The notes under the pieces were generated by a model. The model saw only the letters and a program-made list of their open reading frames with translations. It did no database searches and had not been told where the DNA came from. DNA of 64,000 bases from NCBI GenBank assembly GCA_947085655.1, contig CAMTXH010000006.1, positions 70,498 to 134,497 on the forward strand. Direction: 5' to 3'. A program made the translations under genes and the position numbers. The DNA is from an uncultured Omnitrophica bacterium. GTDB lineage: Bacteria; Omnitrophota; Gorgyraeia; JACQQV01. Shown piece by piece: positions 1-64,000 of this stretch; position 1 is the stretch's first letter, and each line of letters opens with the position of its first letter.

Positions 1-194
1 GTATTTTGGATTCTTTCAATTTTTGGATGGTCTGATTGGCTTCCTTCGGCTGCTCCCAGAAGCCCGCTTTTGCAATCTCCTCCTCAAGGGAGGAGATGGT
101 TTCAAGCATCTCACCGACGTCAAAGATGCCTCCGAATCTTTTCAAGGCCGTCCCGGAGCTGTTTTAAAGAAGCGCGGATTTCGTCTAACGTCAT
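1..194 (-). CDS. prfB: peptide chain release factor 2 (partial, runs off left edge) with programmed +1 frameshift
   Basis: Manual minus-strand translation from the ATG at 192-194 gives MTLDEIRASLKQLRDGLEKIRRHL then an in-frame TGA. Shifting +1 continues DVGEMLETISSLEEEIAKAGFWEQPKEANQTIQKLKESKI, which is RF2-like. SD aaggagagagcc lies upstream of the ATG. Not in the ORF track because it has no downstream stop inside the window. Confidence 0.8.
119..133 (-). promoter_or_regulatory. prfB programmed +1 ribosomal frameshift site (internal SD-like GGAGG, 3 nt, CTT TGA C)
   Basis: Minus-strand reading CGG AGG CAT CTT TGA C. This has the same architecture as the E. coli prfB autoregulatory frameshift site (AGGGGG UAU CUU UGA C). 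Confidence 0.75.
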
Positions 195-251
195 GGCTCT
201 CTCCTTTCCTTCATCATACCGCAAAAAAAAGGGATCGTAAAGACATCCTCT

Positions 252-1649
252 TCAATGAAGTGATCTTTGTATCCGCTTTGCCAGGGTCTCGGTCATGCCG
301 CGCAGTTGCACCAGTCTTTCAGGAGAGGCCTTTTTCAGTTCCTCGAGACTTTTAAAATGGCAGAGGAGCTCCCGCAGACGGCGCGGACCGAGTCCCGGAA
401 TGGCCAGAAGCCGGGACTCAAACTGCGATTTGCCCCGGAGGAGGCGGTGATAACGGATGGCAAAACGGTGCGCTTCATCCCGGATCCGCTGGATCAGATG
501 GAGAGCTTTGGTGTTTCTCGGGAGTTCAATGGGCGTTTTTCTTCCCGGTTGATAAATCCTCTCGAGGCGCTTGGCAATTCCGATGACCGTGGTGTCGCCG
601 AAACCGAGCGGCTTCAGGACTCCGCAGGCAACACTCAAATGGCCCCGGCCTCCGTCAATGATGATGAGGTCCGGATGCTCAAGCTTCTCGCGTCTGACGC
701 GACGGTACCGCCGCCCGACCACTTCCCGCATCATCTCGTAATCGTCGATTCCCTTCACTTCCTTGATCCGGAAACGCCGGTAACCGTCTTTGTTGGGAAA
801 GCCGTCCACGAAACTGACCATCGAGCCGACGGCGGCAGCCCCAAAAATATTTGAGATGTCAAACGCCTCAATCCGCCTGGGGAGAAACTTCATCTTCAGA
901 ATCCCCTTGAGGTCCTGAAGTTGTTCCATCCAGCCGGTCCGTTGATTGCCGGAGGCCACGCCGCTCAAGGCCTGAATCTCATCCCGGACCTTTGCCGCCT
1001 CTTCATACTGCCTTTCCCGGGAAAGGGTGTGCATCTTCTCGGAGAGACTCCGCAAAAGCCCCTCCCGGTTCCCCTCCAGAAAAAGTTTTGCCTCCTCCAC
1101 GATCTGGCCGTAGCGACCCTGATCGATATTCCCCACACAGGGGGCATGACACTGTCCGATGTAGTAGTCGAGGCACGGTTTCTTGGGAAAGGTCCGGCAG
1201 TTCCGGAGGGGAAAAATCCGGCGCATCGAAGCCAGGGCAGTTTTGAGGAGCCTGGCATCCGTATAAGGACCGAAATAGAACGATCCGTCCTCCGTCTTCT
1301 TCCGGGTGACAAAAATCCGGGGAAACTCATCCCGGGTCAGCTTGATCCAGGGATAACTTTTGTCGTCCCGGAAGGCAACGTTGTATTTCGGCTGATGTTT
1401 CTTGATGAGACCCGCCTCATAAAAAAGGGCCTCCGCTTCGGAACGGGTCACCAGAAACGTGACCTCCTGAACCTGATCCAGCATGGCGGCAATTCTCGGC
1501 GGATGGGAGCGGGAACTCTGGAAATAGGAAAGGGCCCGCTTCCGGAGAGAGACCGCCTTTCCGACATAGAGAATATCTCCCCCCTTCCCTTTCATCAGGT
1601 AAACACCGGGTGCTTCAGGAAATGATTTTATTCTTTCTTGGAGATCCAT
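252..1649 (-). CDS. uvrC: excinuclease ABC subunit C (compact, 465 aa)
   Basis: N-terminal GIY-YIG motif (PGVYLMKG...ILYVGKA). UVR domain (QYEEAAKVRDEIQAL). C-terminal HhH (IPGLGPRRLRELL). Confidence 0.9.
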   Translation of the reverse strand: MDLQERIKSFPEAPGVYLMKGKGGDILYVGKAVSLRKRALSYFQSSRSHPPRIAAMLDQVQEVTFLVTRSEAEALFYEAGLIKKHQPKYNVAFRDDKSYPWIKLTRDEFPRIFVTRKKTEDGSFYFGPYTDARLLKTALASMRRIFPLRNCRTFPKKPCLDYYIGQCHAPCVGNIDQGRYGQIVEEAKLFLEGNREGLLRSLSEKMHTLSRERQYEEAAKVRDEIQALSGVASGNQRTGWMEQLQDLKGILKMKFLPRRIEAFDISNIFGAAAVGSMVSFVDGFPNKDGYRRFRIKEVKGIDDYEMMREVVGRRYRRVRREKLEHPDLIIIDGGRGHLSVACGVLKPLGFGDTTVIGIAKRLERIYQPGRKTPIELPRNTKALHLIQRIRDEAHRFAIRYHRLLRGKSQFESRLLAIPGLGPRRLRELLCHFKSLEELKKASPERLVQLRGMTETLAKRIQRSLH

Positions 1650-3187
1650 CGGATGAGTTGTTTCGCCTCCTCAAACCGGAATAAAAGCGAGAAGAGTAGA
1701 TAAGAAATCGCGCCTGATGTAATCGTACCGAGGAATGCCAGTCCCCAGAAAGGCGCGTTTTCTTTGAGCAGGTTGGAAGAGATCCAAGAAAGACAAACGG
1801 CCATCAAAAGCCCCGCACCCAAAAACCGGAGGGACGCCCTGAAAAGACGCCCTCCACCGAACGGGCCGATCCGCCTTCGCAAAAGGAAAAAAAGAAAAAG
1901 GAAATGAGCCGTCGAAGAGATGCTGGTCGCCAGGGCGATGCCGCCGATCTTCATCGGAAACATGAGGATGGCGTTGAAAAGAACATTCACCAAAAGGGCA
2001 AGCGCAGCAACCTTCACAGGGGTCCGGGTGTCCTGAAGGGAATAAAAGGCGGAGGCAAGAATTTTCGAGCCGGAAAACGAAAGAAGCCCCATCACATAAA
2101 AGAAAAGGGCTTGAGCGGTGATGTCCGTGGAGTAGACGTCAAAATTCCCCCGCTCAAAGAGAAGCCGGACAATCGGCCGCGCCAGGACCAGGGTTCCGAT
2201 TACGGCAGGAATCATGGTAAAGAAAACCGATTTCAAAGAAAAAAGGAGAGTCTCTCGGAATTTCTCCAGACTTTCTTCCTGGGCCTGGTCGGAAAGGGTC
2301 GGAAGGGCGGCCGTTGCCAATGAGACGCCGAACAAGGCAAACGGAAGTTGCACAATCCGGTTTGAATAATAGAGGGCAGCCACTCCTCCCTCCCCGACAA
2401 TCATCGAAAGCGAAGCAAAGATCCGGTCTATCATCACGCTGAGTTGGTAGACGGCTGAACCGAAGACCCGGGGAAGCAGAAGGCGCCCGACGTTTTGAAC
2501 CCCCGGATGGCGGGAGGAGAACCGGGCATTAAAAACAAACCCCTTCTGACGGAGAACCGGGAACTGAATGAGAAGCTGCACGACCCCGCCGACCAAGACC
2601 CCGATCCCGAGCCCCAACACTTGCGGTTCCATCCAGGGAACGAGAAGCAAAAGAGAAGCGATCATGCAGCAATTTAAAAGGGACGAACCGAGTGCCGGTA
2701 TAAAAAAATGGCGGAGGGTATTGAGAATTCCCATCCCGTACGCGCTCAACCCGACCAGAAAAAGAAAAGGAAATAAAAGCCGCGTCAGAAAAACGGTCAG
2801 CCGGTATTTCTCCGGATCCCCCAGAAAGCCGGGGGCATAGACCAAAACCAGAATCGGTGCGAGCGCCACTCCGAGAAGGGTGAGAAATCCAAGACGAAGA
2901 AGGGCCTGATTCCAGAGGAGCGCTGCCAATTCCCAAAAGGCCTCCTTCCCTTTCCGCCAGTAGCCGGCAAGGGTCGGAACGACGGCCGCACTCACCGCCC
3001 CCTCCGCAATGAAATCCCGGAACAGGTTCGGAATCGTGAAGGCGACCACAAAGGCCTGCGCCGAGGTGCCGGTGCCAAAGGCCCGGGCGATCAACACATC
3101 CCGGAGGAAGCCAAGGAGGCGGCTTGAAAAGGTGGTCCCTCCCAGAATAGCCGCGGAACGGGCAAGAGGCGCGAAAGTCCTTGACAT
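1628..3187 (-). CDS. murJ: lipid II flippase MurJ/MviN
   Basis: 519-aa polytopic membrane protein. N-terminus (TFSSRLLGFLRDVLIARAFGTG) and overall MurJ-like sequence. Confidence 0.85.
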   Translation of the reverse strand: MSRTFAPLARSAAILGGTTFSSRLLGFLRDVLIARAFGTGTSAQAFVVAFTIPNLFRDFIAEGAVSAAVVPTLAGYWRKGKEAFWELAALLWNQALLRLGFLTLLGVALAPILVLVYAPGFLGDPEKYRLTVFLTRLLFPFLFLVGLSAYGMGILNTLRHFFIPALGSSLLNCCMIASLLLLVPWMEPQVLGLGIGVLVGGVVQLLIQFPVLRQKGFVFNARFSSRHPGVQNVGRLLLPRVFGSAVYQLSVMIDRIFASLSMIVGEGGVAALYYSNRIVQLPFALFGVSLATAALPTLSDQAQEESLEKFRETLLFSLKSVFFTMIPAVIGTLVLARPIVRLLFERGNFDVYSTDITAQALFFYVMGLLSFSGSKILASAFYSLQDTRTPVKVAALALLVNVLFNAILMFPMKIGGIALATSISSTAHFLFLFFLLRRRIGPFGGGRLFRASLRFLGAGLLMAVCLSWISSNLLKENAPFWGLAFLGTITSGAISYLLFSLLFRFEEAKQLIRWISKKE

Positions 3188-3233
3188 GGGCAGAGAAAGT
3201 GTGTTACCCTTTCATAATAAAGGAGTTTGAGTC

Positions 3234-3503
3234 ATGCCGATTAAAAAAGCAGCCCTCAAAAGGATGAAGAGCGACCGGAAGCTGAAGGCACGGAACAGCT
3301 GGGTCCTGAATGAACTGAAAACTCTTTCCCGAAAATTCGAAAAACTGATCGCCTCTAATAACCGGGAAGGAGCCCAAGCACTCTTCAAAGAGGTCAGTCG
3401 GAAATTCGATAAGGCCTTCTCCCGCGGCATTATTCACAAAAACAGGGCCTCCCGAAAGAAGGCCCGTCTTGCCAAGAGACTTTCCAAGTTTTTAGCGGCA
3501 TAG
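3234..3503 (+). CDS. rpsT: 30S ribosomal protein S20
   Basis: 89-aa basic protein (MPIKKAALKRMKSDRKLKARN...) matching S20. RBS AAGGAG lies 7 nt upstream. Confidence 0.9.
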   Translation: MPIKKAALKRMKSDRKLKARNSWVLNELKTLSRKFEKLIASNNREGAQALFKEVSRKFDKAFSRGIIHKNRASRKKARLAKRLSKFLAA

Positions 3504-4454
3504 CGCCAGCAAAAACCTTTCGACTTCTTCCCTTCCCTCTCCTCTCCCTCTCTTCAATCGTTGGTCCATCTTTAAAAGAGCCTGGAGCCCCGATAGAAGT
3601 TCCGGCCCTTCAAAACGGGCTAGACAAGAAAAGAATGTTTCCTCCTCGCCCCAACGAAGCCGGAGCTGCCTTGCCGCCTCTTGAGGGCGGGTTCCGTTTT
3701 CGAGCAGTTCCTTGGCACGGAGCATCCGGCGGAGCTGCCACCCGACCGCTCCCATGATTTCGTGGGGCCGCTCTTTTCCCGTCAAGAGGCGATCCAGGAT
3801 TTTCAACGCTTCAAGACCTTCCCGAAAGGCGATCGCACGGGCGAGGGCAAAACTCGTCTGGCTCAGGGAAAAACCCATCAGAGTTTCCACATCCTTTTCG
3901 TCGATCGTCGGTTTTTCTCCCACAAACGTGGCGAGCGCCTCGACCGCCTGATCGCACTGGAAAAGATCCTCCCCCACCCGCTCCACGAGTGCCTCCTTGG
4001 CCTGGGGTAAGAATTTTTTGCCGGAAGAGGAGGCTCGCTCATCAAGCCACTTCAAAAAGGCGGCCCCTTTGGGAAGTTTGAAGACCGAGACCTGTGCAAG
4101 ATGCGAGAGTTTTTCAAAAAAAGGTCCCCGGAGATTTGTCTCGTCCGTCTCCAAAAGACAGCACGCCCCCCCTGGAAGACGGACCGCCATCTCCAACAGC
4201 CGTGATTGAAAAGTGGGAGGTGTTTTCTCGACGGAGATAATGCGCGTGAGGCGCGGTTGGGTCGCCCATGGGATCGTCTGAAGCGCTGTCAAGACCTCAT
4301 CGGGACGAAAGTTTTTGTCGTCGCCCCGGAACAGTTCACAAGCGACCGACTCCGGGTGAGCGGGGGAGAGTTTTTCCTTGAGCCGCTTCAGGGCTTCGGT
4401 TTTCTCCCAGTTGTTTTCTCCGGCAAAAACAAAAAGGGGGGCTACTCGGGCCAT
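3492..4454 (-). CDS. holA: DNA polymerase III subunit delta
   Basis: 320-aa HolA-like sequence. Conserved leuS-lptE-holA neighbourhood. Confidence 0.7.
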   Translation of the reverse strand: MARVAPLFVFAGENNWEKTEALKRLKEKLSPAHPESVACELFRGDDKNFRPDEVLTALQTIPWATQPRLTRIISVEKTPPTFQSRLLEMAVRLPGGACCLLETDETNLRGPFFEKLSHLAQVSVFKLPKGAAFLKWLDERASSSGKKFLPQAKEALVERVGEDLFQCDQAVEALATFVGEKPTIDEKDVETLMGFSLSQTSFALARAIAFREGLEALKILDRLLTGKERPHEIMGAVGWQLRRMLRAKELLENGTRPQEAARQLRLRWGEEETFFSCLARFEGPELLSGLQALLKMDQRLKRGRGEGREEVERFLLALCR

Positions 4455-4936
4455 TCTTCGACCGCCCGGTCAACGATCCGCCTGGCCAGCTCCTGGATCG
4501 CGTTCTCCCGCGCATCTCCCTCACTCACGGCGGAGGGTCCGCTGATGAGGAAACTGGTGTCGCCGACAAAGTTTTTCTCTTCCCAAATCACCTTTTGACT
4601 CCGGCTGTCCCACAGAGAAAAATCGACCATCAGGATCAGGCGGTACTCGGAAATTTCTTCGGCGCTGTCGTAGCGGAGCGGCTCCCGGATATAGCGGGTG
4701 AGCGTTCCTTTTAACACCGCATCCGCGTTCTCCCGGTTCGTCGTCCGGAGTGTCCCGTCGTAGAGGAAGCGCTCAATGATGCCGTTTGTCAGATCAATTT
4801 CGACCGCCGGCTCATAAGTGGCGTTCTTGAAGGTTTCCACATGCACGGTCTTAAGCCCATGCGGAGGGGTTCCGGTGAGGGCATAGCCGCATCCGGAGAC
4901 CCACAAAAGAAAAAGAAGCAGAATGCCTTGCTTCAT
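4442..4936 (-). CDS. lptE: LPS-assembly lipoprotein LptE-like
   Basis: Signal peptide plus lipobox (LWVSGCG). Size and position between the leuS region and holA as in Proteobacteria. Confidence 0.6.
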   Translation of the reverse strand: MKQGILLLFLLWVSGCGYALTGTPPHGLKTVHVETFKNATYEPAVEIDLTNGIIERFLYDGTLRTTNRENADAVLKGTLTRYIREPLRYDSAEEISEYRLILMVDFSLWDSRSQKVIWEEKNFVGDTSFLISGPSAVSEGDARENAIQELARRIVDRAVEEWPE

Positions 4937-5898
4937 TTCTTTTCTGTCTCCTCCCGCTTTTTTAAAACGGTTAATTTCTCCAGGGCCTCTTTCGCCGAAG
5001 CGCTTTCCGGATGCTCCTCGATCACCTTGTTATAATAGACAGCCGCTGCCGACCATTTCCCCTGCCCGTCGTAGAATTCCGCAATTTCAAGTGCTTTCTC
5101 CGCTTTTCTTTCTTTGAGGTCGCGGATCACTTCCTGCGATTCCTCAACCAGTTCACTCCCCGGATGCTCCTCGATAAAACGGGTGAACTGCTCGAGGGCC
5201 GCATCGGTGGACTGGGCGTCGTAACTGGAGGGCCTGGACATCTTGAAGGTTGTCAGCGCAATCTGATACTTGGCGTCATCTTTCAGTTCGGTTGAGGGGT
5301 AATCCTTCATCAGTCTCTCAAATGTCTTCTGGGCTTCCCCGTATTCCCCCGTCTTCCTGTAACATTCCCCCATTTTGTACAGGGCCAGTTCCGCATACGG
5401 CCCGTAGGGGGCGTGGTCAACCACCTGTTTGTAAATTTCAATCGCCTTTTGATAGGAAGGGAGAAGTTCGAGTCCGGCAATCTTCCGTTTCTTCCCGCTA
5501 TAGTACAGATTGGCGATCTGGTATTCCCGCTCAATCACCTCCTGAATCCGGGCGCTGTTGGGATATTTCTTGATGACTTCTTCATAGGCCTTAAAAGCAC
5601 CGTCGTAATCCTCAAGGGCTTCCAGCGAACGCCCGGCATAAAACTGGGCCTCGGCCGCTTCGTGACTCCGGGGGTACTGGCGGACCAGATTCTTCATCTC
5701 CTGCACCACCCGCCCGTGGTCGCCCGCTTCATAAAAGGAAAGGGCCCATGCGAGCTGTTCCGCGGGGGTCTGTTTGGAAACTTTCTTGGGATTGGTAAAC
5801 TTGGAGGTTTTAGGAGACCAGATCCAGAAGCCGTAAGCGCTCCCCTGAACACTTACGAGAAGGAAGCCAACTCCGATGAAAAGAAGGGACTTGCGCAT
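4933..5898 (-). CDS. TPR-repeat outer-membrane-associated protein (BamD/YfiO-like)
   Basis: Signal peptide followed by multiple TPR-like repeats (YPRSHEAAEAQFYAGRSLEAL...). Assignment to BamD is tentative. Confidence 0.45.
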   Translation of the reverse strand: MRKSLLFIGVGFLLVSVQGSAYGFWIWSPKTSKFTNPKKVSKQTPAEQLAWALSFYEAGDHGRVVQEMKNLVRQYPRSHEAAEAQFYAGRSLEALEDYDGAFKAYEEVIKKYPNSARIQEVIEREYQIANLYYSGKKRKIAGLELLPSYQKAIEIYKQVVDHAPYGPYAELALYKMGECYRKTGEYGEAQKTFERLMKDYPSTELKDDAKYQIALTTFKMSRPSSYDAQSTDAALEQFTRFIEEHPGSELVEESQEVIRDLKERKAEKALEIAEFYDGQGKWSAAAVYYNKVIEEHPESASAKEALEKLTVLKKREETEKK

Positions 5899-5966
5899 CG
5901 TCCCTTCATTATGGCATATCCCCCAAAAGGTGTCAATTTATCCAGAGAAATCGGGACGCGCTCTGT

Positions 5967-6398
5967 CTAAAGCGCAATCGTATAGGGGAAATCGCGATAC
6001 GCATCCTGCTTGGCAGGAATCAACTTCTCCGAAGGAGCCGCATTCTGCTCCACGAAGTGAGCTATTCTCCTTTTTGTCGGCTCCGGAATGTCCACAAACT
6101 TAATCCCCACATCATGTTGATAACTATAAGGAAGTTTCCGGATCCAGATCACTTTTCCGACCGTCCGGAGCGCCTCACTGGCAGGGCTCAGGAAAAACTC
6201 CATCTTGACCTTGCCATTCACAGGCAGAAACTCCCTTGAAAGGAGGCGAACTCCTCCCTCGCCAAGATCCTTGGTCAAAGAATCCTGGGTATGGCTCTCC
6301 TCCTTTCCGAATCGGACCGGAACATTCAGCCGCAATCTCGGATGCTCTCTTCTCCCCAGCAGGGCTTCGCTAATCTTACTCTTTATCATGACTAACAC
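5967..6398 (-). CDS. PilZ domain protein (c-di-GMP-binding type)
   Basis: RxxxR motif (RREHPRLR) and DxSxGG motif (DLGEGGVRL). Confidence 0.7.
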   Translation of the reverse strand: MLVMIKSKISEALLGRREHPRLRLNVPVRFGKEESHTQDSLTKDLGEGGVRLLSREFLPVNGKVKMEFFLSPASEALRTVGKVIWIRKLPYSYQHDVGIKFVDIPEPTKRRIAHFVEQNAAPSEKLIPAKQDAYRDFPYTIAL

Positions 6399-6684
6399 CC
6401 CATCCTCTTTATTTTCAATAAGTTAAAACGACTTCACACAAACTTTAAAAAAGTTCTATGAAATAAAAAACCCTATCTTTCCCATTGAAAGAATAGGGTT
6501 CAGCGAGTAAAATACCCGCTCAAGAAATGGCCATTTACCGACTTGTCAAGTGAGCTCCCTGAGACCCCATCCTTTCGAATGAGGTTCCAGTTGTTACAAA
6601 GTATAGCACAAATCTACCAATTGTCAAGAACTTTCTCTAAAAATTATTAACATTGAAAGTTAGATTTGATGAATAGGTGGCTTA

Positions 6685-8976
6685 TTATAACCCTTCTTCC
6701 CTTTCCGTGTCAACTCGAAATCTTTCTCCGTCCGAGAAGATCCGGATTATTCCGGAACGGACCGTCTGAACCGTAGGCACGTTGAAGTCTGCCAACAAAG
6801 AAAGTGTTTTGGGCGACGGCAGATGAAACATTTCCCGTTGTCCGACGCTAATCACGGCAACTTCCGGGGAAACCGCCTTCAAAAACGGGTTGCCTTCTTC
6901 CCCAAGGTCGCCGCCGTGGTGGGGCATTTTGAGTATTTCGCCGTCCAGATCAACTCCCGCCATTTGGATATTCCGGATCGCCTCCTTCTCGATATCCGCC
7001 GTCAAAAGAAATCGAATCTTTCCGTGGGTCAGTTTCAGGACCACTCCGTTATTGTTCGTGTCCTTCCCTGTTCCCTCTAAATAGGGTCGGGGCGGATGGA
7101 GGACTTCGAGAGAGACATTGCGGTATCCTATAATGCGCTGGCCCCGCCGTAGAAAAACCGGTTCAATCCCGCTCTTTTTTTGCGCTTCCCGGTATTCTTG
7201 ATAAGGAATGCTTCCCTTTTGAAGTCCGCTTTCAAAAAGGGTGCGGGGACGAAATGTTTTTAGAATAAACGGGAGCCCCCCGACATGGTCCCGGTCCGTA
7301 TGCGTCAAAAGGACCGCATCCAGGCGCCGGATGTTCTTTCGCCAGAGAAAGGGGGCAACGATGTCCCTCCCTGCATCAAAGTCTTCATACCGGTCTCCCC
7401 CATCTACCAATAAATTCCTTCCGTCCGGGAACTCGACAAAGATCGCATCGCCGTGTCCCACATCCAAAAAGGTGACGGTCAGGCGGTTCATTCCCCTGAC
7501 GAGGGGAATCCAAACCAAAAAATTCAAAAGAAAAAGCGTCGCAATAACCGTCTTCCAGCGGAAGCGCTTGAATTTTTCGGAAAAGAAAAGAAAGAGCAAA
7601 ACATAATAGAGAAAAACAAAAATCCCCGGCGCAAAAAGCCGGAAAGAACCGAAAGGGATCCGGTCCATCGTTTGGGTAATATTCACAAGCAGGGCCAAAA
7701 GGAGTTTCTCGAGCCCCAAAAGGAGGTCGGAAAAAAACGGGAAAGAACCGAGGAGTAGCCAAGGAATCCCGGCTCCGACAATCGGAAAAAGAAGCGGAAC
7801 AACAAAAAGATTGGCCGCAAGACTGACCGGGCTTACCTGCATGAAATGATAAGAGACCACCGGCCAGATACCGATCCAGACGCCGGCCGAAACTCCTAAA
7901 AGTTCGGCAAAAAAACGGACCGGCTGCCTGAGCCGGGCCGTTTTCAGCCGCTCGAGGGTCAGGAAAATAAAGAGGACCGAAAGAAAAGAAAGCTGAAACC
8001 CCGCTTCAAAAAGAAAAAGGGGATTCCAAACCAAAAGGATGAGATACGCAAGCGCCAGAATATTCAAAACAGGGCCCTTGCGAAAGAGAATCTTTCCCAG
8101 ACCGTAAAGAATGATCATGAGACTTGCCCGGACTACGGGAGGAGAACCGCCCACAAGAAATGCATAAGCGGTCAGACCAAAAAGAATAGAAAAAAATGCG
8201 GCGGTCCTTCCGAGGCAGAAGAGCCGGCAAGCGGCATAAAGGAGCGTGGCAATCACCCCCACATGAAGCCCGCTGATCGCCAAAAGATGAATCGTCCCTG
8301 TCCGGGCAAAAAGAGCCCAGAGCTCCCTTTCAAGGGTGGAGCGCTCACCGAGGATCATCGCTCCGAAAAGAGCCCCTTCATTTTCCGGAAGCCGTTCGAT
8401 GACCCGATGAAAGGCCCTTTCCCGGAAGAGTGTGAGTTTTCTCCTTGGCCATGTTGCATGCGTTCGATCCAAAGGAAGAAAACCATGGTAAGGTTTGACC
8501 CGGACGATTCCTTTTGATTCTTGAAGGAATCCCTCAACCAGAAGCTCCTGACCGTAGGAAGGAACCGGATGGCCCTGAACAAAAAGGCGGAGTTTTCCTC
8601 CGGAAGGGTGCCAACTGTTTTTTCCCTTCAGAGCGAAGGGATGGAAGTCAAAAGCGGTCCGATCTCCTCCCAAGGGGTTTGGATCCGATGCCACAACCCC
8701 CTTCAGACGGATCAGGACCGGACCTGTCTGATCCGGAGAGGCCGGATGCCATCTTTCTTGGGTCTGGGTCATCTCCCCGCGCAAAACTCCAAGAGACAAA
8801 AGAAGGAGAAAAAGAATTGCCGAAAATCCCTTATTATTGCGGCGCAGAAAAAAACCGAGCAAAAGGCAAATGAGGGACAGAAGTAAAACCGGCCAGAGGG
8901 GGGGATGAAACCGGAAAAAGAGGATGCATCCGAGGGTAAAAGGAAGGGCACTCCAGAGAAAAGAGGATTTACTCAA
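6685..8976 (-). CDS. comEC: DNA internalization competence protein ComEC/Rec2 (with metallo-beta-lactamase domain)
   Basis: 763 aa. N-terminal membrane region, ComEC core, C-terminal MBL motif (HTDRDHVGG). Confidence 0.9.
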   Translation of the reverse strand: MSKSSFLWSALPFTLGCILFFRFHPPLWPVLLLSLICLLLGFFLRRNNKGFSAILFLLLLSLGVLRGEMTQTQERWHPASPDQTGPVLIRLKGVVASDPNPLGGDRTAFDFHPFALKGKNSWHPSGGKLRLFVQGHPVPSYGQELLVEGFLQESKGIVRVKPYHGFLPLDRTHATWPRRKLTLFRERAFHRVIERLPENEGALFGAMILGERSTLERELWALFARTGTIHLLAISGLHVGVIATLLYAACRLFCLGRTAAFFSILFGLTAYAFLVGGSPPVVRASLMIILYGLGKILFRKGPVLNILALAYLILLVWNPLFLFEAGFQLSFLSVLFIFLTLERLKTARLRQPVRFFAELLGVSAGVWIGIWPVVSYHFMQVSPVSLAANLFVVPLLFPIVGAGIPWLLLGSFPFFSDLLLGLEKLLLALLVNITQTMDRIPFGSFRLFAPGIFVFLYYVLLFLFFSEKFKRFRWKTVIATLFLLNFLVWIPLVRGMNRLTVTFLDVGHGDAIFVEFPDGRNLLVDGGDRYEDFDAGRDIVAPFLWRKNIRRLDAVLLTHTDRDHVGGLPFILKTFRPRTLFESGLQKGSIPYQEYREAQKKSGIEPVFLRRGQRIIGYRNVSLEVLHPPRPYLEGTGKDTNNNGVVLKLTHGKIRFLLTADIEKEAIRNIQMAGVDLDGEILKMPHHGGDLGEEGNPFLKAVSPEVAVISVGQREMFHLPSPKTLSLLADFNVPTVQTVRSGIIRIFSDGERFRVDTEREEGL

Positions 8977-9313
8977 GAACGATTTGGTCTTTTATCTCAT
9001 CATAGGTTTTGGCTCCGATTCCTTCAATGTTTAAAAGGTCTTCCTTCCGCTCGAACCCCTGTTTTTTCTGAAAATCGACGATCCGCGCGGCGAGTGCCGG
9101 CCCGATCCGGGGAAGGCGGGCAAAATCTTCCGGAGTGCCCCGCCTCAACGAAACTTGCTTGGCCTTGACAAAAGCCGCTTCCTCGGAAGGAGATAAAACC
9201 TCAAGAGAAAAAGGGGTAAAGATCCTTGGTATCAAGTGAAGCGCCACGCCGGCTAAAAAGAGAGCACTTAAAAGAAGAGCTGCAATCCGTTCGGAACGCG
9301 TCGGACCTTTCAT
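8969..9313 (-). CDS. comEA: competence protein ComEA (HhH DNA-binding)
   Basis: Signal/TM segment then LPRIGPALAARIV...NIEGIGAKTYDEI HhH pair. Start taken as the internal ATG (MKGPTR...), which overlaps the leuS stop as ATGA. Confidence 0.8.
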   Translation of the reverse strand: MKGPTRSERIAALLLSALFLAGVALHLIPRIFTPFSLEVLSPSEEAAFVKAKQVSLRRGTPEDFARLPRIGPALAARIVDFQKKQGFERKEDLLNIEGIGAKTYDEIKDQIVLE

Positions 9314-11805
9314 CCCTGCACCACAAGATTCACCAGTTTCTGGGGAACAATGATCCACTGTTTGACCCGTTTTCCGTTCAGCCACTTTTGAACAGCGCTC
9401 TCCCCCAAAATCTTCTTCTTCAGCTCATCTTCGGAGACGCCGGCGCTCACCTGGAGTTTCGCGCGAACTTTACCGTTTACCTGAACCACCAGTGTAAATT
9501 CCTCTGTTTCCAAGGCGGAAGGATCGTATTCCGGCCAGGGAGCCCGAAAAATACTTTCCTTGTGGCCCAGCAAAGACCAGAGCTCCTCAGCCAAATGAGG
9601 TACAAAAGGAGCAAGAAGATAGACCAAAATTTCGGAGGCCTCCCGAAGGAGGAGTTTTTCGTTTTTCGAAAGGGTCCTTGGGTCCTCTCCGAGAGTGCGG
9701 GCCATCTCATTGACCAGTTCCATGGTGGAAGCGATGGCGGTGTTGAATCGGAAAGAGCCCTCCATATCCTCTGTCACCTTTTTGAGTGTTGTGTGCACTT
9801 TCCGCCGGAGGACCTTCCCCTTTTCATCCGGTACCACCCGTTCCAAAGCGGACTCCTTCGGGGCGCCGCTCGCCGAAAGGGCTTTCAGAAGCCGCCAGAC
9901 CCGGTTTAAAAACCGGAAAGAACCCTCCACCGCCCGGTCATTCCACTCCGCATCCTTCTCGGGAGGGCCGATGAAAAGCGTGTAAAGACGGACCGTATCC
10001 ACACCGAACCGCTCGATTAGTTCGTCCGGACTGACCACATTTCCCTTCGACTTGGACATCTTCATCCCGTCTTTGATAATCATCCCCTGTGTAAAGAGCC
10101 GCTCAAACGGCTCGTCAAAGGAAAGATATTTCAGATCGTGAAGCACCTTTACGATGAAGCGGGAATAGAGAAGATGAAGAATCGCATGCTCCACTCCCCC
10201 GATATACTGGTCAACGGGAAGCCATCGGTTCACCACCTCTGGGTCAAACGGTCTTTTGCTCTCCTTGGGGGAAAGATACCGGAGAAAATACCAGCTTGAG
10301 TCCACAAAGGTGTCCATCGTATCGATTTCCCGACGGGCCCTGCCCCGACACCGGGGGCAGACTGCATTGACAAATTCCGGCACATCTTTCAAGGGAGACT
10401 CGCCGGTCGGTTTAAAAGAGACCTCTTCCGGCAATAGGACCGGGAGCTCTTTTTCCGGCACCGGGAGGATACCGCACCGGTCGCAATAGAGGATCGGGAT
10501 CGGCGCCCCCCAGTAACGCTGCCGGGAAATCAGCCAGTCCCGGAGCCGGTAGGCCGAGGCGCGGCGTCCGATTTTCCTTTTCTCCATGTCATCGGCGATC
10601 TTCTCCATCCCTTCACGGCTCGGAAGGCCGTTAAAAGGGCCGGAATGGACAAGGATTCCTTCCTCTATATAGGCCGCCTCAAGGCGGGAGGCCTCAAGCG
10701 GTTCCCGGGGGTTATCAATCACCACCTCGATCGGGAGGCGGTATTGTTTGGCAAATTCAAAGTCCCTCTGATCATGCGCCGGAACAGCCATCACCGCCCC
10801 GGTTCCGTACTCGAGGAGGACATAATTCGCCACCCAAAGGGGGATTTCCTTTCCTGTCATCGGGTTGGTGACGGTCCGTCCGGTGAAGATTCCCTCTTTC
10901 TTCGTCTCGAGGGCGGAACGCTCCTCCTTGTTCTGTCGAAGAACCCGTTCCACGAATGATTCGATCTCCTGCCGGTTGGGGGAGCGGGCAATCAGCGATT
11001 CGAGGCGGGGATGTTCAGGGGCCATGACCATGTAGGTTGCGCCGTAAATTGTATCAACCCGGGTGGTGAAGCATCTCAGCGGCTCCTCTTCCTTGATTGG
11101 AAAATCAATTTCCACGCCGGTACTCTTTCCGATCCAGTTCCGCTGCATGATCCGGACGCGCTCCGGCCAGTCGGTCAGCTTTTCCAAGTCCAGAAGCAGC
11201 CGATCAGCGTAATCGGTAATCTTGAAAAACCACTGTTCCAAAAATTTCTGGATGACCGGCGTTTCGCAACGTTCGCAGGCACCATTCACCACCTGCTCGT
11301 TGGCCAAAACGGTCTGGCAGGAAGAACACCAATTGGCCGCCGCCCGTTTTTTATAGGCGAGCCCCTTCTCAAAAAGTTTCAGAAAGATCCACTGGGTCCA
11401 TTTGTAGTAATCGGGCAGACAGGAGGTTACTTCCCTCCGCCAGTCATAGCAGACCCCCCACTGCCGGAGCTGCCGTTTCATGGTCGCAATATTGGCGAGG
11501 GTCGATTTCTTCGGATGAAGTCCCCCCTTGATGGCGGCATTTTCCGCCGGGAGCCCGAAGGCATCCCACCCGATCGGGGAAAGAACGTTGAAGCCCTTCA
11601 TCCGCTTGTACCGGGCCACGACATCCCCGATGATGTAATTGCGGCCGTGCCCGACATGGAGCATCGAGGATGGGTACGGGAACATCACGAGGCAATAATA
11701 CTTCCCCTCGGTTCGGGAGGTGTCCGTTTCAAACAGGCGCTCTTTCTCCCAAAACGCCTGCCATTTGGGTTCGATGGTCTGGTACGGATAGGTCTCTTCG
11801 GTCAT
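9310..11805 (-). CDS. leuS: leucine--tRNA ligase
   Basis: HMGH-type HIGH motif (HVGHGRNY) and KMSKS motif present. Start placed at MTEETYPYQTIEPKWQ (the ORF-track start is 24 codons upstream). Confidence 0.95.
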   Translation of the reverse strand: MTEETYPYQTIEPKWQAFWEKERLFETDTSRTEGKYYCLVMFPYPSSMLHVGHGRNYIIGDVVARYKRMKGFNVLSPIGWDAFGLPAENAAIKGGLHPKKSTLANIATMKRQLRQWGVCYDWRREVTSCLPDYYKWTQWIFLKLFEKGLAYKKRAAANWCSSCQTVLANEQVVNGACERCETPVIQKFLEQWFFKITDYADRLLLDLEKLTDWPERVRIMQRNWIGKSTGVEIDFPIKEEEPLRCFTTRVDTIYGATYMVMAPEHPRLESLIARSPNRQEIESFVERVLRQNKEERSALETKKEGIFTGRTVTNPMTGKEIPLWVANYVLLEYGTGAVMAVPAHDQRDFEFAKQYRLPIEVVIDNPREPLEASRLEAAYIEEGILVHSGPFNGLPSREGMEKIADDMEKRKIGRRASAYRLRDWLISRQRYWGAPIPILYCDRCGILPVPEKELPVLLPEEVSFKPTGESPLKDVPEFVNAVCPRCRGRARREIDTMDTFVDSSWYFLRYLSPKESKRPFDPEVVNRWLPVDQYIGGVEHAILHLLYSRFIVKVLHDLKYLSFDEPFERLFTQGMIIKDGMKMSKSKGNVVSPDELIERFGVDTVRLYTLFIGPPEKDAEWNDRAVEGSFRFLNRVWRLLKALSASGAPKESALERVVPDEKGKVLRRKVHTTLKKVTEDMEGSFRFNTAIASTMELVNEMARTLGEDPRTLSKNEKLLLREASEILVYLLAPFVPHLAEELWSLLGHKESIFRAPWPEYDPSALETEEFTLVVQVNGKVRAKLQVSAGVSEDELKKKILGESAVQKWLNGKRVKQWIIVPQKLVNLVVQG

Positions 11806-11810
11806 CTGGA

Positions 11811-11839
11811 TTGTCTTTCGGGAATCTTTACCGTATAAT
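11811..11839 (+). promoter_or_regulatory. sigma70-like promoter for tRNA-Ala (TTGTCT-N17-TATAAT)
   Basis: -35 at 11811-11816 and -10 at 11834-11839, 13 nt before the tRNA 5' end. Confidence 0.4.
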
Positions 11840-11852
11840 AATATCCGATCGT

Positions 11853-11928
11853 GGGGCAGTGGTGCAGTTGGGAGCACACCTGAATGGCATTCAGGAGGTC
11901 AGGGGTTCGATCCCCCTCTGCTCCACCA
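11853..11928 (+). tRNA. tRNA-Ala (anticodon GGC)
   Basis: Hand-folded cloverleaf. Acceptor GGGGCAG/CTGCTCC with the G3:U70 alanine identity pair. Anticodon loop ATGGCAT. T-loop TTCGATC. CCA encoded. Confidence 0.9.
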
Positions 11929-12119
11929 TTTTTTTCATTCCATCCCGCTTGGGGATCGAAGGGAGCCGCGCGCATCCTGTGGATGAAAAGTCCCGAGCGA
12001 ATAGCGAGGGACGTCAGCGCGGCGGGTGGCCGACCGAGCGCGGGTTCAGGGACCCGCGCGAGGCGCCGATCCCCCTCTGCTCCACCATTTTTTTCATTCC
12101 ATCCCGCTTGGGGATCGAA
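11929..12119 (+). repeat. tRNA-associated element copy 1: 107-bp GC-rich core (11961-12067) flanked by a 52-bp direct repeat (11909-11960 = 12068-12119) that includes the last 20 nt of tRNA-Ala
   Basis: Direct comparison of the sequence. The core is >95% identical to 12411-12517. Confidence 0.85.
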
Positions 12120-12153
12120 CAATTTATCATAACATATTGGTGCATAAAAGAAA

Positions 12154-12181
12154 AGGAGCCGTATCAATCGGCTCCTTTTTT
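12154..12181 (+). terminator. rho-independent terminator
   Basis: Stem AGGAGCCG/CGGCTCCT with a 7-nt loop, followed by TTTTT. Confidence 0.7.
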
Positions 12182-12250
12182 CGTTTTTATCATACACGAT
12201 AAAACTGATTTTGTCAATACCCAATTGAAATTTTTTGGTTTTTTTGCGAA

Positions 12251-12279
12251 TTGAAATCCTTTTTAAAGCACTCTATAAT
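12251..12279 (+). promoter_or_regulatory. sigma70-like promoter for tRNA-Leu (TTGAAA-N17-TATAAT)
   Basis: -35 at 12251-12256 and -10 at 12274-12279. The tRNA starts at 12289. Confidence 0.6.
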
Positions 12280-12288
12280 ATGAAATAT

Positions 12289-12375
12289 GCCGAAGTGGCG
12301 GAATTGGTATACGCGCCGGTCTCAAAAACCGGTGGGGGCAACCCTGTGAGAGTTCGACCCTCTCCTTCGGCACCA
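12289..12375 (+). tRNA. tRNA-Leu (anticodon CAA), type II with long variable arm
   Basis: Acceptor GCCGAAG/CTTCGGC. Anticodon loop CTCAAAA. T-arm GAGAG-TTCGACC-CTCTC. CCA encoded. 87 nt. Confidence 0.9.
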
Positions 12376-12400
12376 CTTCTCTGAATTGCTCCAACGTCTT

Positions 12401-12536
12401 GAGGGTCGAAGGGAGCCGCGCGCATCCTGTGGATGAAAAGTCCCGAGCGAATAGCGAGGGACGCCAGCGCGACGGGTGGCCGACCGAGCGCGGGTTCAGG
12501 GACCCGCGCGAGGCGCCGACCCTCTCCTTCGGCACC
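12401..12536 (+). repeat. tRNA-associated element copy 2: same 107-bp core followed by a duplicate of the tRNA-Leu 3' end (cgaccctctccttcggcacc)
   Basis: Near-identical to 11951-12067, but the terminal ~19 nt copy tRNA-Leu rather than tRNA-Ala. The element ends 2 nt before the stop codon of the giant gene. Confidence 0.85.
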
Positions 12537-12538
12537 CC

Positions 12539-15500
12539 TTAGACCTTGTTGAGGTAATCGACATACGCCTCGAAGTAATCCGGGATGACCGGGACAGGGT
12601 CCACATAAATCTTATGCGTGAGGATGGTGAGGAAGGATTTGATGTCTTCCAGGGCTTTCTGGGGATCAGCCGTGCTGACAAATTCGGCAGCCGTATTCAC
12701 CAAAAGAGGGGCAAGATTCAGATAACGGTCATCCCCACCTTTTCGGGGTTCGAAGACCACGAGACGGATACCGGGATTTGAAATTCTAAGGCGCTTCGCT
12801 CTAAGATATCGCTCCCACGCCTTCATCTGGTCCTCACTCGAGACAATGACCAGATTGGAATTTTCCCCAAGGCGTAGTTTAAGGTTGTCCTGAAGAAGGT
12901 TCACCCAGAGAAACTCTTCAATTTGAAATCGATACTGGAGGGGAGGATCATTCTGGTAACGCGCTGACTCTTTTGCATCACCGTAATTTTCCAGAATGTC
13001 ATAGGTGATGACGGCATAAAACTGGTCGCGCCGGAGATGGAACCTTGCCAAATAATTCTCTACCTCCTGCATGGTCACGGTGGGATCCTCGATTAAAAGG
13101 ACATGTTTGAAAACACTCTCTTCGTTATTGAGGGAGTTTCCGGTCTCCCGCGCAAGACGATCCAAAGCCCAAGAGAAACTCTCCCCCATATCCTCCTTTA
13201 ACAGGGAGGATGGAAAAACAAGAATAAACGCCTCTCCGGTTTCCTTTAATCTTTCGCTCGCTTCGCGCATGGCCGGACTGACAGGACGCCGATGGAGCGG
13301 TTCATACGTGGTAAGCCACTCCGGTGTTTTCGCTACATACCGCTCGGCACCGTCCCGAACCCGAATCGGCTCCGGCTGATAAACAACAAGGGCCCGGTTG
13401 TCTTTCCATTCCCTGTGGCTGGCCACTTCGGTCTCCTCCGACAGCCGGTCATTCCGGCGGCTGAGAATGAGCTTTGCTGGTTCGCCGTGGTCCGCCCATC
13501 CGGCTATCTGTTCGGCAAGCCACCGCCTCTGCCCATTGAGGTCGTATGCGATCCCGTCGTCTCCGGCAAGAACCACGCTCTGATCTCCTAAGGGGAGTTC
13601 TCCTTCCAGAAACCATGCTTCCTCGCGTAAATAGGGTCTTATTTTCCGGTCTCCGTAAGAATTGGTAAATCTCCATGAAGGATCCACCCCCTCTGCCCGT
13701 TCGAAGGCCTGGAGGGTTTCATGATAAATCCCTCCCTTTGAAAGGACAATGTTTCTCCCTTTCTCATCCAATGCAGAGTTCTGCTCGGGAGTGGTCAGCC
13801 GGATTTCCCCCTGATCCGCAATCATGAACCAGGCATCCCCTCTTCCGAATCCGGAGACTTTCCGCTGGTCCCCCTTCTTCCGGATAAAGGCAACGGCGGC
13901 GGTTGCGCCCGATTCCATTTGATCCGTCAGTTTCCGAAGTGCTCGATCCGTCGCCCGATGGACCTCCATCATATTTTCGCCATGTTCCCGAACGGCTGCT
14001 TCAAAAAGAGAGGGGAGTCTTTGCTTAATCAAATGCGCCGCCTGTTCGTCACGATGCCCATCGATCACAGCAATTAAATCTCCTTCAACCTTTCCCACCC
14101 TTACCGGATGAACAAGGACGCGACTCTCCTGCCCCTCCCGTCCCTTGCCGATATCGGCCACATAGCTGATCTTCCCGCCCGAGACGGCATCCGTCACCCC
14201 AAATTCGTGCTCCACATTCCAACTGTATCGCTCACCGTTAAAAAGCCAAAATCCGTTTACAAACCTGTGATTCTCCATCCGCCATCGGCCGTCCAGATTT
14301 TCCTCGAAAAGTTCGATTCCCTTTTGAAGTTGTGCCTCCGTATGAAGTTTGTGCCCGAGTTCCGGATGATGCGTATGTCCCGCTCGGACCATTGCCAGTT
14401 CTTCCTGTGCCTGCTCGAGCGCTTCTTGAATTTTCGCCTCCATCAAAAGGTCCACGTCCAGAGGGTTTTTGGTCGCACTCTTGGTTTTACTGAGAATATG
14501 CCTTAGCACCACCTCCAGTCGAAGGAGAACATCCCCAATAATATCATTTTCAGGGCCGGGACCGACTTTCCGGGTAAAGTGAATCAGACGCTCCCCTGCC
14601 TTAACCCGCTGTGCCACGATACTTCCAAAACCTAGATGGGTCTCTTTTCCGTCCTCTACCTCGAAAACGGTGTTTGTGCCGATAAAGGTCGTCTCAAGAA
14701 TGATTCTCCCGGTGGAATCGGGACGATCCAGGATCACCGTGGAGCCGCCCCCCCAGTTGGGGGCATTCGCCACTGTTTTGGTTTCTCCTTTAACCTTGAA
14801 GGTAATTGGGCGTGCAATGAGGTTCAACGCCCTACTGGCAAGGTGGTGGTTTGTGTAAAGTCCCGAGGCAATGACATTCACATGGAGTGCGCCGATACCC
14901 CGGTTGACCCCCGCCACCGAGTCGTCAAAATGGCTCCTAAAGACTGTTGCGTAGGGCTCAAGGAGATGATCTCTTCCGATATTGCTGAATCTTGAGAGAA
15001 AAAGACTCCCTTCCGTCCGATCCCCGATAAACGAATTTTCAACACGGCCCATCCGCAAGCGGACTTCGTCTCCGAGTTGTGAAACGTTCCTGTCGGTCGA
15101 ATCAATCCACATCCGGACAAGATTCTCTTTCTTTCCGATGGCCGCCTGCTTGATTCGGGAACCCCAGATAAAAGTTTCTTCACCGACTACCGTATCTATC
15201 AGATGGGAGCCGAAAATTTGCGCTCCTTTCCGGATAACCGTCTTTCCTTCCAAAATCACCTCCGGCCCGATGATCGCTTCTTCTTCAATTTCAACCTGAT
15301 CGCCGATAATTGCTGTCGGGTCGATATCGGCAATAGCACCGAATTCCTCAAGAGGATTGACTCTCCTTTCACCCTTCGTCGGCTCAAACGTCCCTGGAAG
15401 ATGCGCCTCCGTTAGGATCGGTTCATAGTCCGGCACCCGGTCCCGCGGGATTTTCGGATCGTTTTCAGGAAGGTCTTTGAAAAGAGTTTGGCGGTAATCC

Positions 15501-18500
15501 GATGCAGAAATGCCTTCCAATGAGGCGATTCTTTTTAGATCGAGCGCTTCATGAGTCCATGTGCCGTTCTCAAATTTCCAACGGGAGTCTTTTGTTCCAT
15601 TCTGATATCGCCACGCACCGCTATCGATATGGAGCCGATAGGCCTCCCGCCATTTTTCAAGGAGGGCGATCCGCTCAGGGTCCTGGTCATCCGTGAATTT
15701 TGCCCTTTCCTCTGCAAGCTCCGCCTCCACGAGTGCTTTCCCGGTTTCAAGCATCTCAACCGGAAAGTCGTCCACTTCCGGCTTTTTCTCATCGGGCAGA
15801 GCATCAATCATTTCCTGCATCAGGGCAAAGACTGTGTCGGGGCTTTCGGTAAAAAGGAAAGGAACAGAAGTCGCTTTCCGGCTCAAACCGAACTTTGCCG
15901 CACCCGGAAGTGCCACGCCCCAATCATCCCATGCCGGTTTCCGCCGAACAGGAGAGCCGATCATTGAAAAGGGAGTTGCATGCGTGAGATTCCGGTTGGC
16001 CATCAGTGTCAGGGGATCGGAAGAGGGTTGTCCTCCGGCAAGGGCGATCCACCGTAAATAAGGACCCAAAATTGAAAGAGGATCGACCAAGAGGTAACCA
16101 TGGGCGCTCGATTCCGAGCCGTCGATTCCCCTGATCCGGATAGGCGGCAAAAGCGTTTTCGGATCCCGCGGGACAATTTGAATCATTTCCTCTTCCTTAA
16201 ATTCTTCATAAAGACCGTGTTTATGCGCTTTGAGCGGATTCAAGGTGCCGAGGTAACTCGAATCAACCACGTTCCGTCCGATATGGGCAATCGCTGGAAG
16301 GTTAAAGGTTTTACGGAGATGGAATCTCCGTCCGTCAAAGCGGAGGGAGACGATTCGATTGCGATGGAGAACCGAATCGATAAAGGCTTGGGCATTGAGA
16401 CGGTAGCCATGGCCGAGCCATGCCTCGCTCACTTCAATCGGAAGTTCGTGGCTTCCTTCAATAGAAACGTCATCCTCCGTATGGACAAGGGTCATTTTTG
16501 TATGAAGGAGCCGGTTCTCTTTCCCGATTTCGCTATTTTGATAGACGCCGCTTTCAATTTCCGTCCTTAAGCCGACGGTTGTATTAACGAGTCTTGCGCC
16601 ATTCACCCGCGCTTCCGGACCGACCCGCGTCTGGCTACCGGAGACCGTATATTCCCTTTTTCCGGAGAAATCCTTCCGGTCGAAGGACCAGTCCTCAAAC
16701 TTTCCAGGTTTACCGGTCGTCTCCAAAACAGCGTGGGAGACAATAGCGCGGTCTCCGACCACGGCTCCCGAAACAAAACTCGAATCGACCGCGGAGTCAA
16801 CGCCGAGTTCCACGGCATGATCCTTTGTCGCCTGAATGTAACTTCTCCCGGTGATCCGGGCACCTTGCAAGATCACGATCAGCCCTTCCCGCGCATCAAA
16901 CACCACTTCATCCCCGATGGCTCCGGCCCGCTCCAGTCCGAAAATATTCCGCGGGTCACCCAAGATTTTGTAGGCCCCGTCTTTGGCGCTCCGCCGCAGT
17001 TCGCGAAGCTGTCTCCTCAAATCGCTCAACGCCGAAGCCAGTTCTTCGCCTCGCTCCGATCGTCTTTCATGGGGATTCAGCCGCGCAAAACTGCTTTCGT
17101 GGGAAGAAATGCTTCTCCTTAACTCCTTGATCCGGGTGTGGAGATACCGTTCGGCTTCATACCGCTTCGGTTTTTTGTATTTCCTTGGGCCGCGGTATCC
17201 CCCGTCCCGGGCTTCTCCGGTCAGTCCGTCGCGGGCATTGGCCACACGGAGGCGCAGATCATCCAACTCTCTGATCCGGTCAATGTTTCCGGCGTCCTTC
17301 TTCTCTTCCTCGATGAGTTGACCGGCCTCACCGAACAATTGCTTTCGTTCATCTCGGATGGCGCTCAGCCGGTTCTGCGCGACACCCCCTTTTTCTTCTC
17401 TTGCGAGTTCCTCCAAAGAGGTGATAATTGCCTCAACGCGGGCAACGCGATTCCCGCCATCCTCAGCGTCCGGCGTTAAGTCATACCGTTCGTTTATCAA
17501 CTCCATAATTTCTTCCTGAATATCCCAAAGGCGCTTTTCAATCTCCGGGGTTATCTCTTTTGACCTGAGTTCTTCGCCCTCCAACTCCAATGCTCTTATA
17601 CGTGTGTTGATGTTGCGAATCTCGCGCATCCGGCTGCCCCCCTCCGGCGCTGTAAGGGTGCCTGCGGAAGGATCCCAGTGAGTGAGGTTTGCAAAGTGAA
17701 TCTCCTCTCCCTCCCCGAATTCTTCGGTCTCATGGTCGTCCCCCAGGAAGTAATGGCCTTCGGGAATCAGAGGTTTCTTCCGGTAAACCGTGTGCAAAAC
17801 GCCGGTAATGAGGCCGTTTTCGTCCGCTTCCGGCTCTGCGCCGATCACCTCCCGGACTTCGACTCCCAATGCCTTGAGACTTTCCCGAATATCCTCTCTT
17901 TCAAAGAAAAGGCGCGCTGCCGGCGCAAAACTTCTGGTCAAAATGGTGAGCCGGACCTGCTCATGTCCCCCTCTCCGTTTGAAGGCCTTCACCCACTCCA
18001 CAAATCTTGGATTCAGGGAATACCTTTTGGACATCTCTTCAAAATCATCCGTCCTGAGGAGTCTCGCATACATATTGAGATACGCCTGCCAACTGGCTTC
18101 GCCCGGATTCTCCCTGACTTCGTCGAGTCTCCGGCGGTGTTCTTCATCCACCCACGCCGGGTCGACCCCGGTCTTCTTCACCCATTCCCGGTAAGGGATC
18201 TCCTCGGAAACCACCGTCCCCTCAAAGTCGGCAAAGATATCGTTTTCGGCATAAACTCTTTCGGAGCCATCAAAGGCATTCTCCCTTTCTCCCAAAAACT
18301 CGACCCGGAAGGCCTCTGCCCAAGGAGGATGGAAAGGGGGGATTTTTCCCTTTCCTCCCTTTTCCCCTTCACCTCGCATGACGATTTCCATACCGATACT
18401 CGCCATCTGTCTGGCACGGTAACGGGCCGCCTTTGCTCTCTTTTCGATCTCTGGATCGCCGCTTCTTACTTCAAGCGCCGTCTCAAACGGATAAATGGCG

Positions 18501-21445
18501 TTAAAATCCTCAATTTCAGGCGGAGGAAGAAAAGGAAGATAAATGCCTGTCTCTTTATGTCGGGTTGAATAGGAACGGATCGCCTGAATGCCTTCATGGT
18601 ACACCGCGCGGTGGGAAGGGTGAGGGTCGTTTCTACTGTTTAGAAAAAAGACGACCTCTTTTCCCTTGAGGTTGCCTCCAAAATGGCCCATCAAGAAATC
18701 TTCGAGATGCGATTCCAAAAGCCGACCCCCCTCTTCAACGATTTGTGCATCGGACCAGTCAGGATGGGCCTTGTATAATTGGTGCCCGAGAAGGTTTGGC
18801 TCCGGAAGATCAAGAACCCTGCCGGACTTTATCTCCTCTTTAGCCCGGATGTCGGCAATGTCGCCCCGATCTTCCACTCCCGGTATGGCGGCGCCCGTAG
18901 AGGGAGAGAGAACAAAAATCCGGATCTTCACACCCGCCTTCGCTGCAAGGTGTGCCGTGGCACCCATGAGAACCGCCACATCATCCGGATGGGTGATAAT
19001 GGCGATGATCGGTGTCCCCTTCCTTCGCATCTCCTGGAACTTCCCGCTCCCCCAGATCAGAGGTCTGTTGGGAAGAAAACGATAGGTGCCTCCCTTCAGG
19101 TAGGCAAGCGGGAAGATTTCGGCATTCTGAACTCCAAGGTAGAGTCCGTTTTCCCTCCCCCGCGCCCGGGCCATCTCATCATAGGGCACGCGAAGCAGTT
19201 GGCTTTTGTGCGACTTAATTCCTTTCTCTTTGATGTCGGCTATGTTGTTGGTGTAAGGGACGATGATGCCCGGCTTGTCGAAGAGCTCGGAGGATTGATA
19301 AAAAACGCCCAGCGGAGACTCATTCCATTCCGAAACAGCCCGGCGGACGGCATTTTCAAGGGGAAAAAGATGAAGGGGTAAAAAAACAATGTCGAATGGA
19401 GAAGCCCGAATTTCTTTTTCGAGGGCCTCAAGTCCCTTTTGATCCTCTCCGAAAGCTACTTCCCTGGAAATTTGAAGATGTCGGAAATCATTTTTCCTTC
19501 CCCGAAGCCCGCTCAAAAAACTTCCTGCGTAAAAATCGGCATCCCGTTCGCCGATTTGTACCACCAGGGTCTTCATTCCCTCTGGAATAGGACTCTGATT
19601 GACATGGGGGAGTGTTTCGTCTTTAAAAAGAAACCTCGAGTTGGATTGAAGGAGATTCCGGATGCCTTCAAAGAATTCCCGTTTTCCCCCATCTTGTGCG
19701 CGACGACCGTCCAGTTCACCCCGGATAAGGCCTGTTGCGCCCCGTTTGAGCGCGGGGATTTGGCGCAGATTCTCCCCGGCCGGTCCCGCCTTCTCTTTCA
19801 GAATCTTATGATAAAGTTCAAGATCCGAGGCCTCCGTAATCTTCGGTGCAATCACCATATAGGACAAATTCTGTTCCTTCAAGAGTTTCGTAATCTGGGC
19901 GGTGTGGAATCCGCCTGCAATCAAGACGGCCAGGTCCACGCCTTCCTCCCGAACTTTACTGAGAGTATTGGCCACAAGGGCTTCATCCCGCTTCATCCCG
20001 ACTTTGTAGAAGGACTCGAGAAGTTCCAAATTGTCATCGATCACAGCAGTGTCCTGTGGAAAAGAGAGGGTTACATGATACTGATTCATTTTTTCAATCA
20101 GAAACGGCTTCCAAGTTTGTACGAGGAAGGTCTGGCGGTTTGCCTGATACGTCTCAAGGTCATCGGGTGAGAGATTGAGTTCCAGAAAGCTCAGGAGGAG
20201 ATCAAGACGGTCTGAAAGTTCAGAAAGTTCTTGTTCATCCGGCGAGGTGTAAAGATGGCTCTTAATTTCCTTTTCAAGAACGCGTCCTTCCCGGAAAAGT
20301 TCCACATGGTCCCGCCCGGCATAGAGAATGACATAATCGATGTACCGGTCCAGATCGCCGTGGGAACCGGGAGCCGGATCGTTTTTCTGGAGAACTTCCT
20401 TGAGAAACCCATAATACTCCCCGGGCCCTGTTTCGTTCATTTTATATTTGAGCCCCTTTTCGGCAAGAAGGGTAAGTTCCTCCTTGGAAAGAACCTGTGT
20501 CAACTTCCCGATGAGTGCCTGGTGCTGGCCGTCCACCTTTTCAAAATTGATGCTCTTCTCAAGGAGAGAGGCCTGCAGGAAATTGTCGAAATTGGGGTAT
20601 TGGAAAAGAGGGATGCTGTAACGCCGGGCCAGATCTCCCAAATACTGATAATATTCCACCGCCTGAATCTTCCCTTTGTCATATTCCTCTTTTTTCCGCT
20701 CAAGGGCTTTTATCTCCGGGGAGTAGATGTCGACTTTCAGAGTGTCTGCAATCGCCTCAAGCGCCCGGGCCTTTTCCAAGGATTTTGCCTTGATTCCATC
20801 CACTTTGAAGAAGATGCCCAAGTTCTGGTCGTAAAGCGCTTCATTCTCGATGCCCCAGAGGGTAATCGGTTTGTCCGAAACAATATCAAGGTATTCCTCC
20901 CCCGAAATTTTTCCGAGTTTCAGGTATTTCTCGGCAACCTCCAGACGCCTTTCCGGCGTCGCTTCGGTCCGCAAAAAGGAAAGGCTCGTATCTCCGCTTC
21001 CCCCCTCCACAAGAATCAGACGGAGACCATGCTCCTTGACGAGTTGGCCCAGGATGTTCGCGAGGTTTTTTTGCGCTTCATAATGGACATGAACATCCTG
21101 AATATGGATGATCAGGGGAAGGGGATTTCCTTCGTAGGTTTCGGAAATCCGGCCGTATTCCGGAGGGATCTGGATGGCCTGGGCGAGCGTCTTGGGACGC
21201 TCGCCGAGAAGCGTTAAAGGATCGACGGCCGGGGTAGACTTGACCGGTTTGATATCGGAGCGGGCGGTGACTGTCTCGGTCTTTGAATCGAACGCCTTTT
21301 TTTCCTCAACGGTCTGGAAGATGCTTTTCGCATGGAGAGGGACGTCGGAGAGGAAAAGGAAAGAAACGGCCAAACCCAAAAGCAAAAATCTTTGCCGCTT
21401 CCCTCTTCTAGTTGGTCGAAACGCCATTCCCTTTTCACCACCCAT
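12539..21445 (-). CDS. giant secreted multidomain protein (2,968 aa)
   Basis: Uninterrupted 8.9-kb ORF with signal peptide. Contains an N-module homologous to the 862-aa protein at 22981-25569 (a possible Tiki/TraB/ChaN-like two-His fold), an LmbE/PIG-L-like segment, a long coiled-coil, left-handed beta-helix repeats and a PP2C-like segment. Supporting motifs are listed under the giant-protein domain finding. Confidence 0.85.
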   Translation of the reverse strand: MGGEKGMAFRPTRRGKRQRFLLLGLAVSFLFLSDVPLHAKSIFQTVEEKKAFDSKTETVTARSDIKPVKSTPAVDPLTLLGERPKTLAQAIQIPPEYGRISETYEGNPLPLIIHIQDVHVHYEAQKNLANILGQLVKEHGLRLILVEGGSGDTSLSFLRTEATPERRLEVAEKYLKLGKISGEEYLDIVSDKPITLWGIENEALYDQNLGIFFKVDGIKAKSLEKARALEAIADTLKVDIYSPEIKALERKKEEYDKGKIQAVEYYQYLGDLARRYSIPLFQYPNFDNFLQASLLEKSINFEKVDGQHQALIGKLTQVLSKEELTLLAEKGLKYKMNETGPGEYYGFLKEVLQKNDPAPGSHGDLDRYIDYVILYAGRDHVELFREGRVLEKEIKSHLYTSPDEQELSELSDRLDLLLSFLELNLSPDDLETYQANRQTFLVQTWKPFLIEKMNQYHVTLSFPQDTAVIDDNLELLESFYKVGMKRDEALVANTLSKVREEGVDLAVLIAGGFHTAQITKLLKEQNLSYMVIAPKITEASDLELYHKILKEKAGPAGENLRQIPALKRGATGLIRGELDGRRAQDGGKREFFEGIRNLLQSNSRFLFKDETLPHVNQSPIPEGMKTLVVQIGERDADFYAGSFLSGLRGRKNDFRHLQISREVAFGEDQKGLEALEKEIRASPFDIVFLPLHLFPLENAVRRAVSEWNESPLGVFYQSSELFDKPGIIVPYTNNIADIKEKGIKSHKSQLLRVPYDEMARARGRENGLYLGVQNAEIFPLAYLKGGTYRFLPNRPLIWGSGKFQEMRRKGTPIIAIITHPDDVAVLMGATAHLAAKAGVKIRIFVLSPSTGAAIPGVEDRGDIADIRAKEEIKSGRVLDLPEPNLLGHQLYKAHPDWSDAQIVEEGGRLLESHLEDFLMGHFGGNLKGKEVVFFLNSRNDPHPSHRAVYHEGIQAIRSYSTRHKETGIYLPFLPPPEIEDFNAIYPFETALEVRSGDPEIEKRAKAARYRARQMASIGMEIVMRGEGEKGGKGKIPPFHPPWAEAFRVEFLGERENAFDGSERVYAENDIFADFEGTVVSEEIPYREWVKKTGVDPAWVDEEHRRRLDEVRENPGEASWQAYLNMYARLLRTDDFEEMSKRYSLNPRFVEWVKAFKRRGGHEQVRLTILTRSFAPAARLFFEREDIRESLKALGVEVREVIGAEPEADENGLITGVLHTVYRKKPLIPEGHYFLGDDHETEEFGEGEEIHFANLTHWDPSAGTLTAPEGGSRMREIRNINTRIRALELEGEELRSKEITPEIEKRLWDIQEEIMELINERYDLTPDAEDGGNRVARVEAIITSLEELAREEKGGVAQNRLSAIRDERKQLFGEAGQLIEEEKKDAGNIDRIRELDDLRLRVANARDGLTGEARDGGYRGPRKYKKPKRYEAERYLHTRIKELRRSISSHESSFARLNPHERRSERGEELASALSDLRRQLRELRRSAKDGAYKILGDPRNIFGLERAGAIGDEVVFDAREGLIVILQGARITGRSYIQATKDHAVELGVDSAVDSSFVSGAVVGDRAIVSHAVLETTGKPGKFEDWSFDRKDFSGKREYTVSGSQTRVGPEARVNGARLVNTTVGLRTEIESGVYQNSEIGKENRLLHTKMTLVHTEDDVSIEGSHELPIEVSEAWLGHGYRLNAQAFIDSVLHRNRIVSLRFDGRRFHLRKTFNLPAIAHIGRNVVDSSYLGTLNPLKAHKHGLYEEFKEEEMIQIVPRDPKTLLPPIRIRGIDGSESSAHGYLLVDPLSILGPYLRWIALAGGQPSSDPLTLMANRNLTHATPFSMIGSPVRRKPAWDDWGVALPGAAKFGLSRKATSVPFLFTESPDTVFALMQEMIDALPDEKKPEVDDFPVEMLETGKALVEAELAEERAKFTDDQDPERIALLEKWREAYRLHIDSGAWRYQNGTKDSRWKFENGTWTHEALDLKRIASLEGISASDYRQTLFKDLPENDPKIPRDRVPDYEPILTEAHLPGTFEPTKGERRVNPLEEFGAIADIDPTAIIGDQVEIEEEAIIGPEVILEGKTVIRKGAQIFGSHLIDTVVGEETFIWGSRIKQAAIGKKENLVRMWIDSTDRNVSQLGDEVRLRMGRVENSFIGDRTEGSLFLSRFSNIGRDHLLEPYATVFRSHFDDSVAGVNRGIGALHVNVIASGLYTNHHLASRALNLIARPITFKVKGETKTVANAPNWGGGSTVILDRPDSTGRIILETTFIGTNTVFEVEDGKETHLGFGSIVAQRVKAGERLIHFTRKVGPGPENDIIGDVLLRLEVVLRHILSKTKSATKNPLDVDLLMEAKIQEALEQAQEELAMVRAGHTHHPELGHKLHTEAQLQKGIELFEENLDGRWRMENHRFVNGFWLFNGERYSWNVEHEFGVTDAVSGGKISYVADIGKGREGQESRVLVHPVRVGKVEGDLIAVIDGHRDEQAAHLIKQRLPSLFEAAVREHGENMMEVHRATDRALRKLTDQMESGATAAVAFIRKKGDQRKVSGFGRGDAWFMIADQGEIRLTTPEQNSALDEKGRNIVLSKGGIYHETLQAFERAEGVDPSWRFTNSYGDRKIRPYLREEAWFLEGELPLGDQSVVLAGDDGIAYDLNGQRRWLAEQIAGWADHGEPAKLILSRRNDRLSEETEVASHREWKDNRALVVYQPEPIRVRDGAERYVAKTPEWLTTYEPLHRRPVSPAMREASERLKETGEAFILVFPSSLLKEDMGESFSWALDRLARETGNSLNNEESVFKHVLLIEDPTVTMQEVENYLARFHLRRDQFYAVITYDILENYGDAKESARYQNDPPLQYRFQIEEFLWVNLLQDNLKLRLGENSNLVIVSSEDQMKAWERYLRAKRLRISNPGIRLVVFEPRKGGDDRYLNLAPLLVNTAAEFVSTADPQKALEDIKSFLTILTHKIYVDPVPVIPDYFEAYVDYLNKV

Positions 21446-21447
21446 CC

Positions 21448-22959
21448 TTAGAGTCTTCGGAGTGTTTCCCGGAATTTGCGGACTGCCTCAATCGCTTCCT
21501 CCTCGAATCCGGTGGAAAGGACCTCGACCGGAATGGTCCAGGTGAGTCCCTCCTCGATTCTCGCAATCAAGGCACTGTTTAGATGATCAAGGCCGACCTC
21601 CGTATCCTTGACCGGCAAATCAAACGTAAAAGCAACGGAATTCTCTCGCCCTTCAAATAGCCTGGCAACTTCCCTTCTGGCAAAAATCAGGTTTTTCCGT
21701 TCGGGGGAAGGGCCGCCTTTTTCCTCGAGTTTTTGCTGAATGTAGCTCTCAATGCCGGCCACTTCCGATAAACGTTCGGCCGGGACGAACATCCCAAAAT
21801 CCTCCGGTGTCAGGTCCACGGGAAGACCCGTCTTCTTTGAAGCAAACGCGTTCATCTCGTTGAAAAAGTTGCTTGTCTTTTCCGCATCCATGGCTTGAAG
21901 CACCCCCTCACGCGGGGTCAGCGGCAGGAAAGCGGTCACAATCCCGCTTCCGACTTTTCCGAAACGGGGTTCCTGCCGGACGCGTCTCCAGAGGGCTGCC
22001 CATGCATCGAAACTGTAATAGTAATAAGCGGGTTCGGACACCAAGACAACCGGTGCGTTAACCCTTTTCAACTGGTTTAAAATCACACCCGAAAGCGGGC
22101 TGTCCACCGTCGGAAAGAGCTTCGGACCGACATTTTCAAGTGCGGAAAGCCGCGCTTCGGCCTCGATAATTTGCTCTTGAAGAGCAGTCTCTTCTTCGGG
22201 ATGGGTCGCAAAATAATCCGAATTGATGCCGAGGGCTGTTTTGAAATCCCGCCGAAGTCTCTGCGCATCTTTGACCCGGTCGGAAAACGTGCTTCCGGCT
22301 CCTTTTCCATATAAAAGAAAGGGGGCGTCAATGTGACTTAATATTCTAACAGAAGCGGCAAGGTAGTCCGGGAGTTCTTTCTGGCGGGCCAAGAGAGCCC
22401 CTAAAACATCCTCCGGGATGGCTCGCCGCGTATCGACACGGACATGGACACGAATCAAATCGCCTGTTTCGGAACTGGAAATTTTGACTTCAACCGGCTT
22501 CCGGTCCGGAAGGGAACGCTCCCCTAACGCAAAAGTCACTTCGGAACTGGCAGTCTCAGGATGGGAACTCGACACGCGCCCCTCGAATATTCTTTGAAGC
22601 TGTGCCAACGTCAGCGCTTCTCTCTCTTTTAAGAGGCCCTGCCCCATGTACCGTTCCATGATATCCTCATAATCGGCTGAATCAACATGTCTTCTTCGTG
22701 CTTCACCGCTCAAGGGGACATTGGTTTCGCGATACCGTTTCTCCCGGTCATCCCCGAGACGGTTCGCGCCGTCCCGAAGGGAGAGGGCCTGTTCCGCGGC
22801 AATCAAATCATTTTGGAGATTCTGCATGAGGCCGCCGTCCTTCTCCGCCATGGGAGGCCGGTAATGATCCTCAGCCGGGGCACCCCAGGCCGGCATGACG
22901 GCAAAGAAAATTCCCGCGATCAGCATCGAAATCATTTTTTGAAGAAATGAGCGATTCAT
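21448..22959 (-). CDS. secreted protein, paralog of the C-terminal module of the 862-aa protein
   Basis: Signal peptide. Shares AEKDGGLMQNLQ, FGKxGSG, VDLTxEDFG and a ...LRETL C-terminal block with 22981-25569. Confidence 0.8.
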   Translation of the reverse strand: MNRSFLQKMISMLIAGIFFAVMPAWGAPAEDHYRPPMAEKDGGLMQNLQNDLIAAEQALSLRDGANRLGDDREKRYRETNVPLSGEARRRHVDSADYEDIMERYMGQGLLKEREALTLAQLQRIFEGRVSSSHPETASSEVTFALGERSLPDRKPVEVKISSSETGDLIRVHVRVDTRRAIPEDVLGALLARQKELPDYLAASVRILSHIDAPFLLYGKGAGSTFSDRVKDAQRLRRDFKTALGINSDYFATHPEEETALQEQIIEAEARLSALENVGPKLFPTVDSPLSGVILNQLKRVNAPVVLVSEPAYYYYSFDAWAALWRRVRQEPRFGKVGSGIVTAFLPLTPREGVLQAMDAEKTSNFFNEMNAFASKKTGLPVDLTPEDFGMFVPAERLSEVAGIESYIQQKLEEKGGPSPERKNLIFARREVARLFEGRENSVAFTFDLPVKDTEVGLDHLNSALIARIEEGLTWTIPVEVLSTGFEEEAIEAVRKFRETLRRL

Positions 22960-22980
22960 TGTTTCTCCTTTTTCTAAAGA

Positions 22981-25569
22981 TTATAAGTTGATGAGTGTCT
23001 CCCGGAGGGTCCGGAGGGCCGCCTCCGCATCTTCGGAAACAGTCCAGACTTTCGCCTCAATGAAAGTGCTCCGTCCGACCGCGAACGATAAAAGTTCCTC
23101 CAGATTCCGATATCCGACCTGATCCCCGACCTGATTCGATACAAACGGCGACTCAACGGTGAAGGCAACAAAGGAAGGAAGCGACGGAGCGAGTCTCTCG
23201 GCCACCTGCTTTCTGGCAAACATCCGGGTAAGAGGGCGTCCCGCTTCCTCCTGGATATGCCGGCTCGTTGCTTCGTGGTCCGAAAGGAGTGCCGGTGGAA
23301 CCACAACGCCGAAATCCTCAAGTGTCAGGTCCACATTCTTTCCGGTGTATCTTTTGGCAAATGCGCTCAGTATCTCAAGTGCTTTGGAGATCTTCTCCAA
23401 ATCAACACCCCTAAGGGCATCTCCCGGCTGATTAGAAATGGCGTATGGAAGAAGGGCTGAAATGACTCCGCTTCCTTTTTTCCCGAACTCTGGATCCTGC
23501 CTGCGATACCGCCAATAGTCCACGTAAAGGTCCGGATTAAAAGCAAAGTAAGCCAAGTCGTATCCCACAACAATGGGGTTATCCACATTCCTTGCCTGCG
23601 CCAAGACATTCGGTGAAAGGAGGTCGGATGTCAGAAAGATGTTGCGGCCGATCAGAAGATCGTCGCTCAAACGAGTCCCCCCGTCACCCGCTTGACCGGT
23701 CAGGTCGTTCCGTTCGTCTATCAAGTCTCTAATCTTCTGCTGTACCGCCGCAATTTTTGCCCTTTCGGGATCGGCTGCCGGGAGTGCGAGAAGTCTTTGT
23801 TCTTCTCTTCCCAGTTCGCCGATTTCGCGAATGACTTCGTCCAAATAATCCTCGCCTTCATCGTCCTCACGGACCCCCCCGTCGCGGACCGTGACAGCGG
23901 CAATCTCATCCTGAAGATTTTGCATGAGCCCGCCGTCTTTCTCGGCGGTTGGCTGGCGGAGTTGCCCCACGATTAAATGCGATTTTTCCTTCAAAATGGT
24001 GTAATAAAGTTCCGGATTTCCCGCTTCCGTGATTCGGGGCGAAATGACAATATGGGAAATACCCTGCTCTCTCAAAATCTGTGTCAGCCCCGGCGTATGA
24101 AATCCTCCTGTAATCAGGACGGCGAACGTGACTTTCTCCTTTTTCATTTCCCTCATCGAATTTTCAACAAATGCCACATCCCGCGCCTGCGCAATCCGGT
24201 AAAAGCGATCCATCGTCTTGAGATGCTCATCGACGCTGCCGACTTCCTGCGGAATGGCAATCTCCAAACGGTGTTCGTTGATTTTACCCTCCAGATAAGG
24301 GATAAATGTCTTGACGGAAAATCTCAGGCGGTTTTTCTGGTAAAGGGCGAAGTCATCCGGTGAAATTTTGAGCCGGAAAAGGCCCGAAAGAAGCCTCAGG
24401 TGTTTCGAAATGGCGGCGAGCTGCCTTTCGTCTTCGGAAGTAAAGAGTTTTTCCCGAACCGCCTGTTCCAGCCGGTCCCCCTCCTTGAAAAGTTCCGAGT
24501 GCTGGATATCCCCATATAAGGAAAGATAGCGGACATATTTTTCAAGATTCGGGTAATCTTCAAGGGCCACGCTCTTTTCGGAAGCCACATTCGCCACATG
24601 ACCGTAGTATCGTCGCTGGGAAACTTTCCCTTCCTGATAGGCGAGACTCTGACTCACCAATAGATCCAATTCCTCCTGCGTCAGGTCATCCGTCAATGTT
24701 TCGATGAGCCGGTTCCGCTCCTCGTCAACCTGTCCGAAATCAATGGCCTTCTCCAGTCGGTAGGCCTGAAGGAGTCGCTCCACGTTCGGATATCCCTCCG
24801 CCCCGCCGTAAGCGGCCAGGTATTCGTAATAGTCCACGAGTTCCATCTGTTCCGTCTCGTATGCCTCGCGCATCTTCTCAAGGTCGAGATGGGCGGAACT
24901 GTAAATGGTTTTTTTGAGTGTTTCCACCGCTTCCTGGAGGCGGTCGAGCTGGTCTAGTGCCACTTTTTTCAGTCGTTCGACCTCCAGAAAGACCCGGAAA
25001 TTCTCCTCGTAAAGCTCCGCGTCTTCAATCCCCTGCCGGATGATCGGATAATCGCTCACCAGTTCCAGATATTCGTCCCCCGCAATGAGTCCCTTCCGGA
25101 GATACCGTTCTGCCACCTCCGTCCGTGCCTCTTTTGAGCCGAGTTTCCGTAGCGAAGAAAGATCCCCCCGGATATCCCCCCCTTCCACAAGAATTAACTT
25201 CACGTCGTTGTTCCGGATGAGAGACTCCAGAATGGAAGCAAGGTTTTTCTGTGCTTCGTAGTGCACATGGGCATCTTGAATATGGATCAGAGTCTGTTCG
25301 GAGTTTCCTTCGTAGATATCGACGATCCGGCCGTAGGCCTCCGGGATTTGAATCTCACCTAATCCGAGGGAACGCAAAAGAAACGCTTCTTTTTGGGGAG
25401 AGGTTGTCTGAATCGGATCCGGCAGCACAGGTGCCACGACCCGCGCCTGCTGAAAGATGCTTCTCTCAGGCGGATCGGCCCATGCCATGGTTCCGGCACC
25501 GACTACACCGAGCACGATAAGAAGCAAAAGGCTCTTTTCTTTTATTAGCTTCTTCTTTATACCCTTCAC
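22981..25569 (-). CDS. secreted two-module protein (N-module shared with the giant protein, C-module shared with the 503-aa protein)
   Basis: Signal peptide. About 550 aa are collinear with giant-protein residues ~40-590 (IHIQDAHVHYEAQKNLA...ILVEGG...ITGGFHT...ELYYTILKEK). Confidence 0.8.
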   Translation of the reverse strand: MKGIKKKLIKEKSLLLLIVLGVVGAGTMAWADPPERSIFQQARVVAPVLPDPIQTTSPQKEAFLLRSLGLGEIQIPEAYGRIVDIYEGNSEQTLIHIQDAHVHYEAQKNLASILESLIRNNDVKLILVEGGDIRGDLSSLRKLGSKEARTEVAERYLRKGLIAGDEYLELVSDYPIIRQGIEDAELYEENFRVFLEVERLKKVALDQLDRLQEAVETLKKTIYSSAHLDLEKMREAYETEQMELVDYYEYLAAYGGAEGYPNVERLLQAYRLEKAIDFGQVDEERNRLIETLTDDLTQEELDLLVSQSLAYQEGKVSQRRYYGHVANVASEKSVALEDYPNLEKYVRYLSLYGDIQHSELFKEGDRLEQAVREKLFTSEDERQLAAISKHLRLLSGLFRLKISPDDFALYQKNRLRFSVKTFIPYLEGKINEHRLEIAIPQEVGSVDEHLKTMDRFYRIAQARDVAFVENSMREMKKEKVTFAVLITGGFHTPGLTQILREQGISHIVISPRITEAGNPELYYTILKEKSHLIVGQLRQPTAEKDGGLMQNLQDEIAAVTVRDGGVREDDEGEDYLDEVIREIGELGREEQRLLALPAADPERAKIAAVQQKIRDLIDERNDLTGQAGDGGTRLSDDLLIGRNIFLTSDLLSPNVLAQARNVDNPIVVGYDLAYFAFNPDLYVDYWRYRRQDPEFGKKGSGVISALLPYAISNQPGDALRGVDLEKISKALEILSAFAKRYTGKNVDLTLEDFGVVVPPALLSDHEATSRHIQEEAGRPLTRMFARKQVAERLAPSLPSFVAFTVESPFVSNQVGDQVGYRNLEELLSFAVGRSTFIEAKVWTVSEDAEAALRTLRETLINL

Positions 25570-25852
25570 TTTACACCATACACCTTACACCGTTTTATTG
25601 GGGTGGCGGGCGGAATAGGTTGGGAAGGATGGGGGTCCAGGCCCAAGCCCTATCCCACCTGCCATCCCAAAGGGATTGCAAGTTTATAAAAGTTCTGAAG
25701 AAACTGGTTAAAAAAAGAACCCCCGATCCTGGGAAAAGTATATCACACCCCAGGGGGGATGTCAAGGTATGAAAGTCAACTTAAAAAAACATGTAACGTG
25801 TTTAAAACTAAATAGTTAAGTAAATTTAAAAACGACATTTTGTCTCGATTAA

Positions 25853-26857
25853 CTATTCCTTTTCTTCCTTTTTCCTCCCCCCTTTTGCCTCGCTTTTTTT
25901 CTCTTCAACCGTTTCAAACGCCCCCATTTTCCGGAATTTTTCGTACCGCTCCTCAAGAAGTTTTTCCTTTGGAAGTTTTTGAAGAACTTTCAGGTGCTTT
26001 CCGACCGCTTCTTTCAGGGCAGCGGCAGTTTTTTCCGCGTCATGGTGGGCCCCGCCGAGCGGCTCCGGAATGATCTCATCAATCACCCCCAACTCCAGGA
26101 GGTCCTGGGCAGTCAGTTTCAGGGCACTGGCCGCATCGGGGGCGCGGGCACGGTCCTTCCAGAGGATCGCGGCACACCCTTCCGGAGAAATCACGGAATA
26201 ATACGCATTTTCCAGCACCAACGTGCGGTCGCCGACGCCGATCCCGAGCGCCCCGCCGCTTCCTCCCTCCCCAATCACCACGACGATAATCGGAACGGCC
26301 AGACTGATCATCTCCCTGAGATTGTAGGCAATCGCTTGGGCCTGTCCTCGCTCTTCGGCCCCAACTCCCGGGTAGGCTCCGGGCGTATCCACAAGACAAA
26401 GGATGGGATGGTCAAACTTCTCCGCCAATTTCATGATGCGCATCGCCTTGCGGTATCCTTCCGGATGGGCGCTCCCGAAATTTCGCAAGAGGTTCTCTTT
26501 GGTGTCCCGTCCCTTTTGATGACCGATGACGGTAAGGGCAGTCCCGTCGAATTTGGCGAAGCCGGTGATAATCGCCTGGTCATCCCGGAAGGCGCGATCG
26601 CCGTGGAGCTCGACGAAATCGCTCATGATGAGGGAAATATAATCCATGGAATAAGGTCGCTGGGGATGTCGGGCAATCTGGACGCGCTGCCAGGGAGTGA
26701 GATTTTCGTAAACAGACTCGCGGAGTTCGATCAGTTTTTTCTCGAGCGATTTAATTTCCCCATCGAGGCCGATCTTTCCTTTCGACGCAAGACTCCTCAG
26801 TTCGGCAATCTGTTTCTCGAGCTCGGTAATCGGCTTTTCGAAGTTAAGGTCTGCCAC
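25853..26857 (-). CDS. accA: acetyl-CoA carboxylase carboxyltransferase subunit alpha
   Basis: Highly conserved AccA sequence ([15 protein letters not shown]...[11 protein letters not shown]). Confidence 0.9.
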
Positions 26858-27781
26858 TTAATCACCAATCGTGACTTCCGTTCCGATCGGGATCAACGCG
26901 TAGAGTTCTTCCACATCCTTGTTGTGCATCCGGACACATCCGGCGGTAATGGCACTTCCGATGGATGCCGGATCCCGTGTCCCGTGAATACCGTATCCCG
27001 GTTCGTTGATCCCCATCCAGCGGCTCCCCAAAACGTTCTCGGGACTGTCCGACGGAACAACGGCCCCCAACGTGTACCAAACCGGATTGATGAGCTTATT
27101 GGTGATTTTGTACGTTCCGACCGGGGTGGAATCGTTTTCGCCTGTGGCAACGGGATAGATTTTGAAAATCTCTTCCCCCGCTTTCAGGGTTAGCTGATTC
27201 TGGGATTTATCTACCAGGATGCTGAAGGAAACCGAAGGCACTTTCAACTTCATGCCGGGGCGGATCAGCGCTGATTTCAGCCCGTTCGCCTTCATGAGGA
27301 GTTCAATGGTGGTGCCATGAGTCCTTGCAATCTTCCCAAGGCTATCCCCCGGCTGAACCGTCACCTTTTTATAAAGAGGGGTCATGGTGGGAGAATAAAG
27401 AATCGCCACGTTGACTTCTCCCAACCGTTCCTGCGCCAGGACAACCGAATCGGTATTGGGAAACATCTGAACGATCCTTTGATACGTTTCCTTGGCCCCC
27501 AAAAGATCCCCCCGACGGAGTTGGACATTGCCGATACCGAGAGTCCCTTTCGCCATCAACTCCGGAGAGGGGGCTTCTTGCGAAATGTCGGTATAAATCC
27601 GGAGGGCTTCATCCCACTGTTCTCCTGAAAGTGCCGCTTCTGCTTTCCGGAATAGTCCCTCATACCGGTTTTGCTGAAAAAGACTGGCCCCTTCCTCACG
27701 GGGTCCGAAAACAAACCGCACCCCCAATCCCGCCGCCAAAAGGCCGACCAGAACAAACACCAGTCCCCAACGTCTTGTCAT
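26858..27781 (-). CDS. L,D-transpeptidase with LysM domain (YkuD family)
   Basis: N-terminal TM segment and TPR-like region. LysM (VTVQPGDSLGKIA). YkuD catalytic region (GIHGT...SAGCVRM). Confidence 0.8.
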   Translation of the reverse strand: MTRRWGLVFVLVGLLAAGLGVRFVFGPREEGASLFQQNRYEGLFRKAEAALSGEQWDEALRIYTDISQEAPSPELMAKGTLGIGNVQLRRGDLLGAKETYQRIVQMFPNTDSVVLAQERLGEVNVAILYSPTMTPLYKKVTVQPGDSLGKIARTHGTTIELLMKANGLKSALIRPGMKLKVPSVSFSILVDKSQNQLTLKAGEEIFKIYPVATGENDSTPVGTYKITNKLINPVWYTLGAVVPSDSPENVLGSRWMGINEPGYGIHGTRDPASIGSAITAGCVRMHNKDVEELYALIPIGTEVTIGD

Positions 27782-27797
27782 TGTTTTCCCTCAATCC

Positions 27798-28250
27798 TCA
27801 AAGTTGGAACACCAGCATGGATAGGATAATACCCAGAAAGGCTCCCATAATCACTTCGACCGGCGTATGGCCCAGGAGTTCCTTTAACCGGTCTTCCCGG
27901 ATATTTTTCTTAACATAAATATCATCCAGTATTTTGTTCAACGCTTCCGCCTGCTTGCCGGTTGCCCGACGGACCCCCTGGGCGTCAAACATAATGATCA
28001 GCGCCACCACTGAAGCCAGGGCAAAGAGCGCCGAGTGAAATCCGGTGACAAGGCCGACGCTCGTCGCCAGAGAGGCCATCCCCGCCGCATGACTGGAAGG
28101 CATTCCTCCCGTTTCCACAAACCACTGGAAATTAAAACGCTTTTCCCGGTATACGCCGAGTAGGACCTTGATCACCTGTGCAACGAACCATGACAGGAGC
28201 GTGACCCCCAAGATCCGGTTGGCTCCTACTTCCTTCAGAAAATCATGCAT
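27798..28250 (-). CDS. divergent PAP2 family protein (DUF212/YuiD-like)
   Basis: GGMPSSHAA motif and 150-aa membrane topology. Confidence 0.75.
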   Translation of the reverse strand: MHDFLKEVGANRILGVTLLSWFVAQVIKVLLGVYREKRFNFQWFVETGGMPSSHAAGMASLATSVGLVTGFHSALFALASVVALIIMFDAQGVRRATGKQAEALNKILDDIYVKKNIREDRLKELLGHTPVEVIMGAFLGIILSMLVFQL

Positions 28251-28257
28251 AATTTTG

Positions 28258-29352
28258 CTACCCCCGGGAAAATCCTTTCAATCCGGACTGGAACCCTTTC
28301 AGCACCAACTCCAGTTCCTCGCGGTTGTCGGAGTTGTTCCGTGCTTCCTCCAGTGTAATTTTCCCGGAACGGTAAAGCGCCACCAGGGCCTGATTAAAGG
28401 TCTGCATCCCGAAAATCGCACCGTCCTGAATGAAGGCGGGAATCTGAAGCGTCTGTCCTTCATAAATGAGCCCCCGAATCGTGGGGGTCAGCCGCATGAT
28501 CTCGCAGGCGGGGATCCTCCCGCCCCCATCCTGCTGGGGAATCAGCCGGAGCGAAATCACCCCTTTTAAAAGAAGGGAAAGCTGAAGACGAATCTCATGG
28601 TGCTGGTAAGGGGGGAAGAAATTAATGATCCGTTCCACCGTCTGGGTCGCATTGATGGTGTGAAGGGTGCTCAAGACCAACTGGCCCGTTTCCGCCGCCT
28701 GAATGGCGCTTGACATCGTTTCCACGTCCCGGATATCGCCGATATGAATGATATCGGGCGTCTGCCGCATGATGTGGCGGAGGGCATGGTAATAGGAGCG
28801 GGTGTCCATCCCCACTTCCCGCTGGCTGATAATCGATTTCTTGTCGTGATGGATGAATTCAATCGGGTCCTCAATCGTCAGGATATGCTTTTCAAGATTT
28901 AAATTGATGTAATCAATCATACTGGCGATGGTAGTGGATTTCCCGCAACCGGTGGATCCCGTCAGCAGCACCAGCCCCCGCGTCTCGTGGCAGAGTTCCC
29001 GCAACACCTTGTCCGGAAGGTTCAGTGCTTCAAAAGAAGGAACGCTGTCCTTGATAGCCCGGAACACAATCCCGAGACTCCCCCGTTGAAGGTAGACATT
29101 GGCACGAAACCGCCCGATTCCAGACAGACTCAGCGCCAGATCCACCTCCAGGTTGCTCTCAAAGGCCCTTTTTTGTTCCTCATTGAGGATTTCGTTGACA
29201 TAGGCCTTGACCTCCTCCACCGTTAAAGTTCCGTCTCCTTCCGGCTGGAGTTTGCCGTAAACACGAAAACAGGGAGGACTCCCTGTTTTCAAATAGAGGT
29301 CCGAGGCCTCTTTCTTCGCCATCTGTTTAAGATAATCGATAACGCGACCCAT
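28258..29352 (-). CDS. pilT: type IV pilus retraction ATPase PilT
   Basis: Walker A (GSTGCGKST), Asp box, Walker B and His box, with PilT-like overall sequence. Confidence 0.85.
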   Translation of the reverse strand: MGRVIDYLKQMAKKEASDLYLKTGSPPCFRVYGKLQPEGDGTLTVEEVKAYVNEILNEEQKRAFESNLEVDLALSLSGIGRFRANVYLQRGSLGIVFRAIKDSVPSFEALNLPDKVLRELCHETRGLVLLTGSTGCGKSTTIASMIDYINLNLEKHILTIEDPIEFIHHDKKSIISQREVGMDTRSYYHALRHIMRQTPDIIHIGDIRDVETMSSAIQAAETGQLVLSTLHTINATQTVERIINFFPPYQHHEIRLQLSLLLKGVISLRLIPQQDGGGRIPACEIMRLTPTIRGLIYEGQTLQIPAFIQDGAIFGMQTFNQALVALYRSGKITLEEARNNSDNREELELVLKGFQSGLKGFSRG

Positions 29353-29370
29353 CGTTACGCCCTCATTGTA

Positions 29371-30768
29371 TCATTTCCCGATGCAGAATTGGGAGAAGAT
29401 TTTATCGAGGAGGTCCTCCGTAAAGACCTCCCCCACCACCTCGCCGAATCCTTCGAGGGCCTCCCGGAGGTCGACGGCGACGATTTCAGGTGGAGCGGAA
29501 GATTCCAAACGCTCCTGCGCCTGTTCGAGTGCTTTCAGGGAACGGGCTAGGGCTTCCCGATGACGGATATTCGTAATCAGCGTTCCTTCCGAGAGCTGGA
29601 CCCTCCCTTCCCACACACTCTGATGAATGGCCGACTCCAGCTGTGCGATTCCATCCCCTGTCGTCGCTGAGACTTTGACGAGAGGGTGCCCGTTCCGGAC
29701 GCTTGAAACATCTTCCTCCTTCAGTTTTTGGGGAAGATCCGCTTTATTGACCACAAAAATGACCTTTTTCCCTTGAATCTCCTTGAACAGCGCCCAATCG
29801 GCCGGCGCGGTCGGCTCGCTTCCGTCCAGCACAAACAGAACCAACTCCGCCCGGCTCAGATAAAAGCGGCTCCGCGAAATCCCCTCCGCTTCGATGATAC
29901 AGCCCGTTTCCTGAATCCCGGCCGTATCCACGAGGCGAACCGGGATACCCCGGATGTTCGCCACCTCCTCAATCGCATCCCGCGTTGTCCCGGCAATCGG
30001 GGTGACGATAGCGCGGTTATGCCGGAGGAGCGCATTCAAAATGCTCGATTTCCCGACGTTTGGCCGTCCTGCAATGACGGTGGTCAATCCTTCCCGGAAG
30101 ACGATTCCTGCCGAGGCGTTTTGAAGGAGAAGTTCCAGCTCCCGGATCAAGCGCTTCAGCTTTTCCAGAATCTGACCTTCATTCAAAATTTCAATATCCT
30201 CGTCGGGAAAATCGATCCCCCCTTCCACATGGCAAAGCACATTAAGAAGAATCTCCTGGAATTCCCGGATTTTCTTCGACAGTTCCCCCTGCAGTTGATC
30301 CATCGCCGAGCGGAGACTCGCATCCGTTTTGGAGCGAATGACGTCCAGCACCGCCTCTGCCTGCGAAAGGTCGATACGGCCGTTCAGGAATGCCCGCTCG
30401 GTAAACTCACCCGGCCGGGCCAGCCGTGCCCCTTGACGCAAAAGGCATTCCAAGATCTCCCGGAGGGAGACCGTTCCCCCGTGACCGAAAATCTCCACCA
30501 TGTCCTCGCAGGTGTAGGTCCGGGGAGCCCGCAATATCAGAAGGAGGACTTCATCCAGTCGCCTCCCGGTCTCGGGATCGGTCACATAGCCGTGTGAGGC
30601 CCGAAAAGATTCCATCTTGGAGGGCTTTTTGTCCCGCTTGGAAAAAAAGATCCGGTCTGCGATTTCAAGAGCCCTTTTTCCGCTCATCCGGATGACTCCG
30701 ATCGCCGATTCGCCGATCGGAGTGGCAATGGCGGCGATGGTGTCCTGTGTCTCATCACGCAATTTTCT
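29371..30768 (-). CDS. mnmE: tRNA modification GTPase MnmE
   Basis: G domain (GRPNVGKSS) and C-terminal CIGK motif. Start placed at MRKLRDE, which overlaps the folC stop by 1 nt. Confidence 0.9.
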   Translation of the reverse strand, partial: RKLRDETQDTIAAIATPIGESAIGVIRMSGKRALEIADRIFFSKRDKKPSKMESFRASHGYVTDPETGRRLDEVLLLILRAPRTYTCEDMVEIFGHGGTVSLREILECLLRQGARLARPGEFTERAFLNGRIDLSQAEAVLDVIRSKTDASLRSAMDQLQGELSKKIREFQEILLNVLCHVEGGIDFPDEDIEILNEGQILEKLKRLIRELELLLQNASAGIVFREGLTTVIAGRPNVGKSSILNALLRHNRAIVTPIAGTTRDAIEEVANIRGIPVRLVDTAGIQETGCIIEAEGISRSRFYLSRAELVLFVLDGSEPTAPADWALFKEIQGKKVIFVVNKADLPQKLKEEDVSSVRNGHPLVKVSATTGDGIAQLESAIHQSVWEGRVQLSEGTLITNIRHREALARSLKALEQAQERLESSAPPEIVAVDLREALEGFGEVVGEVFTEDLLDKIFSQFCIGK

Positions 30769-32129
30769 CATGAAGCGACTTTCTCCGCTTTCTTTTTCGG
30801 ACTTTTGGCTTCCTGAAGAAACGCGAGCGCCTCCCCAACCAGATAGAGTGACCCGGCCACTACCACAACCCACTCCCCATCAACCCGACGGCAGGCCCAG
30901 TCGAGGGCTTCGTCCAGGGAGGGAACCAATTGGAGATACCGCGAATAGGGGGCCGCATAGTCCATCAGGGCACAAACCGGAAGGGCCCGTTTATTTTTCG
31001 CCTGGGTCAAAATGACACTTTCTGCCATCGGACAGAGAATCCGGCAGACCGTTTCCACCTCTTTGTCCTGGGAAATCCCGAGAATCAGAAGAACCGGCTT
31101 TCCGGGAAAGAGGTCGCAAAGTGTTTCCTTTAACGCATTGGCAGAGGCGTCGTTTTGTGCGCCGTCCAGAATGAGGAGCGGCTCTTCACCCACCACCTGA
31201 ATCCGCCCCGGCCAATCCACCTTTGAAAGTCCCTTTTGAATGGAGGCCTTGGAAAGTGAAAATCCTTTCCGCTTCAAAACCTCACAGACGCCGATGGCGG
31301 TCACGGCATTGTCCACCTGATGTGCCCCCAAAAGCGGAACAAAAAGAAGCGGGTAGTCTCCCCCGGGACCCATCACCTGAAAACGGGTCCCCTCTCTGGA
31401 ACGGCCGAGTTCTTGAATATTGTAATGTTCTGCGACTTCCAAAAGGGGCGCCGATTTTGTCCGGGCGATCTCCCGAATCACCTCCAGCGCTTCCGGTTCC
31501 TGAGGGGCCGTCACCGCAGCCGTTTCCGGCTTCACGATTTCGGCTTTTTCGGCGGCAATGGAAGTCAAGGTTTTTCCGAGTTTGTCGGTATGGTCGTAAC
31601 TGATCGGGGTAATGACCGAAACAAGGGGATGCACCACATTGGTGGCATCCAGCCGACCTCCCATTCCGACCTCCAAGACAGCCATCTCCACTTTTCTCTG
31701 TTTAAAATAAAGGAAGCTGAGTGCCGTAAAGACTTCAAAGAAGGTAAAGGGCCCCGTCTCCTCCGTGAGAGCATCCAGTGCGGGTTTGATCTCCTCCAAG
31801 AGAAACGCCAGCTCCCCGTCGGTGATGCACCTCTGTTCCTCCCCCTTGATGGATGTCCGGATCCGTTCATGCCGCGACAAAAGGTGCGGTGAGGTATAAA
31901 GCCCGGTCGGGATTCCCGCTTCCCGAAAAATTGCGTAAAGCATCGCACAGGTGGACCCTTTGCCCCTTGTCCCTGCCACATGAACACTCCGGAAAGCGTT
32001 CTGCGGATTGCCGAGGGCATCCAGGAGTCTCCGAACCCGCTCCAGTTTCATGGCATCGTACGAGTAGGTGGTGATCTTCTCGTAATCAATCAGCGAATCC
32101 AAAAATTGAAGAGTCTGTTTCTGGGTCAT
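30768..32129 (-). CDS. folC: dihydrofolate synthase / folylpolyglutamate synthase
   Basis: Mur-ligase family P-loop (GTRGKGST) and FolC-like sequence. Confidence 0.85.
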   Translation of the reverse strand: MTQKQTLQFLDSLIDYEKITTYSYDAMKLERVRRLLDALGNPQNAFRSVHVAGTRGKGSTCAMLYAIFREAGIPTGLYTSPHLLSRHERIRTSIKGEEQRCITDGELAFLLEEIKPALDALTEETGPFTFFEVFTALSFLYFKQRKVEMAVLEVGMGGRLDATNVVHPLVSVITPISYDHTDKLGKTLTSIAAEKAEIVKPETAAVTAPQEPEALEVIREIARTKSAPLLEVAEHYNIQELGRSREGTRFQVMGPGGDYPLLFVPLLGAHQVDNAVTAIGVCEVLKRKGFSLSKASIQKGLSKVDWPGRIQVVGEEPLLILDGAQNDASANALKETLCDLFPGKPVLLILGISQDKEVETVCRILCPMAESVILTQAKNKRALPVCALMDYAAPYSRYLQLVPSLDEALDWACRRVDGEWVVVVAGSLYLVGEALAFLQEAKSPKKKAEKVAS

Positions 32130-32132
32130 CGG

Positions 32133-33677
32133 TCAATGTTTGAAATGGCGAATGCCGGTCAGGACCATCGCCACATCAAATTCGTTACAGGCGCGGATGA
32201 CCTCCCCATCGCGGATGGATCCCCCCGGCTGAACCATCGCATGGATTCCGGCCAGCGCGGCCACTTCGATATTATCCGGAAACGGAAAGAAGCCGTCACT
32301 CGCCAAAACCGCCCCCGCAGCCCGGTTTCCCGCTTTTTCAACCGCAAGCCTCACCGCCCCCACACGCGAGGGCTGTCCCCCGCCGATGGCAACGGTTGTC
32401 TCACCCTTTGCGATCACGGCAGCGTTCGAACGGACATCCTTGGCTACCTGAAATGCAAAACGAAGCGATTTCTCCTCTTCTCGGGTCGGCTTTTTTTGGG
32501 TCACGCAGCGCCAACGAAAAGGAGCGGTCGAAGCATCCGGCGTCTGAACCAGAAAAATGTCACGGGAAAGGGGCTTCATCTCGTGCCTTTCCCTTCCGTC
32601 CCGATAAAAAGTTTCAAAGGAAACAACCCTCAGATTCGGTTTCCGCTTCAAAATGCGTAAAGCGCTCTTCGTAATTTCCGGAGAGGCGATCACTTCAAGA
32701 AAGCCGCTTTGCAGAATCCGTTTTGCCATCCGGCCGTCCAACGGCCGGTTCAGTCCCACAACCCCTCCGAATGCCGATTCAGGATCACAAGCCCATGCCC
32801 TTTCAAAGGCCTCTTCCGCGGTCCGCCCGAGCGAAACACCGCAAGGGGAGGCGTGCTTGATCAAGGCGCAGGCCGGCTTTTTGAATCCCCTGACAATCCG
32901 GTAGGCGGCATCCAGATCCAAAAGATTGTTATAGGAGAGCGGCCTGCCCTGGAGGGCAAGAGATTCCGCCGCCAAAGGAGATGCCCCATTAAGGTAAAGG
33001 GCCCCTTCCTGATGAGGATTTTCACCGTACCGGAGGGACATCCACTTCCGGAGGGTGAGATTCAGAGATTTGGGAAGAAGTTCTTTTTTTCCTTTATCCA
33101 TTTCATTGAAGAAGCTCCGGATCGCCTGGTCATAGAGACTCGTCCGGAGAAAGGCGTGGCAGGCGAGGGACTGTTTCATCTTCTCCCGGATTCCTCCCCG
33201 CTTCAGCGCCTTCAGAACTTCTCCGTAAAAAGCAACCCCCGGAACAACCGTGACATACCGGTAGTTCTTCGCCGCCGCCCGGAGAAGGGCTACGCCACCC
33301 ACATCGATTTGCTCAAGACACTCGGCAGCGCTCATTTTTTTCCGAAGGGCTTCCTCGAACGGATAAAGATCAACCGCCACAAGATCAATCGGCTCCACTC
33401 CTTCCCTCCGAAGCGCTTTCATGTGCGAGGCTTTCGAGCGGTCCGCCAAAATCGCCGCATGGATTCGGGGATGAAGGGTCTTCACCCTTCCGTCAAGGAG
33501 TTCCGGATAGCCGGTCAGGGCTGAAATCTCCCGGACCGGGATCCGGCGGCGCCTCAAAAAAGAGGCGGTCTTGCCGGTGGAAAGAAGCTTGAAACCGCAT
33601 TGAACAAGCCCTCTCGCAAAAGGGAGAAGATCTGTCTTGTCGTAGACACTCAAGAGGGCCTGTTTTGTTTTTGCCAT
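32133..33677 (-). CDS. purH: bifunctional AICAR transformylase / IMP cyclohydrolase
   Basis: MGS-like N-terminus (ALLSVYDKTDL) and AICARFT domain. Confidence 0.95.
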   Translation of the reverse strand: MAKTKQALLSVYDKTDLLPFARGLVQCGFKLLSTGKTASFLRRRRIPVREISALTGYPELLDGRVKTLHPRIHAAILADRSKASHMKALRREGVEPIDLVAVDLYPFEEALRKKMSAAECLEQIDVGGVALLRAAAKNYRYVTVVPGVAFYGEVLKALKRGGIREKMKQSLACHAFLRTSLYDQAIRSFFNEMDKGKKELLPKSLNLTLRKWMSLRYGENPHQEGALYLNGASPLAAESLALQGRPLSYNNLLDLDAAYRIVRGFKKPACALIKHASPCGVSLGRTAEEAFERAWACDPESAFGGVVGLNRPLDGRMAKRILQSGFLEVIASPEITKSALRILKRKPNLRVVSFETFYRDGRERHEMKPLSRDIFLVQTPDASTAPFRWRCVTQKKPTREEEKSLRFAFQVAKDVRSNAAVIAKGETTVAIGGGQPSRVGAVRLAVEKAGNRAAGAVLASDGFFPFPDNIEVAALAGIHAMVQPGGSIRDGEVIRACNEFDVAMVLTGIRHFKH

Positions 33678-34429
33678 GATAAGCCCAGTTTTTTTGTGAT
33701 TGGCCCTACTTTGCCGTTTCCGATAACCCGGCGATCGACCGATGCGACCGGCATGATCCCCATGGAGGTATTGGTTAAAAAGGCCTCGTCCGCCCCATAC
33801 AGTTGGGTCCGGGTAAAAGGTTCCTCCCGGACCGGGATCCGGAGTTCTCTCGATCGCCGGAGGGTCTGGTCCCGCGTAATCCCGCGTAAAATGCCGAGGG
33901 AGGAGGGAGGGGTCCAGAGTTCTCCCCCCTTCACCATAAAAAGATTCGCGATTCTTCCCTCTGTGACGTATCCTCTCGCATCCAGATAAATTTCTTCGAG
34001 GGCCTCCGGAAGCGTCAGTGAATCGATCGTTGCCAAAAGTCCGTTCGTGTAATCTTTGACCTTCAGTTGAGCATCCAACGCACTGATCACATTCCGCCGC
34101 GTGGCACTCGTCCGGACCGCTACCCCCCTTTCGTAATAGGAAAGAGGATACCGCTTTGCCTCCTTCACGATCAAAAAAAGGCGTGCACGTTTTCCCTCCT
34201 TCAAAAAGGCAAGCCGGATCAAGGCGTTCGGGTAGGGCTTCGAAGAGATTTCTTTTTCAAGGAGCCGCTTCAGCTGGACGCGCGAACGGCCGATTGAAAA
34301 ATCAAGGGTCCGGGCCGAGTCAAAGAGGCGGTCGAGGTGTTCCCCCAAAGCAACGATCTTTCTCTTCTCAGATCTCAACGTCTCAAAGATCCCTTCCGCC
34401 AAAACATCCTTCGCCAAAAATTCAGGCAT
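33650..34429 (-). CDS. pabC: aminodeoxychorismate lyase (class IV aminotransferase fold)
   Basis: Fold-type IV PLP enzyme sequence. Operon position between pabB and folC. Confidence 0.65.
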   Translation of the reverse strand: MPEFLAKDVLAEGIFETLRSEKRKIVALGEHLDRLFDSARTLDFSIGRSRVQLKRLLEKEISSKPYPNALIRLAFLKEGKRARLFLIVKEAKRYPLSYYERGVAVRTSATRRNVISALDAQLKVKDYTNGLLATIDSLTLPEALEEIYLDARGYVTEGRIANLFMVKGGELWTPPSSLGILRGITRDQTLRRSRELRIPVREEPFTRTQLYGADEAFLTNTSMGIMPVASVDRRVIGNGKVGPITKKLGLSWQKQNRPS

Positions 34430-35885
34430 GCAGAAGTTTCCCCTCCCCTTTCAGCGCCTCCACCAACGCCTGCGCTTTATGGAGACTCTCTTCGTACTCC
34501 CTCAAGGGATCCGAATCTGCGACGATACCGGACCCGACCTGAATATAGGCCTGGTCCTCTTTCAGGATGAATGTCCGGATCACCAGATTCAAGTCCATCT
34601 CGCCGTTAAAACCGAGGTAGCCGATGGAACCGGTATAAATCCCCCGGCCCACCGGCTCCAATTCGTCGATAATTTCCATGCACCGGACCTTTGGGACGCC
34701 GGTAATCGTTCCCCCGGGGAAGAGGGCCCGGAGGATTTCGAGAAAGTGATTCCCTTTTTTGAGATGCCCCCGGATGTTCGAGACGATGTGGATGACATGG
34801 GAGTATTCTTCCAGCGTCATCATTTCGTTCACACGGACCGTCCCAAAATCGCAGACCCTTCCCAGGTCGTTCCGCTCAAGGTCAATCAGCATCAGATGTT
34901 CGGCTCTTTCCTTCTCGTTGAGCAAAAGTTCCACCCGTTTTTTCAAGTCCTCTTCTTCGTCCTTCCCCCGCGGTCGGGTTCCGGCAATCGGGCGGGTCTC
35001 GAGCCACTCGCCGTCTTTCCGGACCAGCCGCTCCGGCGAGGAACTCACAATTGCAAAATCGCCGAAATCAAAAAAAGCGGCAAAGGGAGAGGGATTGATC
35101 TGCCGGAGATGTTCATAGAGAAAATAGGGGGGGCCGCTGTAGGAACCGTGAAGACGTTGGGAGAGGTTTGCCTGAAAAATATCCCCCGCCCGGATGAAAT
35201 TTTTGGCCCGTTCCACCATCCATTTGAATTCAAGATAAGACATATTGGATGAAATTCGGGAGACGCGGATCGTTTCTTCTTTTTGAACTGGGAAGGAGAC
35301 GCTTCGAAGAAGGTCCTCCATGCTTTCAATCTCTTCGACGGCGCGGGCATACCCTTTTTCCCTTTCCTCTGCGGAGGCATTCGCAACAAGCCACACCTTC
35401 CCCTCGAGATGGTCAAAGGCAACCAGACGGTTCACAAACAAAAACAACAGGTCCGGCAGGAGCAAATCGTTCTTGGCAAAATTCGGAAGCCGCTCAAAGA
35501 AATGCCGCACGTCGTAACTGAAATAGCCGACCGCGCCGCCGCTGAAAGGGGGAAATCCGGAAAACTTGGGGCTTCGATGCCGGGAAAGAACTCGCCAAAG
35601 AATCCTAAGCGGCTCCCCCCGCATCGATTCCGTTTTTCCTCCCTCTTCCATCCAGACCCAGTCCCCCTTGCTTTTAAAGACCAGATACGGATCCCACCCC
35701 AAAAACGAGTAGCGGCCGGTCAGCGGATGGTGCCGGGCACTCTCCAAGAGGAAGGGGTACCCTGTTTTCAGAACCTTTTTGAGAAGCTCGGTGGGATTGG
35801 GTAAGTCTGTAACTTCTTTATATACAGGTACTTGTGAAAAGTCTTTGGCCAGTTCCAAAAACTGGCTCAAGGAGGGTGTAACCAT
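34422..35885 (-). CDS. pabB: aminodeoxychorismate synthase component I (chorismate-binding enzyme)
   Basis: Chorismate-binding C-terminal domain (GTITGVPKVRCMEIIDELE...GSIGY). Adjacent to pabC and folC. Confidence 0.75.
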   Translation of the reverse strand: MVTPSLSQFLELAKDFSQVPVYKEVTDLPNPTELLKKVLKTGYPFLLESARHHPLTGRYSFLGWDPYLVFKSKGDWVWMEEGGKTESMRGEPLRILWRVLSRHRSPKFSGFPPFSGGAVGYFSYDVRHFFERLPNFAKNDLLLPDLLFLFVNRLVAFDHLEGKVWLVANASAEEREKGYARAVEEIESMEDLLRSVSFPVQKEETIRVSRISSNMSYLEFKWMVERAKNFIRAGDIFQANLSQRLHGSYSGPPYFLYEHLRQINPSPFAAFFDFGDFAIVSSSPERLVRKDGEWLETRPIAGTRPRGKDEEEDLKKRVELLLNEKERAEHLMLIDLERNDLGRVCDFGTVRVNEMMTLEEYSHVIHIVSNIRGHLKKGNHFLEILRALFPGGTITGVPKVRCMEIIDELEPVGRGIYTGSIGYLGFNGEMDLNLVIRTFILKEDQAYIQVGSGIVADSDPLREYEESLHKAQALVEALKGEGKLLHA

Positions 35886-35893
35886 GGGAAATA

Positions 35894-36400
35894 TTATAAC
35901 ATATTTCCCGTAAGGTTGGCTTGATATCGCTTCAGAAAAAGGCGGTCTTTTTCGCGACCTGCGATCTTTTTGGACATGAGCAGTTTCCGGAGCCCTCCCA
36001 CACGGATGGGGACCTCATCCACCAGAAAAATTTTCGCATCCTTTTCCAGTTCCCGAAAAACGTAACCGGAGATTCGCAGAAGAAGCTCAATCTGAATTCC
36101 CTGGGGATTGGTCGCCATCAAGGTTCCTTGCCGTTGAACAATTTCTTTTATGTGATCGGGGCGGAAGGGTCCTTCTTTCGTTGCGACATGGAATCCTAAG
36201 CGTGATAAAATACCGACTGCTTTTTTAAGATTTCCAAGGGTGTTTTCTAAAAAGAGGTCGTAGTCTTGGGTCGAAAAACTCTCGGAAGGACTTTTGGCAT
36301 AATAGTTGATCCCTGAGACGCCGACCACTACATACCGAACCCCCTTTTGGTTGAAGGCATGAAGGACTTCGGTATAAGGATCAAATCGTGGGCGGTTCAT
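35894..36400 (-). CDS. minimal nucleotidyltransferase-fold protein (putative toxin/antitoxin partner)
   Basis: hG[GS] ... [DE]h[DE]h pattern (VVVGVSGINYY...DYDLFLE). The start ATG immediately follows the stop of the upstream HTH gene. Confidence 0.5.
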   Translation of the reverse strand: MNRPRFDPYTEVLHAFNQKGVRYVVVGVSGINYYAKSPSESFSTQDYDLFLENTLGNLKKAVGILSRLGFHVATKEGPFRPDHIKEIVQRQGTLMATNPQGIQIELLLRISGYVFRELEKDAKIFLVDEVPIRVGGLRKLLMSKKIAGREKDRLFLKRYQANLTGNML

Positions 36401-36741
36401 CGCTTTTTCTTCGCCTTCACATAGTGTCGGTTCCATGCAAGAGTCACTTTCGGAACCCAGGACTTGTCAGTCCCATCCTCGGACAACGCCTCAATTTTGT
36501 CTACTGCTCGATCAAGGGCTTTTTCATGAAAAAGCGGTCTTTCCTCCTCAGAACCCAAAATCAGATCCCCTACCCCACAGTGAAGAAACTGGGCTATCTT
36601 GGAAAGTTGTCTCAAGGAGACTGGGCGCGTTCCAGAATCCATCGCTGAAAGATTTGAGAGATACAGGCCAAGTTTTTTTGCCACTTCGGTCAGTGTCATT
36701 CCTCTCAACAACGCTTCTCCCCGTATATGGGTCCGAACCAT
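36397..36741 (-). CDS. XRE-family helix-turn-helix transcriptional regulator
   Basis: N-terminal HTH_XRE-like segment (LTEVAKKLGLYLSNLSAMDSG). Confidence 0.65.
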   Translation of the reverse strand: MVRTHIRGEALLRGMTLTEVAKKLGLYLSNLSAMDSGTRPVSLRQLSKIAQFLHCGVGDLILGSEEERPLFHEKALDRAVDKIEALSEDGTDKSWVPKVTLAWNRHYVKAKKKR

Positions 36742-36757
36742 CCGTTTCCCCCTTATT

Positions 36758-36788
36758 CAATATTATCATAAAGTGATAATATTGTCAA
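36758..36788 (-). promoter_or_regulatory. promoter overlapped by a perfect 11-5-11 palindromic operator (CAATATTATCA-taaag-TGATAATATTG)
   Basis: On the minus strand: TTGACA-N17-TAATAT. The palindrome spans the -10 and spacer, immediately upstream of the HTH gene. Confidence 0.6.
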
Positions 36789-36793
36789 GTGCC

Positions 36794-37819
36794 TTAGACG
36801 CTGAATTTGATGGCGAGGACGTCGCCGTCTTTGACCGGGTACTCCTTCCCTTCCAAACGGAGAAGCCCCTTCTCGCGGAGGGTATTGACCGAACCGTGGT
36901 TGAAAAGGTCATTACAGGAAAAGACCTCTGCTTTGATAAATCCCCTTGCCATGTCGGTGTGAATTTTGCCGGCCGCATCGATCACTGTTCTTCCTTCCTC
37001 AAGCGCCCAAGCCCTTGCCTCATCCCCTACCACCGTAAAAAAGGAGATCGTCTGGAAGGCCTGGAAAGTTGTCTTGAAAAAGGACTCTTTGGCGAGTTGT
37101 TCGATGCCGAGTTCCTTCATAAATGTTTTCCGCTCCGCTTCATCCAGTTCAAGAAGCTCTTTTTCGCTCTTCGCGGAAAATGCTATCCATGGAAGACCGA
37201 GCTTCGCAATCTCCTCCAAACATTGCAATTTTTCTCCGATGCCAGATTCGGCAATGTTGACAATAATCGCCAAGGGTTTCCTGGATAGGAAGGTATAATG
37301 TTTGATCCATTTCTCCTCGTCGGCTGTCAAGGGTAGACTTCGAAGCGGCATCTCTTTTTTCACAGCGTCGCGACATTTGACAAGGACCGGAAGTTCCTTT
37401 TCCCTCTCCTTCCTCCCTTTCTTGAGTTCTTCTTCCAGTTTCCGGGTGGAACTTTCAAGAACCTCCAGATCCTTCAGCAAAAGTTCTGAAGAAATGGCGT
37501 TGAATTCCTCAACCGGATTCGGGGAATCTGTAAAAGCATTCAATACCACCGCAAAACCCTCCGTCTCCCGGACCTGGGCAAAATTCAGTCCCTGATTGGG
37601 TGTCGCGGTCAGTTGGGGCGAATCGACCAGTTCTATGTGGAGATAAGTCTTTTTCTTGGAACGGACGATTTCGGAGAGCCGGTCGAGCCGCTCATCCAAA
37701 AAAGAGAGCGTGGCAATGGATGGTTTCTGGTATTCCGGCGGATGGGCCTGGGGTCCGGCAAGGGCAAAAAAAGCGGTGGTCTTCCCGGATTGGGGGACCC
37801 CGATGAGGGCGATCTTCAT
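36794..37819 (-). CDS. ychF: Obg-family ribosome-binding ATPase YchF homolog (atypical P-loop)
   Basis: Collinear with YchF including the C-terminal TGS-like end (KDGDVLAIKFSV). The G1 motif reads GVPQSGKTT instead of GLPNVGKST. Confidence 0.7.
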   Translation of the reverse strand: MKIALIGVPQSGKTTAFFALAGPQAHPPEYQKPSIATLSFLDERLDRLSEIVRSKKKTYLHIELVDSPQLTATPNQGLNFAQVRETEGFAVVLNAFTDSPNPVEEFNAISSELLLKDLEVLESSTRKLEEELKKGRKEREKELPVLVKCRDAVKKEMPLRSLPLTADEEKWIKHYTFLSRKPLAIIVNIAESGIGEKLQCLEEIAKLGLPWIAFSAKSEKELLELDEAERKTFMKELGIEQLAKESFFKTTFQAFQTISFFTVVGDEARAWALEEGRTVIDAAGKIHTDMARGFIKAEVFSCNDLFNHGSVNTLREKGLLRLEGKEYPVKDGDVLAIKFSV

Positions 37820-37876
37820 GAAACTATTTTAACATAAAAAAGATTGTGTTATGATGGTTTCCTGACGGAGGCACAG

Positions 37877-38488
37877 ATGGGACTTCTCGTACTGGTTCGG
37901 CACGGACAATCTCAGTGGAATCTTGAAAATAAATTCACCGGATGGATTGACGTCCCCCTCACCGAAAAAGGCCGGGAGGAAGCGCGGAAGGGGGCTTTGA
38001 AGATTAAAGCGATCCGTTTCGACAAGGCCTTTACCTCCGCTTTAATCCGTGCCCACCAGACCCTCGATATTATTCTGGAGGCGATTAAGCAGAAAACGAT
38101 TCCCGTCGAAAAGGACCAGGCGCTGAATGAGCGCCATTACGGCGAACTGCAGGGATTAAACAAGGACGAGATGCGCCAAAAATTCGGAGAGAAGCGGGTC
38201 CATCTTTGGCGCCGGAGTTACGATGTGGCGCCTCCCGGCGGGGAAAGTCTCAAAGATACGGCCGCCAGGACCCTTCCTTACTTTAGGAAGAAAATCCTGC
38301 CTGAAGTGAAAGCGGGTAAAAATATTCTTGTTTCGGCCCACGGCAACAGTCTCCGGTCGATCGTGATGGACCTTGATAAACTCTCGAAGGAGGAAGTCAT
38401 CCGACTTGAAATCGCAACTGGTGCCCCCATCGTCTACGAGATCGATCCCTCCGGAAAAATCCTTAAGAAGACTGTTCATGCCCTGTAG
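37877..38488 (+). CDS. gpmA: 2,3-bisphosphoglycerate-dependent phosphoglycerate mutase (short form)
   Basis: LVLVRHGQSQWN catalytic His motif and histidine phosphatase fold. RBS GGAGG upstream of ATG 37877. Confidence 0.85.
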   Translation: MGLLVLVRHGQSQWNLENKFTGWIDVPLTEKGREEARKGALKIKAIRFDKAFTSALIRAHQTLDIILEAIKQKTIPVEKDQALNERHYGELQGLNKDEMRQKFGEKRVHLWRRSYDVAPPGGESLKDTAARTLPYFRKKILPEVKAGKNILVSAHGNSLRSIVMDLDKLSKEEVIRLEIATGAPIVYEIDPSGKILKKTVHAL

Positions 38489-38936
38489 AAAGAGGAAATC
38501 GGATCGGCCAAAAAGGGTAATTCCCGGACCACTGGCCTTCCCGATTCAGCCGGATTTCCCGACCGGTATACTCGGCTGACCTTCGCCTCGCAATAATGGT
38601 AAAATCGTCTCTGCCTCCAATGACCCGATAATCCCACTTTCTTTCTTCCGAAAAGTTCGGCTCTATCAGCAAATTTCTGAACGGCGCCCCCCAGTATTCC
38701 AAACCATCCGAGGCAAATTTCAGATGTTCGTGATAATAAATGAATTCATCGCGGCGGATGATACCGAGAGTATAAAGGGCCTCGACTGTCGCGAATAGCT
38801 CCCTCCAAATAATGACCGGTGCCGGCGGTTCATCCGGTGACGCGTCATTTCCATAACCCGGCAAAGGGAAAAAGAAGAGAGTCGAGAGCAGCACCGCCAA
38901 AAGGAAAGACAAACTTCTTTTGGTTTTTCGAGTCAT
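38463..38936 (-). CDS. hypothetical secreted protein
   Basis: Internal start MTRKTKRSLSFLLAVLLSTLFFFPLPGYG gives a signal peptide. No recognisable domain. Confidence 0.4.
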   Translation of the reverse strand: MTRKTKRSLSFLLAVLLSTLFFFPLPGYGNDASPDEPPAPVIIWRELFATVEALYTLGIIRRDEFIYYHEHLKFASDGLEYWGAPFRNLLIEPNFSEERKWDYRVIGGRDDFTIIARRRSAEYTGREIRLNREGQWSGNYPFWPIRFPLSTGHEQSS

Positions 38937-39766
38937 GATAAAGTCCTCTGCGCATAGACGTACAGATATTGCTGAGCATAGCCGGAAGTTCCACCGAATT
39001 TTTTTTCGGCGAAACGTTGCATTTTCCGGTAAGAGCGGCGCCGGCCCCGAAAATAACACTTCCGAAGAGCCCGCTCAATCCAGACATCGATCGGAAACGC
39101 CTCCATCCTCCCGTACGCAAAAAGGAGAATGCAATCCGCCACCTTTTCTCCCACACCCGGAAGGGTTAAAAGGGCTTCTTTCGCTTCGGCCGTCTCCATC
39201 CGGTGCAATTTTTCCAGACGAAACCTCCCCTCCGAAACGGCCCTTGCCGTTTCCAAAAGATACCGGTCGCGGAAACCGGGGCGGATCGGAAAAAGATCGG
39301 AAGACTTAAGTGCCGCGATTTTCTCCGGTGCCGGAAAGGTATATCGGAGCGCGCCATTCGAACCAACCGGCATCCCGAAGCGGACGGAGAGATTTTCCAC
39401 CAAAGAGGCGATCCGCTTCACGTTGTTAAAAGAAGAAAAAATGTAAGAACCGAGACACTCCCACGGATCCTGTTTCAGAATCCGGAGCCCCCAGAATTCC
39501 TTGAGGGCATCTTCAAGAACAGGGTCTTCCCGGAGAGGAGAAAGCATTTCTTGGAGGTTCAGGTCGAGGGAAAAATACCGGACAATTTCTTCGGGTGGAA
39601 CAGGCGGATCGGTTTCCACAAAAAGAGTATCGCCTTCTTGCGAGACCTTCCAGACCCCATTGCCCACGACGCCGGTGTACCCCTCACCATTTCGCTGCCA
39701 CCGGAACGCCTGCCCGCACTCCAGCGTCTGCCGTAAACTAAAGTCACTTACCCGAAGTATAAGCAT
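38933..39766 (-). CDS. ogg: 8-oxoguanine DNA glycosylase / DNA lyase (HhH-GPD)
   Basis: HhH-GPD motif (LPGVGEKVADCILLF...D) and OGG1-like N-terminal domain. Confidence 0.8.
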   Translation of the reverse strand: MLILRVSDFSLRQTLECGQAFRWQRNGEGYTGVVGNGVWKVSQEGDTLFVETDPPVPPEEIVRYFSLDLNLQEMLSPLREDPVLEDALKEFWGLRILKQDPWECLGSYIFSSFNNVKRIASLVENLSVRFGMPVGSNGALRYTFPAPEKIAALKSSDLFPIRPGFRDRYLLETARAVSEGRFRLEKLHRMETAEAKEALLTLPGVGEKVADCILLFAYGRMEAFPIDVWIERALRKCYFRGRRRSYRKMQRFAEKKFGGTSGYAQQYLYVYAQRTLS

Positions 39767-39838
39767 ATGTTATCTTGTGCCGAGCGGCGACTCAGTACGT
39801 TGTAAGCGAAAAGCGACAGGGTTTGCCGGAGCGACTGT

Positions 39839-39889
39839 CGAAAATCCGACGCATCCTTGACCGCGATCCAGTGTCGCGTCGGATTTTCG
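39839..39889. repeat. 14-bp perfect inverted repeat hairpin (cgaaaatccgacgc / gcgtcggattttcg, 23-nt loop) within an AGCGA-rich intergenic region
   Basis: Read directly. No adjacent U-run, so not a terminator. Confidence 0.6.
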
Positions 39890-39973
39890 TCACAGCGAGC
39901 GGAGATGCGTAATCGAAGCGAGCGACAAGCGGAGGCAACCCTGGCGATTTTCGCTATGCCGAGCGGCTTCCCA

Positions 39974-40534
39974 TCAACTTTGAATTTTGGGAAGGGTGAT
40001 CTCCTTCTGCGCCTGGTATCGTCCCTTCTTATCCTTATAAGAGACCTCGCACACCTCATCCGCCTGAAAGAAAATCACCTGCCCAATTCCCTCATCCGCG
40101 TAGATTTTCGCGGGGAGCGGCGTGGTGTTCAAAATCTGAAGCGTCGCATACCCCTCCCACTCCGGCTCAAAAGGGGTAACGTTGATCAGGATGCCGCAGC
40201 GGGCATAACTCGATTTTCCGACGCAGAGCGTGAGAATATTCCTGGGAATCCGGAAATATTCCACCGTTTTCCCGAGCACAAAAGAATGGGGCGCGATCGT
40301 GCAGATTTTCCCGATAAAATCGGCGAAACAGGCCGGGTCCAGGTGCTTCGGATCGACGAAACTCGCTTTGGTCGGGTTGAAAATTTTGAATTCATCCGAG
40401 AGGGTGATGTCATAACCGTAGGAAGAGATACCGTAGGAAATCACCCCTTTTGAGAGCTGCCTTTCATGAAAGGGCTCGATCATTTTCTCTTTTTCGCACA
40501 TCTTCCGGATCCACCGGTCGTTTTTAATGCTCAT
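39974..40534 (-). CDS. dcd: dCTP deaminase
   Basis: Conserved Dcd sequence (GYDITL...[10 protein letters not shown]...FEPEWEG). Confidence 0.9.
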
Positions 40535-40609
40535 GCATTTCCTCCGAGGATCAGTTTCCTTAAATATTTAAACGGGAGGGAACCTTCTTTGAGAAGCCGC
40601 GTATGGAAT

Positions 40610-42160
40610 TCACCCAGCTTGAAATGACCCTTTTTTCTTGTAATCCTCCCTTAACCTCAAAATTTCCTGCTTCCCGATCAGATAACTGGACGGCTGGGTC
40701 GGCTCCAACAGATACCGTCTCACCTCTCTGATGGCAGAGTCATGCGCCATCGAGACCTCCCGCTTCAAAAATGCCACTCCCTCCCTTGATGTCATCCGGC
40801 CGGTATGGAGTTGCGAATCGAGGATGACGCGGGAGGATCGCCAGAGATGGTTTTTCATGAGGAGAAGATAGGTCTTCGAATCCGGGTCAAATCCCTCTTC
40901 AAGCATCATCTCTTCGCAATAAAAAGCCCATCCTTCTGCCAGCACATCATCATGCGAAAACTTCCGGATGGGGGAGGGGTGGTCATTCTGCCAGGCGAAC
41001 TGAAGGTGGTGCCCCGGATAGGCCTCGTGGATTACCGTCAGCCGAACTTCCTGGATCGAGTGCTCCCGCAGAAGGGCCCGGATTTTTTTCTTGCTTCCAA
41101 AAGGAGGGGTCACATAGAAAATGCCCTGCGGCTTTTTCTCAAGGGGAGCCGGCGGAAGGTAGGCGGCATACGGGATAATCGGCCGATCATAGACGGGTGT
41201 TTCGGTTACAAGGAGATGATCCTTCCTCGGGAATTTGGCGATCTCTTTCTCCCGGATAAAGCGCCTCACCCGGGAAAGGACCTTTTGGTACTCGCCGACA
41301 AGATGTTTCGGGCTTGGAAGATCCAGCCGGCTTTTATAAAGGATGGAGCGCCAGTCCTGATGGGGATCAATGAGCTTGGCAACCATCCGGATTTTTTTCT
41401 TCGACGATTCCAGTTCCTCCCTTCCCATCTCGTAGAGGGTTTTGGAATTGTAGGGCAGAAGATGCGCCTCTTTCAGCATGAAGTCGAAAAGCTCGCGTCC
41501 GATGGCGGCGGATCCCTTTGCCTTTCGAAAAAGTTTTTTCTTAAGAAAGCGGCTGTATTCTCTGAGGGCGAGGAGAGTTTCCCGCTGCGCCTCCAAAAGG
41601 TCTCTCCGAAGGGATGCGGGCAACCCCGAGTCTTTTGGGACAATGTCTTCAAAGAATTCGATGGCGCTTTCGGTGATTTCATGGGCGGTGTGGACGGCGT
41701 CCTTTGAGCAGACTTTCAGATTCCGCTTGGCCTGTTCCAGAAACCGCGGGATCTGCCGCATCCGGAGACTCAGATTCCGAACCCGTTCCTTCCGCGGCGC
41801 AAAGATCCCGACCACAAGGAAATAACAGGCCTCCGTGCAGTACGTGGCGTAAGAGGCGGGGTCCGTCTCCCAGGGCCTCTGGCGTCTCTCAAGTTCCAAT
41901 CCCGCCCAAAGGTCCTGGCAGAGTGATTCATAATCGATCCGCGTTTCAAAATCGAGTCTTTGGGGGTTTATTTTGCTCCGGAAGGCCCGTAAAAAATCGG
42001 CCTCCCCCCTCAGATACTCTTCGATTCCGTCTTTCGAAAAATCACCGAGGAGATCATCATAAAGATGGTATCCGTAATGGGTCGCCTCCATCGGCCGGGC
42101 CCTGAAAAAGAACCGTTTATAATCGGAAAAGAGTTTGTAGAGTTTTTCCTTCTCGGACAT
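40610..42160 (-). CDS. DUF885 family protein (metallopeptidase-like HExxxGHH)
   Basis: HEAYPGHHLQ motif. Size ~516 aa. Confidence 0.65.
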   Translation of the reverse strand: MSEKEKLYKLFSDYKRFFFRARPMEATHYGYHLYDDLLGDFSKDGIEEYLRGEADFLRAFRSKINPQRLDFETRIDYESLCQDLWAGLELERRQRPWETDPASYATYCTEACYFLVVGIFAPRKERVRNLSLRMRQIPRFLEQAKRNLKVCSKDAVHTAHEITESAIEFFEDIVPKDSGLPASLRRDLLEAQRETLLALREYSRFLKKKLFRKAKGSAAIGRELFDFMLKEAHLLPYNSKTLYEMGREELESSKKKIRMVAKLIDPHQDWRSILYKSRLDLPSPKHLVGEYQKVLSRVRRFIREKEIAKFPRKDHLLVTETPVYDRPIIPYAAYLPPAPLEKKPQGIFYVTPPFGSKKKIRALLREHSIQEVRLTVIHEAYPGHHLQFAWQNDHPSPIRKFSHDDVLAEGWAFYCEEMMLEEGFDPDSKTYLLLMKNHLWRSSRVILDSQLHTGRMTSREGVAFLKREVSMAHDSAIREVRRYLLEPTQPSSYLIGKQEILRLREDYKKKGSFQAG

Positions 42161-42221
42161 CGCCTTTTTTCCATCATACTACAAAAAGAATAGACAGGAA
42201 AGCACAATCCCGCTAAAATAA

Positions 42222-43622
42222 ATGGCCATGAACAAAATCCAAAGGGCCAACTGGGTGCATGAGCTTCTTTTAAAACTTCCCCCCGAAGAGCAACGAAACC
42301 TCCTTCGCCGGGTCCGACAGGTCAGTCACGAGGAGAGAATCCTGTATGAAAAATCGAGGGGAGGGGAGAAGGTGATCGACCTTTTTGTCCGGCCCCGTCT
42401 CCTCTATCCATATCAGTTGGCCTACTGCCGGAGCATCATCCTGGAACTTCAGAAGGCGATCGAGACGATTTACTTCAATTATTTCCATGAACCGATGTTT
42501 CAGGAAATTCTTCCTTTCCACGGCATTGAAAGGGAGCATTTTGTCCGCTTTTATGCCGCCCAGGGCCGCGCCCAAACCGTCATGAGCCGGTGGGATGCCG
42601 TTTCCGATTATAGCGGCGCGAACTGGAAAAGGCACCTTCGGTTTGTCGAATGGAACGGCGTCGGAATCGGCGGGATTTACTATGCGGTTGCGACAGAAGC
42701 AATTATGCGGCGGTCTCTCCTCCCGCTCCTTAAGAAATTGCGTCCCGATCTTCAGATTGTGCGGATGACCGATGCCCGCGAGTTGCTTCTGCGGCAGATC
42801 CTCCGCCATGCCAAAAAGGTGCGTATTTCCTTAAAACGCGTCGCTTTGGTGGAGGAACTCCGTGACCCCGGCGGGCCGCTCGAATTCGAAGAGTTCCGCG
42901 ATTACTTCAAAAAAAGGGGGCTCGATGCGCTCCTTTCGGATGCGCGAGATCTCTCTTTAAGGAAGGGAAAGATTTTTGCGCGCGGAAAAGAGGTCCAGAT
43001 GATTTACCGGGATACGGAGCTTGAAGAAGCCCTTTATATGGAAAAAAAGAAAGAAAACGTCGATGCCTTTAAGGAGGCGTTCCGCCGGAATGCCGCCGTC
43101 TCTTCCTTAATGGGAGAACTTGACCATAAAAGCGCTTTGGAGGTTCTCACCCGGCCCGATCTTGCGGGCACCTTTACCCCGAAGCAGCGCAAAATCTTCC
43201 GCGCCCATGTCACCTGGACAAGGTTGCTTCGCCCCATCAAGACCACCGACCCCTACGGTCGGACGGTCGACCTCTATACGTATGCAAGACGCAAAAAAGA
43301 AACATCGGTGATTAAACCGAACCGGGAATTCGGAGGGGTCGGGGTTATCTTTGGAAGAAAACTTTCACAAAGGGAGTGGGAAAAAGCTTTGGCGAAGGCG
43401 GTCCGCCATCCGGGCACATGGGTGATTCAACATGAGGCCCAAAACCACCCGAAAAAATTTGTCACTTCCCGGAGGGGCAAACTTCAGGAGGAGACGATCA
43501 ATGTCGTCGACGGCCACATCGTCACCCCGGACGGGATCTCCATCATCGGCCGCGGCGCCCGCCATGAGGTTGTCAATGTTGCAAGACAGGGCGGCCTCGT
43601 CGCCACACTCGTGTATCGATAG
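42222..43622 (+). CDS. hypothetical protein, possibly ATP-grasp-like (circularly permuted/GspS-like)
   Basis: 466-aa ORF. Family assignment is tentative. The last 83 bp of the gene are duplicated at 45071-45153. Confidence 0.35.
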   Translation: MAMNKIQRANWVHELLLKLPPEEQRNLLRRVRQVSHEERILYEKSRGGEKVIDLFVRPRLLYPYQLAYCRSIILELQKAIETIYFNYFHEPMFQEILPFHGIEREHFVRFYAAQGRAQTVMSRWDAVSDYSGANWKRHLRFVEWNGVGIGGIYYAVATEAIMRRSLLPLLKKLRPDLQIVRMTDARELLLRQILRHAKKVRISLKRVALVEELRDPGGPLEFEEFRDYFKKRGLDALLSDARDLSLRKGKIFARGKEVQMIYRDTELEEALYMEKKKENVDAFKEAFRRNAAVSSLMGELDHKSALEVLTRPDLAGTFTPKQRKIFRAHVTWTRLLRPIKTTDPYGRTVDLYTYARRKKETSVIKPNREFGGVGVIFGRKLSQREWEKALAKAVRHPGTWVIQHEAQNHPKKFVTSRRGKLQEETINVVDGHIVTPDGISIIGRGARHEVVNVARQGGLVATLVYR

Positions 43623-43762
43623 GGACTGTCCCCCATATTCTCCTCCGAGTCGCTTCTGTGGGGGGACTGTCCCTAAGAGTAAATCCTTATTTACTGTCCC
43701 CCATACTGACGAGGGTGTTAGTAAGAAGGATACACTAGTCCCCTTAAAAGGGACTTAGTCCC
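43620..43762. repeat. GGGACTGTCCC-type palindromic repeat cluster (copy A)
   Basis: TAGGGACTGTCCCCCATA ... TGTGGGGGGACTGTCCCTAAGAGTAAATCCTTATTTACTGTCCCCCATA plus AGTCCCCTTAAAAGGGACT. The same units recur at 45151-45263 and 46412-46468. Confidence 0.8.
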
Positions 43763-43846
43763 GCAAGGTGTGGAATTCTTCTTGACAGACCCTGAAGGGT
43801 CGTGTAATATGAATATTGGATATTCAAAATATACATAGGCGCATTC

Positions 43847-45046
43847 ATGAAGATTCAAAGAATTCTGGCGAAAAAGCTTCTTTTGTCCGTGAAGCGTTTC
43901 CCGGTGGTGACCGTCACCGGACCCCGTCAATCGGGCAAAACCACACTGGTTCGTGGTGAACTCCGGAACTACGCGTATCTCTCATTGGAATCCCCCGACC
44001 ATCGCGCTTTTGCCTTAGAGGACCCCAAAGGATTCCTGAAGCAGTTTAACGGACCTGTCATCCTGGATGAGGTCCAGCGCACGCCGGATCTATTTTCCTA
44101 TATCCAGGTAGCCGTCGATGAGCGAGATCGTCCGGGGCAATTCATCCTGACAGGATCGCATCATTTTCTCCTCTTACAGACGATTTCACAGTCTCTGGCC
44201 GGACGGTGCGCTGTTCTGCATCTACTCCCCTTTTCTTTGGCGGAACTGTTTGGCCGTCAAAGTGCTTCGATGGAAAAACTGGGAAAAAGAGTTTCCTCCC
44301 CTGGCCCTCTTCCCCGTCGATCTCTTGTGGAATATCTTTTCTCCGGATTTTACCCGAGGATTCATGATAAAAGGCTTCCTCCCCGCGACTGGCTGGGGAG
44401 TTACTACCAGACCTATCTGGAGCGGGATGTCCGAAATGTCCTGAAAGTGGGGGATCTTGAGGCATTTAGCCGATTTGTCCATCTTTGCGCCGGACGGAAC
44501 GGGCAGTTGCTGAATCTTGTAGGGCTTGCTTCCGATTGCGGCATCACGCATACCACGGCGAGACGGTGGATTTCCGTCTTGGAAGCAAGTTTCCTGATTG
44601 TGCTCCTTCGGCCCCATCACCGAAATTTCGGAAAGCGGCTTGTCAAAAGCCCGAAGATTTATTTTTTGGACACGGGGCTTCTCTGCTTCTTGCTCGGAAT
44701 CCGATCTCCGCGGGAGCTCCATGCGCATGGCGCGCGCGGCGCCATTTTTGAGAGCCTTGTGTTTTCGGAGTTCTATAAGAATTTCGTCCACCGGGGGGAG
44801 CGGCCTTCCATTTATTTCTGGAGAGATGCTAGGGGACATGAGATCGATTTCCTCATCGACGCAGGCGGGCGTTTGCTACCGGTTGAAGCGAAGTCGGGTC
44901 GGACAGTTTCCGAGAACTTCTTTGATGAAATCGTCTACTGGAGGAGTCTTGCGGGACAGCGGAAAGCGCCGGCTGCTTTGATCTATGGGGGGGATCAGCC
45001 GTTACTGCGTCAAGGGGTAGCGATTCATCCCTGGTTTACGCTGTAA
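43847..45046 (+). CDS. AAA family ATPase with C-terminal DUF4143 (COG1373-type)
   Basis: Walker A (GPRQSGKTT) and Walker B (ILDEVQ). C-terminal region typical of DUF4143 proteins. Confidence 0.75.
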   Translation: MKIQRILAKKLLLSVKRFPVVTVTGPRQSGKTTLVRGELRNYAYLSLESPDHRAFALEDPKGFLKQFNGPVILDEVQRTPDLFSYIQVAVDERDRPGQFILTGSHHFLLLQTISQSLAGRCAVLHLLPFSLAELFGRQSASMEKLGKRVSSPGPLPRRSLVEYLFSGFYPRIHDKRLPPRDWLGSYYQTYLERDVRNVLKVGDLEAFSRFVHLCAGRNGQLLNLVGLASDCGITHTTARRWISVLEASFLIVLLRPHHRNFGKRLVKSPKIYFLDTGLLCFLLGIRSPRELHAHGARGAIFESLVFSEFYKNFVHRGERPSIYFWRDARGHEIDFLIDAGGRLLPVEAKSGRTVSENFFDEIVYWRSLAGQRKAPAALIYGGDQPLLRQGVAIHPWFTL

Positions 45047-45070
45047 TCATCCATTATTCTTCGACTATCC

Positions 45071-45153
45071 CCATCATCGGCCGCAGCGCCCGCCATGAGG
45101 TTGTCAATGTTGCAAGACAGGGCGGCCTCGTCGCCACGCTGGTGTATCAATAG
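45071..45153 (+). pseudogene. duplicated 3' tail of the upstream ATP-grasp-like gene (83 bp, ~5 mismatches, ends in the same TAG)
   Basis: Aligns to 43540-43622. Would encode ...IIGRSARHEVVNVARQGGLVATLVYQ*. Confidence 0.75.
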
Positions 45154-45263
45154 GGACTGTCCCTAAGAGTAAATCCTTATTTACTGTCCCCCATACGCTT
45201 CTCTGAATCGCTTCTGTGGGGGGACTGTCCCTAAGAGTAAATCCTTATTTACTGTCCCCCATA
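45151..45263. repeat. GGGACTGTCCC-type palindromic repeat cluster (copy B, two tandem units)
   Basis: Two copies of GGGACTGTCCCTAAGAGTAAATCCTTATTTACTGTCCCCCATA separated by cgcttctctgaatcgcttctgtgg. Confidence 0.8.
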
Positions 45264-45395
45264 TAGTCCGCAGTTCGGAGTTTATAGTTCGTAGAAATAT
45301 TATGAGTGAAAGACTTCCCCGACATTTTTCCTTGACATCGCCTCCAGTCATAACTTACAATAATCATTGTAATAATTAACAATGGAGGGCGATGG

Positions 45396-45938
45396 ATGAT
45401 CAGTCTCCGATCCCAGATGACACAGAAAGTCCTTGGATACCTCATGCTCCATGAGGACTCGGAGCTCTATGTCAACGAAATGGCACGCCGCCTAGAGGTG
45501 GATCCGGGAAACCTCATTCGGAAGCTCAAAGAACTGGAGGAAGAAGGTCTTCTCAAAAGCCGCACAAGAGGAAAAGAACGCTATTATTCTCTCAACACCT
45601 CTTTTGCTCTCTTTAAAGAATACAAAAAGATCATCCTGAAAACAGTGGGTCTGGAACACCTCCTCAAAGAGGCGATCCGGAAGATAAAAGGCATTCAGGC
45701 GGCGTGGCTTTTCGGCTCCTATGCCAGGGATAAGATGGATGCTTCAAGCGATGTTGATCTTCTCCTCGTAGGGACACATGACGCCGTGGATGCCCAAAGG
45801 AAAATCGCTCCAATCCAAAAATCCATTGATCGGGAGATCAACGTCGTGAGCATGAGTCCAAAGGAATACCAAAAAGGCCGGGGAAGCCATTCCCTTCTTA
45901 AATCGATCCGGAAAAGCCGGCACATTCAACTCCTATGA
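45396..45938 (+). CDS. nucleotidyltransferase (MNT-type) with N-terminal winged-HTH
   Basis: GSYARDKMDASSDVDLLLV minimal NTase motif. N-terminal HTH-like segment. Confidence 0.7.
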   Translation: MISLRSQMTQKVLGYLMLHEDSELYVNEMARRLEVDPGNLIRKLKELEEEGLLKSRTRGKERYYSLNTSFALFKEYKKIILKTVGLEHLLKEAIRKIKGIQAAWLFGSYARDKMDASSDVDLLLVGTHDAVDAQRKIAPIQKSIDREINVVSMSPKEYQKGRGSHSLLKSIRKSRHIQLL

Positions 45939-46345
45939 CGTTTGAACAAGGATACTTTCGGGAATTTAAATTTACCAAAGCGCAAATTGCTCAGTATGTT
46001 CGGAATGCCGGTCGCGACCTGCAAATTGCCAAAGAAGATTCCCATCTTGAGGTCCGGTTCACGTATAGTTACCAAGCACTCATCAAAATCGCCATTGCGC
46101 TCGTTGCCAAGGAAGGGTATAGGGTCCGCAGTATTCCGGGGCATCATGTGAAGTTGTTGGCGAAAGCATCCGAACCTTTGAAGGATCCCGATGTCTTGGC
46201 GATCGGAGACGCCATGCGGACAAGGAGAAACGATGACTTCTATGGGGAAGGAATTTTAATTACCGAGAAAGAAGCGACGGATTACCTTGAATTTGTTCGG
46301 CGCATCCTCACCAAAGCCGAACACCTCATCCAAGGTAAGTCCTAA
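45935..46345 (+). CDS. HEPN domain protein (partner of the upstream MNT; type II/VII TA-like pair)
   Basis: 4-bp overlap with the MNT gene. Helical ~136-aa protein with an Rx4-6H-like segment (RSIPGHH). Assignment by context and size. Confidence 0.55.
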   Translation: MTFEQGYFREFKFTKAQIAQYVRNAGRDLQIAKEDSHLEVRFTYSYQALIKIAIALVAKEGYRVRSIPGHHVKLLAKASEPLKDPDVLAIGDAMRTRRNDDFYGEGILITEKEATDYLEFVRRILTKAEHLIQGKS

Positions 46346-46411
46346 AACATTTGAAGCAAGAGGAAACTTCTAGTCTTCCGGATACTAGAAGATCTCCCCT
46401 TTAAAGTTTCG

Positions 46412-46468
46412 TAGGGACTGTCCCCCATACTCTTCCCAGAGTCACTTCTGTGGGGGGACTGTCCCTAC
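46412..46468. repeat. GGGACTGTCCC-type palindromic element (copy C), abutting the kamA stop codon
   Basis: TAGGGACTGTCCCCCATA-(21 nt)-TGTGGGGGGACTGTCCCTA. Flanked by a ~34-bp imperfect duplication of the kamA 3' tail (46369-46411 vs 46476-46520). Confidence 0.8.
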
Positions 46469-47596
46469 CTACTCATCGGCGTATTCCGGGTATTCGAAGA
46501 TCTCCCCTTTATAGTTACGAAGGATCACTTTGCCGTCCCCCATGCTGACGATGTAATTGGGCTGGATCGGAATCTTCCCTCCCCCGCCGGGCCCGTCAAT
46601 CACATACGTCGGCACGGCATAGCCGGTCGTATGACCCCGCAGTCCTTCGATGATCTCGACCCCCTTCTGAACCGCAGTCCGGAAATGCGTCGTTCCCTTC
46701 ACCAAGTCACACTGGTAGATGTAGTAGGGACGGACTCGGATCATGAGGAGTTTGTGCATTAATTCTTTCATCACTTCCACAGAGTCGTTGATTCCTCTAA
46801 GGAGCACGCTTTGGCTTCCCAAGGGAATGCCGGCATCGACCATCCGTTCGCAGGCCTCCTTCACTTCCGGCGTAATCTCCTTCGGATGATTCACATGGAC
46901 ACTCATCCAGACCGGATGATACTTCCGGACCATTTCGCAAAATTCCGGCGTGATCCGCTGCGGAAGGGCAAACGGAATCCGGGAGCCGATCCGTAAAAAC
47001 TCGATATGTTTAATCGAGCGGAGTCTCTTCAGCATGTATTCGATTTTTGAGTCGATCAAAAGAAGAGGATCTCCGCCCGATATCAAGACATCCCTGACAA
47101 CCGGCGTTTTCTCAAGATACTCACAGGCCCGGTCGAAATTTTCCTGGACAAAAGGGTTCCGCTTGTCCTCGCCGACGATCCGGCTTCGGGTGCAGTAACG
47201 GCAATAAACCGCACAGCGGTTCGTCACCAAAAGGAGCACCCGGTCCGGATACCGATGGACCAGCCCCGGCACCGGCATGTGGCTGTCCTCCCCGCAGGGG
47301 TCGGTCATCTCAAGGGGCGAAACAATCAGTTCCCCCGCCCTCGGGACAAACTGCCGCCGGATCGGGCAACTCGGATCCTGGGGATCCATCAGGATGGCGG
47401 TATGGGGGGTAATGGCCATGGAGAGTTTATGCTTTGGAAGTTTAAGCCCCTCCTCTTCCTCGGGTGTGAGTGTAATGATCTGTTCCAGCTCTTCCTTGGT
47501 CTTCAGACTGTTCCGGAGTTGCCACTTCCAGTCGTTCCACTCCGCATCCGAAACACCACTCCAAATTCCCCGTGCGGCCTTTACCGCAATCGCCAT
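46469..47596 (-). CDS. kamA: lysine 2,3-aminomutase family radical SAM protein (KamA/EpmB-like)
   Basis: CxxxCxxC (CAVYCRYC). N-terminal W..WQLRN motif. PLP-binding region. Start placed at MAIAVKAARG (the ORF-track start is 55 codons upstream). Confidence 0.8.
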   Translation of the reverse strand: MAIAVKAARGIWSGVSDAEWNDWKWQLRNSLKTKEELEQIITLTPEEEEGLKLPKHKLSMAITPHTAILMDPQDPSCPIRRQFVPRAGELIVSPLEMTDPCGEDSHMPVPGLVHRYPDRVLLLVTNRCAVYCRYCTRSRIVGEDKRNPFVQENFDRACEYLEKTPVVRDVLISGGDPLLLIDSKIEYMLKRLRSIKHIEFLRIGSRIPFALPQRITPEFCEMVRKYHPVWMSVHVNHPKEITPEVKEACERMVDAGIPLGSQSVLLRGINDSVEVMKELMHKLLMIRVRPYYIYQCDLVKGTTHFRTAVQKGVEIIEGLRGHTTGYAVPTYVIDGPGGGGKIPIQPNYIVSMGDGKVILRNYKGEIFEYPEYADE

Positions 47597-47609
47597 GCTC
47601 TGCCCTCCT

Positions 47610-48680
47610 TTAGGATGCCGCCAGTCGATTGGTCTTCTGCCACAACTTCTCCTGCGGCACCGATTTTGCCCTTTTGCGGGCAATGGCACATTCCACAATT
47701 TTTCCGATGACGTCGGCATAAGAGAGTCCGGCGGCCTGCGCCGAACGGATGAAACCCGCATCCGACGAAATGGCAGGATTCGGATTCACTTCAATAATAT
47801 AAGGGGTCTCTCCCCTGGCTCTGAAATCGACCCGGACATAATCCCGGCACCCGAGCGCCGCGGAAGCCCTCAAGGCAAGGGCGTGGAGTCTTTTCTCAAG
47901 CGAAGAAGAAAGGGATGCGGGACAGACCGGCGGCGTTTTTTTATACTCCGGGGAATCCTCCTTCCACTTGGAAGCAAAGGTCAGGATCCGGGGCATGCCG
48001 GGAGGAATGGAGGAAAAATCAATTTCAGAAATCGGAAGGATCTGGGCGTTTTTTCCGTTTCCGAGAATCGCCACATTGAATTCCCGGCCGTCAATATACT
48101 CCTCCGCAATGACCGGCTGGTGGTACTTTACCATCATCTTCATGACCTGTTCGCGGAGGGCCGTTTCGTTTTCCACGACCGAATCCTTCTCCATGCCAAG
48201 ACTCCCATCCTCATGAAGGAGTTTCACGATGAGGGGAAACTGGACATTGGCCGGAAGCGCTTCGAGTCCGGTTTCAAAGACCAGATGAGCCGGCACCGGG
48301 AGGCCATTGGCTGACAAAAACCGCTGGGTCTTTGATTTGTTGAGGGAAAGTCCCAGGGTCAGAGGTCCGGATCCGGTATAAACCACTCCCAAAAGCTCCA
48401 TGAGAGATGCCACATACGCCTCGTACACCCCCTCCCCCTTGATATCCTCGCAGAGGTTGAAGACAATATCCCCCCGGTAAAGGAGGAGTTCCTGGAGAAA
48501 GGTCTCGATGTTCTGATAGACAATTTGTAGGCGGCGGGTCGTGTAGCCGAGCCGGGAGAGGGCCTGCTCCACCTCTTTGGCTTCGGTAAGGATGTCATCC
48601 TGGGAAGAGAGCGACCGATCTTCCGATCCCTCCCCGTATTGACTGTTATCGTAAAGAATGGTGATGGGTTCTCGATACAT
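47610..48680 (-). CDS. D-alanine--D-alanine ligase family ATP-grasp enzyme (Ddl-like) 1
   Basis: ATP-grasp motifs (LIVKLLHEDGSLGM...EEYIDGREF...IIEVNPNP). Confidence 0.7.
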   Translation of the reverse strand: MYREPITILYDNSQYGEGSEDRSLSSQDDILTEAKEVEQALSRLGYTTRRLQIVYQNIETFLQELLLYRGDIVFNLCEDIKGEGVYEAYVASLMELLGVVYTGSGPLTLGLSLNKSKTQRFLSANGLPVPAHLVFETGLEALPANVQFPLIVKLLHEDGSLGMEKDSVVENETALREQVMKMMVKYHQPVIAEEYIDGREFNVAILGNGKNAQILPISEIDFSSIPPGMPRILTFASKWKEDSPEYKKTPPVCPASLSSSLEKRLHALALRASAALGCRDYVRVDFRARGETPYIIEVNPNPAISSDAGFIRSAQAAGLSYADVIGKIVECAIARKRAKSVPQEKLWQKTNRLAAS

Positions 48681-49716
48681 GCTCCACCAGTCCTACCCGC
48701 TTGCAAGCGATTGAAAAAACCTTGAGGATGAGTTCTTCATACGTCATTCCCATGGCGCGGGCCGCCTTTGGAAAACAGGAATTCTGTTCCGGATCCGGAA
48801 GAATCCCGGGAAGGGGATTCACCTCGATGATTTGCGGCTCCCCTTTTGCATCCAGCCGGAGATCTATCCGGCACCAGTCCCGGCATTTCAATGCGAAAAA
48901 GGCCTCCCGGGAGAGCTCCGCCAGACGCTTCTCTAGCTCGGGCGGAATCTTGGCCGGACATTCAAAGATCCGGAGAGGAGAAGAAGGGGTATCCCAGACC
49001 CACTTGGCCTCGTACGAATAAATTGGGTTGGCTTTTTTGGGCAGGGCCTTCAGGTTAATTTCAACGACTGGAAGGACCTCAAGAGAGGGACCATTTCCCA
49101 GAAGGGCAACGGTGAATTCCCTCCCTGGGAGAAACTCCTCCACCAAGGCAGGCTGATGATAGCACTCCAGGATGCGATGGACTTCTTTCCGGAGGGTTTG
49201 GTCATTTTCAGCGACTGAACTGTCCGGAATCCCCTTGCTTGACCCTTCCCAAACGGGCTTCACGATGAGGGGAAACTCAAGACCGTTCCGCTGAAAACTC
49301 GGGCTTTTGAAAACGAGGAAGTCAGGGGTGGGAATCCGGTGCTGCCGCAGGACCCGTTTTGTCCAGGCCTTATCCAGGGTAATGGTGAGGGTTTCGGGAC
49401 TCGATCCGGTATAAGGAATAGAGAGGCGCTCCAAAAGCGCCGGAATTTCCGCCTCCCGCAAGGGACCAAAACGGCCTTCTGCGATGTTAAAAACGATATT
49501 GGGCCGTTCCTGTTTCAGGCGCTGGGCTGCCGATCGGTCCGCCTCAATCAAGACCACTTCGTGATAGCGACAAAGGGGCCTTGCGATTGCCTGAATGGTC
49601 TCGGCTTCATCCCATTCCAGATAGGCGTCTTCCGGGACCCCCTTCCTTCTTCCGTTTCCAGCCGCCCCGAGAGTCCCGACCTCTTTTTTTTCGTTATAGG
49701 TCAGGCCAACCTTCAC
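48646..49716 (-). CDS. D-alanine--D-alanine ligase family ATP-grasp enzyme (Ddl-like) 2
   Basis: Paralog of the preceding gene (LIVKPVWEGSSKGI...EEFLPGREF...IIEVNPLP). Confidence 0.7.
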   Translation of the reverse strand: MKVGLTYNEKKEVGTLGAAGNGRRKGVPEDAYLEWDEAETIQAIARPLCRYHEVVLIEADRSAAQRLKQERPNIVFNIAEGRFGPLREAEIPALLERLSIPYTGSSPETLTITLDKAWTKRVLRQHRIPTPDFLVFKSPSFQRNGLEFPLIVKPVWEGSSKGIPDSSVAENDQTLRKEVHRILECYHQPALVEEFLPGREFTVALLGNGPSLEVLPVVEINLKALPKKANPIYSYEAKWVWDTPSSPLRIFECPAKIPPELEKRLAELSREAFFALKCRDWCRIDLRLDAKGEPQIIEVNPLPGILPDPEQNSCFPKAARAMGMTYEELILKVFSIACKRVGLVEHVSRTHHHSLR

Positions 49717-49737
49717 TGTCGCGTCACATTCTCGCCT

Positions 49738-50088
49738 TTAGGGGTTCCCTCCTAAAAGCGAAACCCGTTCCTTTAGGGTACTCCGCGCAATGGTATCCAC
49801 CAATCGCAGTACCCGAAAGATCCGGTCGTCCGCCACCGCGTAGTAGACGTTTGCCCCCTCCTGCCGGGACACCAGAATGTTGGCATGTTTCAATGCCGCT
49901 AAATGACGCGACACGTTTGATTGTCCAATTCCGATGGCAGAGACAATGTCTCCGACCGCCTTTTCTCCTTCTTTCAAGGATTCTAAAATCTCCAACCGGA
50001 CCGGATGCGCCAGCGCCTTCAGGTAATTTGACTTGAGATTTCGCCGTGCAATCTGGACACGACCCATCCGAATGACTCCTATATACAC
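49738..50088 (-). CDS. ArsR/SmtB family transcriptional regulator
   Basis: HTH_ArsR signature (ALAHPVRLEILESL...VGDIV...GQSNVSRHLAALKHANIL). Confidence 0.8.
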   Translation of the reverse strand: MYIGVIRMGRVQIARRNLKSNYLKALAHPVRLEILESLKEGEKAVGDIVSAIGIGQSNVSRHLAALKHANILVSRQEGANVYYAVADDRIFRVLRLVDTIARSTLKERVSLLGGNP

Positions 50089-50149
50089 ATATCCCTCTTG
50101 TCGCCTATGAAAATATTAGCATATGTCTATTTACTTGTCAAGGGATTTT

Positions 50150-51259
50150 TTACTCGTTGGTGAGAAGCCAGTCCAGCCGGAGGGTCTTTTCAATGTCCTT
50201 CACAGCCCCTTTAGCCCGTTTTTCAAGGTCGGAAAGCCCGAAGGTCTGGGTGACCACCCTTCCGACCCCCATCCGGAGGGTCCGGGCCAGGTTCTGGCGG
50301 ATGCTTTCCTTGACATCCTCTCCAAGAGCGAAAGCCGGGTCATGGAGGGAACCGCTCACCTTCACCGGAAAGGCGACCACACCCTGACTATCCCGCAGAT
50401 AGGCCAAAAGCTGTTCCTGGGAAATGCCGAAAATCGTCTCAACCAGTGCACTGGCGGGAGAGGGGCGAAGGAGAAGGTCATGGATCTGGATCAGCCCGAC
50501 CCCCCGGAGCATCCCTTCTGAAATCTCCAAATCTCCTTCCAGATCCAGCCAGCCGCGCGCCAATCCCATCGGCACCGGCTGAGTCAAATATGGGTTCCAG
50601 GGGGGAAGGTCCATCTCCTGGACCATCACTCCCATTCGGAGATCCCCTTTTTGCGGCTCCAGCCATCCCTTGAGCCGAAGTGAGCCGGCGGAGGGAAACG
50701 ACCCTGCGCCCACCTTCCCTTCCAGCCAGAAAGGAATTTCGCCGCTTTGGAGCGGAAAACGGAGCTTCTCTGCTCCAGCGGTTACCTCCCGAAGATGCAC
50801 GGCATATTCCCCCGGGATAGACCCATCGGAAATTTCCAAGCTTCCCTCTTTGATGGAGAAGGATTGGACAGAAAAAGTCCTTTTTGGGGCAGGGATCCTG
50901 GTTGGGCCTCTTTCTTTTAAATAACGGAAGAGATTCAACGACCCATCCGGATGCCGGTAAAGCCAAAGGGTCGGACGCTCCACCGATACCTTTTCCACTT
51001 CAATCGCCTCAGACAAAAGGGACTTCCAGCGGGGAACAAGGGTCACCCGCTCCGTGCGAAACCGTTCGCGCCCCTTTGCGAAAAGACGGAGATGGGAAAG
51101 AACAATCTGACCCGGCCGCTCAAGAGAGACCTTGAGCAGAAAGACATCCAGCCCTGTTGTCCTTTCGAGGAGCGTCACGGTAGCGGTTTTTAAGAGGAAG
51201 GGGAAAGCGAGGGTAAGGACAACAATCAAAATGAGGGACCAAAGGAGAAAATACTTCAC
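50150..51259 (-). CDS. hypothetical membrane-anchored protein (AsmA/DUF748-like?)
   Basis: N-terminal TM anchor. No firm motif. Confidence 0.35.
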   Translation of the reverse strand: MKYFLLWSLILIVVLTLAFPFLLKTATVTLLERTTGLDVFLLKVSLERPGQIVLSHLRLFAKGRERFRTERVTLVPRWKSLLSEAIEVEKVSVERPTLWLYRHPDGSLNLFRYLKERGPTRIPAPKRTFSVQSFSIKEGSLEISDGSIPGEYAVHLREVTAGAEKLRFPLQSGEIPFWLEGKVGAGSFPSAGSLRLKGWLEPQKGDLRMGVMVQEMDLPPWNPYLTQPVPMGLARGWLDLEGDLEISEGMLRGVGLIQIHDLLLRPSPASALVETIFGISQEQLLAYLRDSQGVVAFPVKVSGSLHDPAFALGEDVKESIRQNLARTLRMGVGRVVTQTFGLSDLEKRAKGAVKDIEKTLRLDWLLTNE

Positions 51260-51873
51260 CGGTGGTTTGTCAGGTGAGCGGTGTCGTTGATGCGGGTGAC
51301 AACCGTTCCCCGGGAGGTCCCGGTCCGGATCTCCGTCAATCCGGCATTGTCAAGCCGCAGACGGATTAGGAACTGATCTCTGTCCCCTTTCAGAAGGCGG
51401 GAAAGAACCGCGGCGATCACACCACCATGAGTCACGATTAAAAGGTTCCCCTCCGATTTCCGCTTCAGGAGTCGTTTAAAGGTCTTCAGGACCCTCCTCT
51501 GGAATCTGGAAACCGCCTCCGCCTTCGGAATCCGGACCTTGGAGGGCGTTTTGAGCCACTTTTGGTAGCCGTTCCGGTAGGCGCGGTTGATCTCTTGGGG
51601 GGTCATCCCTTCCCACGCCCCCAGATCTATCTCTCGAAGCCCTCTTTCGTACAGAATCGGGACACTGAGTTCCTTTTGAATGAGCCGGGCGGTTTCCCGG
51701 CTCCGGAGAAGGTCGCTTGCAACAATCCGGGAAATTCCCTCCCGTTTCAGCCGGCGGGCCAACTGCCGTGCCTGACGCTTCCCTTCAGCCGAAAGAGAGG
51801 GATTATGGCTTCCCTGAAGCCGATTTTGCTCATTCCAGATTGTCGAACCGTGACGGACAAAATAGATGTTCAT
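51256..51873 (-). CDS. histidine phosphatase family protein (phosphoglycerate mutase-like)
   Basis: RHG motif (VRHGSTIWN) and ...THGGVI. Confidence 0.8.
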   Translation of the reverse strand: MNIYFVRHGSTIWNEQNRLQGSHNPSLSAEGKRQARQLARRLKREGISRIVASDLLRSRETARLIQKELSVPILYERGLREIDLGAWEGMTPQEINRAYRNGYQKWLKTPSKVRIPKAEAVSRFQRRVLKTFKRLLKRKSEGNLLIVTHGGVIAAVLSRLLKGDRDQFLIRLRLDNAGLTEIRTGTSRGTVVTRINDTAHLTNHR

Positions 51874-51925
51874 GCCTTAATCAGCAGAAAGGATGGGCCT
51901 TGGGCAGGATGGGGAGACAAAGGCG

Positions 51926-52288
51926 TTATGGCTGATTGGGCTGGGACTGCTTTTCGAGCTCAAAGATACGGGATTCCAGGACCTGCTTCTCCCGAAGAAG
52001 CCGGTCATGGTCATTCTTCAGAGAAATCTTGATGTCCACAAGACGATCGTATTCCTCACGAAGAGCCGACTTTTCTCCAAGCGCCTCCGCCAATTTCGAA
52101 CGGCTTTCGGCCAATTCCTCCTTCACGGTCTCTTTTTCCTTTTCAAGGTCACCCTTCTCCTTCGTCAAGACGGTCACCTGATCCCTGAGCTTGTCCCGCT
52201 CCCTGCGAAGTTCGTTGTATTTTTCCTTGGAAACCCCGCACCCGGCCAAAAAGAGCACCGCCAGTACAAGAAGTTCAATTCTTTTCAT
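51926..52288 (-). CDS. coiled-coil lipoprotein
   Basis: Internal start MKRIELLVLAVLFLAGC (lipobox) followed by heptad-rich sequence. Confidence 0.5.
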   Translation of the reverse strand: MKRIELLVLAVLFLAGCGVSKEKYNELRRERDKLRDQVTVLTKEKGDLEKEKETVKEELAESRSKLAEALGEKSALREEYDRLVDIKISLKNDHDRLLREKQVLESRIFELEKQSQPNQP

Positions 52289-52713
52289 TGCGATTCCTCT
52301 TGCTGAAGATACTGTTTCAGTTTCTCCCAAGTGACCGGTCCGACCACGCCGTCCGCTTTAAGCCCTTGGGAACCTTGGAAATCCTCAATCGCTTTTTGGG
52401 TGAGAGGGCCTGCCTTTCCGTCAACGGCTCCCGCGTAGTATCCCGCACCCTTCAGCGCAGCCTGGATCAACCGGGTTTTTTCGGAGGCATTTTGAGGAAG
52501 TTCCGAAAACGCAACAGGCGCAGAGACGGATGGAGAGGCGGTTACGCTCACTGCCGGTGAAACCGGCCTCGATGAAACAACCGTTACCCCCGGAGCCGGC
52601 TCCGACCAAGTCGGTTCCGTGCCGACCGTTTCATGGGCTTCCTCCCGCGACCCGCATCCCGAAAAAAAGAGCACCACAAAACCTAAAAAAACACCCAAAA
52701 AAAATTTTGGCAT
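52285..52713 (-). CDS. peptidoglycan-binding domain lipoprotein
   Basis: Internal start MPKFFLGVFLGFVVLFFSGCGS (lipobox). C-terminal PG_binding_1-like (LIQAALKGAGYYAGAVDGKAGPLTQKAIEDFQ). Confidence 0.6.
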   Translation of the reverse strand: MPKFFLGVFLGFVVLFFSGCGSREEAHETVGTEPTWSEPAPGVTVVSSRPVSPAVSVTASPSVSAPVAFSELPQNASEKTRLIQAALKGAGYYAGAVDGKAGPLTQKAIEDFQGSQGLKADGVVGPVTWEKLKQYLQQEESQ

Positions 52714-52798
52714 CAAAGCCCTCCCTTTTAAATTAGAGTTCATTATAAACGGGGGCACTTCTCTTGTCAAGGCCGTCCGGTTAGGGTAGGATAATCGT

Positions 52799-54268
52799 GT
52801 GAAGCCGCTCAAACAACTCATCCCGAGCCATGTCTGTCTCTCCTGCCGGGTCTGCTGCCGTTTTGCAGAGCAGAAGAGCACCATGGTCCCGCGTTTCATG
52901 CAGGAGGAAGTGGACCGGCTTTCCCCAAAAGAGCGGACCTTCTTCCAGACCTCCGGGAAGAGTCCCCGCCGTCCCGCCTTGAAACACTATGAAGGGACCT
53001 CCGGTCAAACTTGCGCCTGTCCCTTCTTCAATCCGGTCACACAGGAATGCACCATCTACCCCAACCGTCCTCTGGATTGCCAACTCTACCCTTTTGTGTT
53101 GACCTTCGGGGCAACGCGCAAGCGGATCCTTTTGAGTTTGGATACCCAATGTCCTTTTGTACAGGACGCTGCCAATCAGGAGGCGCTGGCCGGCTACGGC
53201 GATTATGTTCGGGATTATCTTGAGGAAAGATCGCTCGTTTCATCCCTCTCCCTTAATCCCGGTTTGGTCAGTGAAGATGGGCCGAGCTTTCTTCCTTTTT
53301 TTCCCCTTGCCGGGCTTTCGGAAAAAATTTGTCGTGTCACCCTCTATGGGGATCTCTCTCCCCTCCCTCGCGGCTGGAATCCGGTCACTCTCGAGGACCA
53401 CGAGTTTTTGAGGAGGCGTTTCTCCGGTTCGCCGCGCGAATTTTCCGAGGAATCGTTCGTCTCCTCCGTTATTTTTTCAGACCTGATGCATTTCTATTGG
53501 AAGGAAAAAGAAGGGGTCCTTTTTATGGTCGCTCAACAGGGAAACCGTTTTTTCATGTCGGTCCCTCCGCTCGTGCCGAAAAGAACGGATCGTCATCTCC
53601 GGTCCGCTTTCGAAATGCTTTCCGAATTAAATCCGCCGGGGTCTGCGGGCCGGATTGAGGGGCTGACCGAAGAAGAGGCGGCCCTTGCCGCCTCATTCGG
53701 TGCTTGCTGCTATCCGAAGCCGCCGGAGTATCTTTACGAACGGAAGTCCCTTGTAGAGCTCTCCGGAGACCCTTATAAATCGAAGCGTGCGCTTTGCAAC
53801 TATTTTACCGGTCATTATCCGTTTACGCTGGAGCCGTATCAATCTTCGGATTTTCTGGAATGTCTCCAATGTTTCAAACGATGGCAGAATGAAAAACAGA
53901 AAAAGACAGAAGATACCTACGCCCTCGCCTTGCTGGAGGATGCCGCATTTGTGCATCGTCGGGCACTCCTCCATGCGGAGGCACTCGAGCTCGAAGGCAA
54001 AGTCATCCGAATCGCGGGAGAAGTTAAAGGATACACCTTCGGCTACCCCCTCAAGGAGGACACCTGGTGCATCCTTCTTGAAATCGCTGACCCCTCCATC
54101 AAGGGACTGGCGCAATTTCTCTTCAGGGAGTTCTGCCGGGAAAAGAGCGGATTTGAGTGGATCAGTGCGATGGATGATTCGGGGCTTGAAAGTCTCAGGC
54201 AGGTCAAGCGTTCCTATCGCCCCGCACGGATTAAAACTCCTTTTGTGGCTTCCCGGGAAGGCCCCTGA
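52799..54268 (+). CDS. fusion protein: YkgJ/UPF0153 CxxCxxCC metal-binding domain + DUF2156-like (MprF/LysX C-terminal, GNAT-fold) domain
   Basis: N-terminus has CLSCRVCC ... CACPFF ... CTIYPNRPLDCQLYP (UPF0153 pattern). C-terminal ~250 aa resemble DUF2156. The DUF2156 call is tentative. Confidence 0.5.
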   Translation: MKPLKQLIPSHVCLSCRVCCRFAEQKSTMVPRFMQEEVDRLSPKERTFFQTSGKSPRRPALKHYEGTSGQTCACPFFNPVTQECTIYPNRPLDCQLYPFVLTFGATRKRILLSLDTQCPFVQDAANQEALAGYGDYVRDYLEERSLVSSLSLNPGLVSEDGPSFLPFFPLAGLSEKICRVTLYGDLSPLPRGWNPVTLEDHEFLRRRFSGSPREFSEESFVSSVIFSDLMHFYWKEKEGVLFMVAQQGNRFFMSVPPLVPKRTDRHLRSAFEMLSELNPPGSAGRIEGLTEEEAALAASFGACCYPKPPEYLYERKSLVELSGDPYKSKRALCNYFTGHYPFTLEPYQSSDFLECLQCFKRWQNEKQKKTEDTYALALLEDAAFVHRRALLHAEALELEGKVIRIAGEVKGYTFGYPLKEDTWCILLEIADPSIKGLAQFLFREFCREKSGFEWISAMDDSGLESLRQVKRSYRPARIKTPFVASREGP

Positions 54269-54989
54269 ATTTCCGGAGCTGCTTCAGGGTCACCTGAAAA
54301 TCTTTCGGCAGGGGTGACTCTACAGTAATCTCCCGCCCGTCCAGATTCCGGAAGCGAAGACCCACCGCATGAAGAGTGAGGCGGTCGATGAGCGGTTTTT
54401 CCCCTTCCTCCTTCCTTTTATAGCCGGGCTTCAACTCCGAAAGGTAGAGCGCTTGGCGATGGCCGTAGAACTGATCCACCGCAAGGGGATAGCCGATACT
54501 GGCCAAGTGCACCCGGACCTGGTGTGTTCGTCCGGAAAGCGGTTTGACAAGAAGGAGGGTAAATCCCCGAAATTTTTCAAGGACCCCGTAGAGGGTCAGG
54601 GAAGGCTTTCCCCGCTTCCCGGCCACTTCGGTTTTTCCGGGACGCAACGGATCTTCCGCAATGGGCTGTTCAATCCGACCGCTCTTCTCCGCCAGTTCCC
54701 CTTCCACCAAAGCGTAATAGGTCTTGGTCACGGCGTGGGTCTGAAACTGTCGGGAAATCTCCCGCTGGCTTTCAAGATCCTTGGCAAAAAGGATGAGGCC
54801 GCTTGTCTCTTTGTCCAGACGGTGAACCAGCCGGAGACTTGAACTCAGTGTCTCCCGCATGGTTCCCAAGAGACTGATTTTCGTCTTGTTCCACCGATCC
54901 GGAATCGTCAGAATCCCGGCCGGCTTGTTCACCACCACCAAGTGTGAATCTTCATAGAGAATTTCGGGTGCGAGGGAATCGGTTTTCAC
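54231..54989 (-). CDS. RluA-family 23S rRNA/tRNA pseudouridine synthase
   Basis: Catalytic motif HRLDKETSGLILFAK. Confidence 0.85.
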   Translation of the reverse strand: MKTDSLAPEILYEDSHLVVVNKPAGILTIPDRWNKTKISLLGTMRETLSSSLRLVHRLDKETSGLILFAKDLESQREISRQFQTHAVTKTYYALVEGELAEKSGRIEQPIAEDPLRPGKTEVAGKRGKPSLTLYGVLEKFRGFTLLLVKPLSGRTHQVRVHLASIGYPLAVDQFYGHRQALYLSELKPGYKRKEEGEKPLIDRLTLHAVGLRFRNLDGREITVESPLPKDFQVTLKQLRKFRGLPGKPQKEF

Positions 54990-56119
54990 GGCGAAAAGCG
55001 GAGAAGGAATTCCCCGACCATCGGATCCGACAGCATAAACGCATCCTCTTTCCGCCGGACCAGTCCCTTCGTCTCAAGGCGGTAGAGAAAGTTCTTGATG
55101 TTGTCCACCGGAAAATTCCGTTTCCTTTTTTCGAAAATCATCACCTGCCTCAAATCCGAAATGGACATCGGGACCTTTTTTTCCGCCAACACCTTCAGCA
55201 CCTCATTTTCCCGGTCGCTGGCCCGCCGGATGAGGGCATGGAAATAATCCTGGCCGAGTTCGCGAAGCGACCGTTCAAAGGCCCCGTCCCATGAAGAAAG
55301 GCCCACCTTCCCTCCGATCTGCGCCTCATACAAGTGGCTGGCGAGGAGCTGGACTTCGTAAGGATGGCCCTGCGTCACGGTGAAAATCTTTTCAAGGATT
55401 TCATTCTCAAAAAACACGCCGCTTCCGGAAAGGGTTTCCCGGATAAGGTTGGAGCATGCTTCCCGGCCCAGATTCTCAACGGCCTCCCTTTTCCGGAAAA
55501 ACCGGCCCACCGGATCGTGTTTGTCCAAAAAAGTCCGCCACCCCTCCGGCGTCGTCGACAAAACGAAAAGAAAACGGCTCTTTTCCAAAACCGTCTCATG
55601 GCTGAGGGCGGCCCGGAGGATGTCGATGACCTGGGGAATCGGTCCGAAATTCTGAACGTCGTCGAGCAGAACAAGGGCCAAATCGGTGTTAAGGCGTTCC
55701 CAAAGTCCCGTTAAAAACCGGACCAGAGCGACCTGCGGCTGGTGGGAGAGACGTTTTTTGCCGGAGCGGCTTTTTTCGACCGGAAAAAGATCCCGGTCGG
55801 CCGGCAACGTCGGAAATCCGAGAAGAATCTCTTCCATGAGGAGAGAAATTCCTTCTTCAAGATGGGCTTTCTCAGGAAACCGGTTGATGGCGCAAAAAGA
55901 AGCAGGGGATCCTCCCTTTTGGGCGCTTTTTTTGAATTGTTTCAGAAGAGAGGTCTTTCCGATGCCCCAGTCGCCGACTACAACCATGTGATGCGGGCGG
56001 AGTTCCCTGGCTTCCTGGAGGGTTGCCTGAAAACGGACAAGGGTTTCCTCTCTCCCTCCGAAGACCTTCGGTTCCCAGCCGGATTGGGGCGTGAAAGGAT
56101 TTGCTGCAATTACTTCCAT
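54986..56119 (-). CDS. AAA ATPase (archaeal-type ATPase domain) with C-terminal winged-helix
   Basis: Walker A (GDWGIGKTS) and Walker B (LVLLDDVQ). C-terminal wHTH-like LYRLETKGLVRR. Confidence 0.6.
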   Translation of the reverse strand: MEVIAANPFTPQSGWEPKVFGGREETLVRFQATLQEARELRPHHMVVVGDWGIGKTSLLKQFKKSAQKGGSPASFCAINRFPEKAHLEEGISLLMEEILLGFPTLPADRDLFPVEKSRSGKKRLSHQPQVALVRFLTGLWERLNTDLALVLLDDVQNFGPIPQVIDILRAALSHETVLEKSRFLFVLSTTPEGWRTFLDKHDPVGRFFRKREAVENLGREACSNLIRETLSGSGVFFENEILEKIFTVTQGHPYEVQLLASHLYEAQIGGKVGLSSWDGAFERSLRELGQDYFHALIRRASDRENEVLKVLAEKKVPMSISDLRQVMIFEKRKRNFPVDNIKNFLYRLETKGLVRRKEDAFMLSDPMVGEFLLRFSP

Positions 56120-56853
56120 TTTGGATTCCTTTCAAGCCATTCCCGCAGTTCGATGGATTGGCCGGTCACTTTTTTGGAGGAATCCGAGCCGAGATAGACA
56201 AAAAGGCCGGCAATGTCATCGGGTGTCGGAAGCGCTTTCGGATTTTCATCCGGATAGGCCATCGCCCGCATCGCTGTGCGGGTCCCTCCCGGATTCACCG
56301 CATTCACCCGGATGCCGTGTTCCAGGACCTCCTCTGCCATCGCTTGCATCATGCCTTCGATGCCGAATTTGGAGACGGCGTAAGGTCCCCAATAGGGGGC
56401 GGGTCGCTTCCCGGCACCGGATGAAATCAAAATGACCGACCCTGATTTTTGTTGCATCATCACCTTGAGCGCCTCACGGGCAGGGAGAAAACTCCCTTTT
56501 AGATTCACTGCCATCGTTCGTTCCCAATCCTCTTCCGTGACCTCCGTCAAAGGGGCGCGGGGAGTTAGGATTCCGGCTGAAGTAACGAGAATATCAATGG
56601 CCTTAAAAGCGCTCTTTGCCGCCTGCATGAGTTGGATGGCATCCTGTTCCACAGAGACATCAGTTACCACCGCAAGGGTCTCTCCCCCCTCTCGTTTGAT
56701 CGCTTGGGCCACTTTCTGGAGGGCATCCGGATAGCGGCTGGCAAGAACCACTTTTGCCCCTTCCTGGGCATACCGGCGCGCCACCGCCTCCCCGATCCCG
56801 CGGCTCGCCCCTGTAATCACAGCTACTTTACCTTGAAGATTTTTCTCTTTCAT
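56110..56853 (-). CDS. SDR family NAD(P)-dependent oxidoreductase
   Basis: TGASRGIG cofactor motif. Catalytic YxxxK (YAVSKFG). Start placed at the internal ATG (MKEKNLQGKVAVITG). The ORF-track start is a TTG 9 codons upstream. Confidence 0.85.
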   Translation of the reverse strand: MKEKNLQGKVAVITGASRGIGEAVARRYAQEGAKVVLASRYPDALQKVAQAIKREGGETLAVVTDVSVEQDAIQLMQAAKSAFKAIDILVTSAGILTPRAPLTEVTEEDWERTMAVNLKGSFLPAREALKVMMQQKSGSVILISSGAGKRPAPYWGPYAVSKFGIEGMMQAMAEEVLEHGIRVNAVNPGGTRTAMRAMAYPDENPKALPTPDDIAGLFVYLGSDSSKKVTGQSIELREWLERNPKWK

Positions 56854-56868
56854 AACCTGTTGTCCCAC

Positions 56869-56921
56869 ATTATAAAACAAAACGGGTACAAAATCAAGTA
56901 CTTTTTGTACCCTTTGTACCC
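56869..56921 (-). promoter_or_regulatory. promoter (TTGATT-N17-TATAAT on minus strand) overlapped by inverted repeat GGGTACAAAA-N9-TTTTGTACCC plus an extra TTTGTACCC half-site
   Basis: Read directly. -10 at 56869-56874 and -35 at 56892-56897. The IR spans 56884-56912. Confidence 0.5.
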
Positions 56922-56923
56922 GA

Positions 56924-57013
56924 GGGACGTTTCTACACCTGGCTCCAATCTGTCCCCGGCATCTGCCCTATCGCAGGCCGGGGACAGGTTGGGGACAGAA
57001 CTAGAAACGTCCC
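56924..57013. repeat. nested inverted repeats (GGGACGTTTCTA ... TAGAAACGTCCC enclosing GTCCCCGGC ... GCCGGGGAC)
   Basis: 12-bp outer IR with the right arm overlapping the stop of the MDR gene. 9-bp inner IR. Confidence 0.6.
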
Positions 57014-58041
57014 TAAACTTTCAGGATTAACTTACCGAAGAGGTTGCGGCTTTCCATCTTTTCATGGGCCTTCGCCGCTTCTTTTAAAGGGAAGATGGAA
57101 TCGACCACCGGCTTCACTTTCCCGGATGCAGCCAACCGGAGGACCTTCCGGAGTTCCCGCTCCCCTCCCATGGTGGAACCAAGAATGGAAAACTGTTTGA
57201 AAAAAAGGAACCGGAGGTCCATTTCTACTTTAGGACCGCTTGTCGTCCCGCAGGTGACAAGACGGCCCCCTTTCGCAAGACAGGCCAAACTCCCGGTCCA
57301 GGTTTCCGGTCCAATATGCTCCAAGACAACCTCCACTCCTTTTCCTTTGGTCAGACGCTTGACCTCTTCGGCAAAATCGCTTTTTTTGTAGTTGATAACC
57401 CCCCAGGCTCCGAGTTTTTTCGCCTTGGCCAGTTTTTCATCCGACCCGGCCGTTGTGATGACGCGGGCACCCGCCTGTCGTGCCAGCTGAATCGCCGCGC
57501 TCCCGACCCCGCTCCCCGCTCCATGAATCAAAACTGTCTCTCCTTTTTTAAGACCGGCGCGGGTGATGAGCATATGATGAGCCGTCAAAAAGACAAGCGG
57601 GACCGCCGCCCACTCTTCAAAAGAAAGACCCGGCGGAACAGGAATGACATTTCTTGCCTTCGTCACAAAATATTCGGCGTTTCCGCCATCGCGGACATAA
57701 CCGAGAATCTGATACGAAGGGCAGAGACTTGTCTGATCTGTGCGGCAAAAGGAACACTTTCCGCATCCGCTTCCGGGCGAGATGACCACCGCCGTTCCTA
57801 CTTTGGGGCGCGTGACTCCCTTCCCCAGTTTGTCCACCACGCCGGAAATATCCGAACCGAGAATATGCGGGAGGGGAATCGTGATTCCGGGAAGCCCCAT
57901 TCGGAGCCAAAGATCCAAATGATTGAGAGCGCACGCTTTCACGCGGATCCGGATCTCCCCCGCCTTTGGTTCAGGGGTCGGCCGTTCCCCGTATTCCAAA
58001 ACCTCCGGGCCTCCGTGGCGGGAAATAAAAACGGCTTTCAC
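57013..58041 (-). CDS. zinc-binding alcohol dehydrogenase / quinone oxidoreductase (MDR family)
   Basis: GroES-like N-terminus. Rossmann GAGSGVGSAAIQLA. Confidence 0.8.
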   Translation of the reverse strand: MKAVFISRHGGPEVLEYGERPTPEPKAGEIRIRVKACALNHLDLWLRMGLPGITIPLPHILGSDISGVVDKLGKGVTRPKVGTAVVISPGSGCGKCSFCRTDQTSLCPSYQILGYVRDGGNAEYFVTKARNVIPVPPGLSFEEWAAVPLVFLTAHHMLITRAGLKKGETVLIHGAGSGVGSAAIQLARQAGARVITTAGSDEKLAKAKKLGAWGVINYKKSDFAEEVKRLTKGKGVEVVLEHIGPETWTGSLACLAKGGRLVTCGTTSGPKVEMDLRFLFFKQFSILGSTMGGERELRKVLRLAASGKVKPVVDSIFPLKEAAKAHEKMESRNLFGKLILKV

Positions 58042-58988
58042 GAAGCGGACTCCTTCAGTGAAGTATCAAAGATCTGGTAAAGTTCCTCAAGATCTTCCGG
58101 TTTGAGAGCTCCCCTCTCATGGGCCCGGATATTCTCCTCAACTTGCTCCGGAGTCTTCGCCCCCGGAATAACGACGGAGACCTCCCCACGGGAAAGGACA
58201 AATTTAAGCGCCACCTGGGCAAGAGTAGTCTTGTACCGGTCTGCCATGAACTTCACCGCTTCCACCTCTTCCAGTTCTTCCTTTAACTCCTCTTTGGTCC
58301 ACCGCTTTCGGTGATCGTTTTTCCCGAAGACCGAATCCTTTGTATATTTTCCCGTCAAAAACCCGCACGCAAGGGGCTCGCGGGCGATCACTCCGACATT
58401 TTTCTTTTTTGCAAGCGGGAGAATTTGCGGGCGAACCTCCTGCTCAATCATGTTATATACAAGCTGTACCGTATCGGACCCTCCGGACAAAATGACCTCC
58501 TTTGCCTCATCCACTTCATGAATCGAAATGCCGACAAAGCGTGTTTTTCCCTCCCGCTTGAACTCATCCAGCGTCTTGAAAATTTCCCCTTCCCGGATCG
58601 TCTCAAGATCCGGATTGTGAAGATGATAAATATCGACGTAGTCCGTCTTGAGCCGTTTCAAACTCTGGTGAAGCGCTTCCTTTAAATAGGAAGCTCCCAT
58701 CTCTTTTTTCCGCTCCTTTCCGTGATAAAAGTCCCATCCCCCCTTGGTGGCGATGAAGAGTTCTTTTCGAATACCCTGGAAGAGTTTGCCGAGGAGTTGT
58801 TCGCTGTGGCCGTTTCCGTAGATATCGGCCGTGTCAAAAAAATTGACACCGAGATCGAGTGCTCTTTTTACCGCCCGGCTGGAGACACGGTCATCGGTAG
58901 AGCCGTAACTTGTCCCCCCGATTGCCCAAGCCCCGAAACCGATCTCGGAAACGTCAAGGTTCGTCCGTCCAAGTTTCCGGAATTTCAT
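58038..58988 (-). CDS. aldo/keto reductase
   Basis: MKFRKLGRTNLDVSEIGFGAW...DTADIYG AKR signature. Start approximated at the internal Met. The ORF-track start is a TTG. Confidence 0.75.
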   Translation of the reverse strand: MKFRKLGRTNLDVSEIGFGAWAIGGTSYGSTDDRVSSRAVKRALDLGVNFFDTADIYGNGHSEQLLGKLFQGIRKELFIATKGGWDFYHGKERKKEMGASYLKEALHQSLKRLKTDYVDIYHLHNPDLETIREGEIFKTLDEFKREGKTRFVGISIHEVDEAKEVILSGGSDTVQLVYNMIEQEVRPQILPLAKKKNVGVIAREPLACGFLTGKYTKDSVFGKNDHRKRWTKEELKEELEEVEAVKFMADRYKTTLAQVALKFVLSRGEVSVVIPGAKTPEQVEENIRAHERGALKPEDLEELYQIFDTSLKESAS

Positions 58989-59373
58989 CCGCAAATGGTT
59001 TTTCCTCCCCCGGTTTTTTAAGAAAAAAGAGTTGCGGAAACTCCTGAAGCGGTTCCTGACGCGCAAGGCGTTCCTGAAGGGTCTGAAATGTTTTCAGAAA
59101 TGCCTCGACGTCCACTCCCCAGTAGCCGCGGCGGAAGGATTGGAGTTTCTCAACCGAACTTCCGTAAAGATCACCGCCGGTTCCCTCCCCCTTCTGAACG
59201 TGCACCAAGAAAGCGGCCGCCTGAATCAACCCCTGAAGGAACCGCTTGTCCTCCTCGTCGGCGGTATTTCTCCAGATCTCCTCCCATGCCTCGTGCGCTT
59301 CAAAAAATTTCTCTCGGTTAAAATAGTTGATTCCCTTATGGTAATTTTCCCAGTCTTCCGGCTCGTACTTCAT
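58954..59373 (-). CDS. DUF309 domain protein
   Basis: FNREKFFEAHEAWEEIW motif. Confidence 0.6.
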   Translation of the reverse strand: MKYEPEDWENYHKGINYFNREKFFEAHEAWEEIWRNTADEEDKRFLQGLIQAAAFLVHVQKGEGTGGDLYGSSVEKLQSFRRGYWGVDVEAFLKTFQTLQERLARQEPLQEFPQLFFLKKPGEEKPFADEIPETWTDEP

Positions 59374-59954
59374 TAAAAATCAATCCCCCTCTGGGCCACA
59401 ATCCCCTTCCGGAAGGGGTGTTTCACTTCTTTCATTTCGGTGACAAGGTCGGCGACGGCTACGAGCTCCTTCGGCGCGTTCCGTCCCGTCAAAACCAGAT
59501 GAAGCGGGGCCGGTTTCTGTTTGATAAAATCGATCACTTCCCGCTTCTTCAAAAATCCGTATCCCAGCACGTAGTTGATTTCATCCAGAATGACCACATC
59601 GTATTTCCCGCTCAAAATCGCCTCTTTGGAAAAGCGCCAAGTCTGTTCGGAAAGAGCCACATCCCTTGACCGGTCCTTCGTCTCCCAGGTAAAACCCTCC
59701 CCCATCTGAAGAATCGTGAAGCGCTCCGGAAACTGCTTAGCCGATTCCAATTCGCCATATTTCCAGCTTCCCTTCATGAATTGAATCATGAGAACCTTCA
59801 TGCCGGCACCGAGCGCCCGGAAAGCAAGGCCGAGGGCGGCGGTCGTCTTCCCCTTCCCCGGTCCGGTGTAAACAAGGATGAGGCCTTTCTTCCGGGGGGC
59901 TTTGAGGATTTTACGCTTATCGATTTTCCGCGTGCGCGGCACTCTGACGGCCAA
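59373..59954 (-). CDS. cobO: cob(I)yrinic acid a,c-diamide adenosyltransferase (CobO/BtuR type)
   Basis: P-loop GPGKGKTTAALG and CobA/CobO-like sequence. Confidence 0.8.
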   Translation of the reverse strand: MAVRVPRTRKIDKRKILKAPRKKGLILVYTGPGKGKTTAALGLAFRALGAGMKVLMIQFMKGSWKYGELESAKQFPERFTILQMGEGFTWETKDRSRDVALSEQTWRFSKEAILSGKYDVVILDEINYVLGYGFLKKREVIDFIKQKPAPLHLVLTGRNAPKELVAVADLVTEMKEVKHPFRKGIVAQRGIDF

Positions 59955-60840
59955 GGTAGTCCTTCATCCCTTCCTGGGTGGTGAATTGAGGCCGGTATCC
60001 GATCAGGGAGCGGGCCTCGGTCAGGTCCGCTTCCGTGTAATCCTGGTAGAAGGCGTAAGGGTTGTCAAAATACTCCGGCTTGTGGAAGGTCCCGAGAATT
60101 TCATTTAATGTCCGGATCACTTCGTTGAAAGAGACCGCTTTGCCGGTCCCCACATTCACAATGCCGCTTTTTCCGGATTGAAAAGCAAGGAGATTCGCCC
60201 GGACCGCATCCTTGACATACACAAAATCCCGCTTCTGTTCCCCATGTTTAAAAATACGCGGCCTCCTCCCGGATTTCATCTGTGCGGCGAGCTTGGAAAC
60301 CATACTGGTGGCGTTTCCCTTGTAGGATTCGCGGGGACCAAAAACATTAAAGTAGCGAAGCCCGACAATCGGCGGGTAGGTCTTCTGACGAATCGCCCGG
60401 ATCGCCATCTCGTCCATCCTGGCTTTGGAAACGCCGTAACAGTTGGTCGGCTGGGAGGGTTGGGATTCCCTCATAGGGGCTTGTCCTTTTCCGTAAACAG
60501 CGGCGGAGGAGGCGTAAATCACGGGTGCAGCGAGTTTTTTTGCAAAATCAAGAAGGGGCTGAAATCCGTCGACATTGGCGCGGAACATTTTTTTCTCATC
60601 CGTGACGGTGGTGTCGGTAATTGCCGCCTGATGAAAAATGGCATCGAGCGCTTTGAATTTGGAAGCGAAATTGAAAGAGGTCACATCCGCACGGATCACC
60701 TCCCCCCGGAAACCTTTGAGATTGTTTTCATTTCCGGACGAAAAATCATCCAAAACGGTGACAGTGTGTCCCTCGTTTTCAAGAAAGAGGGCCAAATTCG
60801 AGCCGATAAATCCGGCGCCGCCCGTCACAAGTACCTTCAT
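59917..60840 (-). CDS. hldD: ADP-L-glycero-D-manno-heptose-6-epimerase-like NAD-dependent epimerase
   Basis: VTGGAGFIGSN. YASSAAVYG. C-terminus ADLT..R..GY.P collinear with HldD. Confidence 0.7.
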   Translation of the reverse strand: MKVLVTGGAGFIGSNLALFLENEGHTVTVLDDFSSGNENNLKGFRGEVIRADVTSFNFASKFKALDAIFHQAAITDTTVTDEKKMFRANVDGFQPLLDFAKKLAAPVIYASSAAVYGKGQAPMRESQPSQPTNCYGVSKARMDEMAIRAIRQKTYPPIVGLRYFNVFGPRESYKGNATSMVSKLAAQMKSGRRPRIFKHGEQKRDFVYVKDAVRANLLAFQSGKSGIVNVGTGKAVSFNEVIRTLNEILGTFHKPEYFDNPYAFYQDYTEADLTEARSLIGYRPQFTTQEGMKDYLGRQSAAHAENR

Positions 60841-61463
60841 TGCTTCACACTCACGCTCACCCCGTCCCGAAGCGGGAGGATCGTTGTGAAAAGACCGTTT
60901 GTTTCGTAAATCAGCCGGGTGAATTCGCGGATTCCTTCCGTTGTCGCGTCCCGATCCCTGGTCATGACTTTCCCGAACCAGAGGATGTTGTCCGCGATTA
61001 AAAGACCTCCTTTGCGCAGTTTCGGGAGCGCCTTCCGGAAGGCAACCGGATAATCTTCCTTGTTGATATCGATGAAAATCAGATCGAAAGGGCCGGGGTA
61101 ACGGTCAATGACTTCAAGGGCATTCCCGACTTCGACCTTGATCCGTTCCTCCACCTCTCCCTTTTTAAAAAAGTTCTTCGCTTTCTCTGTCAATTTCGGG
61201 GACCCTTCCGTGAACACGACCTTCCCGTCCCCCGGAACGGCCTTCGCAAACCAGTAGGCGGAGTAGCCGAAGCCGCTTCCCATTTCAAAAATGTACTTCG
61301 CTTTAATAGAAAAAGCGAGTTGAAAAAGGAAACGTCCGACGAGGGGACCGACCATCGGGAAGTCAAGGGACGCTCCATACGCCTCCATCTCTTTGAGGAG
61401 GGCGTCCTCCTCGGGAAGGAGCTGATACAGGTATTTCTCCACGCGGGGATGGACCAATTCCAT
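60837..61463 (-). CDS. class I SAM-dependent O-methyltransferase (family 3)
   Basis: SAM motif (IFEMGSGFGYS) and caffeoyl-CoA OMT-like sequence. Confidence 0.75.
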   Translation of the reverse strand: MELVHPRVEKYLYQLLPEEDALLKEMEAYGASLDFPMVGPLVGRFLFQLAFSIKAKYIFEMGSGFGYSAYWFAKAVPGDGKVVFTEGSPKLTEKAKNFFKKGEVEERIKVEVGNALEVIDRYPGPFDLIFIDINKEDYPVAFRKALPKLRKGGLLIADNILWFGKVMTRDRDATTEGIREFTRLIYETNGLFTTILPLRDGVSVSVKQ

Positions 61464-61560
61464 GGAGCGATTTTACCATAAAAGGAAAAATTGAGACAAC
61501 CACTCTTTTGCGTGAATCGATCTGCCTTGCGTGGTATAATGAGGTAAAAGGAGGAAAGCC

Positions 61561-61671
61561 ATGAATATTTTCGGTATTGTCCTGATTGTGATTATCGCCG
61601 CGGGTCTTCTTTTCTGGAAAAAATGCGGCGGCGGTTGCGGAATGAAGAAAAAGGGAGACGAACATAAGTGA
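61561..61671 (+). CDS. small Cys-rich membrane protein (FeoB-associated Cys-rich membrane protein-like, 36 aa)
   Basis: Manual translation gives MNIFGIVLIVIIAAGLLFWKKCGGGCGMKKKGDEHK*. Strong RBS AAGGAGG. Extended -10 TGgTATAAT upstream. Absent from the ORF track because it is under 60 aa. Confidence 0.5.
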   Translation: MNIFGIVLIVIIAAGLLFWKKCGGGCGMKKKGDEHK

Positions 61672-62297
61672 CCTCCCGGGAACGGGCCCAGAAAATTTTT
61701 GCCATTCTCAAAAAGGAGATTCCGGACGCCCGCTGTGCCCTGAACCATAAGAACCCCCTGGAGCTTCTGGTGGCAACGATTCTCTCCGCCCAATGCACTG
61801 ATAAGCGGGTGAACGAGGTCACGAAGACACTCTTCAAAAAATACAAATCCGCAAAAGATTACGCCACCGCTTCCCCAAAGACCTTCGAACAGGAAATCCG
61901 CTCAACCGGTTTTTACCAGAACAAAACCAAAAGTATCATCAACTGCTGTAAAAAACTCGTCGAAAACCACAACGGCCAAGTCCCGAAGACGATGGAGGAA
62001 TTGACCCCGCTTCCGGGTATCGGGCGGAAAACCGCCAATGTCATTTTAGGGACCGCTTTCGGCATTCCCGGTATTGTGGTGGACACGCATGTGAAACGGT
62101 TAAGCCAACGGATGGGGCTGACGGACAAAAAGGACCCGGACAAAATCGAATTCGATCTGATGGAACTGATTCCTCAGAAGGAGTGGACCTTATTTTCGCA
62201 TACGCTGATCTGGCATGGACGGCAGACCTGTCATGCCCTTAAGCCCGATTGTCCCGCCTGTAGGGTCAATCGGCTCTGTCCGTCCTCAACAGTGTAA
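61668..62297 (+). CDS. nth: endonuclease III
   Basis: HhH-GPD (LPGIGRKTANVIL...D) and C-terminal 4Fe-4S cluster Cys motif (C..C..C..C). The GTG start overlaps the stop of the small ORF. Confidence 0.9.
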   Translation: MTSRERAQKIFAILKKEIPDARCALNHKNPLELLVATILSAQCTDKRVNEVTKTLFKKYKSAKDYATASPKTFEQEIRSTGFYQNKTKSIINCCKKLVENHNGQVPKTMEELTPLPGIGRKTANVILGTAFGIPGIVVDTHVKRLSQRMGLTDKKDPDKIEFDLMELIPQKEWTLFSHTLIWHGRQTCHALKPDCPACRVNRLCPSSTV

Positions 62298-62313
62298 AGG
62301 GAGGAAATGAATC

Positions 62314-63006
62314 ATGAAAATTGGTGTGATGTTGTCCGGGTGCGGCGTGATGGATGGTTCGGAAATCCACGAATCGATCCTCACTCTCTTGGCGATTGAC
62401 CGGGCCGGGGCCGAAGCAATCTGCATGGCACCGAACATCGAACAGAAAGAGGTCATCGACCATCTGGCCAACAAGCCGGAAAACGAAAAAAGAAATGTCC
62501 TCAAGGAGGCGGCCCGGATCGCCCGAGGAAAAATCCGGGATGTGAAAACGGTAAAAGCGAATGAACTCGACGCCCTCATCTTTCCGGGCGGATACGGGGC
62601 GGCGAAGAATCTCTGCGATTTTGCTACCGAGGGAAAAGACGCAAAGGTCCACCCGGACGTGGCGCATCTTGTGACCAACATCGTTCAGGCAAAAAAGCCG
62701 GTCGGTGCCATCTGTATTGCCCCGGCGCTCATGGCGGCCATCTATAGGGGAAAGCAAAAGGTCCGCCTGACCATCGGAACCGACAGGGAAACAGCGGCAC
62801 AGCTTGAGGCGATGGGGGCTGAACATCAGAACTGCCCGGTCCGGGAATTGGTGATGGACCGCGAAAACAGACTCGTGACAACGCCCGCCTATATGCTTGC
62901 CAACCGGATCTCGGAAGCGGCCGAAGGAATAGAGAAGCTGGTCAAGGCCGTCATTGAACTCGCCGGAGAAGAAGCTTGGACAAAAAAGAGGTTGCTTCAG
63001 TCTTAG
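62314..63006 (+). CDS. elbB: isoprenoid biosynthesis glyoxalase ElbB (DJ-1/PfpI family)
   Basis: ElbB-like sequence (MKIGVMLSGCGVMDGSEIHE...PGGYGAAKNL...GAICIAP). Confidence 0.8.
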   Translation: MKIGVMLSGCGVMDGSEIHESILTLLAIDRAGAEAICMAPNIEQKEVIDHLANKPENEKRNVLKEAARIARGKIRDVKTVKANELDALIFPGGYGAAKNLCDFATEGKDAKVHPDVAHLVTNIVQAKKPVGAICIAPALMAAIYRGKQKVRLTIGTDRETAAQLEAMGAEHQNCPVRELVMDRENRLVTTPAYMLANRISEAAEGIEKLVKAVIELAGEEAWTKKRLLQS

Positions 63007-64000
63007 AAGAGATCGGAACCCTCCTTGAATTGAAGAATGAAAATGTGTTCAAAGTGAGAGCCTATTACAACGCCGCCCGGACGATCGAAGGGCTTTCCGA
63101 AGATCTGGAAACACTCGTTAAGGAAAAACGCCTCCGGGAAATAAAGGGGGTGGGGGAAGGGCTTTCGGAGAAAATTACGGAACTTGTCACGACTGGAAAA
63201 TTGAAATATTACGACTCACTCAAAAAGAGTCTCCCCGCGGGCCTTCTGGAGATGCTCGATATCCCCGGCCTCGGCCCCAAAAAGGCAAAAAAACTCCATG
63301 ACGAACTGGGGCTGAAATCGATCGGGGAACTGGAGTATGCCTGCAAGGAGAACCGTCTCCTCGAGTTGGAGGGGTTTGGCGAAAAATCGCAGGCCAAGAT
63401 CCTCGACGGTATCCGTTTCATCAAAAAACACCACGAATACCATCTCTATCCGGAGGCGTTTGAGGCGGCAGAGGAGATCTTTGACGCGCTCAAAAAGGAC
63501 AAAACGATCCGGCGGATCAGCATGGCAGGGAGTCTCCGGAGGAGAAAAGAGATCATCCGCGATGTTGATTTTGTTGTTTCCACGAAAGATCCGGAGTCGG
63601 TCGTCAAACGCTTCACTTCCCTCCCCTCCGTTGAAACCGTCCAGCAGAAAGGCGAAACCAAGGCAAGTATCCTTCTCAAATCGGGTGTTCAGGCAGACCT
63701 CCGGGTTGTTTCGGATAATGAATTTCCCTATGCCCTTCACCACTTCACCGGGAGCAAAGAACACAATATCGCCATGCGCGCACGGGCCCAGCGGATGGGC
63801 TATAAGATGAACGAATACGGCCTCTTCAAAGGAAAAAAATTGATTCCCTGTAAAGATGAGGAGGAGATTTTCAAAAAATTGGGGCTTTCCTATATCCCTC
63901 CGGAACTCCGGGAAGACATGGGCGAAATTCAGGCGGCGGAAAAAGGGAAACTTCCCCGTCTCGTTCAGCCGAAAGAGATCCAGGGCGTTTTTCACGTCCA
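62976..64000 (+). CDS. polX: DNA polymerase X family protein (partial, runs off right edge)
   Basis: Manual translation gives ...LLELKNENVFKVRAYYNAARTIE... (PolX N-terminal HhH region) and ...VDFVVS... The probable TTG start at 62976 overlaps the elbB 3' end. No stop within the window. Confidence 0.75.
   Translation, partial: MDKKEVASVLEEIGTLLELKNENVFKVRAYYNAARTIEGLSEDLETLVKEKRLREIKGVGEGLSEKITELVTTGKLKYYDSLKKSLPAGLLEMLDIPGLGPKKAKKLHDELGLKSIGELEYACKENRLLELEGFGEKSQAKILDGIRFIKKHHEYHLYPEAFEAAEEIFDALKKDKTIRRISMAGSLRRRKEIIRDVDFVVSTKDPESVVKRFTSLPSVETVQQKGETKASILLKSGVQADLRVVSDNEFPYALHHFTGSKEHNIAMRARAQRMGYKMNEYGLFKGKKLIPCKDEEEIFKKLGLSYIPPELREDMGEIQAAEKGKLPRLVQPKEIQGVFHV

Follow-up and report, generated by a model that had tools for sequence, protein, structure and literature searches.

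How three genes came to lie between the facing 3' ends of two conserved genes in an uncultured Omnitrophica bacterium, and how copies of both gene ends came to lie among them, is the question raised by this locus. The window is the whole stretch of DNA analysed, 64,000 nucleotides (64 kb) in length, and the two conserved genes are:

42222..43622, + strand: ATP-grasp-like gene, the left flanking core gene; weak CP_ATPgrasp_2 match, syntenic in relatives
46469..47761, - strand: kamA, a KamA-family radical SAM aminomutase, the right flanking core gene; LAM_C and radical SAM domains confirmed

An occupied site between convergent genes

Comparison with related Omnitrophota reveals the empty site in four lineages (L001, L005/6/7, L008/9 and L141), in which the two stop codons are just 2-12 nt apart and the hairpin repeats described below (E and H) are absent. 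A fifth lineage, L003, carries a ParE/RHH pair at the same spot, beside a kamA-tail remnant of about 33 nt. The reading of this region as an inserted accessory islet, made in the initial annotation from the window alone, is thus supported, and the site is a hotspot. The island contains three annotated genes alone, arranged as two cassettes.

43782..43810, + strand: sigma-70-like promoter of the ATPase cassette, TTGACA-17-TAATAT, 10/12
43847..45046, + strand: COG1373 ATPase, AAA_14 and DUF4143 (PD-(D/E)XK superfamily)
45031..45066, + strand: variable patch, the last 16 nt of the ATPase gene and a 20-nt spacer
45325..46345, + strand: MNT/HEPN cassette; homology to the L135 cassette begins at 45325
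45332-45361: MNT/HEPN promoter, 11/12
45355-45372: operator-like inverted repeat, TTACAAT-N4-ATTGTAA
45396-45938, + strand: wHTH-nucleotidyltransferase (MNT), HTH and NTP_transf_2 domains, GSx10DxD motif present
45935-46345, + strand: HEPN, Pfam HEPN at 23.3 bits (cut-off 22)

The domain matches bear out the original calls of an AAA ATPase/DUF4143 gene and a HEPN/MNT pair. The ATPase has Walker A (GPRQSGKT), Walker B (ILDE) and D..ExK motifs and matches the PADLOC profile HMM PDC-S01 (4e-107), while the MNT/HEPN pair matches PDC-M05A (2e-41) and PDC-M05B (1e-12). These families are candidate defence systems in PADLOC, in keeping with the defence or accessory cargo proposed earlier. The NCBIfam MntA_antitoxin profile scores 32.6 bits on the MNT protein against a cut-off of 60, and the HEPN protein is without the Rx4-6H RNase motif, having the sequence RRNDDFY and no histidine. 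The pair had been described by eye as AT-richer, and its GC contents of 0.485 (MNT) and 0.480 (HEPN) are indeed low relative to 31 long ORFs (z -3.3 and -3.6); that of the ATPase gene (0.534, z -0.3) is not lowered. Both cassettes are candidates for self-regulated toxin-antitoxin or defence modules. The homologous part of a cassette begins 11 nt ahead of the -35 box and peters out some 25 nt short of the final gene's stop, limits which indicate minimal modules that run from promoter to stop codon and bring no terminal repeats. The patch at the end of the ATPase gene is strongly divergent between alleles that are otherwise almost identical over about 1.2-1.35 kb, with the spacer part hardly alignable, and such a 36-nt patch within near-identical alleles points to recombination at the cassette edge.

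Copies of the flanking gene ends

Both flanking genes have displaced copies of their 3' ends within the island.

43536-43622, + strand: A, the last 87 nt of the ATP-grasp-like gene
45067..45153, + strand: A', a displaced pseudo-copy of those 87 nt including the TAG
46469-46551, - strand, within kamA: K, the functional kamA tail copy
46370..46431, + strand: K', the kamA 3' end as a displaced pseudo-copy, extending between its own stop codon and GTCCCCCATACT
43690..43712, + strand: 23-mer TTTACTGTCCCCCATACTGACGA, matching kamA coding sequence 46529-46551 at 87%
43718..43765, + strand: degenerate fragments resembling the kamA tail, ahead of the ATPase promoter

The direct repeat of 43536-43632 and 45067-45163 extends over 97 nt at 95% identity and is composed of 87 nt of coding tail, including the TAG, and the first palindrome; the coding part, initially given as 83 bp, reaches 4 nt further 5'. 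A' differs from A at five positions, of which three are non-synonymous, and the 95% identity would fit a recent Campbell-type or site-specific event as well as it fits the host recombination favoured below. When E and H are included with the tail, the direct repeats flanking the ATPase cassette are 130-170 nt long. The kamA duplication, noted earlier as imperfect and about 34 bp, is also present and is longer, with 43 nt at 84% identity (46373-46415 and 46481-46523), and alignment with the kamA tails of relatives shows K' to be colinear from its own stop (46370) to GTCCCCCATACT (46431), about 62 nt. The 23-mer TTTACTGTCCCCCATACTGACGA agrees with relatives' kamA at 21/23 positions and is a kamA-derived fragment inside the repeat. 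The fragments at 43718..43765 give shuffle p values of 0.0015 against K' and 0.016 against K, uncorrected for multiple tests.

Hairpin repeats

Two types of repeat, E and H, accompany the copied tails.

43622..43673: E1, 52-nt hairpin, GGGACTGTCCCCCATA - loop - CTTCTGTGGGGGGACTGTCCC
43674..43705, + strand: H1, 32-nt unit TAAGAGTAAATCCTTATTTACTGTCCCCCATA, a 7-bp AT-rich hairpin plus ACTGTCCCCCATA
45153..45263: repeat block of solo palindrome, H2, E2 and H3, with a period of 68 nt
45153-45163: solo palindrome, equivalent to E minus 41 nt
45164-45195: H2
45183-45231: E2
45232-45263: H3
46414..46465: E3, 52-nt hairpin, 91% identical to E1 and 3 nt from the kamA stop

The palindromic elements reported after each copy of the ATP-grasp tail, and the third at the kamA stop, are all present. 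The first G of E1 completes the TAG stop of the ATP-grasp-like gene, and the left arm of E3 is formed by the inner end of K'. The palindrome GGGACTGTCCC has six exact copies in the 64 kb, all within 43622-46465, and with up to one mismatch there are 14 strand matches where 1.76 are expected (0/100 shuffles reach 14). The H unit TAAGAGTAAATCCTTATTTACT has three copies, all at the locus, and neither E nor H is found elsewhere in the window. As DNA, the E hairpins have folding energies of -15 to -21 kcal/mol (z -3.8 to -7.4). Their arms are 14 nt long, and TA borders E1 and E3 at each end, as it does the single readable end of a homologue in L011, although TA is palindromic and so is not diagnostic. 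A separate 92-nt hairpin is at 56923-57014.

The E/H arm GTCCCCCATA(CTGACGA) aligns colinearly to a conserved part of the kamA coding sequence; taken with the kamA-like scraps at 43718-43765, this suggests that the repeats were built from local material. The 41-nt deletion falls exactly between two 11-mers and the tandem step is 68 nt, which argues for slippage among the repeats. L011, the sole other genome with a true E homologue, has it adjoining another TA-like cassette, a hint of a specific link between E and cassettes. The motif TA|GGGACTGTCCC...|TA is shared by every cassette boundary, as are 44 nt that are 100% identical; this could be a recombination site for an enzyme encoded elsewhere.

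Junctions and the search for a recombinase

The junctions vary by strain and lineage, at -87 (possibly about -110) and -28 in the ATP-grasp tail and at about -62 and -35 in kamA, which argues against a single att site. The MNT/HEPN cassette adjoins the kamA tail copy in the window (HEPN|K') and an ATP-grasp tail copy of 28 nt in L135 (25/28, p<0.0005). A similar architecture with related cargo is seen at a different convergent gene pair in an unrelated genome, L138, in which a DUF4143 gene, an MNT gene and a HEPN pseudogene are separated by copies of the resident tail (about 78 nt at about 78%, and 39 nt at 85%); the copy adjoining the DUF4143 gene is 17 nt. The duplicated tails are real insertion scars, which alone do not establish an integrase-type mechanism.

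No integrase, transposase or Y1 (RAYT) transposase domain was found among window ORFs of at least 110 aa. Pfam scans (E <= 1e-5) of nearly all non-overlapping ORFs of this size contain no recombinase domain, and neither do the precomputed Pfam calls covering the part syntenic with relatives; several of the ORFs have no Pfam match of any kind. The island shows no evident integrase fragment, and the initial annotation had likewise reported no integrase. The region has no Rfam match and no meaningful phage or plasmid match, the only plasmid match being weak (66%) and inside the ATPase gene. An integron cassette array or CALIN was considered and rejected: E and H are by inspection without the GTTRRRY/RYYYAAC boxes of attC (R''/L''...L'/R'), each cassette has its own strong promoter whereas integron cassettes are mostly promoterless, and no recombinase domain that could represent IntI, which a CALIN by definition lacks, is present in the scanned ORFs. 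Elsewhere in the window are two tRNA genes, each with a duplicated 3' end after a common 106-nt element.

Origin of the island

Several explanations can be weighed against these observations. The short-read contigs L134, L139 and L140 end inside repeats (H or A'), as would suit a misassembly joining strain variants through common repeats. However, the unique spacer|A' junction (AAA|A') recurs in all three and H1|x in L139 and L140, L139 being 99.755% identical over window positions 34221-45258; since the junctions recur in other assemblies and are not homology-mediated, the likelihood of an artefact is practically negligible. The cassettes could instead be decayed site-specific integrative elements, serially integrated at an att overlapping the gene 3' end and including E and H, each with a replacement tail, and with integrases lost or encoded elsewhere. 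The flanking repeats are as this would have them, both around the ATPase cassette (130-170 nt) and around MNT/HEPN (E2 and E3, 90% identical), as are the full and partial repeats of the target 3' ends (A/A', 97 nt, 95%; K/K', 43 nt, 84%) and the order of gene, new insert and old tail, which with scattered partial att copies resembles serial integration of tycheposons. The duplicated tRNA 3' ends suggest that something in this genome duplicates gene 3' ends, and in L136 an MNT/HEPN pair adjoins a tRNA-Glu gene. We nonetheless consider such elements unlikely, and do not retain the site-specific insertion of the initial annotation, given the lack of an integrase domain in the window ORFs of at least 110 aa or of an evident fragment in the island, cassettes of merely 1.0-1.4 kb, the same cassette beside different tails, and junctions that vary between events and targets (ATP-grasp, kamA and the L138 gene tail) with no conserved att core.

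If E and the 92-nt hairpin were REP/BIME- or MITE-like mobile hairpins that colonised the gap, breakage and repair stimulated by the palindromes could have driven both duplication and cassette capture. Full E copies are flanked by TA, E is positioned at the stop codons of genes that face each other, the alternation of inverted arms and two kinds of linker, with its period of 68 nt, is that of BIME arrays, a near-identical E is present in another MAG, and a 13-nt core of the arm occurs in arrays in more than 120 metagenome contigs with GC of 0.36-0.80. Most of those matches have the core palindrome only, though, and the window has neither dispersed E or H copies, as REPs would, nor a RAYT or transposase in the scanned ORFs; moreover a TA target duplication is indistinguishable from extension of the arm, and the partial colinearity with kamA suggests a local origin, so that mobile hairpins appear distinctly unlikely. 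It is highly improbable that the COG1373 protein is a free-standing homing endonuclease which cuts the cassette-free ATP-grasp tail and is copied in with a replacement tail. The order of gene core, inserted tail, nuclease ORF and native tail is that of the hybrids in PMC3630166, DUF4143 belongs to the PD-(D/E)XK superfamily with D..ExK present, and strains differing at the edge of the ATPase gene are nearly identical within it. Yet none of nine IMG/VR DUF4143 loci (0/9) has significant flanking direct repeats, the MNT/HEPN cassette has the same kind of scar and no nuclease, the L138 copy beside the DUF4143 gene is just 17 nt, and at 95% identity between new and old tails the inserted copy would have little protection against cleavage.

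The explanation we favour, at about even odds (a probability of roughly 0.5), is that DNA was inserted repeatedly into the 2-12 nt separating the two convergent genes and was joined there by host recombination. The insertion itself, the hotspot, the duplications, the limits of the cassettes and the lack of a recombinase among the scanned window ORFs are observed. At least three separate additions would have been made: the promoter-bearing wHTH-MNT/HEPN pair, the promoter-bearing COG1373 ATPase-nuclease gene, and the E/H hairpin copies. With hardly any neutral space between the genes, each insertion would have cut into the last 30-110 nt or so of one of them, and because each surviving insert brings a fresh tail copy the flanking gene would stay intact, the old tail being pushed inward as a pseudo-fragment (A', K') and the newest insert adjoining the gene. 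We infer that joining proceeded without an element-encoded recombinase, either by anchoring on homology in the gene tail or the hairpin repeats and closing at a microhomology joint, or through template switching as breaks or stalled forks were repaired at this hairpin-bearing end between converging genes. Related strains would have supplied the inserted DNA, and the ComEC and ComEA-like genes in the window make DNA uptake plausible; later the repeats would have exchanged sequence and slipped. Such a hotspot is clear but fairly ordinary, and is without a recombinase of its own. A broader proposal, that promoter-to-stop defence or toxin-antitoxin cassettes (COG1373, MNT/HEPN) spread recombinase-free into convergent gene 3' ends, creating variable target duplications of 17-170 nt, is in our estimation very unlikely; if true, the COG1373 AAA+/PD-(D/E)XK protein might be a homing-type nuclease, or E a break or recombination site.

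Relation to known systems

Enterobacterial REP/BIME clusters consist of short, imperfect, GC-rich palindromes that alternate in orientation and are joined by two types of linker; they follow closely on stop codons, in many cases where genes converge, and are hotspots of recombination and insertion. E and H are similar in palindrome form, linkers, post-stop convergent position and hotspot character, but differ in having no dispersed copies in the 64 kb, no RAYT among the scanned window ORFs, and an arm derived in part from neighbouring coding sequence. The MNT/HEPN cassette resembles the type VII HepT/MntA systems in its two-gene operon with a 4-nt overlap, its autoregulation-type palindrome over the -10 box and its horizontal mobility, although here the MNT gene is first and encodes an N-terminal wHTH, and the HEPN is PF05168-type without Rx4-6H.

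Mobile endonuclease ORFs with carboxy-terminal duplication are described in fungal mitochondria as atp6, atp9, cox2 and nad3 hybrids (PMC3630166, in which an Allomyces atp6 example is cited), and they share with this island the order of gene core, inserted C-terminal part, ORF and native C-terminal pseudo-copy. Here, however, the ORF has its own promoter and is unfused to the gene, the tails are 95% identical as opposed to 64-81% in the fungal cases (PMC3630166), the COG1373 nuclease is putative, and a non-nuclease cassette has the same scar. Tycheposons show successive integrations and scattered partial att copies (bioRxiv 10.1101/2020.12.28.424599), and these and other tRNA-targeting islands are alike in having inserts beside a conserved gene with full and partial copies of its 3' end, newer inserts that push older ones and partial copies inward, and defence or accessory cargo. 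The island described here differs in that no integrase or fragment is present, the targets are two facing protein-coding genes, the junctions vary, and the units are promoter-to-stop cassettes of 1.0-1.4 kb.

Organization of the islet

The islet between the ATP-grasp-like gene and kamA carries two cassettes, a COG1373 ATPase gene (AAA_14 + DUF4143) and a wHTH-MNT/HEPN gene pair, set among copies of two hairpin repeats (E and H) and displaced pseudo-copies (A' and K') of the tails of the ATP-grasp-like gene (A) and kamA (K).

Order of features in the islet, left to right
ATP-grasp-like gene with its tail (A): leftmost in the locus, E1 next
E1: 52-nt hairpin, after the A tail
H1: 32-nt unit, after E1
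ATPase promoter: 10/12 match, between H1 and the AAA_14/DUF4143 gene
AAA_14/DUF4143 gene: followed by a 20-nt spacer and then the A' pseudo-tail
Solo palindrome, H2, E2 and H3: in that order after A'
MNT/HEPN promoter: 11/12 match, its -10 box overlapped by an inverted repeat
wHTH-MNT and HEPN genes: followed by a 24-nt spacer and then K'
K' pseudo-tail: its inner end doubles as the E3 left arm
E3: 3 nt from the kamA stop codon

The initial annotation had described palindromic repeats and duplicated ends of both flanking genes, and all of these repeats were recovered in the sequence. The ATP-grasp-like gene tail is part of a 97 nt direct repeat (43536-43632 and 45067-45163, 95%) that takes in the gene's final 87 nt, TAG included, and the first palindrome. 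The kamA 3' end is duplicated over 43 nt at 84% (46373-46415 and 46481-46523), and alignment with the kamA tails of relatives shows that K' (46370-46431) is colinear from its own stop codon to GTCCCCCATACT, with a 7 nt gap. The duplicated tails are scars that leave both flanking genes intact. A candidate third copy of the kamA tail at 45281-45296, to the left of the MNT cassette, was dropped because the match is not significant (p 0.08-0.10).

The palindrome GGGACTGTCCC is present in six exact copies, all inside 43622-46465, and no shuffle of the window attains the observed number of matches; within the window, the three copies of the H unit are all in the locus. As DNA, the E hairpins fold at -15 to -21 kcal/mol (z -3.8 to -7.4). 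The solo palindrome corresponds to E without the 41 nt between its two 11-mers, and E2/H3 form a tandem step of 68 nt; this loss and this step point to slippage among the repeats. The arm ACTGTCCCCCATA, in H1 together with the next CTGACGA, matches conserved kamA coding sequence (21/23 to the relatives), and more kamA-like scraps lie at 43718-43765, which suggests that the tail of this neighbouring gene supplied at least some of the material for the repeats.

An empty site in related genomes

The insertion proposed in the initial annotation is borne out by an empty site in related Omnitrophota lineages, in which the ATP-grasp-like gene faces kamA in convergent orientation, with the stop codons 2 nt (L001 and L005/6/7), 12 nt (L008/9) or 4 nt (L141) apart, and the palindrome is absent from these loci. 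The nearest named relatives of the ATP-grasp-like gene are in Candidatus Omnitrophica MAGs (73-76% identity). In a further lineage, L003, about 33 nt of kamA tail separate the ATP-grasp stop codon from a ParE/RHH pair, and therefore a different toxin-antitoxin module entered the same spot. At the far end of that cassette, at the start of the antitoxin gene, a 16-mer (L003 9929-9944) matches the ATP-grasp tail of its own locus (9363-9378) at 15/16, and may be microhomology used in the insertion.

Strain variants and cassette junctions

An independent assembly, L139 (GCA_964374045.1), is 99.755% identical over window positions 34221-45258 and has the same order of A, E1, H1, ATPase, A' and E/H repeats before its contig stops within H3. 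L134 and L140, which are Logan contigs of other samples, also have the ATPase gene joined to A' exactly as in the window. Their ATPase alleles differ from that of the window over about 1.2-1.35 kb by three bases in L140 and none in L134, except for a strongly divergent 36 nt patch (45031-45066) that spans the last codons of the ATPase gene and the spacer; identity returns in A'. Because this patch lies inside otherwise near-identical alleles, we read it as probable recombination at the cassette edge.

The MNT/HEPN cassette is also found in L135 (about 87% nucleotide identity overall, 93% for the MNT protein). The homologous stretch starts at window 45325, 11 nt ahead of the -35 box, and weakens some 25 nt short of the stop codon of HEPN; 8 nt past that stop codon, a 28 nt stretch copies the ATP-grasp tail (25/28, p<0.0005) and not the kamA tail. 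The left flank in L135 has no significant match to the ATP-grasp tail (p 0.44). Since HEPN lies beside K' in the window and beside an ATP-grasp tail in L135, the same cassette has landed by different gene tails in related strains. Junctions fall at -87 and -28 in the ATP-grasp tail, and in the kamA tail at about -62 and -35. We also note a 92 nt hairpin in the window at 56923-57014 with 38 nt arms that are 84% complementary (AGGGACGTTTCTA...TAGAAACGTCCCT); the right end of this hairpin overlaps the stop codon of a zinc-ADH gene (57013-58041, minus strand). The L135 contig ends in TAGGGACGTTTTTGG straight after the tail copy, and on this ground a hairpin of a type related to the 92 nt one may replace E there.

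Cargo

Walker A and B motifs are present in the ATPase, which matches the PADLOC defence candidate PDC-S01 (4e-107) and has its closest homologues, at about 70-78% identity, in several phyla. In the MNT protein, a wHTH occupies the N terminus and a GSx10DxD motif is present; the Rx4-6H motif was not found in the HEPN protein sequence. The pair matches PDC-M05A/B but scores under the MntA cut-off. GC content is below that of host genes in MNT and HEPN, and not in the ATPase gene. E was considered as the wHTH-MNT operator and rejected; in the window, L135 and L136 (another genome with related cargo), the -10 box is overlapped by a different palindrome, the conserved TTACAAT-N4-ATTGTAA. An MNT search of IMG/VR gave weak HTH matches only.

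Distribution of the hairpins and comparable loci

A scan of the genome collection for E gave one true homologue of the whole 52 nt element; it stands at the start of a 3 kb contig from a different MAG (L011), with HTH_XRE and DUF2204-like nucleotidyltransferase genes about 170 nt downstream. L012, from the same scan, is a coding GGLSP signal-peptide repeat, and L013, from the viral scan, is a chance match in a coding region. Rfam gave nothing for 43000-47000 at E<=1, plasmid and phage databases had no relevant match for the locus, and literature searches with the palindrome returned primers and unrelated matches only. A metagenome scan with a 20-mer including the loop sequence found no match, whereas a second with the E arms only matched at least 120 contigs (L014-L133; GC 0.36-0.80) through a 13 nt arm core. 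These were rejected as E homologues, as most have a G5AC(A/T)GTC5 core in common and nothing else. Among the matches listed, GGGGGAC(A/T)GTCCCCC forms clusters of 2-8 copies, most of them arranged in tandem at periods of about 31-65 nt, and looks like a widespread REP-like repeat class.

The gene pair beside E in L011 is 67% and 79% identical in amino acids to a pair at 35894-36741 of the window (minus strand), encoding HTH_XRE (114 aa) and DUF2204-like nucleotidyltransferase (180 aa) proteins. It has its own promoter and low GC (z -3.3 and -4.3), and lies between the start codon of a pabB-like gene and the stop codon of ychF, which in L001 are adjacent, 56 nt apart, and lack the pair. There are no flanking repeats around this cassette.

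The same architecture is present at a different target in an unrelated genome, L138 (3270-5760), in which a cytochrome-c-assembly gene is convergent with a 721 aa ORF. The cargo between them is a DUF4143 gene (34% identity to that of the window), an MNT gene (81%) and a HEPN pseudogene, and the cassettes are set apart by direct repeats that include the 3' end of a resident gene (X1-T2 and X2-T3, about 78 nt and about 78% identical; T1 and T3, 39 nt, 85%). Flanking repeats were found at none of nine DUF4143 loci from IMG/VR, nor around the MNT/HEPN pair of L136, which adjoins a tRNA-Glu gene.

Elsewhere in the window (11853-12540), tRNA-Ala (11853-11928) and tRNA-Leu (12289-12375) have downstream regions of one and the same make-up, in order: a 32-35 nt tail ending in an exact 10 nt inverted copy of the tRNA's own T-arm (GGGGATCGAA / GAGGGTCGAA), a GC-rich core of about 106 nt common to both (92% over 139 nt), and a direct duplicate of the final 20-21 nt or so of the tRNA, which for tRNA-Ala extends to 53 nt at 100% (11908-11960 and 12067-12119). 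This arrangement of gene, inverted copy, core and direct 3'-end copy resembles the kamA-E3-K' layout. The core folds at -76 kcal/mol (z -2.7), has no Rfam match, did not turn up in the loci compared or in IMG/VR, and may be a miniature element targeting tRNA genes.

Mechanism of insertion

The islet arose by insertion, more than once, at a hotspot between two abutting genes. We give a probability of about 0.5 to host-recombination routes behind these insertions, and favour them because the junction positions vary, the same cassette adjoins different tails, and no recombinase is present among window ORFs of 110 aa or more. Pfam scans (E <= 1e-5) covered nearly all non-overlapping ORFs of this size, and the few others are in a region of synteny with relatives, for which precomputed Pfam calls were used; none has an integrase, transposase or Y1 transposase domain, although several of the ORFs match nothing in Pfam. 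Host recombination would join a cassette through a homologous anchor and a microhomology joint, or alternatively by template switching at the hairpin-bearing convergent terminus. DNA uptake by the host is plausible, given a ComEC gene (763 aa) adjoining one for a ComEA-like HHH_3 protein (6685-9385). Of the large ORFs in the window, one of 2968 aa (12539-21445) has PIG-L as its sole domain match, and three at 21448-27193 have no Pfam match.

An integrase system that has decayed or acts in trans is an unlikely source of the insertions. That a mobile REP/MITE-like hairpin drove them is improbable; within the window, neither E nor H occurs outside this locus. We consider it more improbable still that the predicted COG1373 nuclease acts by homing; in favour of that reading, the ATPase has a D..ExK motif within DUF4143, and DUF4143/COG1373 is a listed member of the PD-(D/E)XK superfamily. 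Misassembly is very unlikely.

Small defence and toxin-antitoxin modules occupy many hotspots without mobile-element genes, and their route of arrival is poorly understood. The record at this locus is unusually readable, with an empty site in relatives, two delimited cassettes, pseudo-copies of both gene ends, hairpins that seem partly derived from one of those ends, and a second genome with the same layout. The locus could be used as a test case for how streamlined, uncultured bacteria gain cassettes independently of integrases; if ordinary integrase decay is the explanation, it is just a well-documented islet. The layout is like that produced by tandem accretion of integrative elements (bioRxiv 10.1101/2020.12.28.424599), but the full set of features that define that process is not seen here. 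It is also like the carboxy-terminal duplications that mobile endonuclease ORFs leave in fungal mitochondria (PMC3630166), again without the full set of features that define the family.

Follow-up and report, generated by a model that had tools for sequence, protein, structure and literature searches.

AblA and AblB make N-epsilon-acetyl-beta-lysine in methanogens, and the Pelobacter genes Pcar_1401/1402 (ablA/ablB) have been interpreted as encoding an osmolyte pathway (PMC3543383). In the NAGGN pathway, Ngg catalyses N-acetylation as well as peptide-bond formation, which yields an osmolyte, and the operon is regulated by a winged-helix repressor encoded next to it (PMC8070244). KamA paralogues also supply beta-lysine for EF-P (PMC2821294), and the EF-P system of Geobacter forms a separate efp-genX-yjeK cluster (PMC5585712). 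We found no publications on the gene module described here.

The window is a 64-kb stretch (64,000 nucleotides) of DNA from an uncultured Omnitrophota bacterium. The ORF listing gives four real genes at the locus, all on the minus strand, with a promoter-like element upstream. In transcription order these are:

50113..50141, minus strand: sigma-70-like promoter ahead of arsR (TTGACA, 17 nt, TG-TAATAT), predicted by consensus match only
49738..50067, minus strand: arsR, ArsR/SmtB-family winged-helix regulator, 109 aa, the operon's first gene (profile matches)
48646..49716, minus strand: graspA, Ddl-fold ATP-grasp amide ligase, 356 aa, GTG start (profile and AF2 model)
47610..48680, minus strand: graspB, second Ddl-fold ATP-grasp amide ligase, 356 aa (profile and AF2 model)
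46469..47596, minus strand: kamA, lysine 2,3-aminomutase (radical SAM and PLP), 375 aa (profile and residues)

An earlier note on this DNA had described a KamA-like gene with a CAVYCRYC motif, two paralogous ATP-grasp ORFs of ~356 aa and an ArsR gene on one strand, which the ORF list and profile matches bear out, and its 35-nt overlap between the two ligase genes is exact. It had, however, placed the aminomutase first and ArsR after the ligases; because the whole set lies on the minus strand, this order is reversed, with arsR first and the aminomutase transcribed last. At its longest, the arsR ORF spans 49738..50088; its start is likely the ATG at 50067, which has AGGAG in front of it, and the 109-aa version is the gene call on an identical public contig. 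Similarly, the maximal kamA ORF is 46469..47761, and its likely true start, 47596, was chosen by gene callers on the identical public contig. The stop of graspB and the start of kamA are 13 nt apart. The promoter, which matches the consensus at 10/12 positions and has an extended -10, is likely the start of the four-gene transcript as judged from its sequence, in a scanned region with eight promoter-like sites observed versus 2.4 expected from shuffles. Given the gene set, the 35-nt overlap, the short gaps and the shared strand, we read arsR-graspA-graspB-kamA as a single operon, the form that a widely conserved uncharacterised biosynthetic module takes in Omnitrophota. Taken whole, with the mechanism and role proposed below, this is our best explanation, and we hold it with moderate confidence. 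The window also contains two murein genes, murJ and an L,D-transpeptidase.

The earlier note had asked whether the aminomutase is of the KamA, EpmB or glutamate type. KamA shares about 58% identity with lysine 2,3-aminomutase from C. subterminale (LAM; PDB 2a5h; E 1.7e-148, residues 8-367), and CAVYCRYC aligns with Cys125, Cys129 and Cys132 of that structure, giving the radical SAM CxxxCxxC motif. The same alignment places Arg134, Asp293, Asp330 and Lys337 in the window protein. From the published LAM structure, we take Lys337 to be the PLP-binding residue and Asp293 and Asp330 to hold the lysine epsilon-ammonium group, roles that were reportedly set out by Ruzicka and Frey in 2007; in glutamate 2,3-aminomutase, Lys and Asn replace the two aspartates. 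Every full-length module-linked KamA keeps Asp293, Asp330 and Lys337, the only exceptions being gaps in truncated sequences, and Arg134 is present in 65/65 KamAs compared. Against TIGR03820 the protein scores 514 bits (E 2.6e-154) and does not reach the equivalog cut-off of 525.4, a shortfall that is explained by a missing C-terminal tail because the alignment to the 417-position model stops at position 361; indeed, KamA lacks some 45 C-terminal residues that the clostridial enzyme has. The KamA-family model TIGR00238 is passed at 365 bits against a cut-off of 199. Two other identities were rejected: EpmB (TIGR03821, 245 bits, cut-off 369; no efp/epmA in 64 kb) and glutamate 2,3-aminomutase (TIGR04368, 438 bits, cut-off 650; both Asp kept). 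Profile scores and lysine-site residues together identify KamA as a lysine-type 2,3-aminomutase (KamA/AblA), predicted to convert L-lysine to beta-lysine.

The two ligases, which are 41% identical to each other, match Dala_Dala_lig_C (E 1e-36 for GraspA and 1e-29 for GraspB). Their AF2 models (pLDDT 89.6 and 91.7, respectively) find Ddl as the best PDB matches, at 24-29% identity for GraspA, with TM-scores to Ddl structures of 0.73-0.86, normalised to the target. Both have the ATP-grasp fold and keep the ATP, Mg and catalytic residues Lys97, Lys144, Glu180, Glu187, Lys215, Arg255, Asp257, Glu270 and Asn272 (E. coli DdlB numbering), the Glu180 position being Glu or Gln in GraspB. With this full catalytic set, GraspA and GraspB are predicted to be catalytically competent ATP-grasp ligases. 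These matches to Ddl families and structures, as well as the murein genes of the window, would suit a reading in which ordinary cell-wall Ddl paralogues lie by chance beside a lysine-fermentation or osmolyte aminomutase. However, both proteins fall below the Ddl cut-offs, at 186.4 and 148.2 bits for NF002378 (cut-off 243) and at 151 and 129 bits for TIGR01205 (cut-off 245.65), for GraspA and GraspB, respectively. In addition, DdlB His63 is replaced by Glu in all homologues of both paralogues, and Tyr216 by Trp in all but one. GraspA keeps Ser281, has Cys for Leu282, and carries Lys at the Met285 position in 65/82 homologues. The GraspB substrate pocket is more diverged, with Ala or Gly for Ser150, Ala for Ser281 and Gly for Leu282.

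The distribution of the pair points the same way. Among 50 loci with enough flank, retrieved via graspA alone, a second ligase is found in 48, KamA in 46 and both in 44, so that the kamA-ddl-ddl triad, whose conservation the earlier note had proposed to check, is strongly conserved. The module spans more than 10 phyla of bacteria and archaea, and GraspA, the more conserved paralogue, retains about 50% identity from one domain to the other. Two gene orders occur, graspA-graspB-GNAT-kamA in bacteria and GNAT-kamA-graspA with a divergent graspB in archaea, and the KamA link thus survives gene rearrangement. Bacterial carriers include Omnitrophota, Desulfuromonadales, Acidobacteriota/Aminicenantes, Ignavibacteria, Gemmatimonadota and Victivallales; the archaea with orthologous pairs are Bathyarchaeia, Nezhaarchaeota, Methanomethylicota and Nitrososphaerota. 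Beside the pairs lie KamA and GNAT rather than mur genes, the carriers include archaea without murein, and none of the lysine-fermentation genes kamDE, kdd and kce adjoins the pair at the loci inspected. Because of the sub-cut-off scores, the altered D-Ala-site residues and the archaeal occurrence, the evidence supports the view that GraspA and GraspB are not ordinary cell-wall Ddl, an identity that the earlier note had listed among the findings that together would refute its proposal, and we regard a chance association of the two gene types as extremely improbable. The archaeal distribution also disfavors the cell-wall-modifying product that the note had offered as one option.

Most versions of the module include a small GNAT acetyltransferase of about 155 aa, and a graspB-GNAT fusion protein (P0197) is known. 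The partner GNATs of related loci have no match to the AblB model and match generic GNAT models only, RimI being the best at 40 bits. No GNAT of either module type is present in the 64-kb window. Four Gemmatimonadales loci have the ligase pair and GNAT with no adjacent kamA, and in Desulfuromonadales an HDAC-type amidohydrolase and a GNAT adjoin the module.

A KamA-family enzyme beside ligases could also indicate protein modification, in which an ATP-grasp ligase would place beta-lysine on EF-P, independently of EpmA, or on another carrier or ribosomal protein. Such a role would draw on the known feeding of EF-P by KamA paralogues, and a deoxyhypusine-synthase homologue is an alternative neighbour in other clades. 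In one locus (L088), efp and a true epmA lie 6 kb upstream of the module, with a second KamA paralogue beside it; because EpmA is already there, EF-P does not require the module even in that locus. Elsewhere the association is lacking, as EF-P is near the module in 1/171 loci and aIF5A in 0/171, and tblastn with E. coli EF-P and the bona fide EpmA of L088 found no efp or epmA in the 64-kb window, in agreement with the earlier note. Module-bearing archaea are without EF-P, the ligases are Ddl-like rather than RimK- or LysX-like, and the EF-P genes of Geobacter sit in their own cluster. We therefore consider protein modification very unlikely.

Our preferred reading is that the operon makes a cytoplasmic small molecule. 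KamA, which has all of the residues that define the lysine enzyme, would turn L-lysine into (3S)-beta-lysine. GraspA and GraspB would then each convert a carboxylate to an acyl phosphate for coupling to an amine, the chemistry being that of the family and the substrates our inference. Together they would build a small beta-lysine amide or peptide, either a di-/tripeptide or an amino-acyl unit capped by a basic amine, which the small GNAT would acetylate in most lineages. The product may be a small peptide or amide with beta-lysine in it, N-acetylated in most cases, that possibly serves as a compatible solute. By analogy, and from a few neighbouring transport genes, its role is most likely of the compatible-solute or polyamine-like kind; it would resemble that of N-epsilon-acetyl-beta-lysine and N-acetylglutaminylglutamine amide, and would be neither EF-P modification nor cell-wall synthesis. 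The ion-homeostasis genes MgtE, MgtC, MscS and TrkAH, which adjoin the module in several loci, hint at an osmotic or ionic role. The ligases might instead iterate, one initiating or branching and the other elongating, to give a beta-lysine oligomer or polymer that is cyanophycin-like or has a streptothricin-like epsilon-linked chain. In favor of this, the two paralogues always occur as a pair, RimK and the cyanophycin synthetase G domain are ATP-grasp enzymes that act iteratively, and the Desulfuromonadales amidohydrolase and GNAT could cap and uncap chain ends. Both proteins are, however, closest to Ddl, a single-turnover dipeptide ligase, and not to RimK or cyanophycin synthetase, and no conserved primer protein, exporter or depolymerase was found beside the module in the neighbourhoods compared, which leaves a polymer improbable.

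In about 30 metagenome loci and in L087, L089, L091, L173 and L174, the ligase pair directly follows a pyruvoyl arginine decarboxylase (PvlArgDC), with no kamA at the locus and with DHS-like, agmatinase, GNAT and methyltransferase genes in some. In the tree, these loci form a derived clade within the KamA-linked sequences, and context-specific conserved positions between the two clades number 0 in GraspA and 1 in GraspB. With almost no residue change between contexts, the ligases may accept a generic basic amine; since the derived clade keeps the same pair without kamA, beta-lysine may be one of several acceptable amines, or no ligase substrate at all. On this view, the pair would assemble an amino-acyl or dipeptidyl unit, N-acetylated in most cases, and couple it to whichever basic primary amine the neighbouring genes provide. 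The amine would be beta-lysine here and, where the operon encodes arginine decarboxylase, agmatine or a homospermidine-type amine; beta-lysine would be interchangeable, and the product class would be peptidyl-amines. GraspB offers a plausible site for a cationic amine, in that the DdlB Gly276 position is Asp in 65/67 homologues (Ala in the window protein) and the His280 position is mostly polar or acidic (Asp, Asn, Glu). DHS-like SpeY, SpeB and ADC are, moreover, a known homospermidine route (PMC13625781). On the other hand, Ser281 and the frequent Lys at the Met285 position of GraspA should bind a carboxylate, which agmatine does not have. The absence of kamA from the PvlArgDC clade is judged at the locus only, adjacency to polyamine genes could be co-regulation only, and the clade may be a single lineage. 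We consider generic amine capping an unlikely account and retain a dedicated beta-lysine product as the favored reading.

Because the window is without a GNAT, the Omnitrophota version may make a different product from most versions of the module; its GraspB pocket is also altered. Control would be exerted by the ArsR-family repressor encoded by the first gene, which sits where most versions have the GNAT and is found upstream of graspA only in the Omnitrophota loci L005 and L006. Its winged-helix domain is clear (HTH_5 PF01022, E 4e-14; HTH_metalloreg NF033788, 83.6 bits, cut-off 55). A reading of the translation found no alpha-3 CxC and no alpha-5 Asp/His/His/Glu metal ligands, as the protein has no cysteine and its three histidines are not arranged as in alpha-5. 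With neither site present, its effector is probably not a metal.

More broadly, we suggest tentatively, and with some doubt, that graspA/graspB mark a widespread unrecognised route to a new peptidyl-amine class. Two Ddl-derived ligases would join a non-proteinogenic basic unit (beta-lysine from KamA; agmatine or a polyamine from arginine decarboxylase in one clade), usually N-acetylated, and in Desulfuromonadales a new riboswitch-like leader would control the operon in response to the product or a precursor. The module suggests a phylogenetically much broader use, being encoded by archaea as well as by many uncultured lineages, both anaerobic and soil-dwelling. Thousands of these ligase proteins carry the annotation 'D-alanine--D-alanine ligase', and identifying the product would mend this large, systematic mis-annotation, add a metabolite class relevant to osmotic and ionic adaptation in sediments and groundwater, and show re-purposing of the Ddl scaffold. 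Desulfuromusa kysingii and probably Pelobacter are carriers that have been cultured, so that the question is open to direct testing.

Of the described systems, AblA/AblB shares with the module a LAM/AblA-type mutase that gives beta-lysine, a GNAT beside the mutase in most versions, and a plausible osmolyte role. It differs in that the module always has two extra ATP-grasp ligases and in that the partner GNAT, of about 155 aa, does not match the AblB model, the window having no GNAT. The NAGGN enzymes Ngg/AsnO of Sinorhizobium and Pseudomonas are similar in logic, as ribosome-independent N-acetylation and an ATP-dependent peptide bond yield a charge-masked dipeptide osmolyte, and also in their acetyltransferase-ligase fusion and adjoining winged-helix regulator; the module, in contrast, has two Ddl-like ligases, no AsnO-type amidotransferase, and a beta-amino acid from a radical SAM mutase. 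Ddl (DdlA/DdlB and the VanA family) shares the fold, the ATP/Mg/acyl-phosphate catalytic residues and a similar size. Beyond their low identity and altered D-Ala site, the module ligases differ from Ddl in carrying N-terminal and omega-loop-region insertions, in being paired with a paralogue and KamA, and in occurring in murein-free archaea. EpmB (YjeK)/EpmA/EF-P likewise combines a KamA-family enzyme that makes beta-lysine with amide-bond joining, but the window mutase is LAM-type, efp and epmA are not nearby, and the ligases are ATP-grasp enzymes rather than aminoacyl-tRNA-synthetase paralogues. Finally, stand-alone ligases build products with a basic end group in blasticidin S (arginine 2,3-aminomutase and a ligase), leupeptin and E-64 (ATP-grasp enzyme, amide-bond synthetase and agmatine) biosynthesis. 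These routes resemble the module in description, with a mutase or decarboxylase supplying a non-proteinogenic basic unit that discrete ATP-dependent ligases join to other acids. They are, however, narrow secondary-metabolite clusters, whereas the module spans more than 10 phyla and both domains at about 50% identity, a breadth that speaks for a product with a housekeeping or physiological role.

The transcription unit is arsR, graspA, graspB and kamA, encoding a regulator, two D-Ala-D-Ala ligase (Ddl)-like ATP-grasp ligases and a lysine 2,3-aminomutase (LAM). The gene list and ligase overlap in the earlier note were right, but all four ORFs lie on the minus strand and are transcribed in the reverse of the order that it gave.

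50141..50113, just upstream of arsR: good sigma-70-like site, TTGACA-17-TG-TAATAT
50088..49738, minus strand: ArsR-type ORF
49716..48646, minus strand: graspA, 356-aa ATP-grasp ORF
48680..47610, minus strand: graspB, second 356-aa ATP-grasp ORF
47761..46469, minus strand: KamA-like ORF, maximal form

On the identical DNA of a public contig (Candidatus Omnitrophota MAG GCA_964374045.1), gene callers start arsR at the ATG at 50067 (109 aa) and kamA at 47596 (375 aa). The latter start abolishes a 152-nt overlap with graspB and agrees with the N-termini of homologues. Genes graspA and graspB overlap by exactly 35 nt, whereas arsR and graspA are separated by 21 nt and graspB and kamA by 13 nt.

Conservation of the kamA-ddl-ddl context, which the earlier note had proposed as a check, is borne out by comparative analysis. 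We retrieved 80 genome loci with graspA as the sole bait, scored neighbours by tblastn, and counted the 50 loci whose flanks extend at least 1.5 kb upstream and at least 3 kb downstream. A second ligase lies beside graspA in 48 of these and KamA in 46, with both present in 44; in 37/50, a GNAT acetyltransferase of about 155 aa is found between graspB and kamA. Bacterial carriers include Omnitrophota, Kryptonia, Ignavibacteria, Aminicenantes/Acidobacteriota, Gemmatimonadota, Holophagales, Victivallales, Caldithrix and Desulfuromonadales, and archaeal ones include Bathyarchaeia, Nezhaarchaeota, Methanomethylicota and Nitrososphaerota. The bacterial order is graspA-graspB-GNAT-kamA, and the archaeal order is GNAT-kamA-graspA with graspB on the opposite strand. 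That the linkage survives rearrangement across two domains is strong evidence that graspA, graspB and kamA share one pathway. The acetyltransferase is in turn tied to the ligases by P0197, a 507-aa protein from a Logan assembly that is a natural fusion of a GraspB-type ligase, bearing the Omnitrophota-like EDGS and NPNPC motifs, to a C-terminal GNAT domain. The Omnitrophota version of the module (the window and two further loci, L005 and L006) is without the GNAT and has an ArsR gene in its stead; no GNAT of either module type occurs anywhere in the 64-kb window.

Public annotations name these ligases 'D-alanine--D-alanine ligase' or 'ATP-grasp domain-containing protein', and the resemblance to Ddl is real at the level of fold. 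The D-Ala-D-Ala ligase C-terminal domain is recognised in GraspA (E 1e-36) and in GraspB (E 1e-29), and the confident AlphaFold2 models of the two proteins (pLDDT 89.6 and 91.7) have Ddl enzymes as best PDB neighbours at 19-29% identity. The PDB fold search with both models returned only Ddl structures and no closer characterised ligase, and no solved structure is closer than Ddl for either protein. Nevertheless, GraspA scores 186 bits and GraspB 148 bits against a Ddl cut-off of 243, and each falls below every curated Ddl cut-off. Residues were compared by aligning 82 GraspA and 67 GraspB homologues with E. coli DdlB, whose numbering is used here and whose reference sequence was checked over residues 63-305 against a separate alignment. 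The nucleotide, Mg and catalytic residues Lys97, Lys144, Glu187, Lys215, Arg255, Asp257, Glu270 and Asn272 are conserved in both families; Glu180 is conserved in GraspA but may also be Gln in GraspB. Conservation of this catalytic set argues that both ligases should be active. His63 is replaced by Glu in all homologues of both families, and Tyr216 by Trp in all but one. GraspA retains Glu15, Ser150, Tyr210 and Ser281; in GraspB, Ser150 and Ser281 become Ala and Leu282 becomes Gly, and an Asp occupies the Gly276 position in 65 of 67 sequences. The exceptions are Omnitrophota proteins, with Ala in the window and Cys in L006, and the Omnitrophota GraspB also has EDGS in place of EDAS. An ordinary cell-wall Ddl role is rejected on the sub-threshold scores, the altered D-Ala-site residues, the KamA/GNAT neighbourhood and the murein-free archaeal carriers, and the public annotations are probably wrong.

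The 375-aa KamA scores closest to the lysine 2,3-aminomutase family in NCBIfam (AblA, TIGR03820; 514 bits, cut-off 525.4), and falls further below the models for glutamate 2,3-aminomutase (TIGR04368; 438, cut-off 650), arginine 2,3-aminomutase (TIGR04468; 427, cut-off 600) and EpmB (TIGR03821; 245, cut-off 369). Its only solved-structure match is the C. subterminale LAM (PDB 2a5h, E 1.7e-148, residues 8-367), to which it is about 58% identical over trimmed columns. KamA carries the CxxxCxxC motif (CAVYCRYC), Arg134, Asp293, Asp330 and the PLP lysine Lys337. Asp293 and Asp330 grip the lysine epsilon-ammonium group and are replaced in glutamate 2,3-aminomutase. The lysine-specific residues are kept in every module-linked KamA. 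Because the narrow miss on TIGR03820 matches about 55 absent C-terminal model positions and the lysine residues are kept, the prediction that KamA makes beta-lysine is well supported by sequence. Recruitment of a distinct KamA by Omnitrophota was considered, since the window enzyme does group with the clostridial LAM, but was dropped as a weak distinction, because identity to that LAM is 53-58% for all module KamAs. Lysine fermentation was likewise rejected, with kamDE, kdd and kce adjacent in no annotated locus.

Beta-lysine is also made for the EpmB (YjeK)/EpmA modification of the translation factor EF-P, which the earlier note disfavoured after seeing no EF-P or EpmA gene nearby. Both judgements hold: no efp or epmA was found in the 64-kb window, and KamA falls well short of the EpmB cut-off. 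A tblastn search of all loci with EF-P and an aIF5A sequence placed EF-P near the module in 1 of 171 loci and aIF5A in none. The single case is one MAG, L088, in which efp and a true epmA (1-1091) lie 6 kb upstream of the module; its EpmA is bona fide (346 bits, cut-off 287). The same MAG carries a second, 347-aa KamA paralogue at 11159-12202, convergent with the module and 57% identical to the module KamA. The YjeK/EpmB clade is known to be distinct from the LAM/AblA clade, with Syntrophus and Desulfuromonas carrying one of each (PMC2821294), and the Geobacter EF-P system is a separate GSU1752-1754 cluster (PMC5585712). EF-P modification is therefore rejected as a general explanation, the EF-P gene being absent from the window and close to the module in one locus only.

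In metagenome and MAG loci (L087, L089, L091-L111, L173, L174 and others), a gene for a pyruvoyl-dependent arginine decarboxylase (ADC) is directly followed by graspA/graspB pairs of one particular clade, with lengths of about 335 and 354 aa and 55-57% identity to the window GraspA. These pairs often occur with deoxyhypusine synthase (DHS)-like and agmatinase genes, followed in some loci by a GNAT, a methyltransferase and a second GNAT; kamA was near none of them in the loci examined. DHS-like SpeY, SpeB and ADC form a recently described agmatine-dependent homospermidine route (PMC13625781). The ADC-linked clade is nested within the KamA-linked tree, and a search for clade-specific residues at an 85% conservation threshold found none separating the two groups in GraspA and one in GraspB, which gives no handle on specificity. 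This context fits ligases that recognise a generic basic primary amine (beta-lysine, agmatine or a polyamine), and it also fits ADC-type genomes that keep kamA elsewhere. Mainly because the clade allows these two readings, our confidence in a strictly beta-lysine-containing product is moderate. The ADC context further suggests that the modules supplying the amine are interchangeable.

An HTH_5 domain is clear in the ArsR-family protein, but the translation has neither a cysteine nor an alpha-5 His/Asp/Glu site. A metal is therefore an unlikely effector, and a small-molecule or other signal is more plausible. Rfam identified no known cis-regulatory RNA near the operon in the window or in ten related loci. 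Seven Desulfuromonadales-type loci share a conserved sigma-70-like promoter and a structured leader of about 100 nt before graspA, and a protein of about 580 aa flanks the Desulfuromonadales module, with a C-terminal histone-deacetylase (HDAC)/acetylpolyamine-amidohydrolase domain and an N-terminal part of about 260 aa without assignment.

L004: leader 7850-7946; HDAC-domain protein 11657-13402
L085: leader 6862-6954; HDAC-domain protein 10636-12372
L088: leader 6848-6947; HDAC-domain protein 4925-6673
L148: leader 5843-5948; HDAC-domain protein 3903-5630
L138: leader 2403-2502
L141: leader 5849-5950
L137: leader 339-438

The outer stem of the leader has compensatory changes in five of seven pairs, and the elements AAAAGCGACCCCUUUUU and GCCGCCAGGC are almost fully conserved. 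In addition, CCCCUUUU is exactly complementary to AAAAGGGG, the ribosome-binding site that lies downstream, with a terminator-like hairpin between them. The leader matched no Rfam family, with a permissive scan giving chance matches only, and is a candidate new riboswitch or leader. Its covariance model, R1, recovered only its seven training sequences from the window and 166 loci; the motif is therefore lineage-specific and absent from the window. The module is regulated differently in Desulfuromonadales than in Omnitrophota. The HDAC-domain protein could strip the acetyl group put on by the GNAT.

The rest of the window is ordinary chromosome (uvrC, murJ, holA, comEC, leuS, accA, mnmE, purH, pabB), in which several further features were observed.

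11853-11925 and 12289-12372, plus strand: two tRNA genes, the sole Rfam matches in the window
12539-21445, minus strand: giant ORF of 2968 aa, in which Pfam recognises a PIG-L de-N-acetylase domain (residues 815-955) and nothing else
21448-22959 and 22981-25569, minus strand: 503- and 862-aa ORFs beside the 2968-aa ORF on the same strand, neither with a Pfam match
40610-42160, minus strand: DUF885 protein, divergent from the 466-aa protein
42222-43622, plus strand: 466-aa protein, possibly a further amide ligase, matching the circularly permuted ATP-grasp type 2 family only weakly and below threshold
43847-45046, plus strand: ORF that is AAA ATPase-like by inspection, with no NCBIfam match
45396-45938 and 45935-46345, plus strand: nucleotidyltransferase with an HTH domain and HEPN protein, opposite in strand to kamA and just downstream of it, likely an MNT/HEPN toxin-antitoxin pair
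52799-54268, plus strand: protein located 2.7 kb upstream of arsR, with LPG_synthase_C as its C-terminal domain and a CxxCxxCC motif that is weak

The plus-strand genes at 43847-46345 interrupt synteny with the other Omnitrophota locus. LPG_synthase_C is the aminoacyl-transferase fold of lysyl-phosphatidylglycerol synthases, and this protein lies outside the conserved module.

Judged from residue content, KamA has all that is needed for beta-lysine and both ligases all that is needed for acyl-phosphate chemistry. We propose that the two ligases would form two amide bonds in one small product containing beta-lysine, which would be acetylated in most lineages. The Omnitrophota version may make a variant that lacks the acetyl group or differs in some other way, which would agree with its altered GraspB pocket. 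The observation in the earlier note is confirmed, and its interpretation is partly supported. Genes for MgtE, MgtC, MscS and TrkAH adjoin the module in several loci, a weak hint of an osmotic or ionic role. No description of an aminomutase and ATP-grasp module was found in the openly searchable full-text literature, where three papers name both enzyme types in unrelated contexts. The module matters in being very widespread, probably mis-annotated and testable in cultured carriers, namely Desulfuromusa kysingii and probably Pelobacter. All of its parts come from known families, and its logic is like that of established solute systems: in NAGGN synthesis, Ngg performs both acetylation and ligation to yield an osmolyte, under the control of an adjacent winged-helix repressor (PMC8070244), and AblA and AblB make N-epsilon-acetyl-beta-lysine (PMC3543383).
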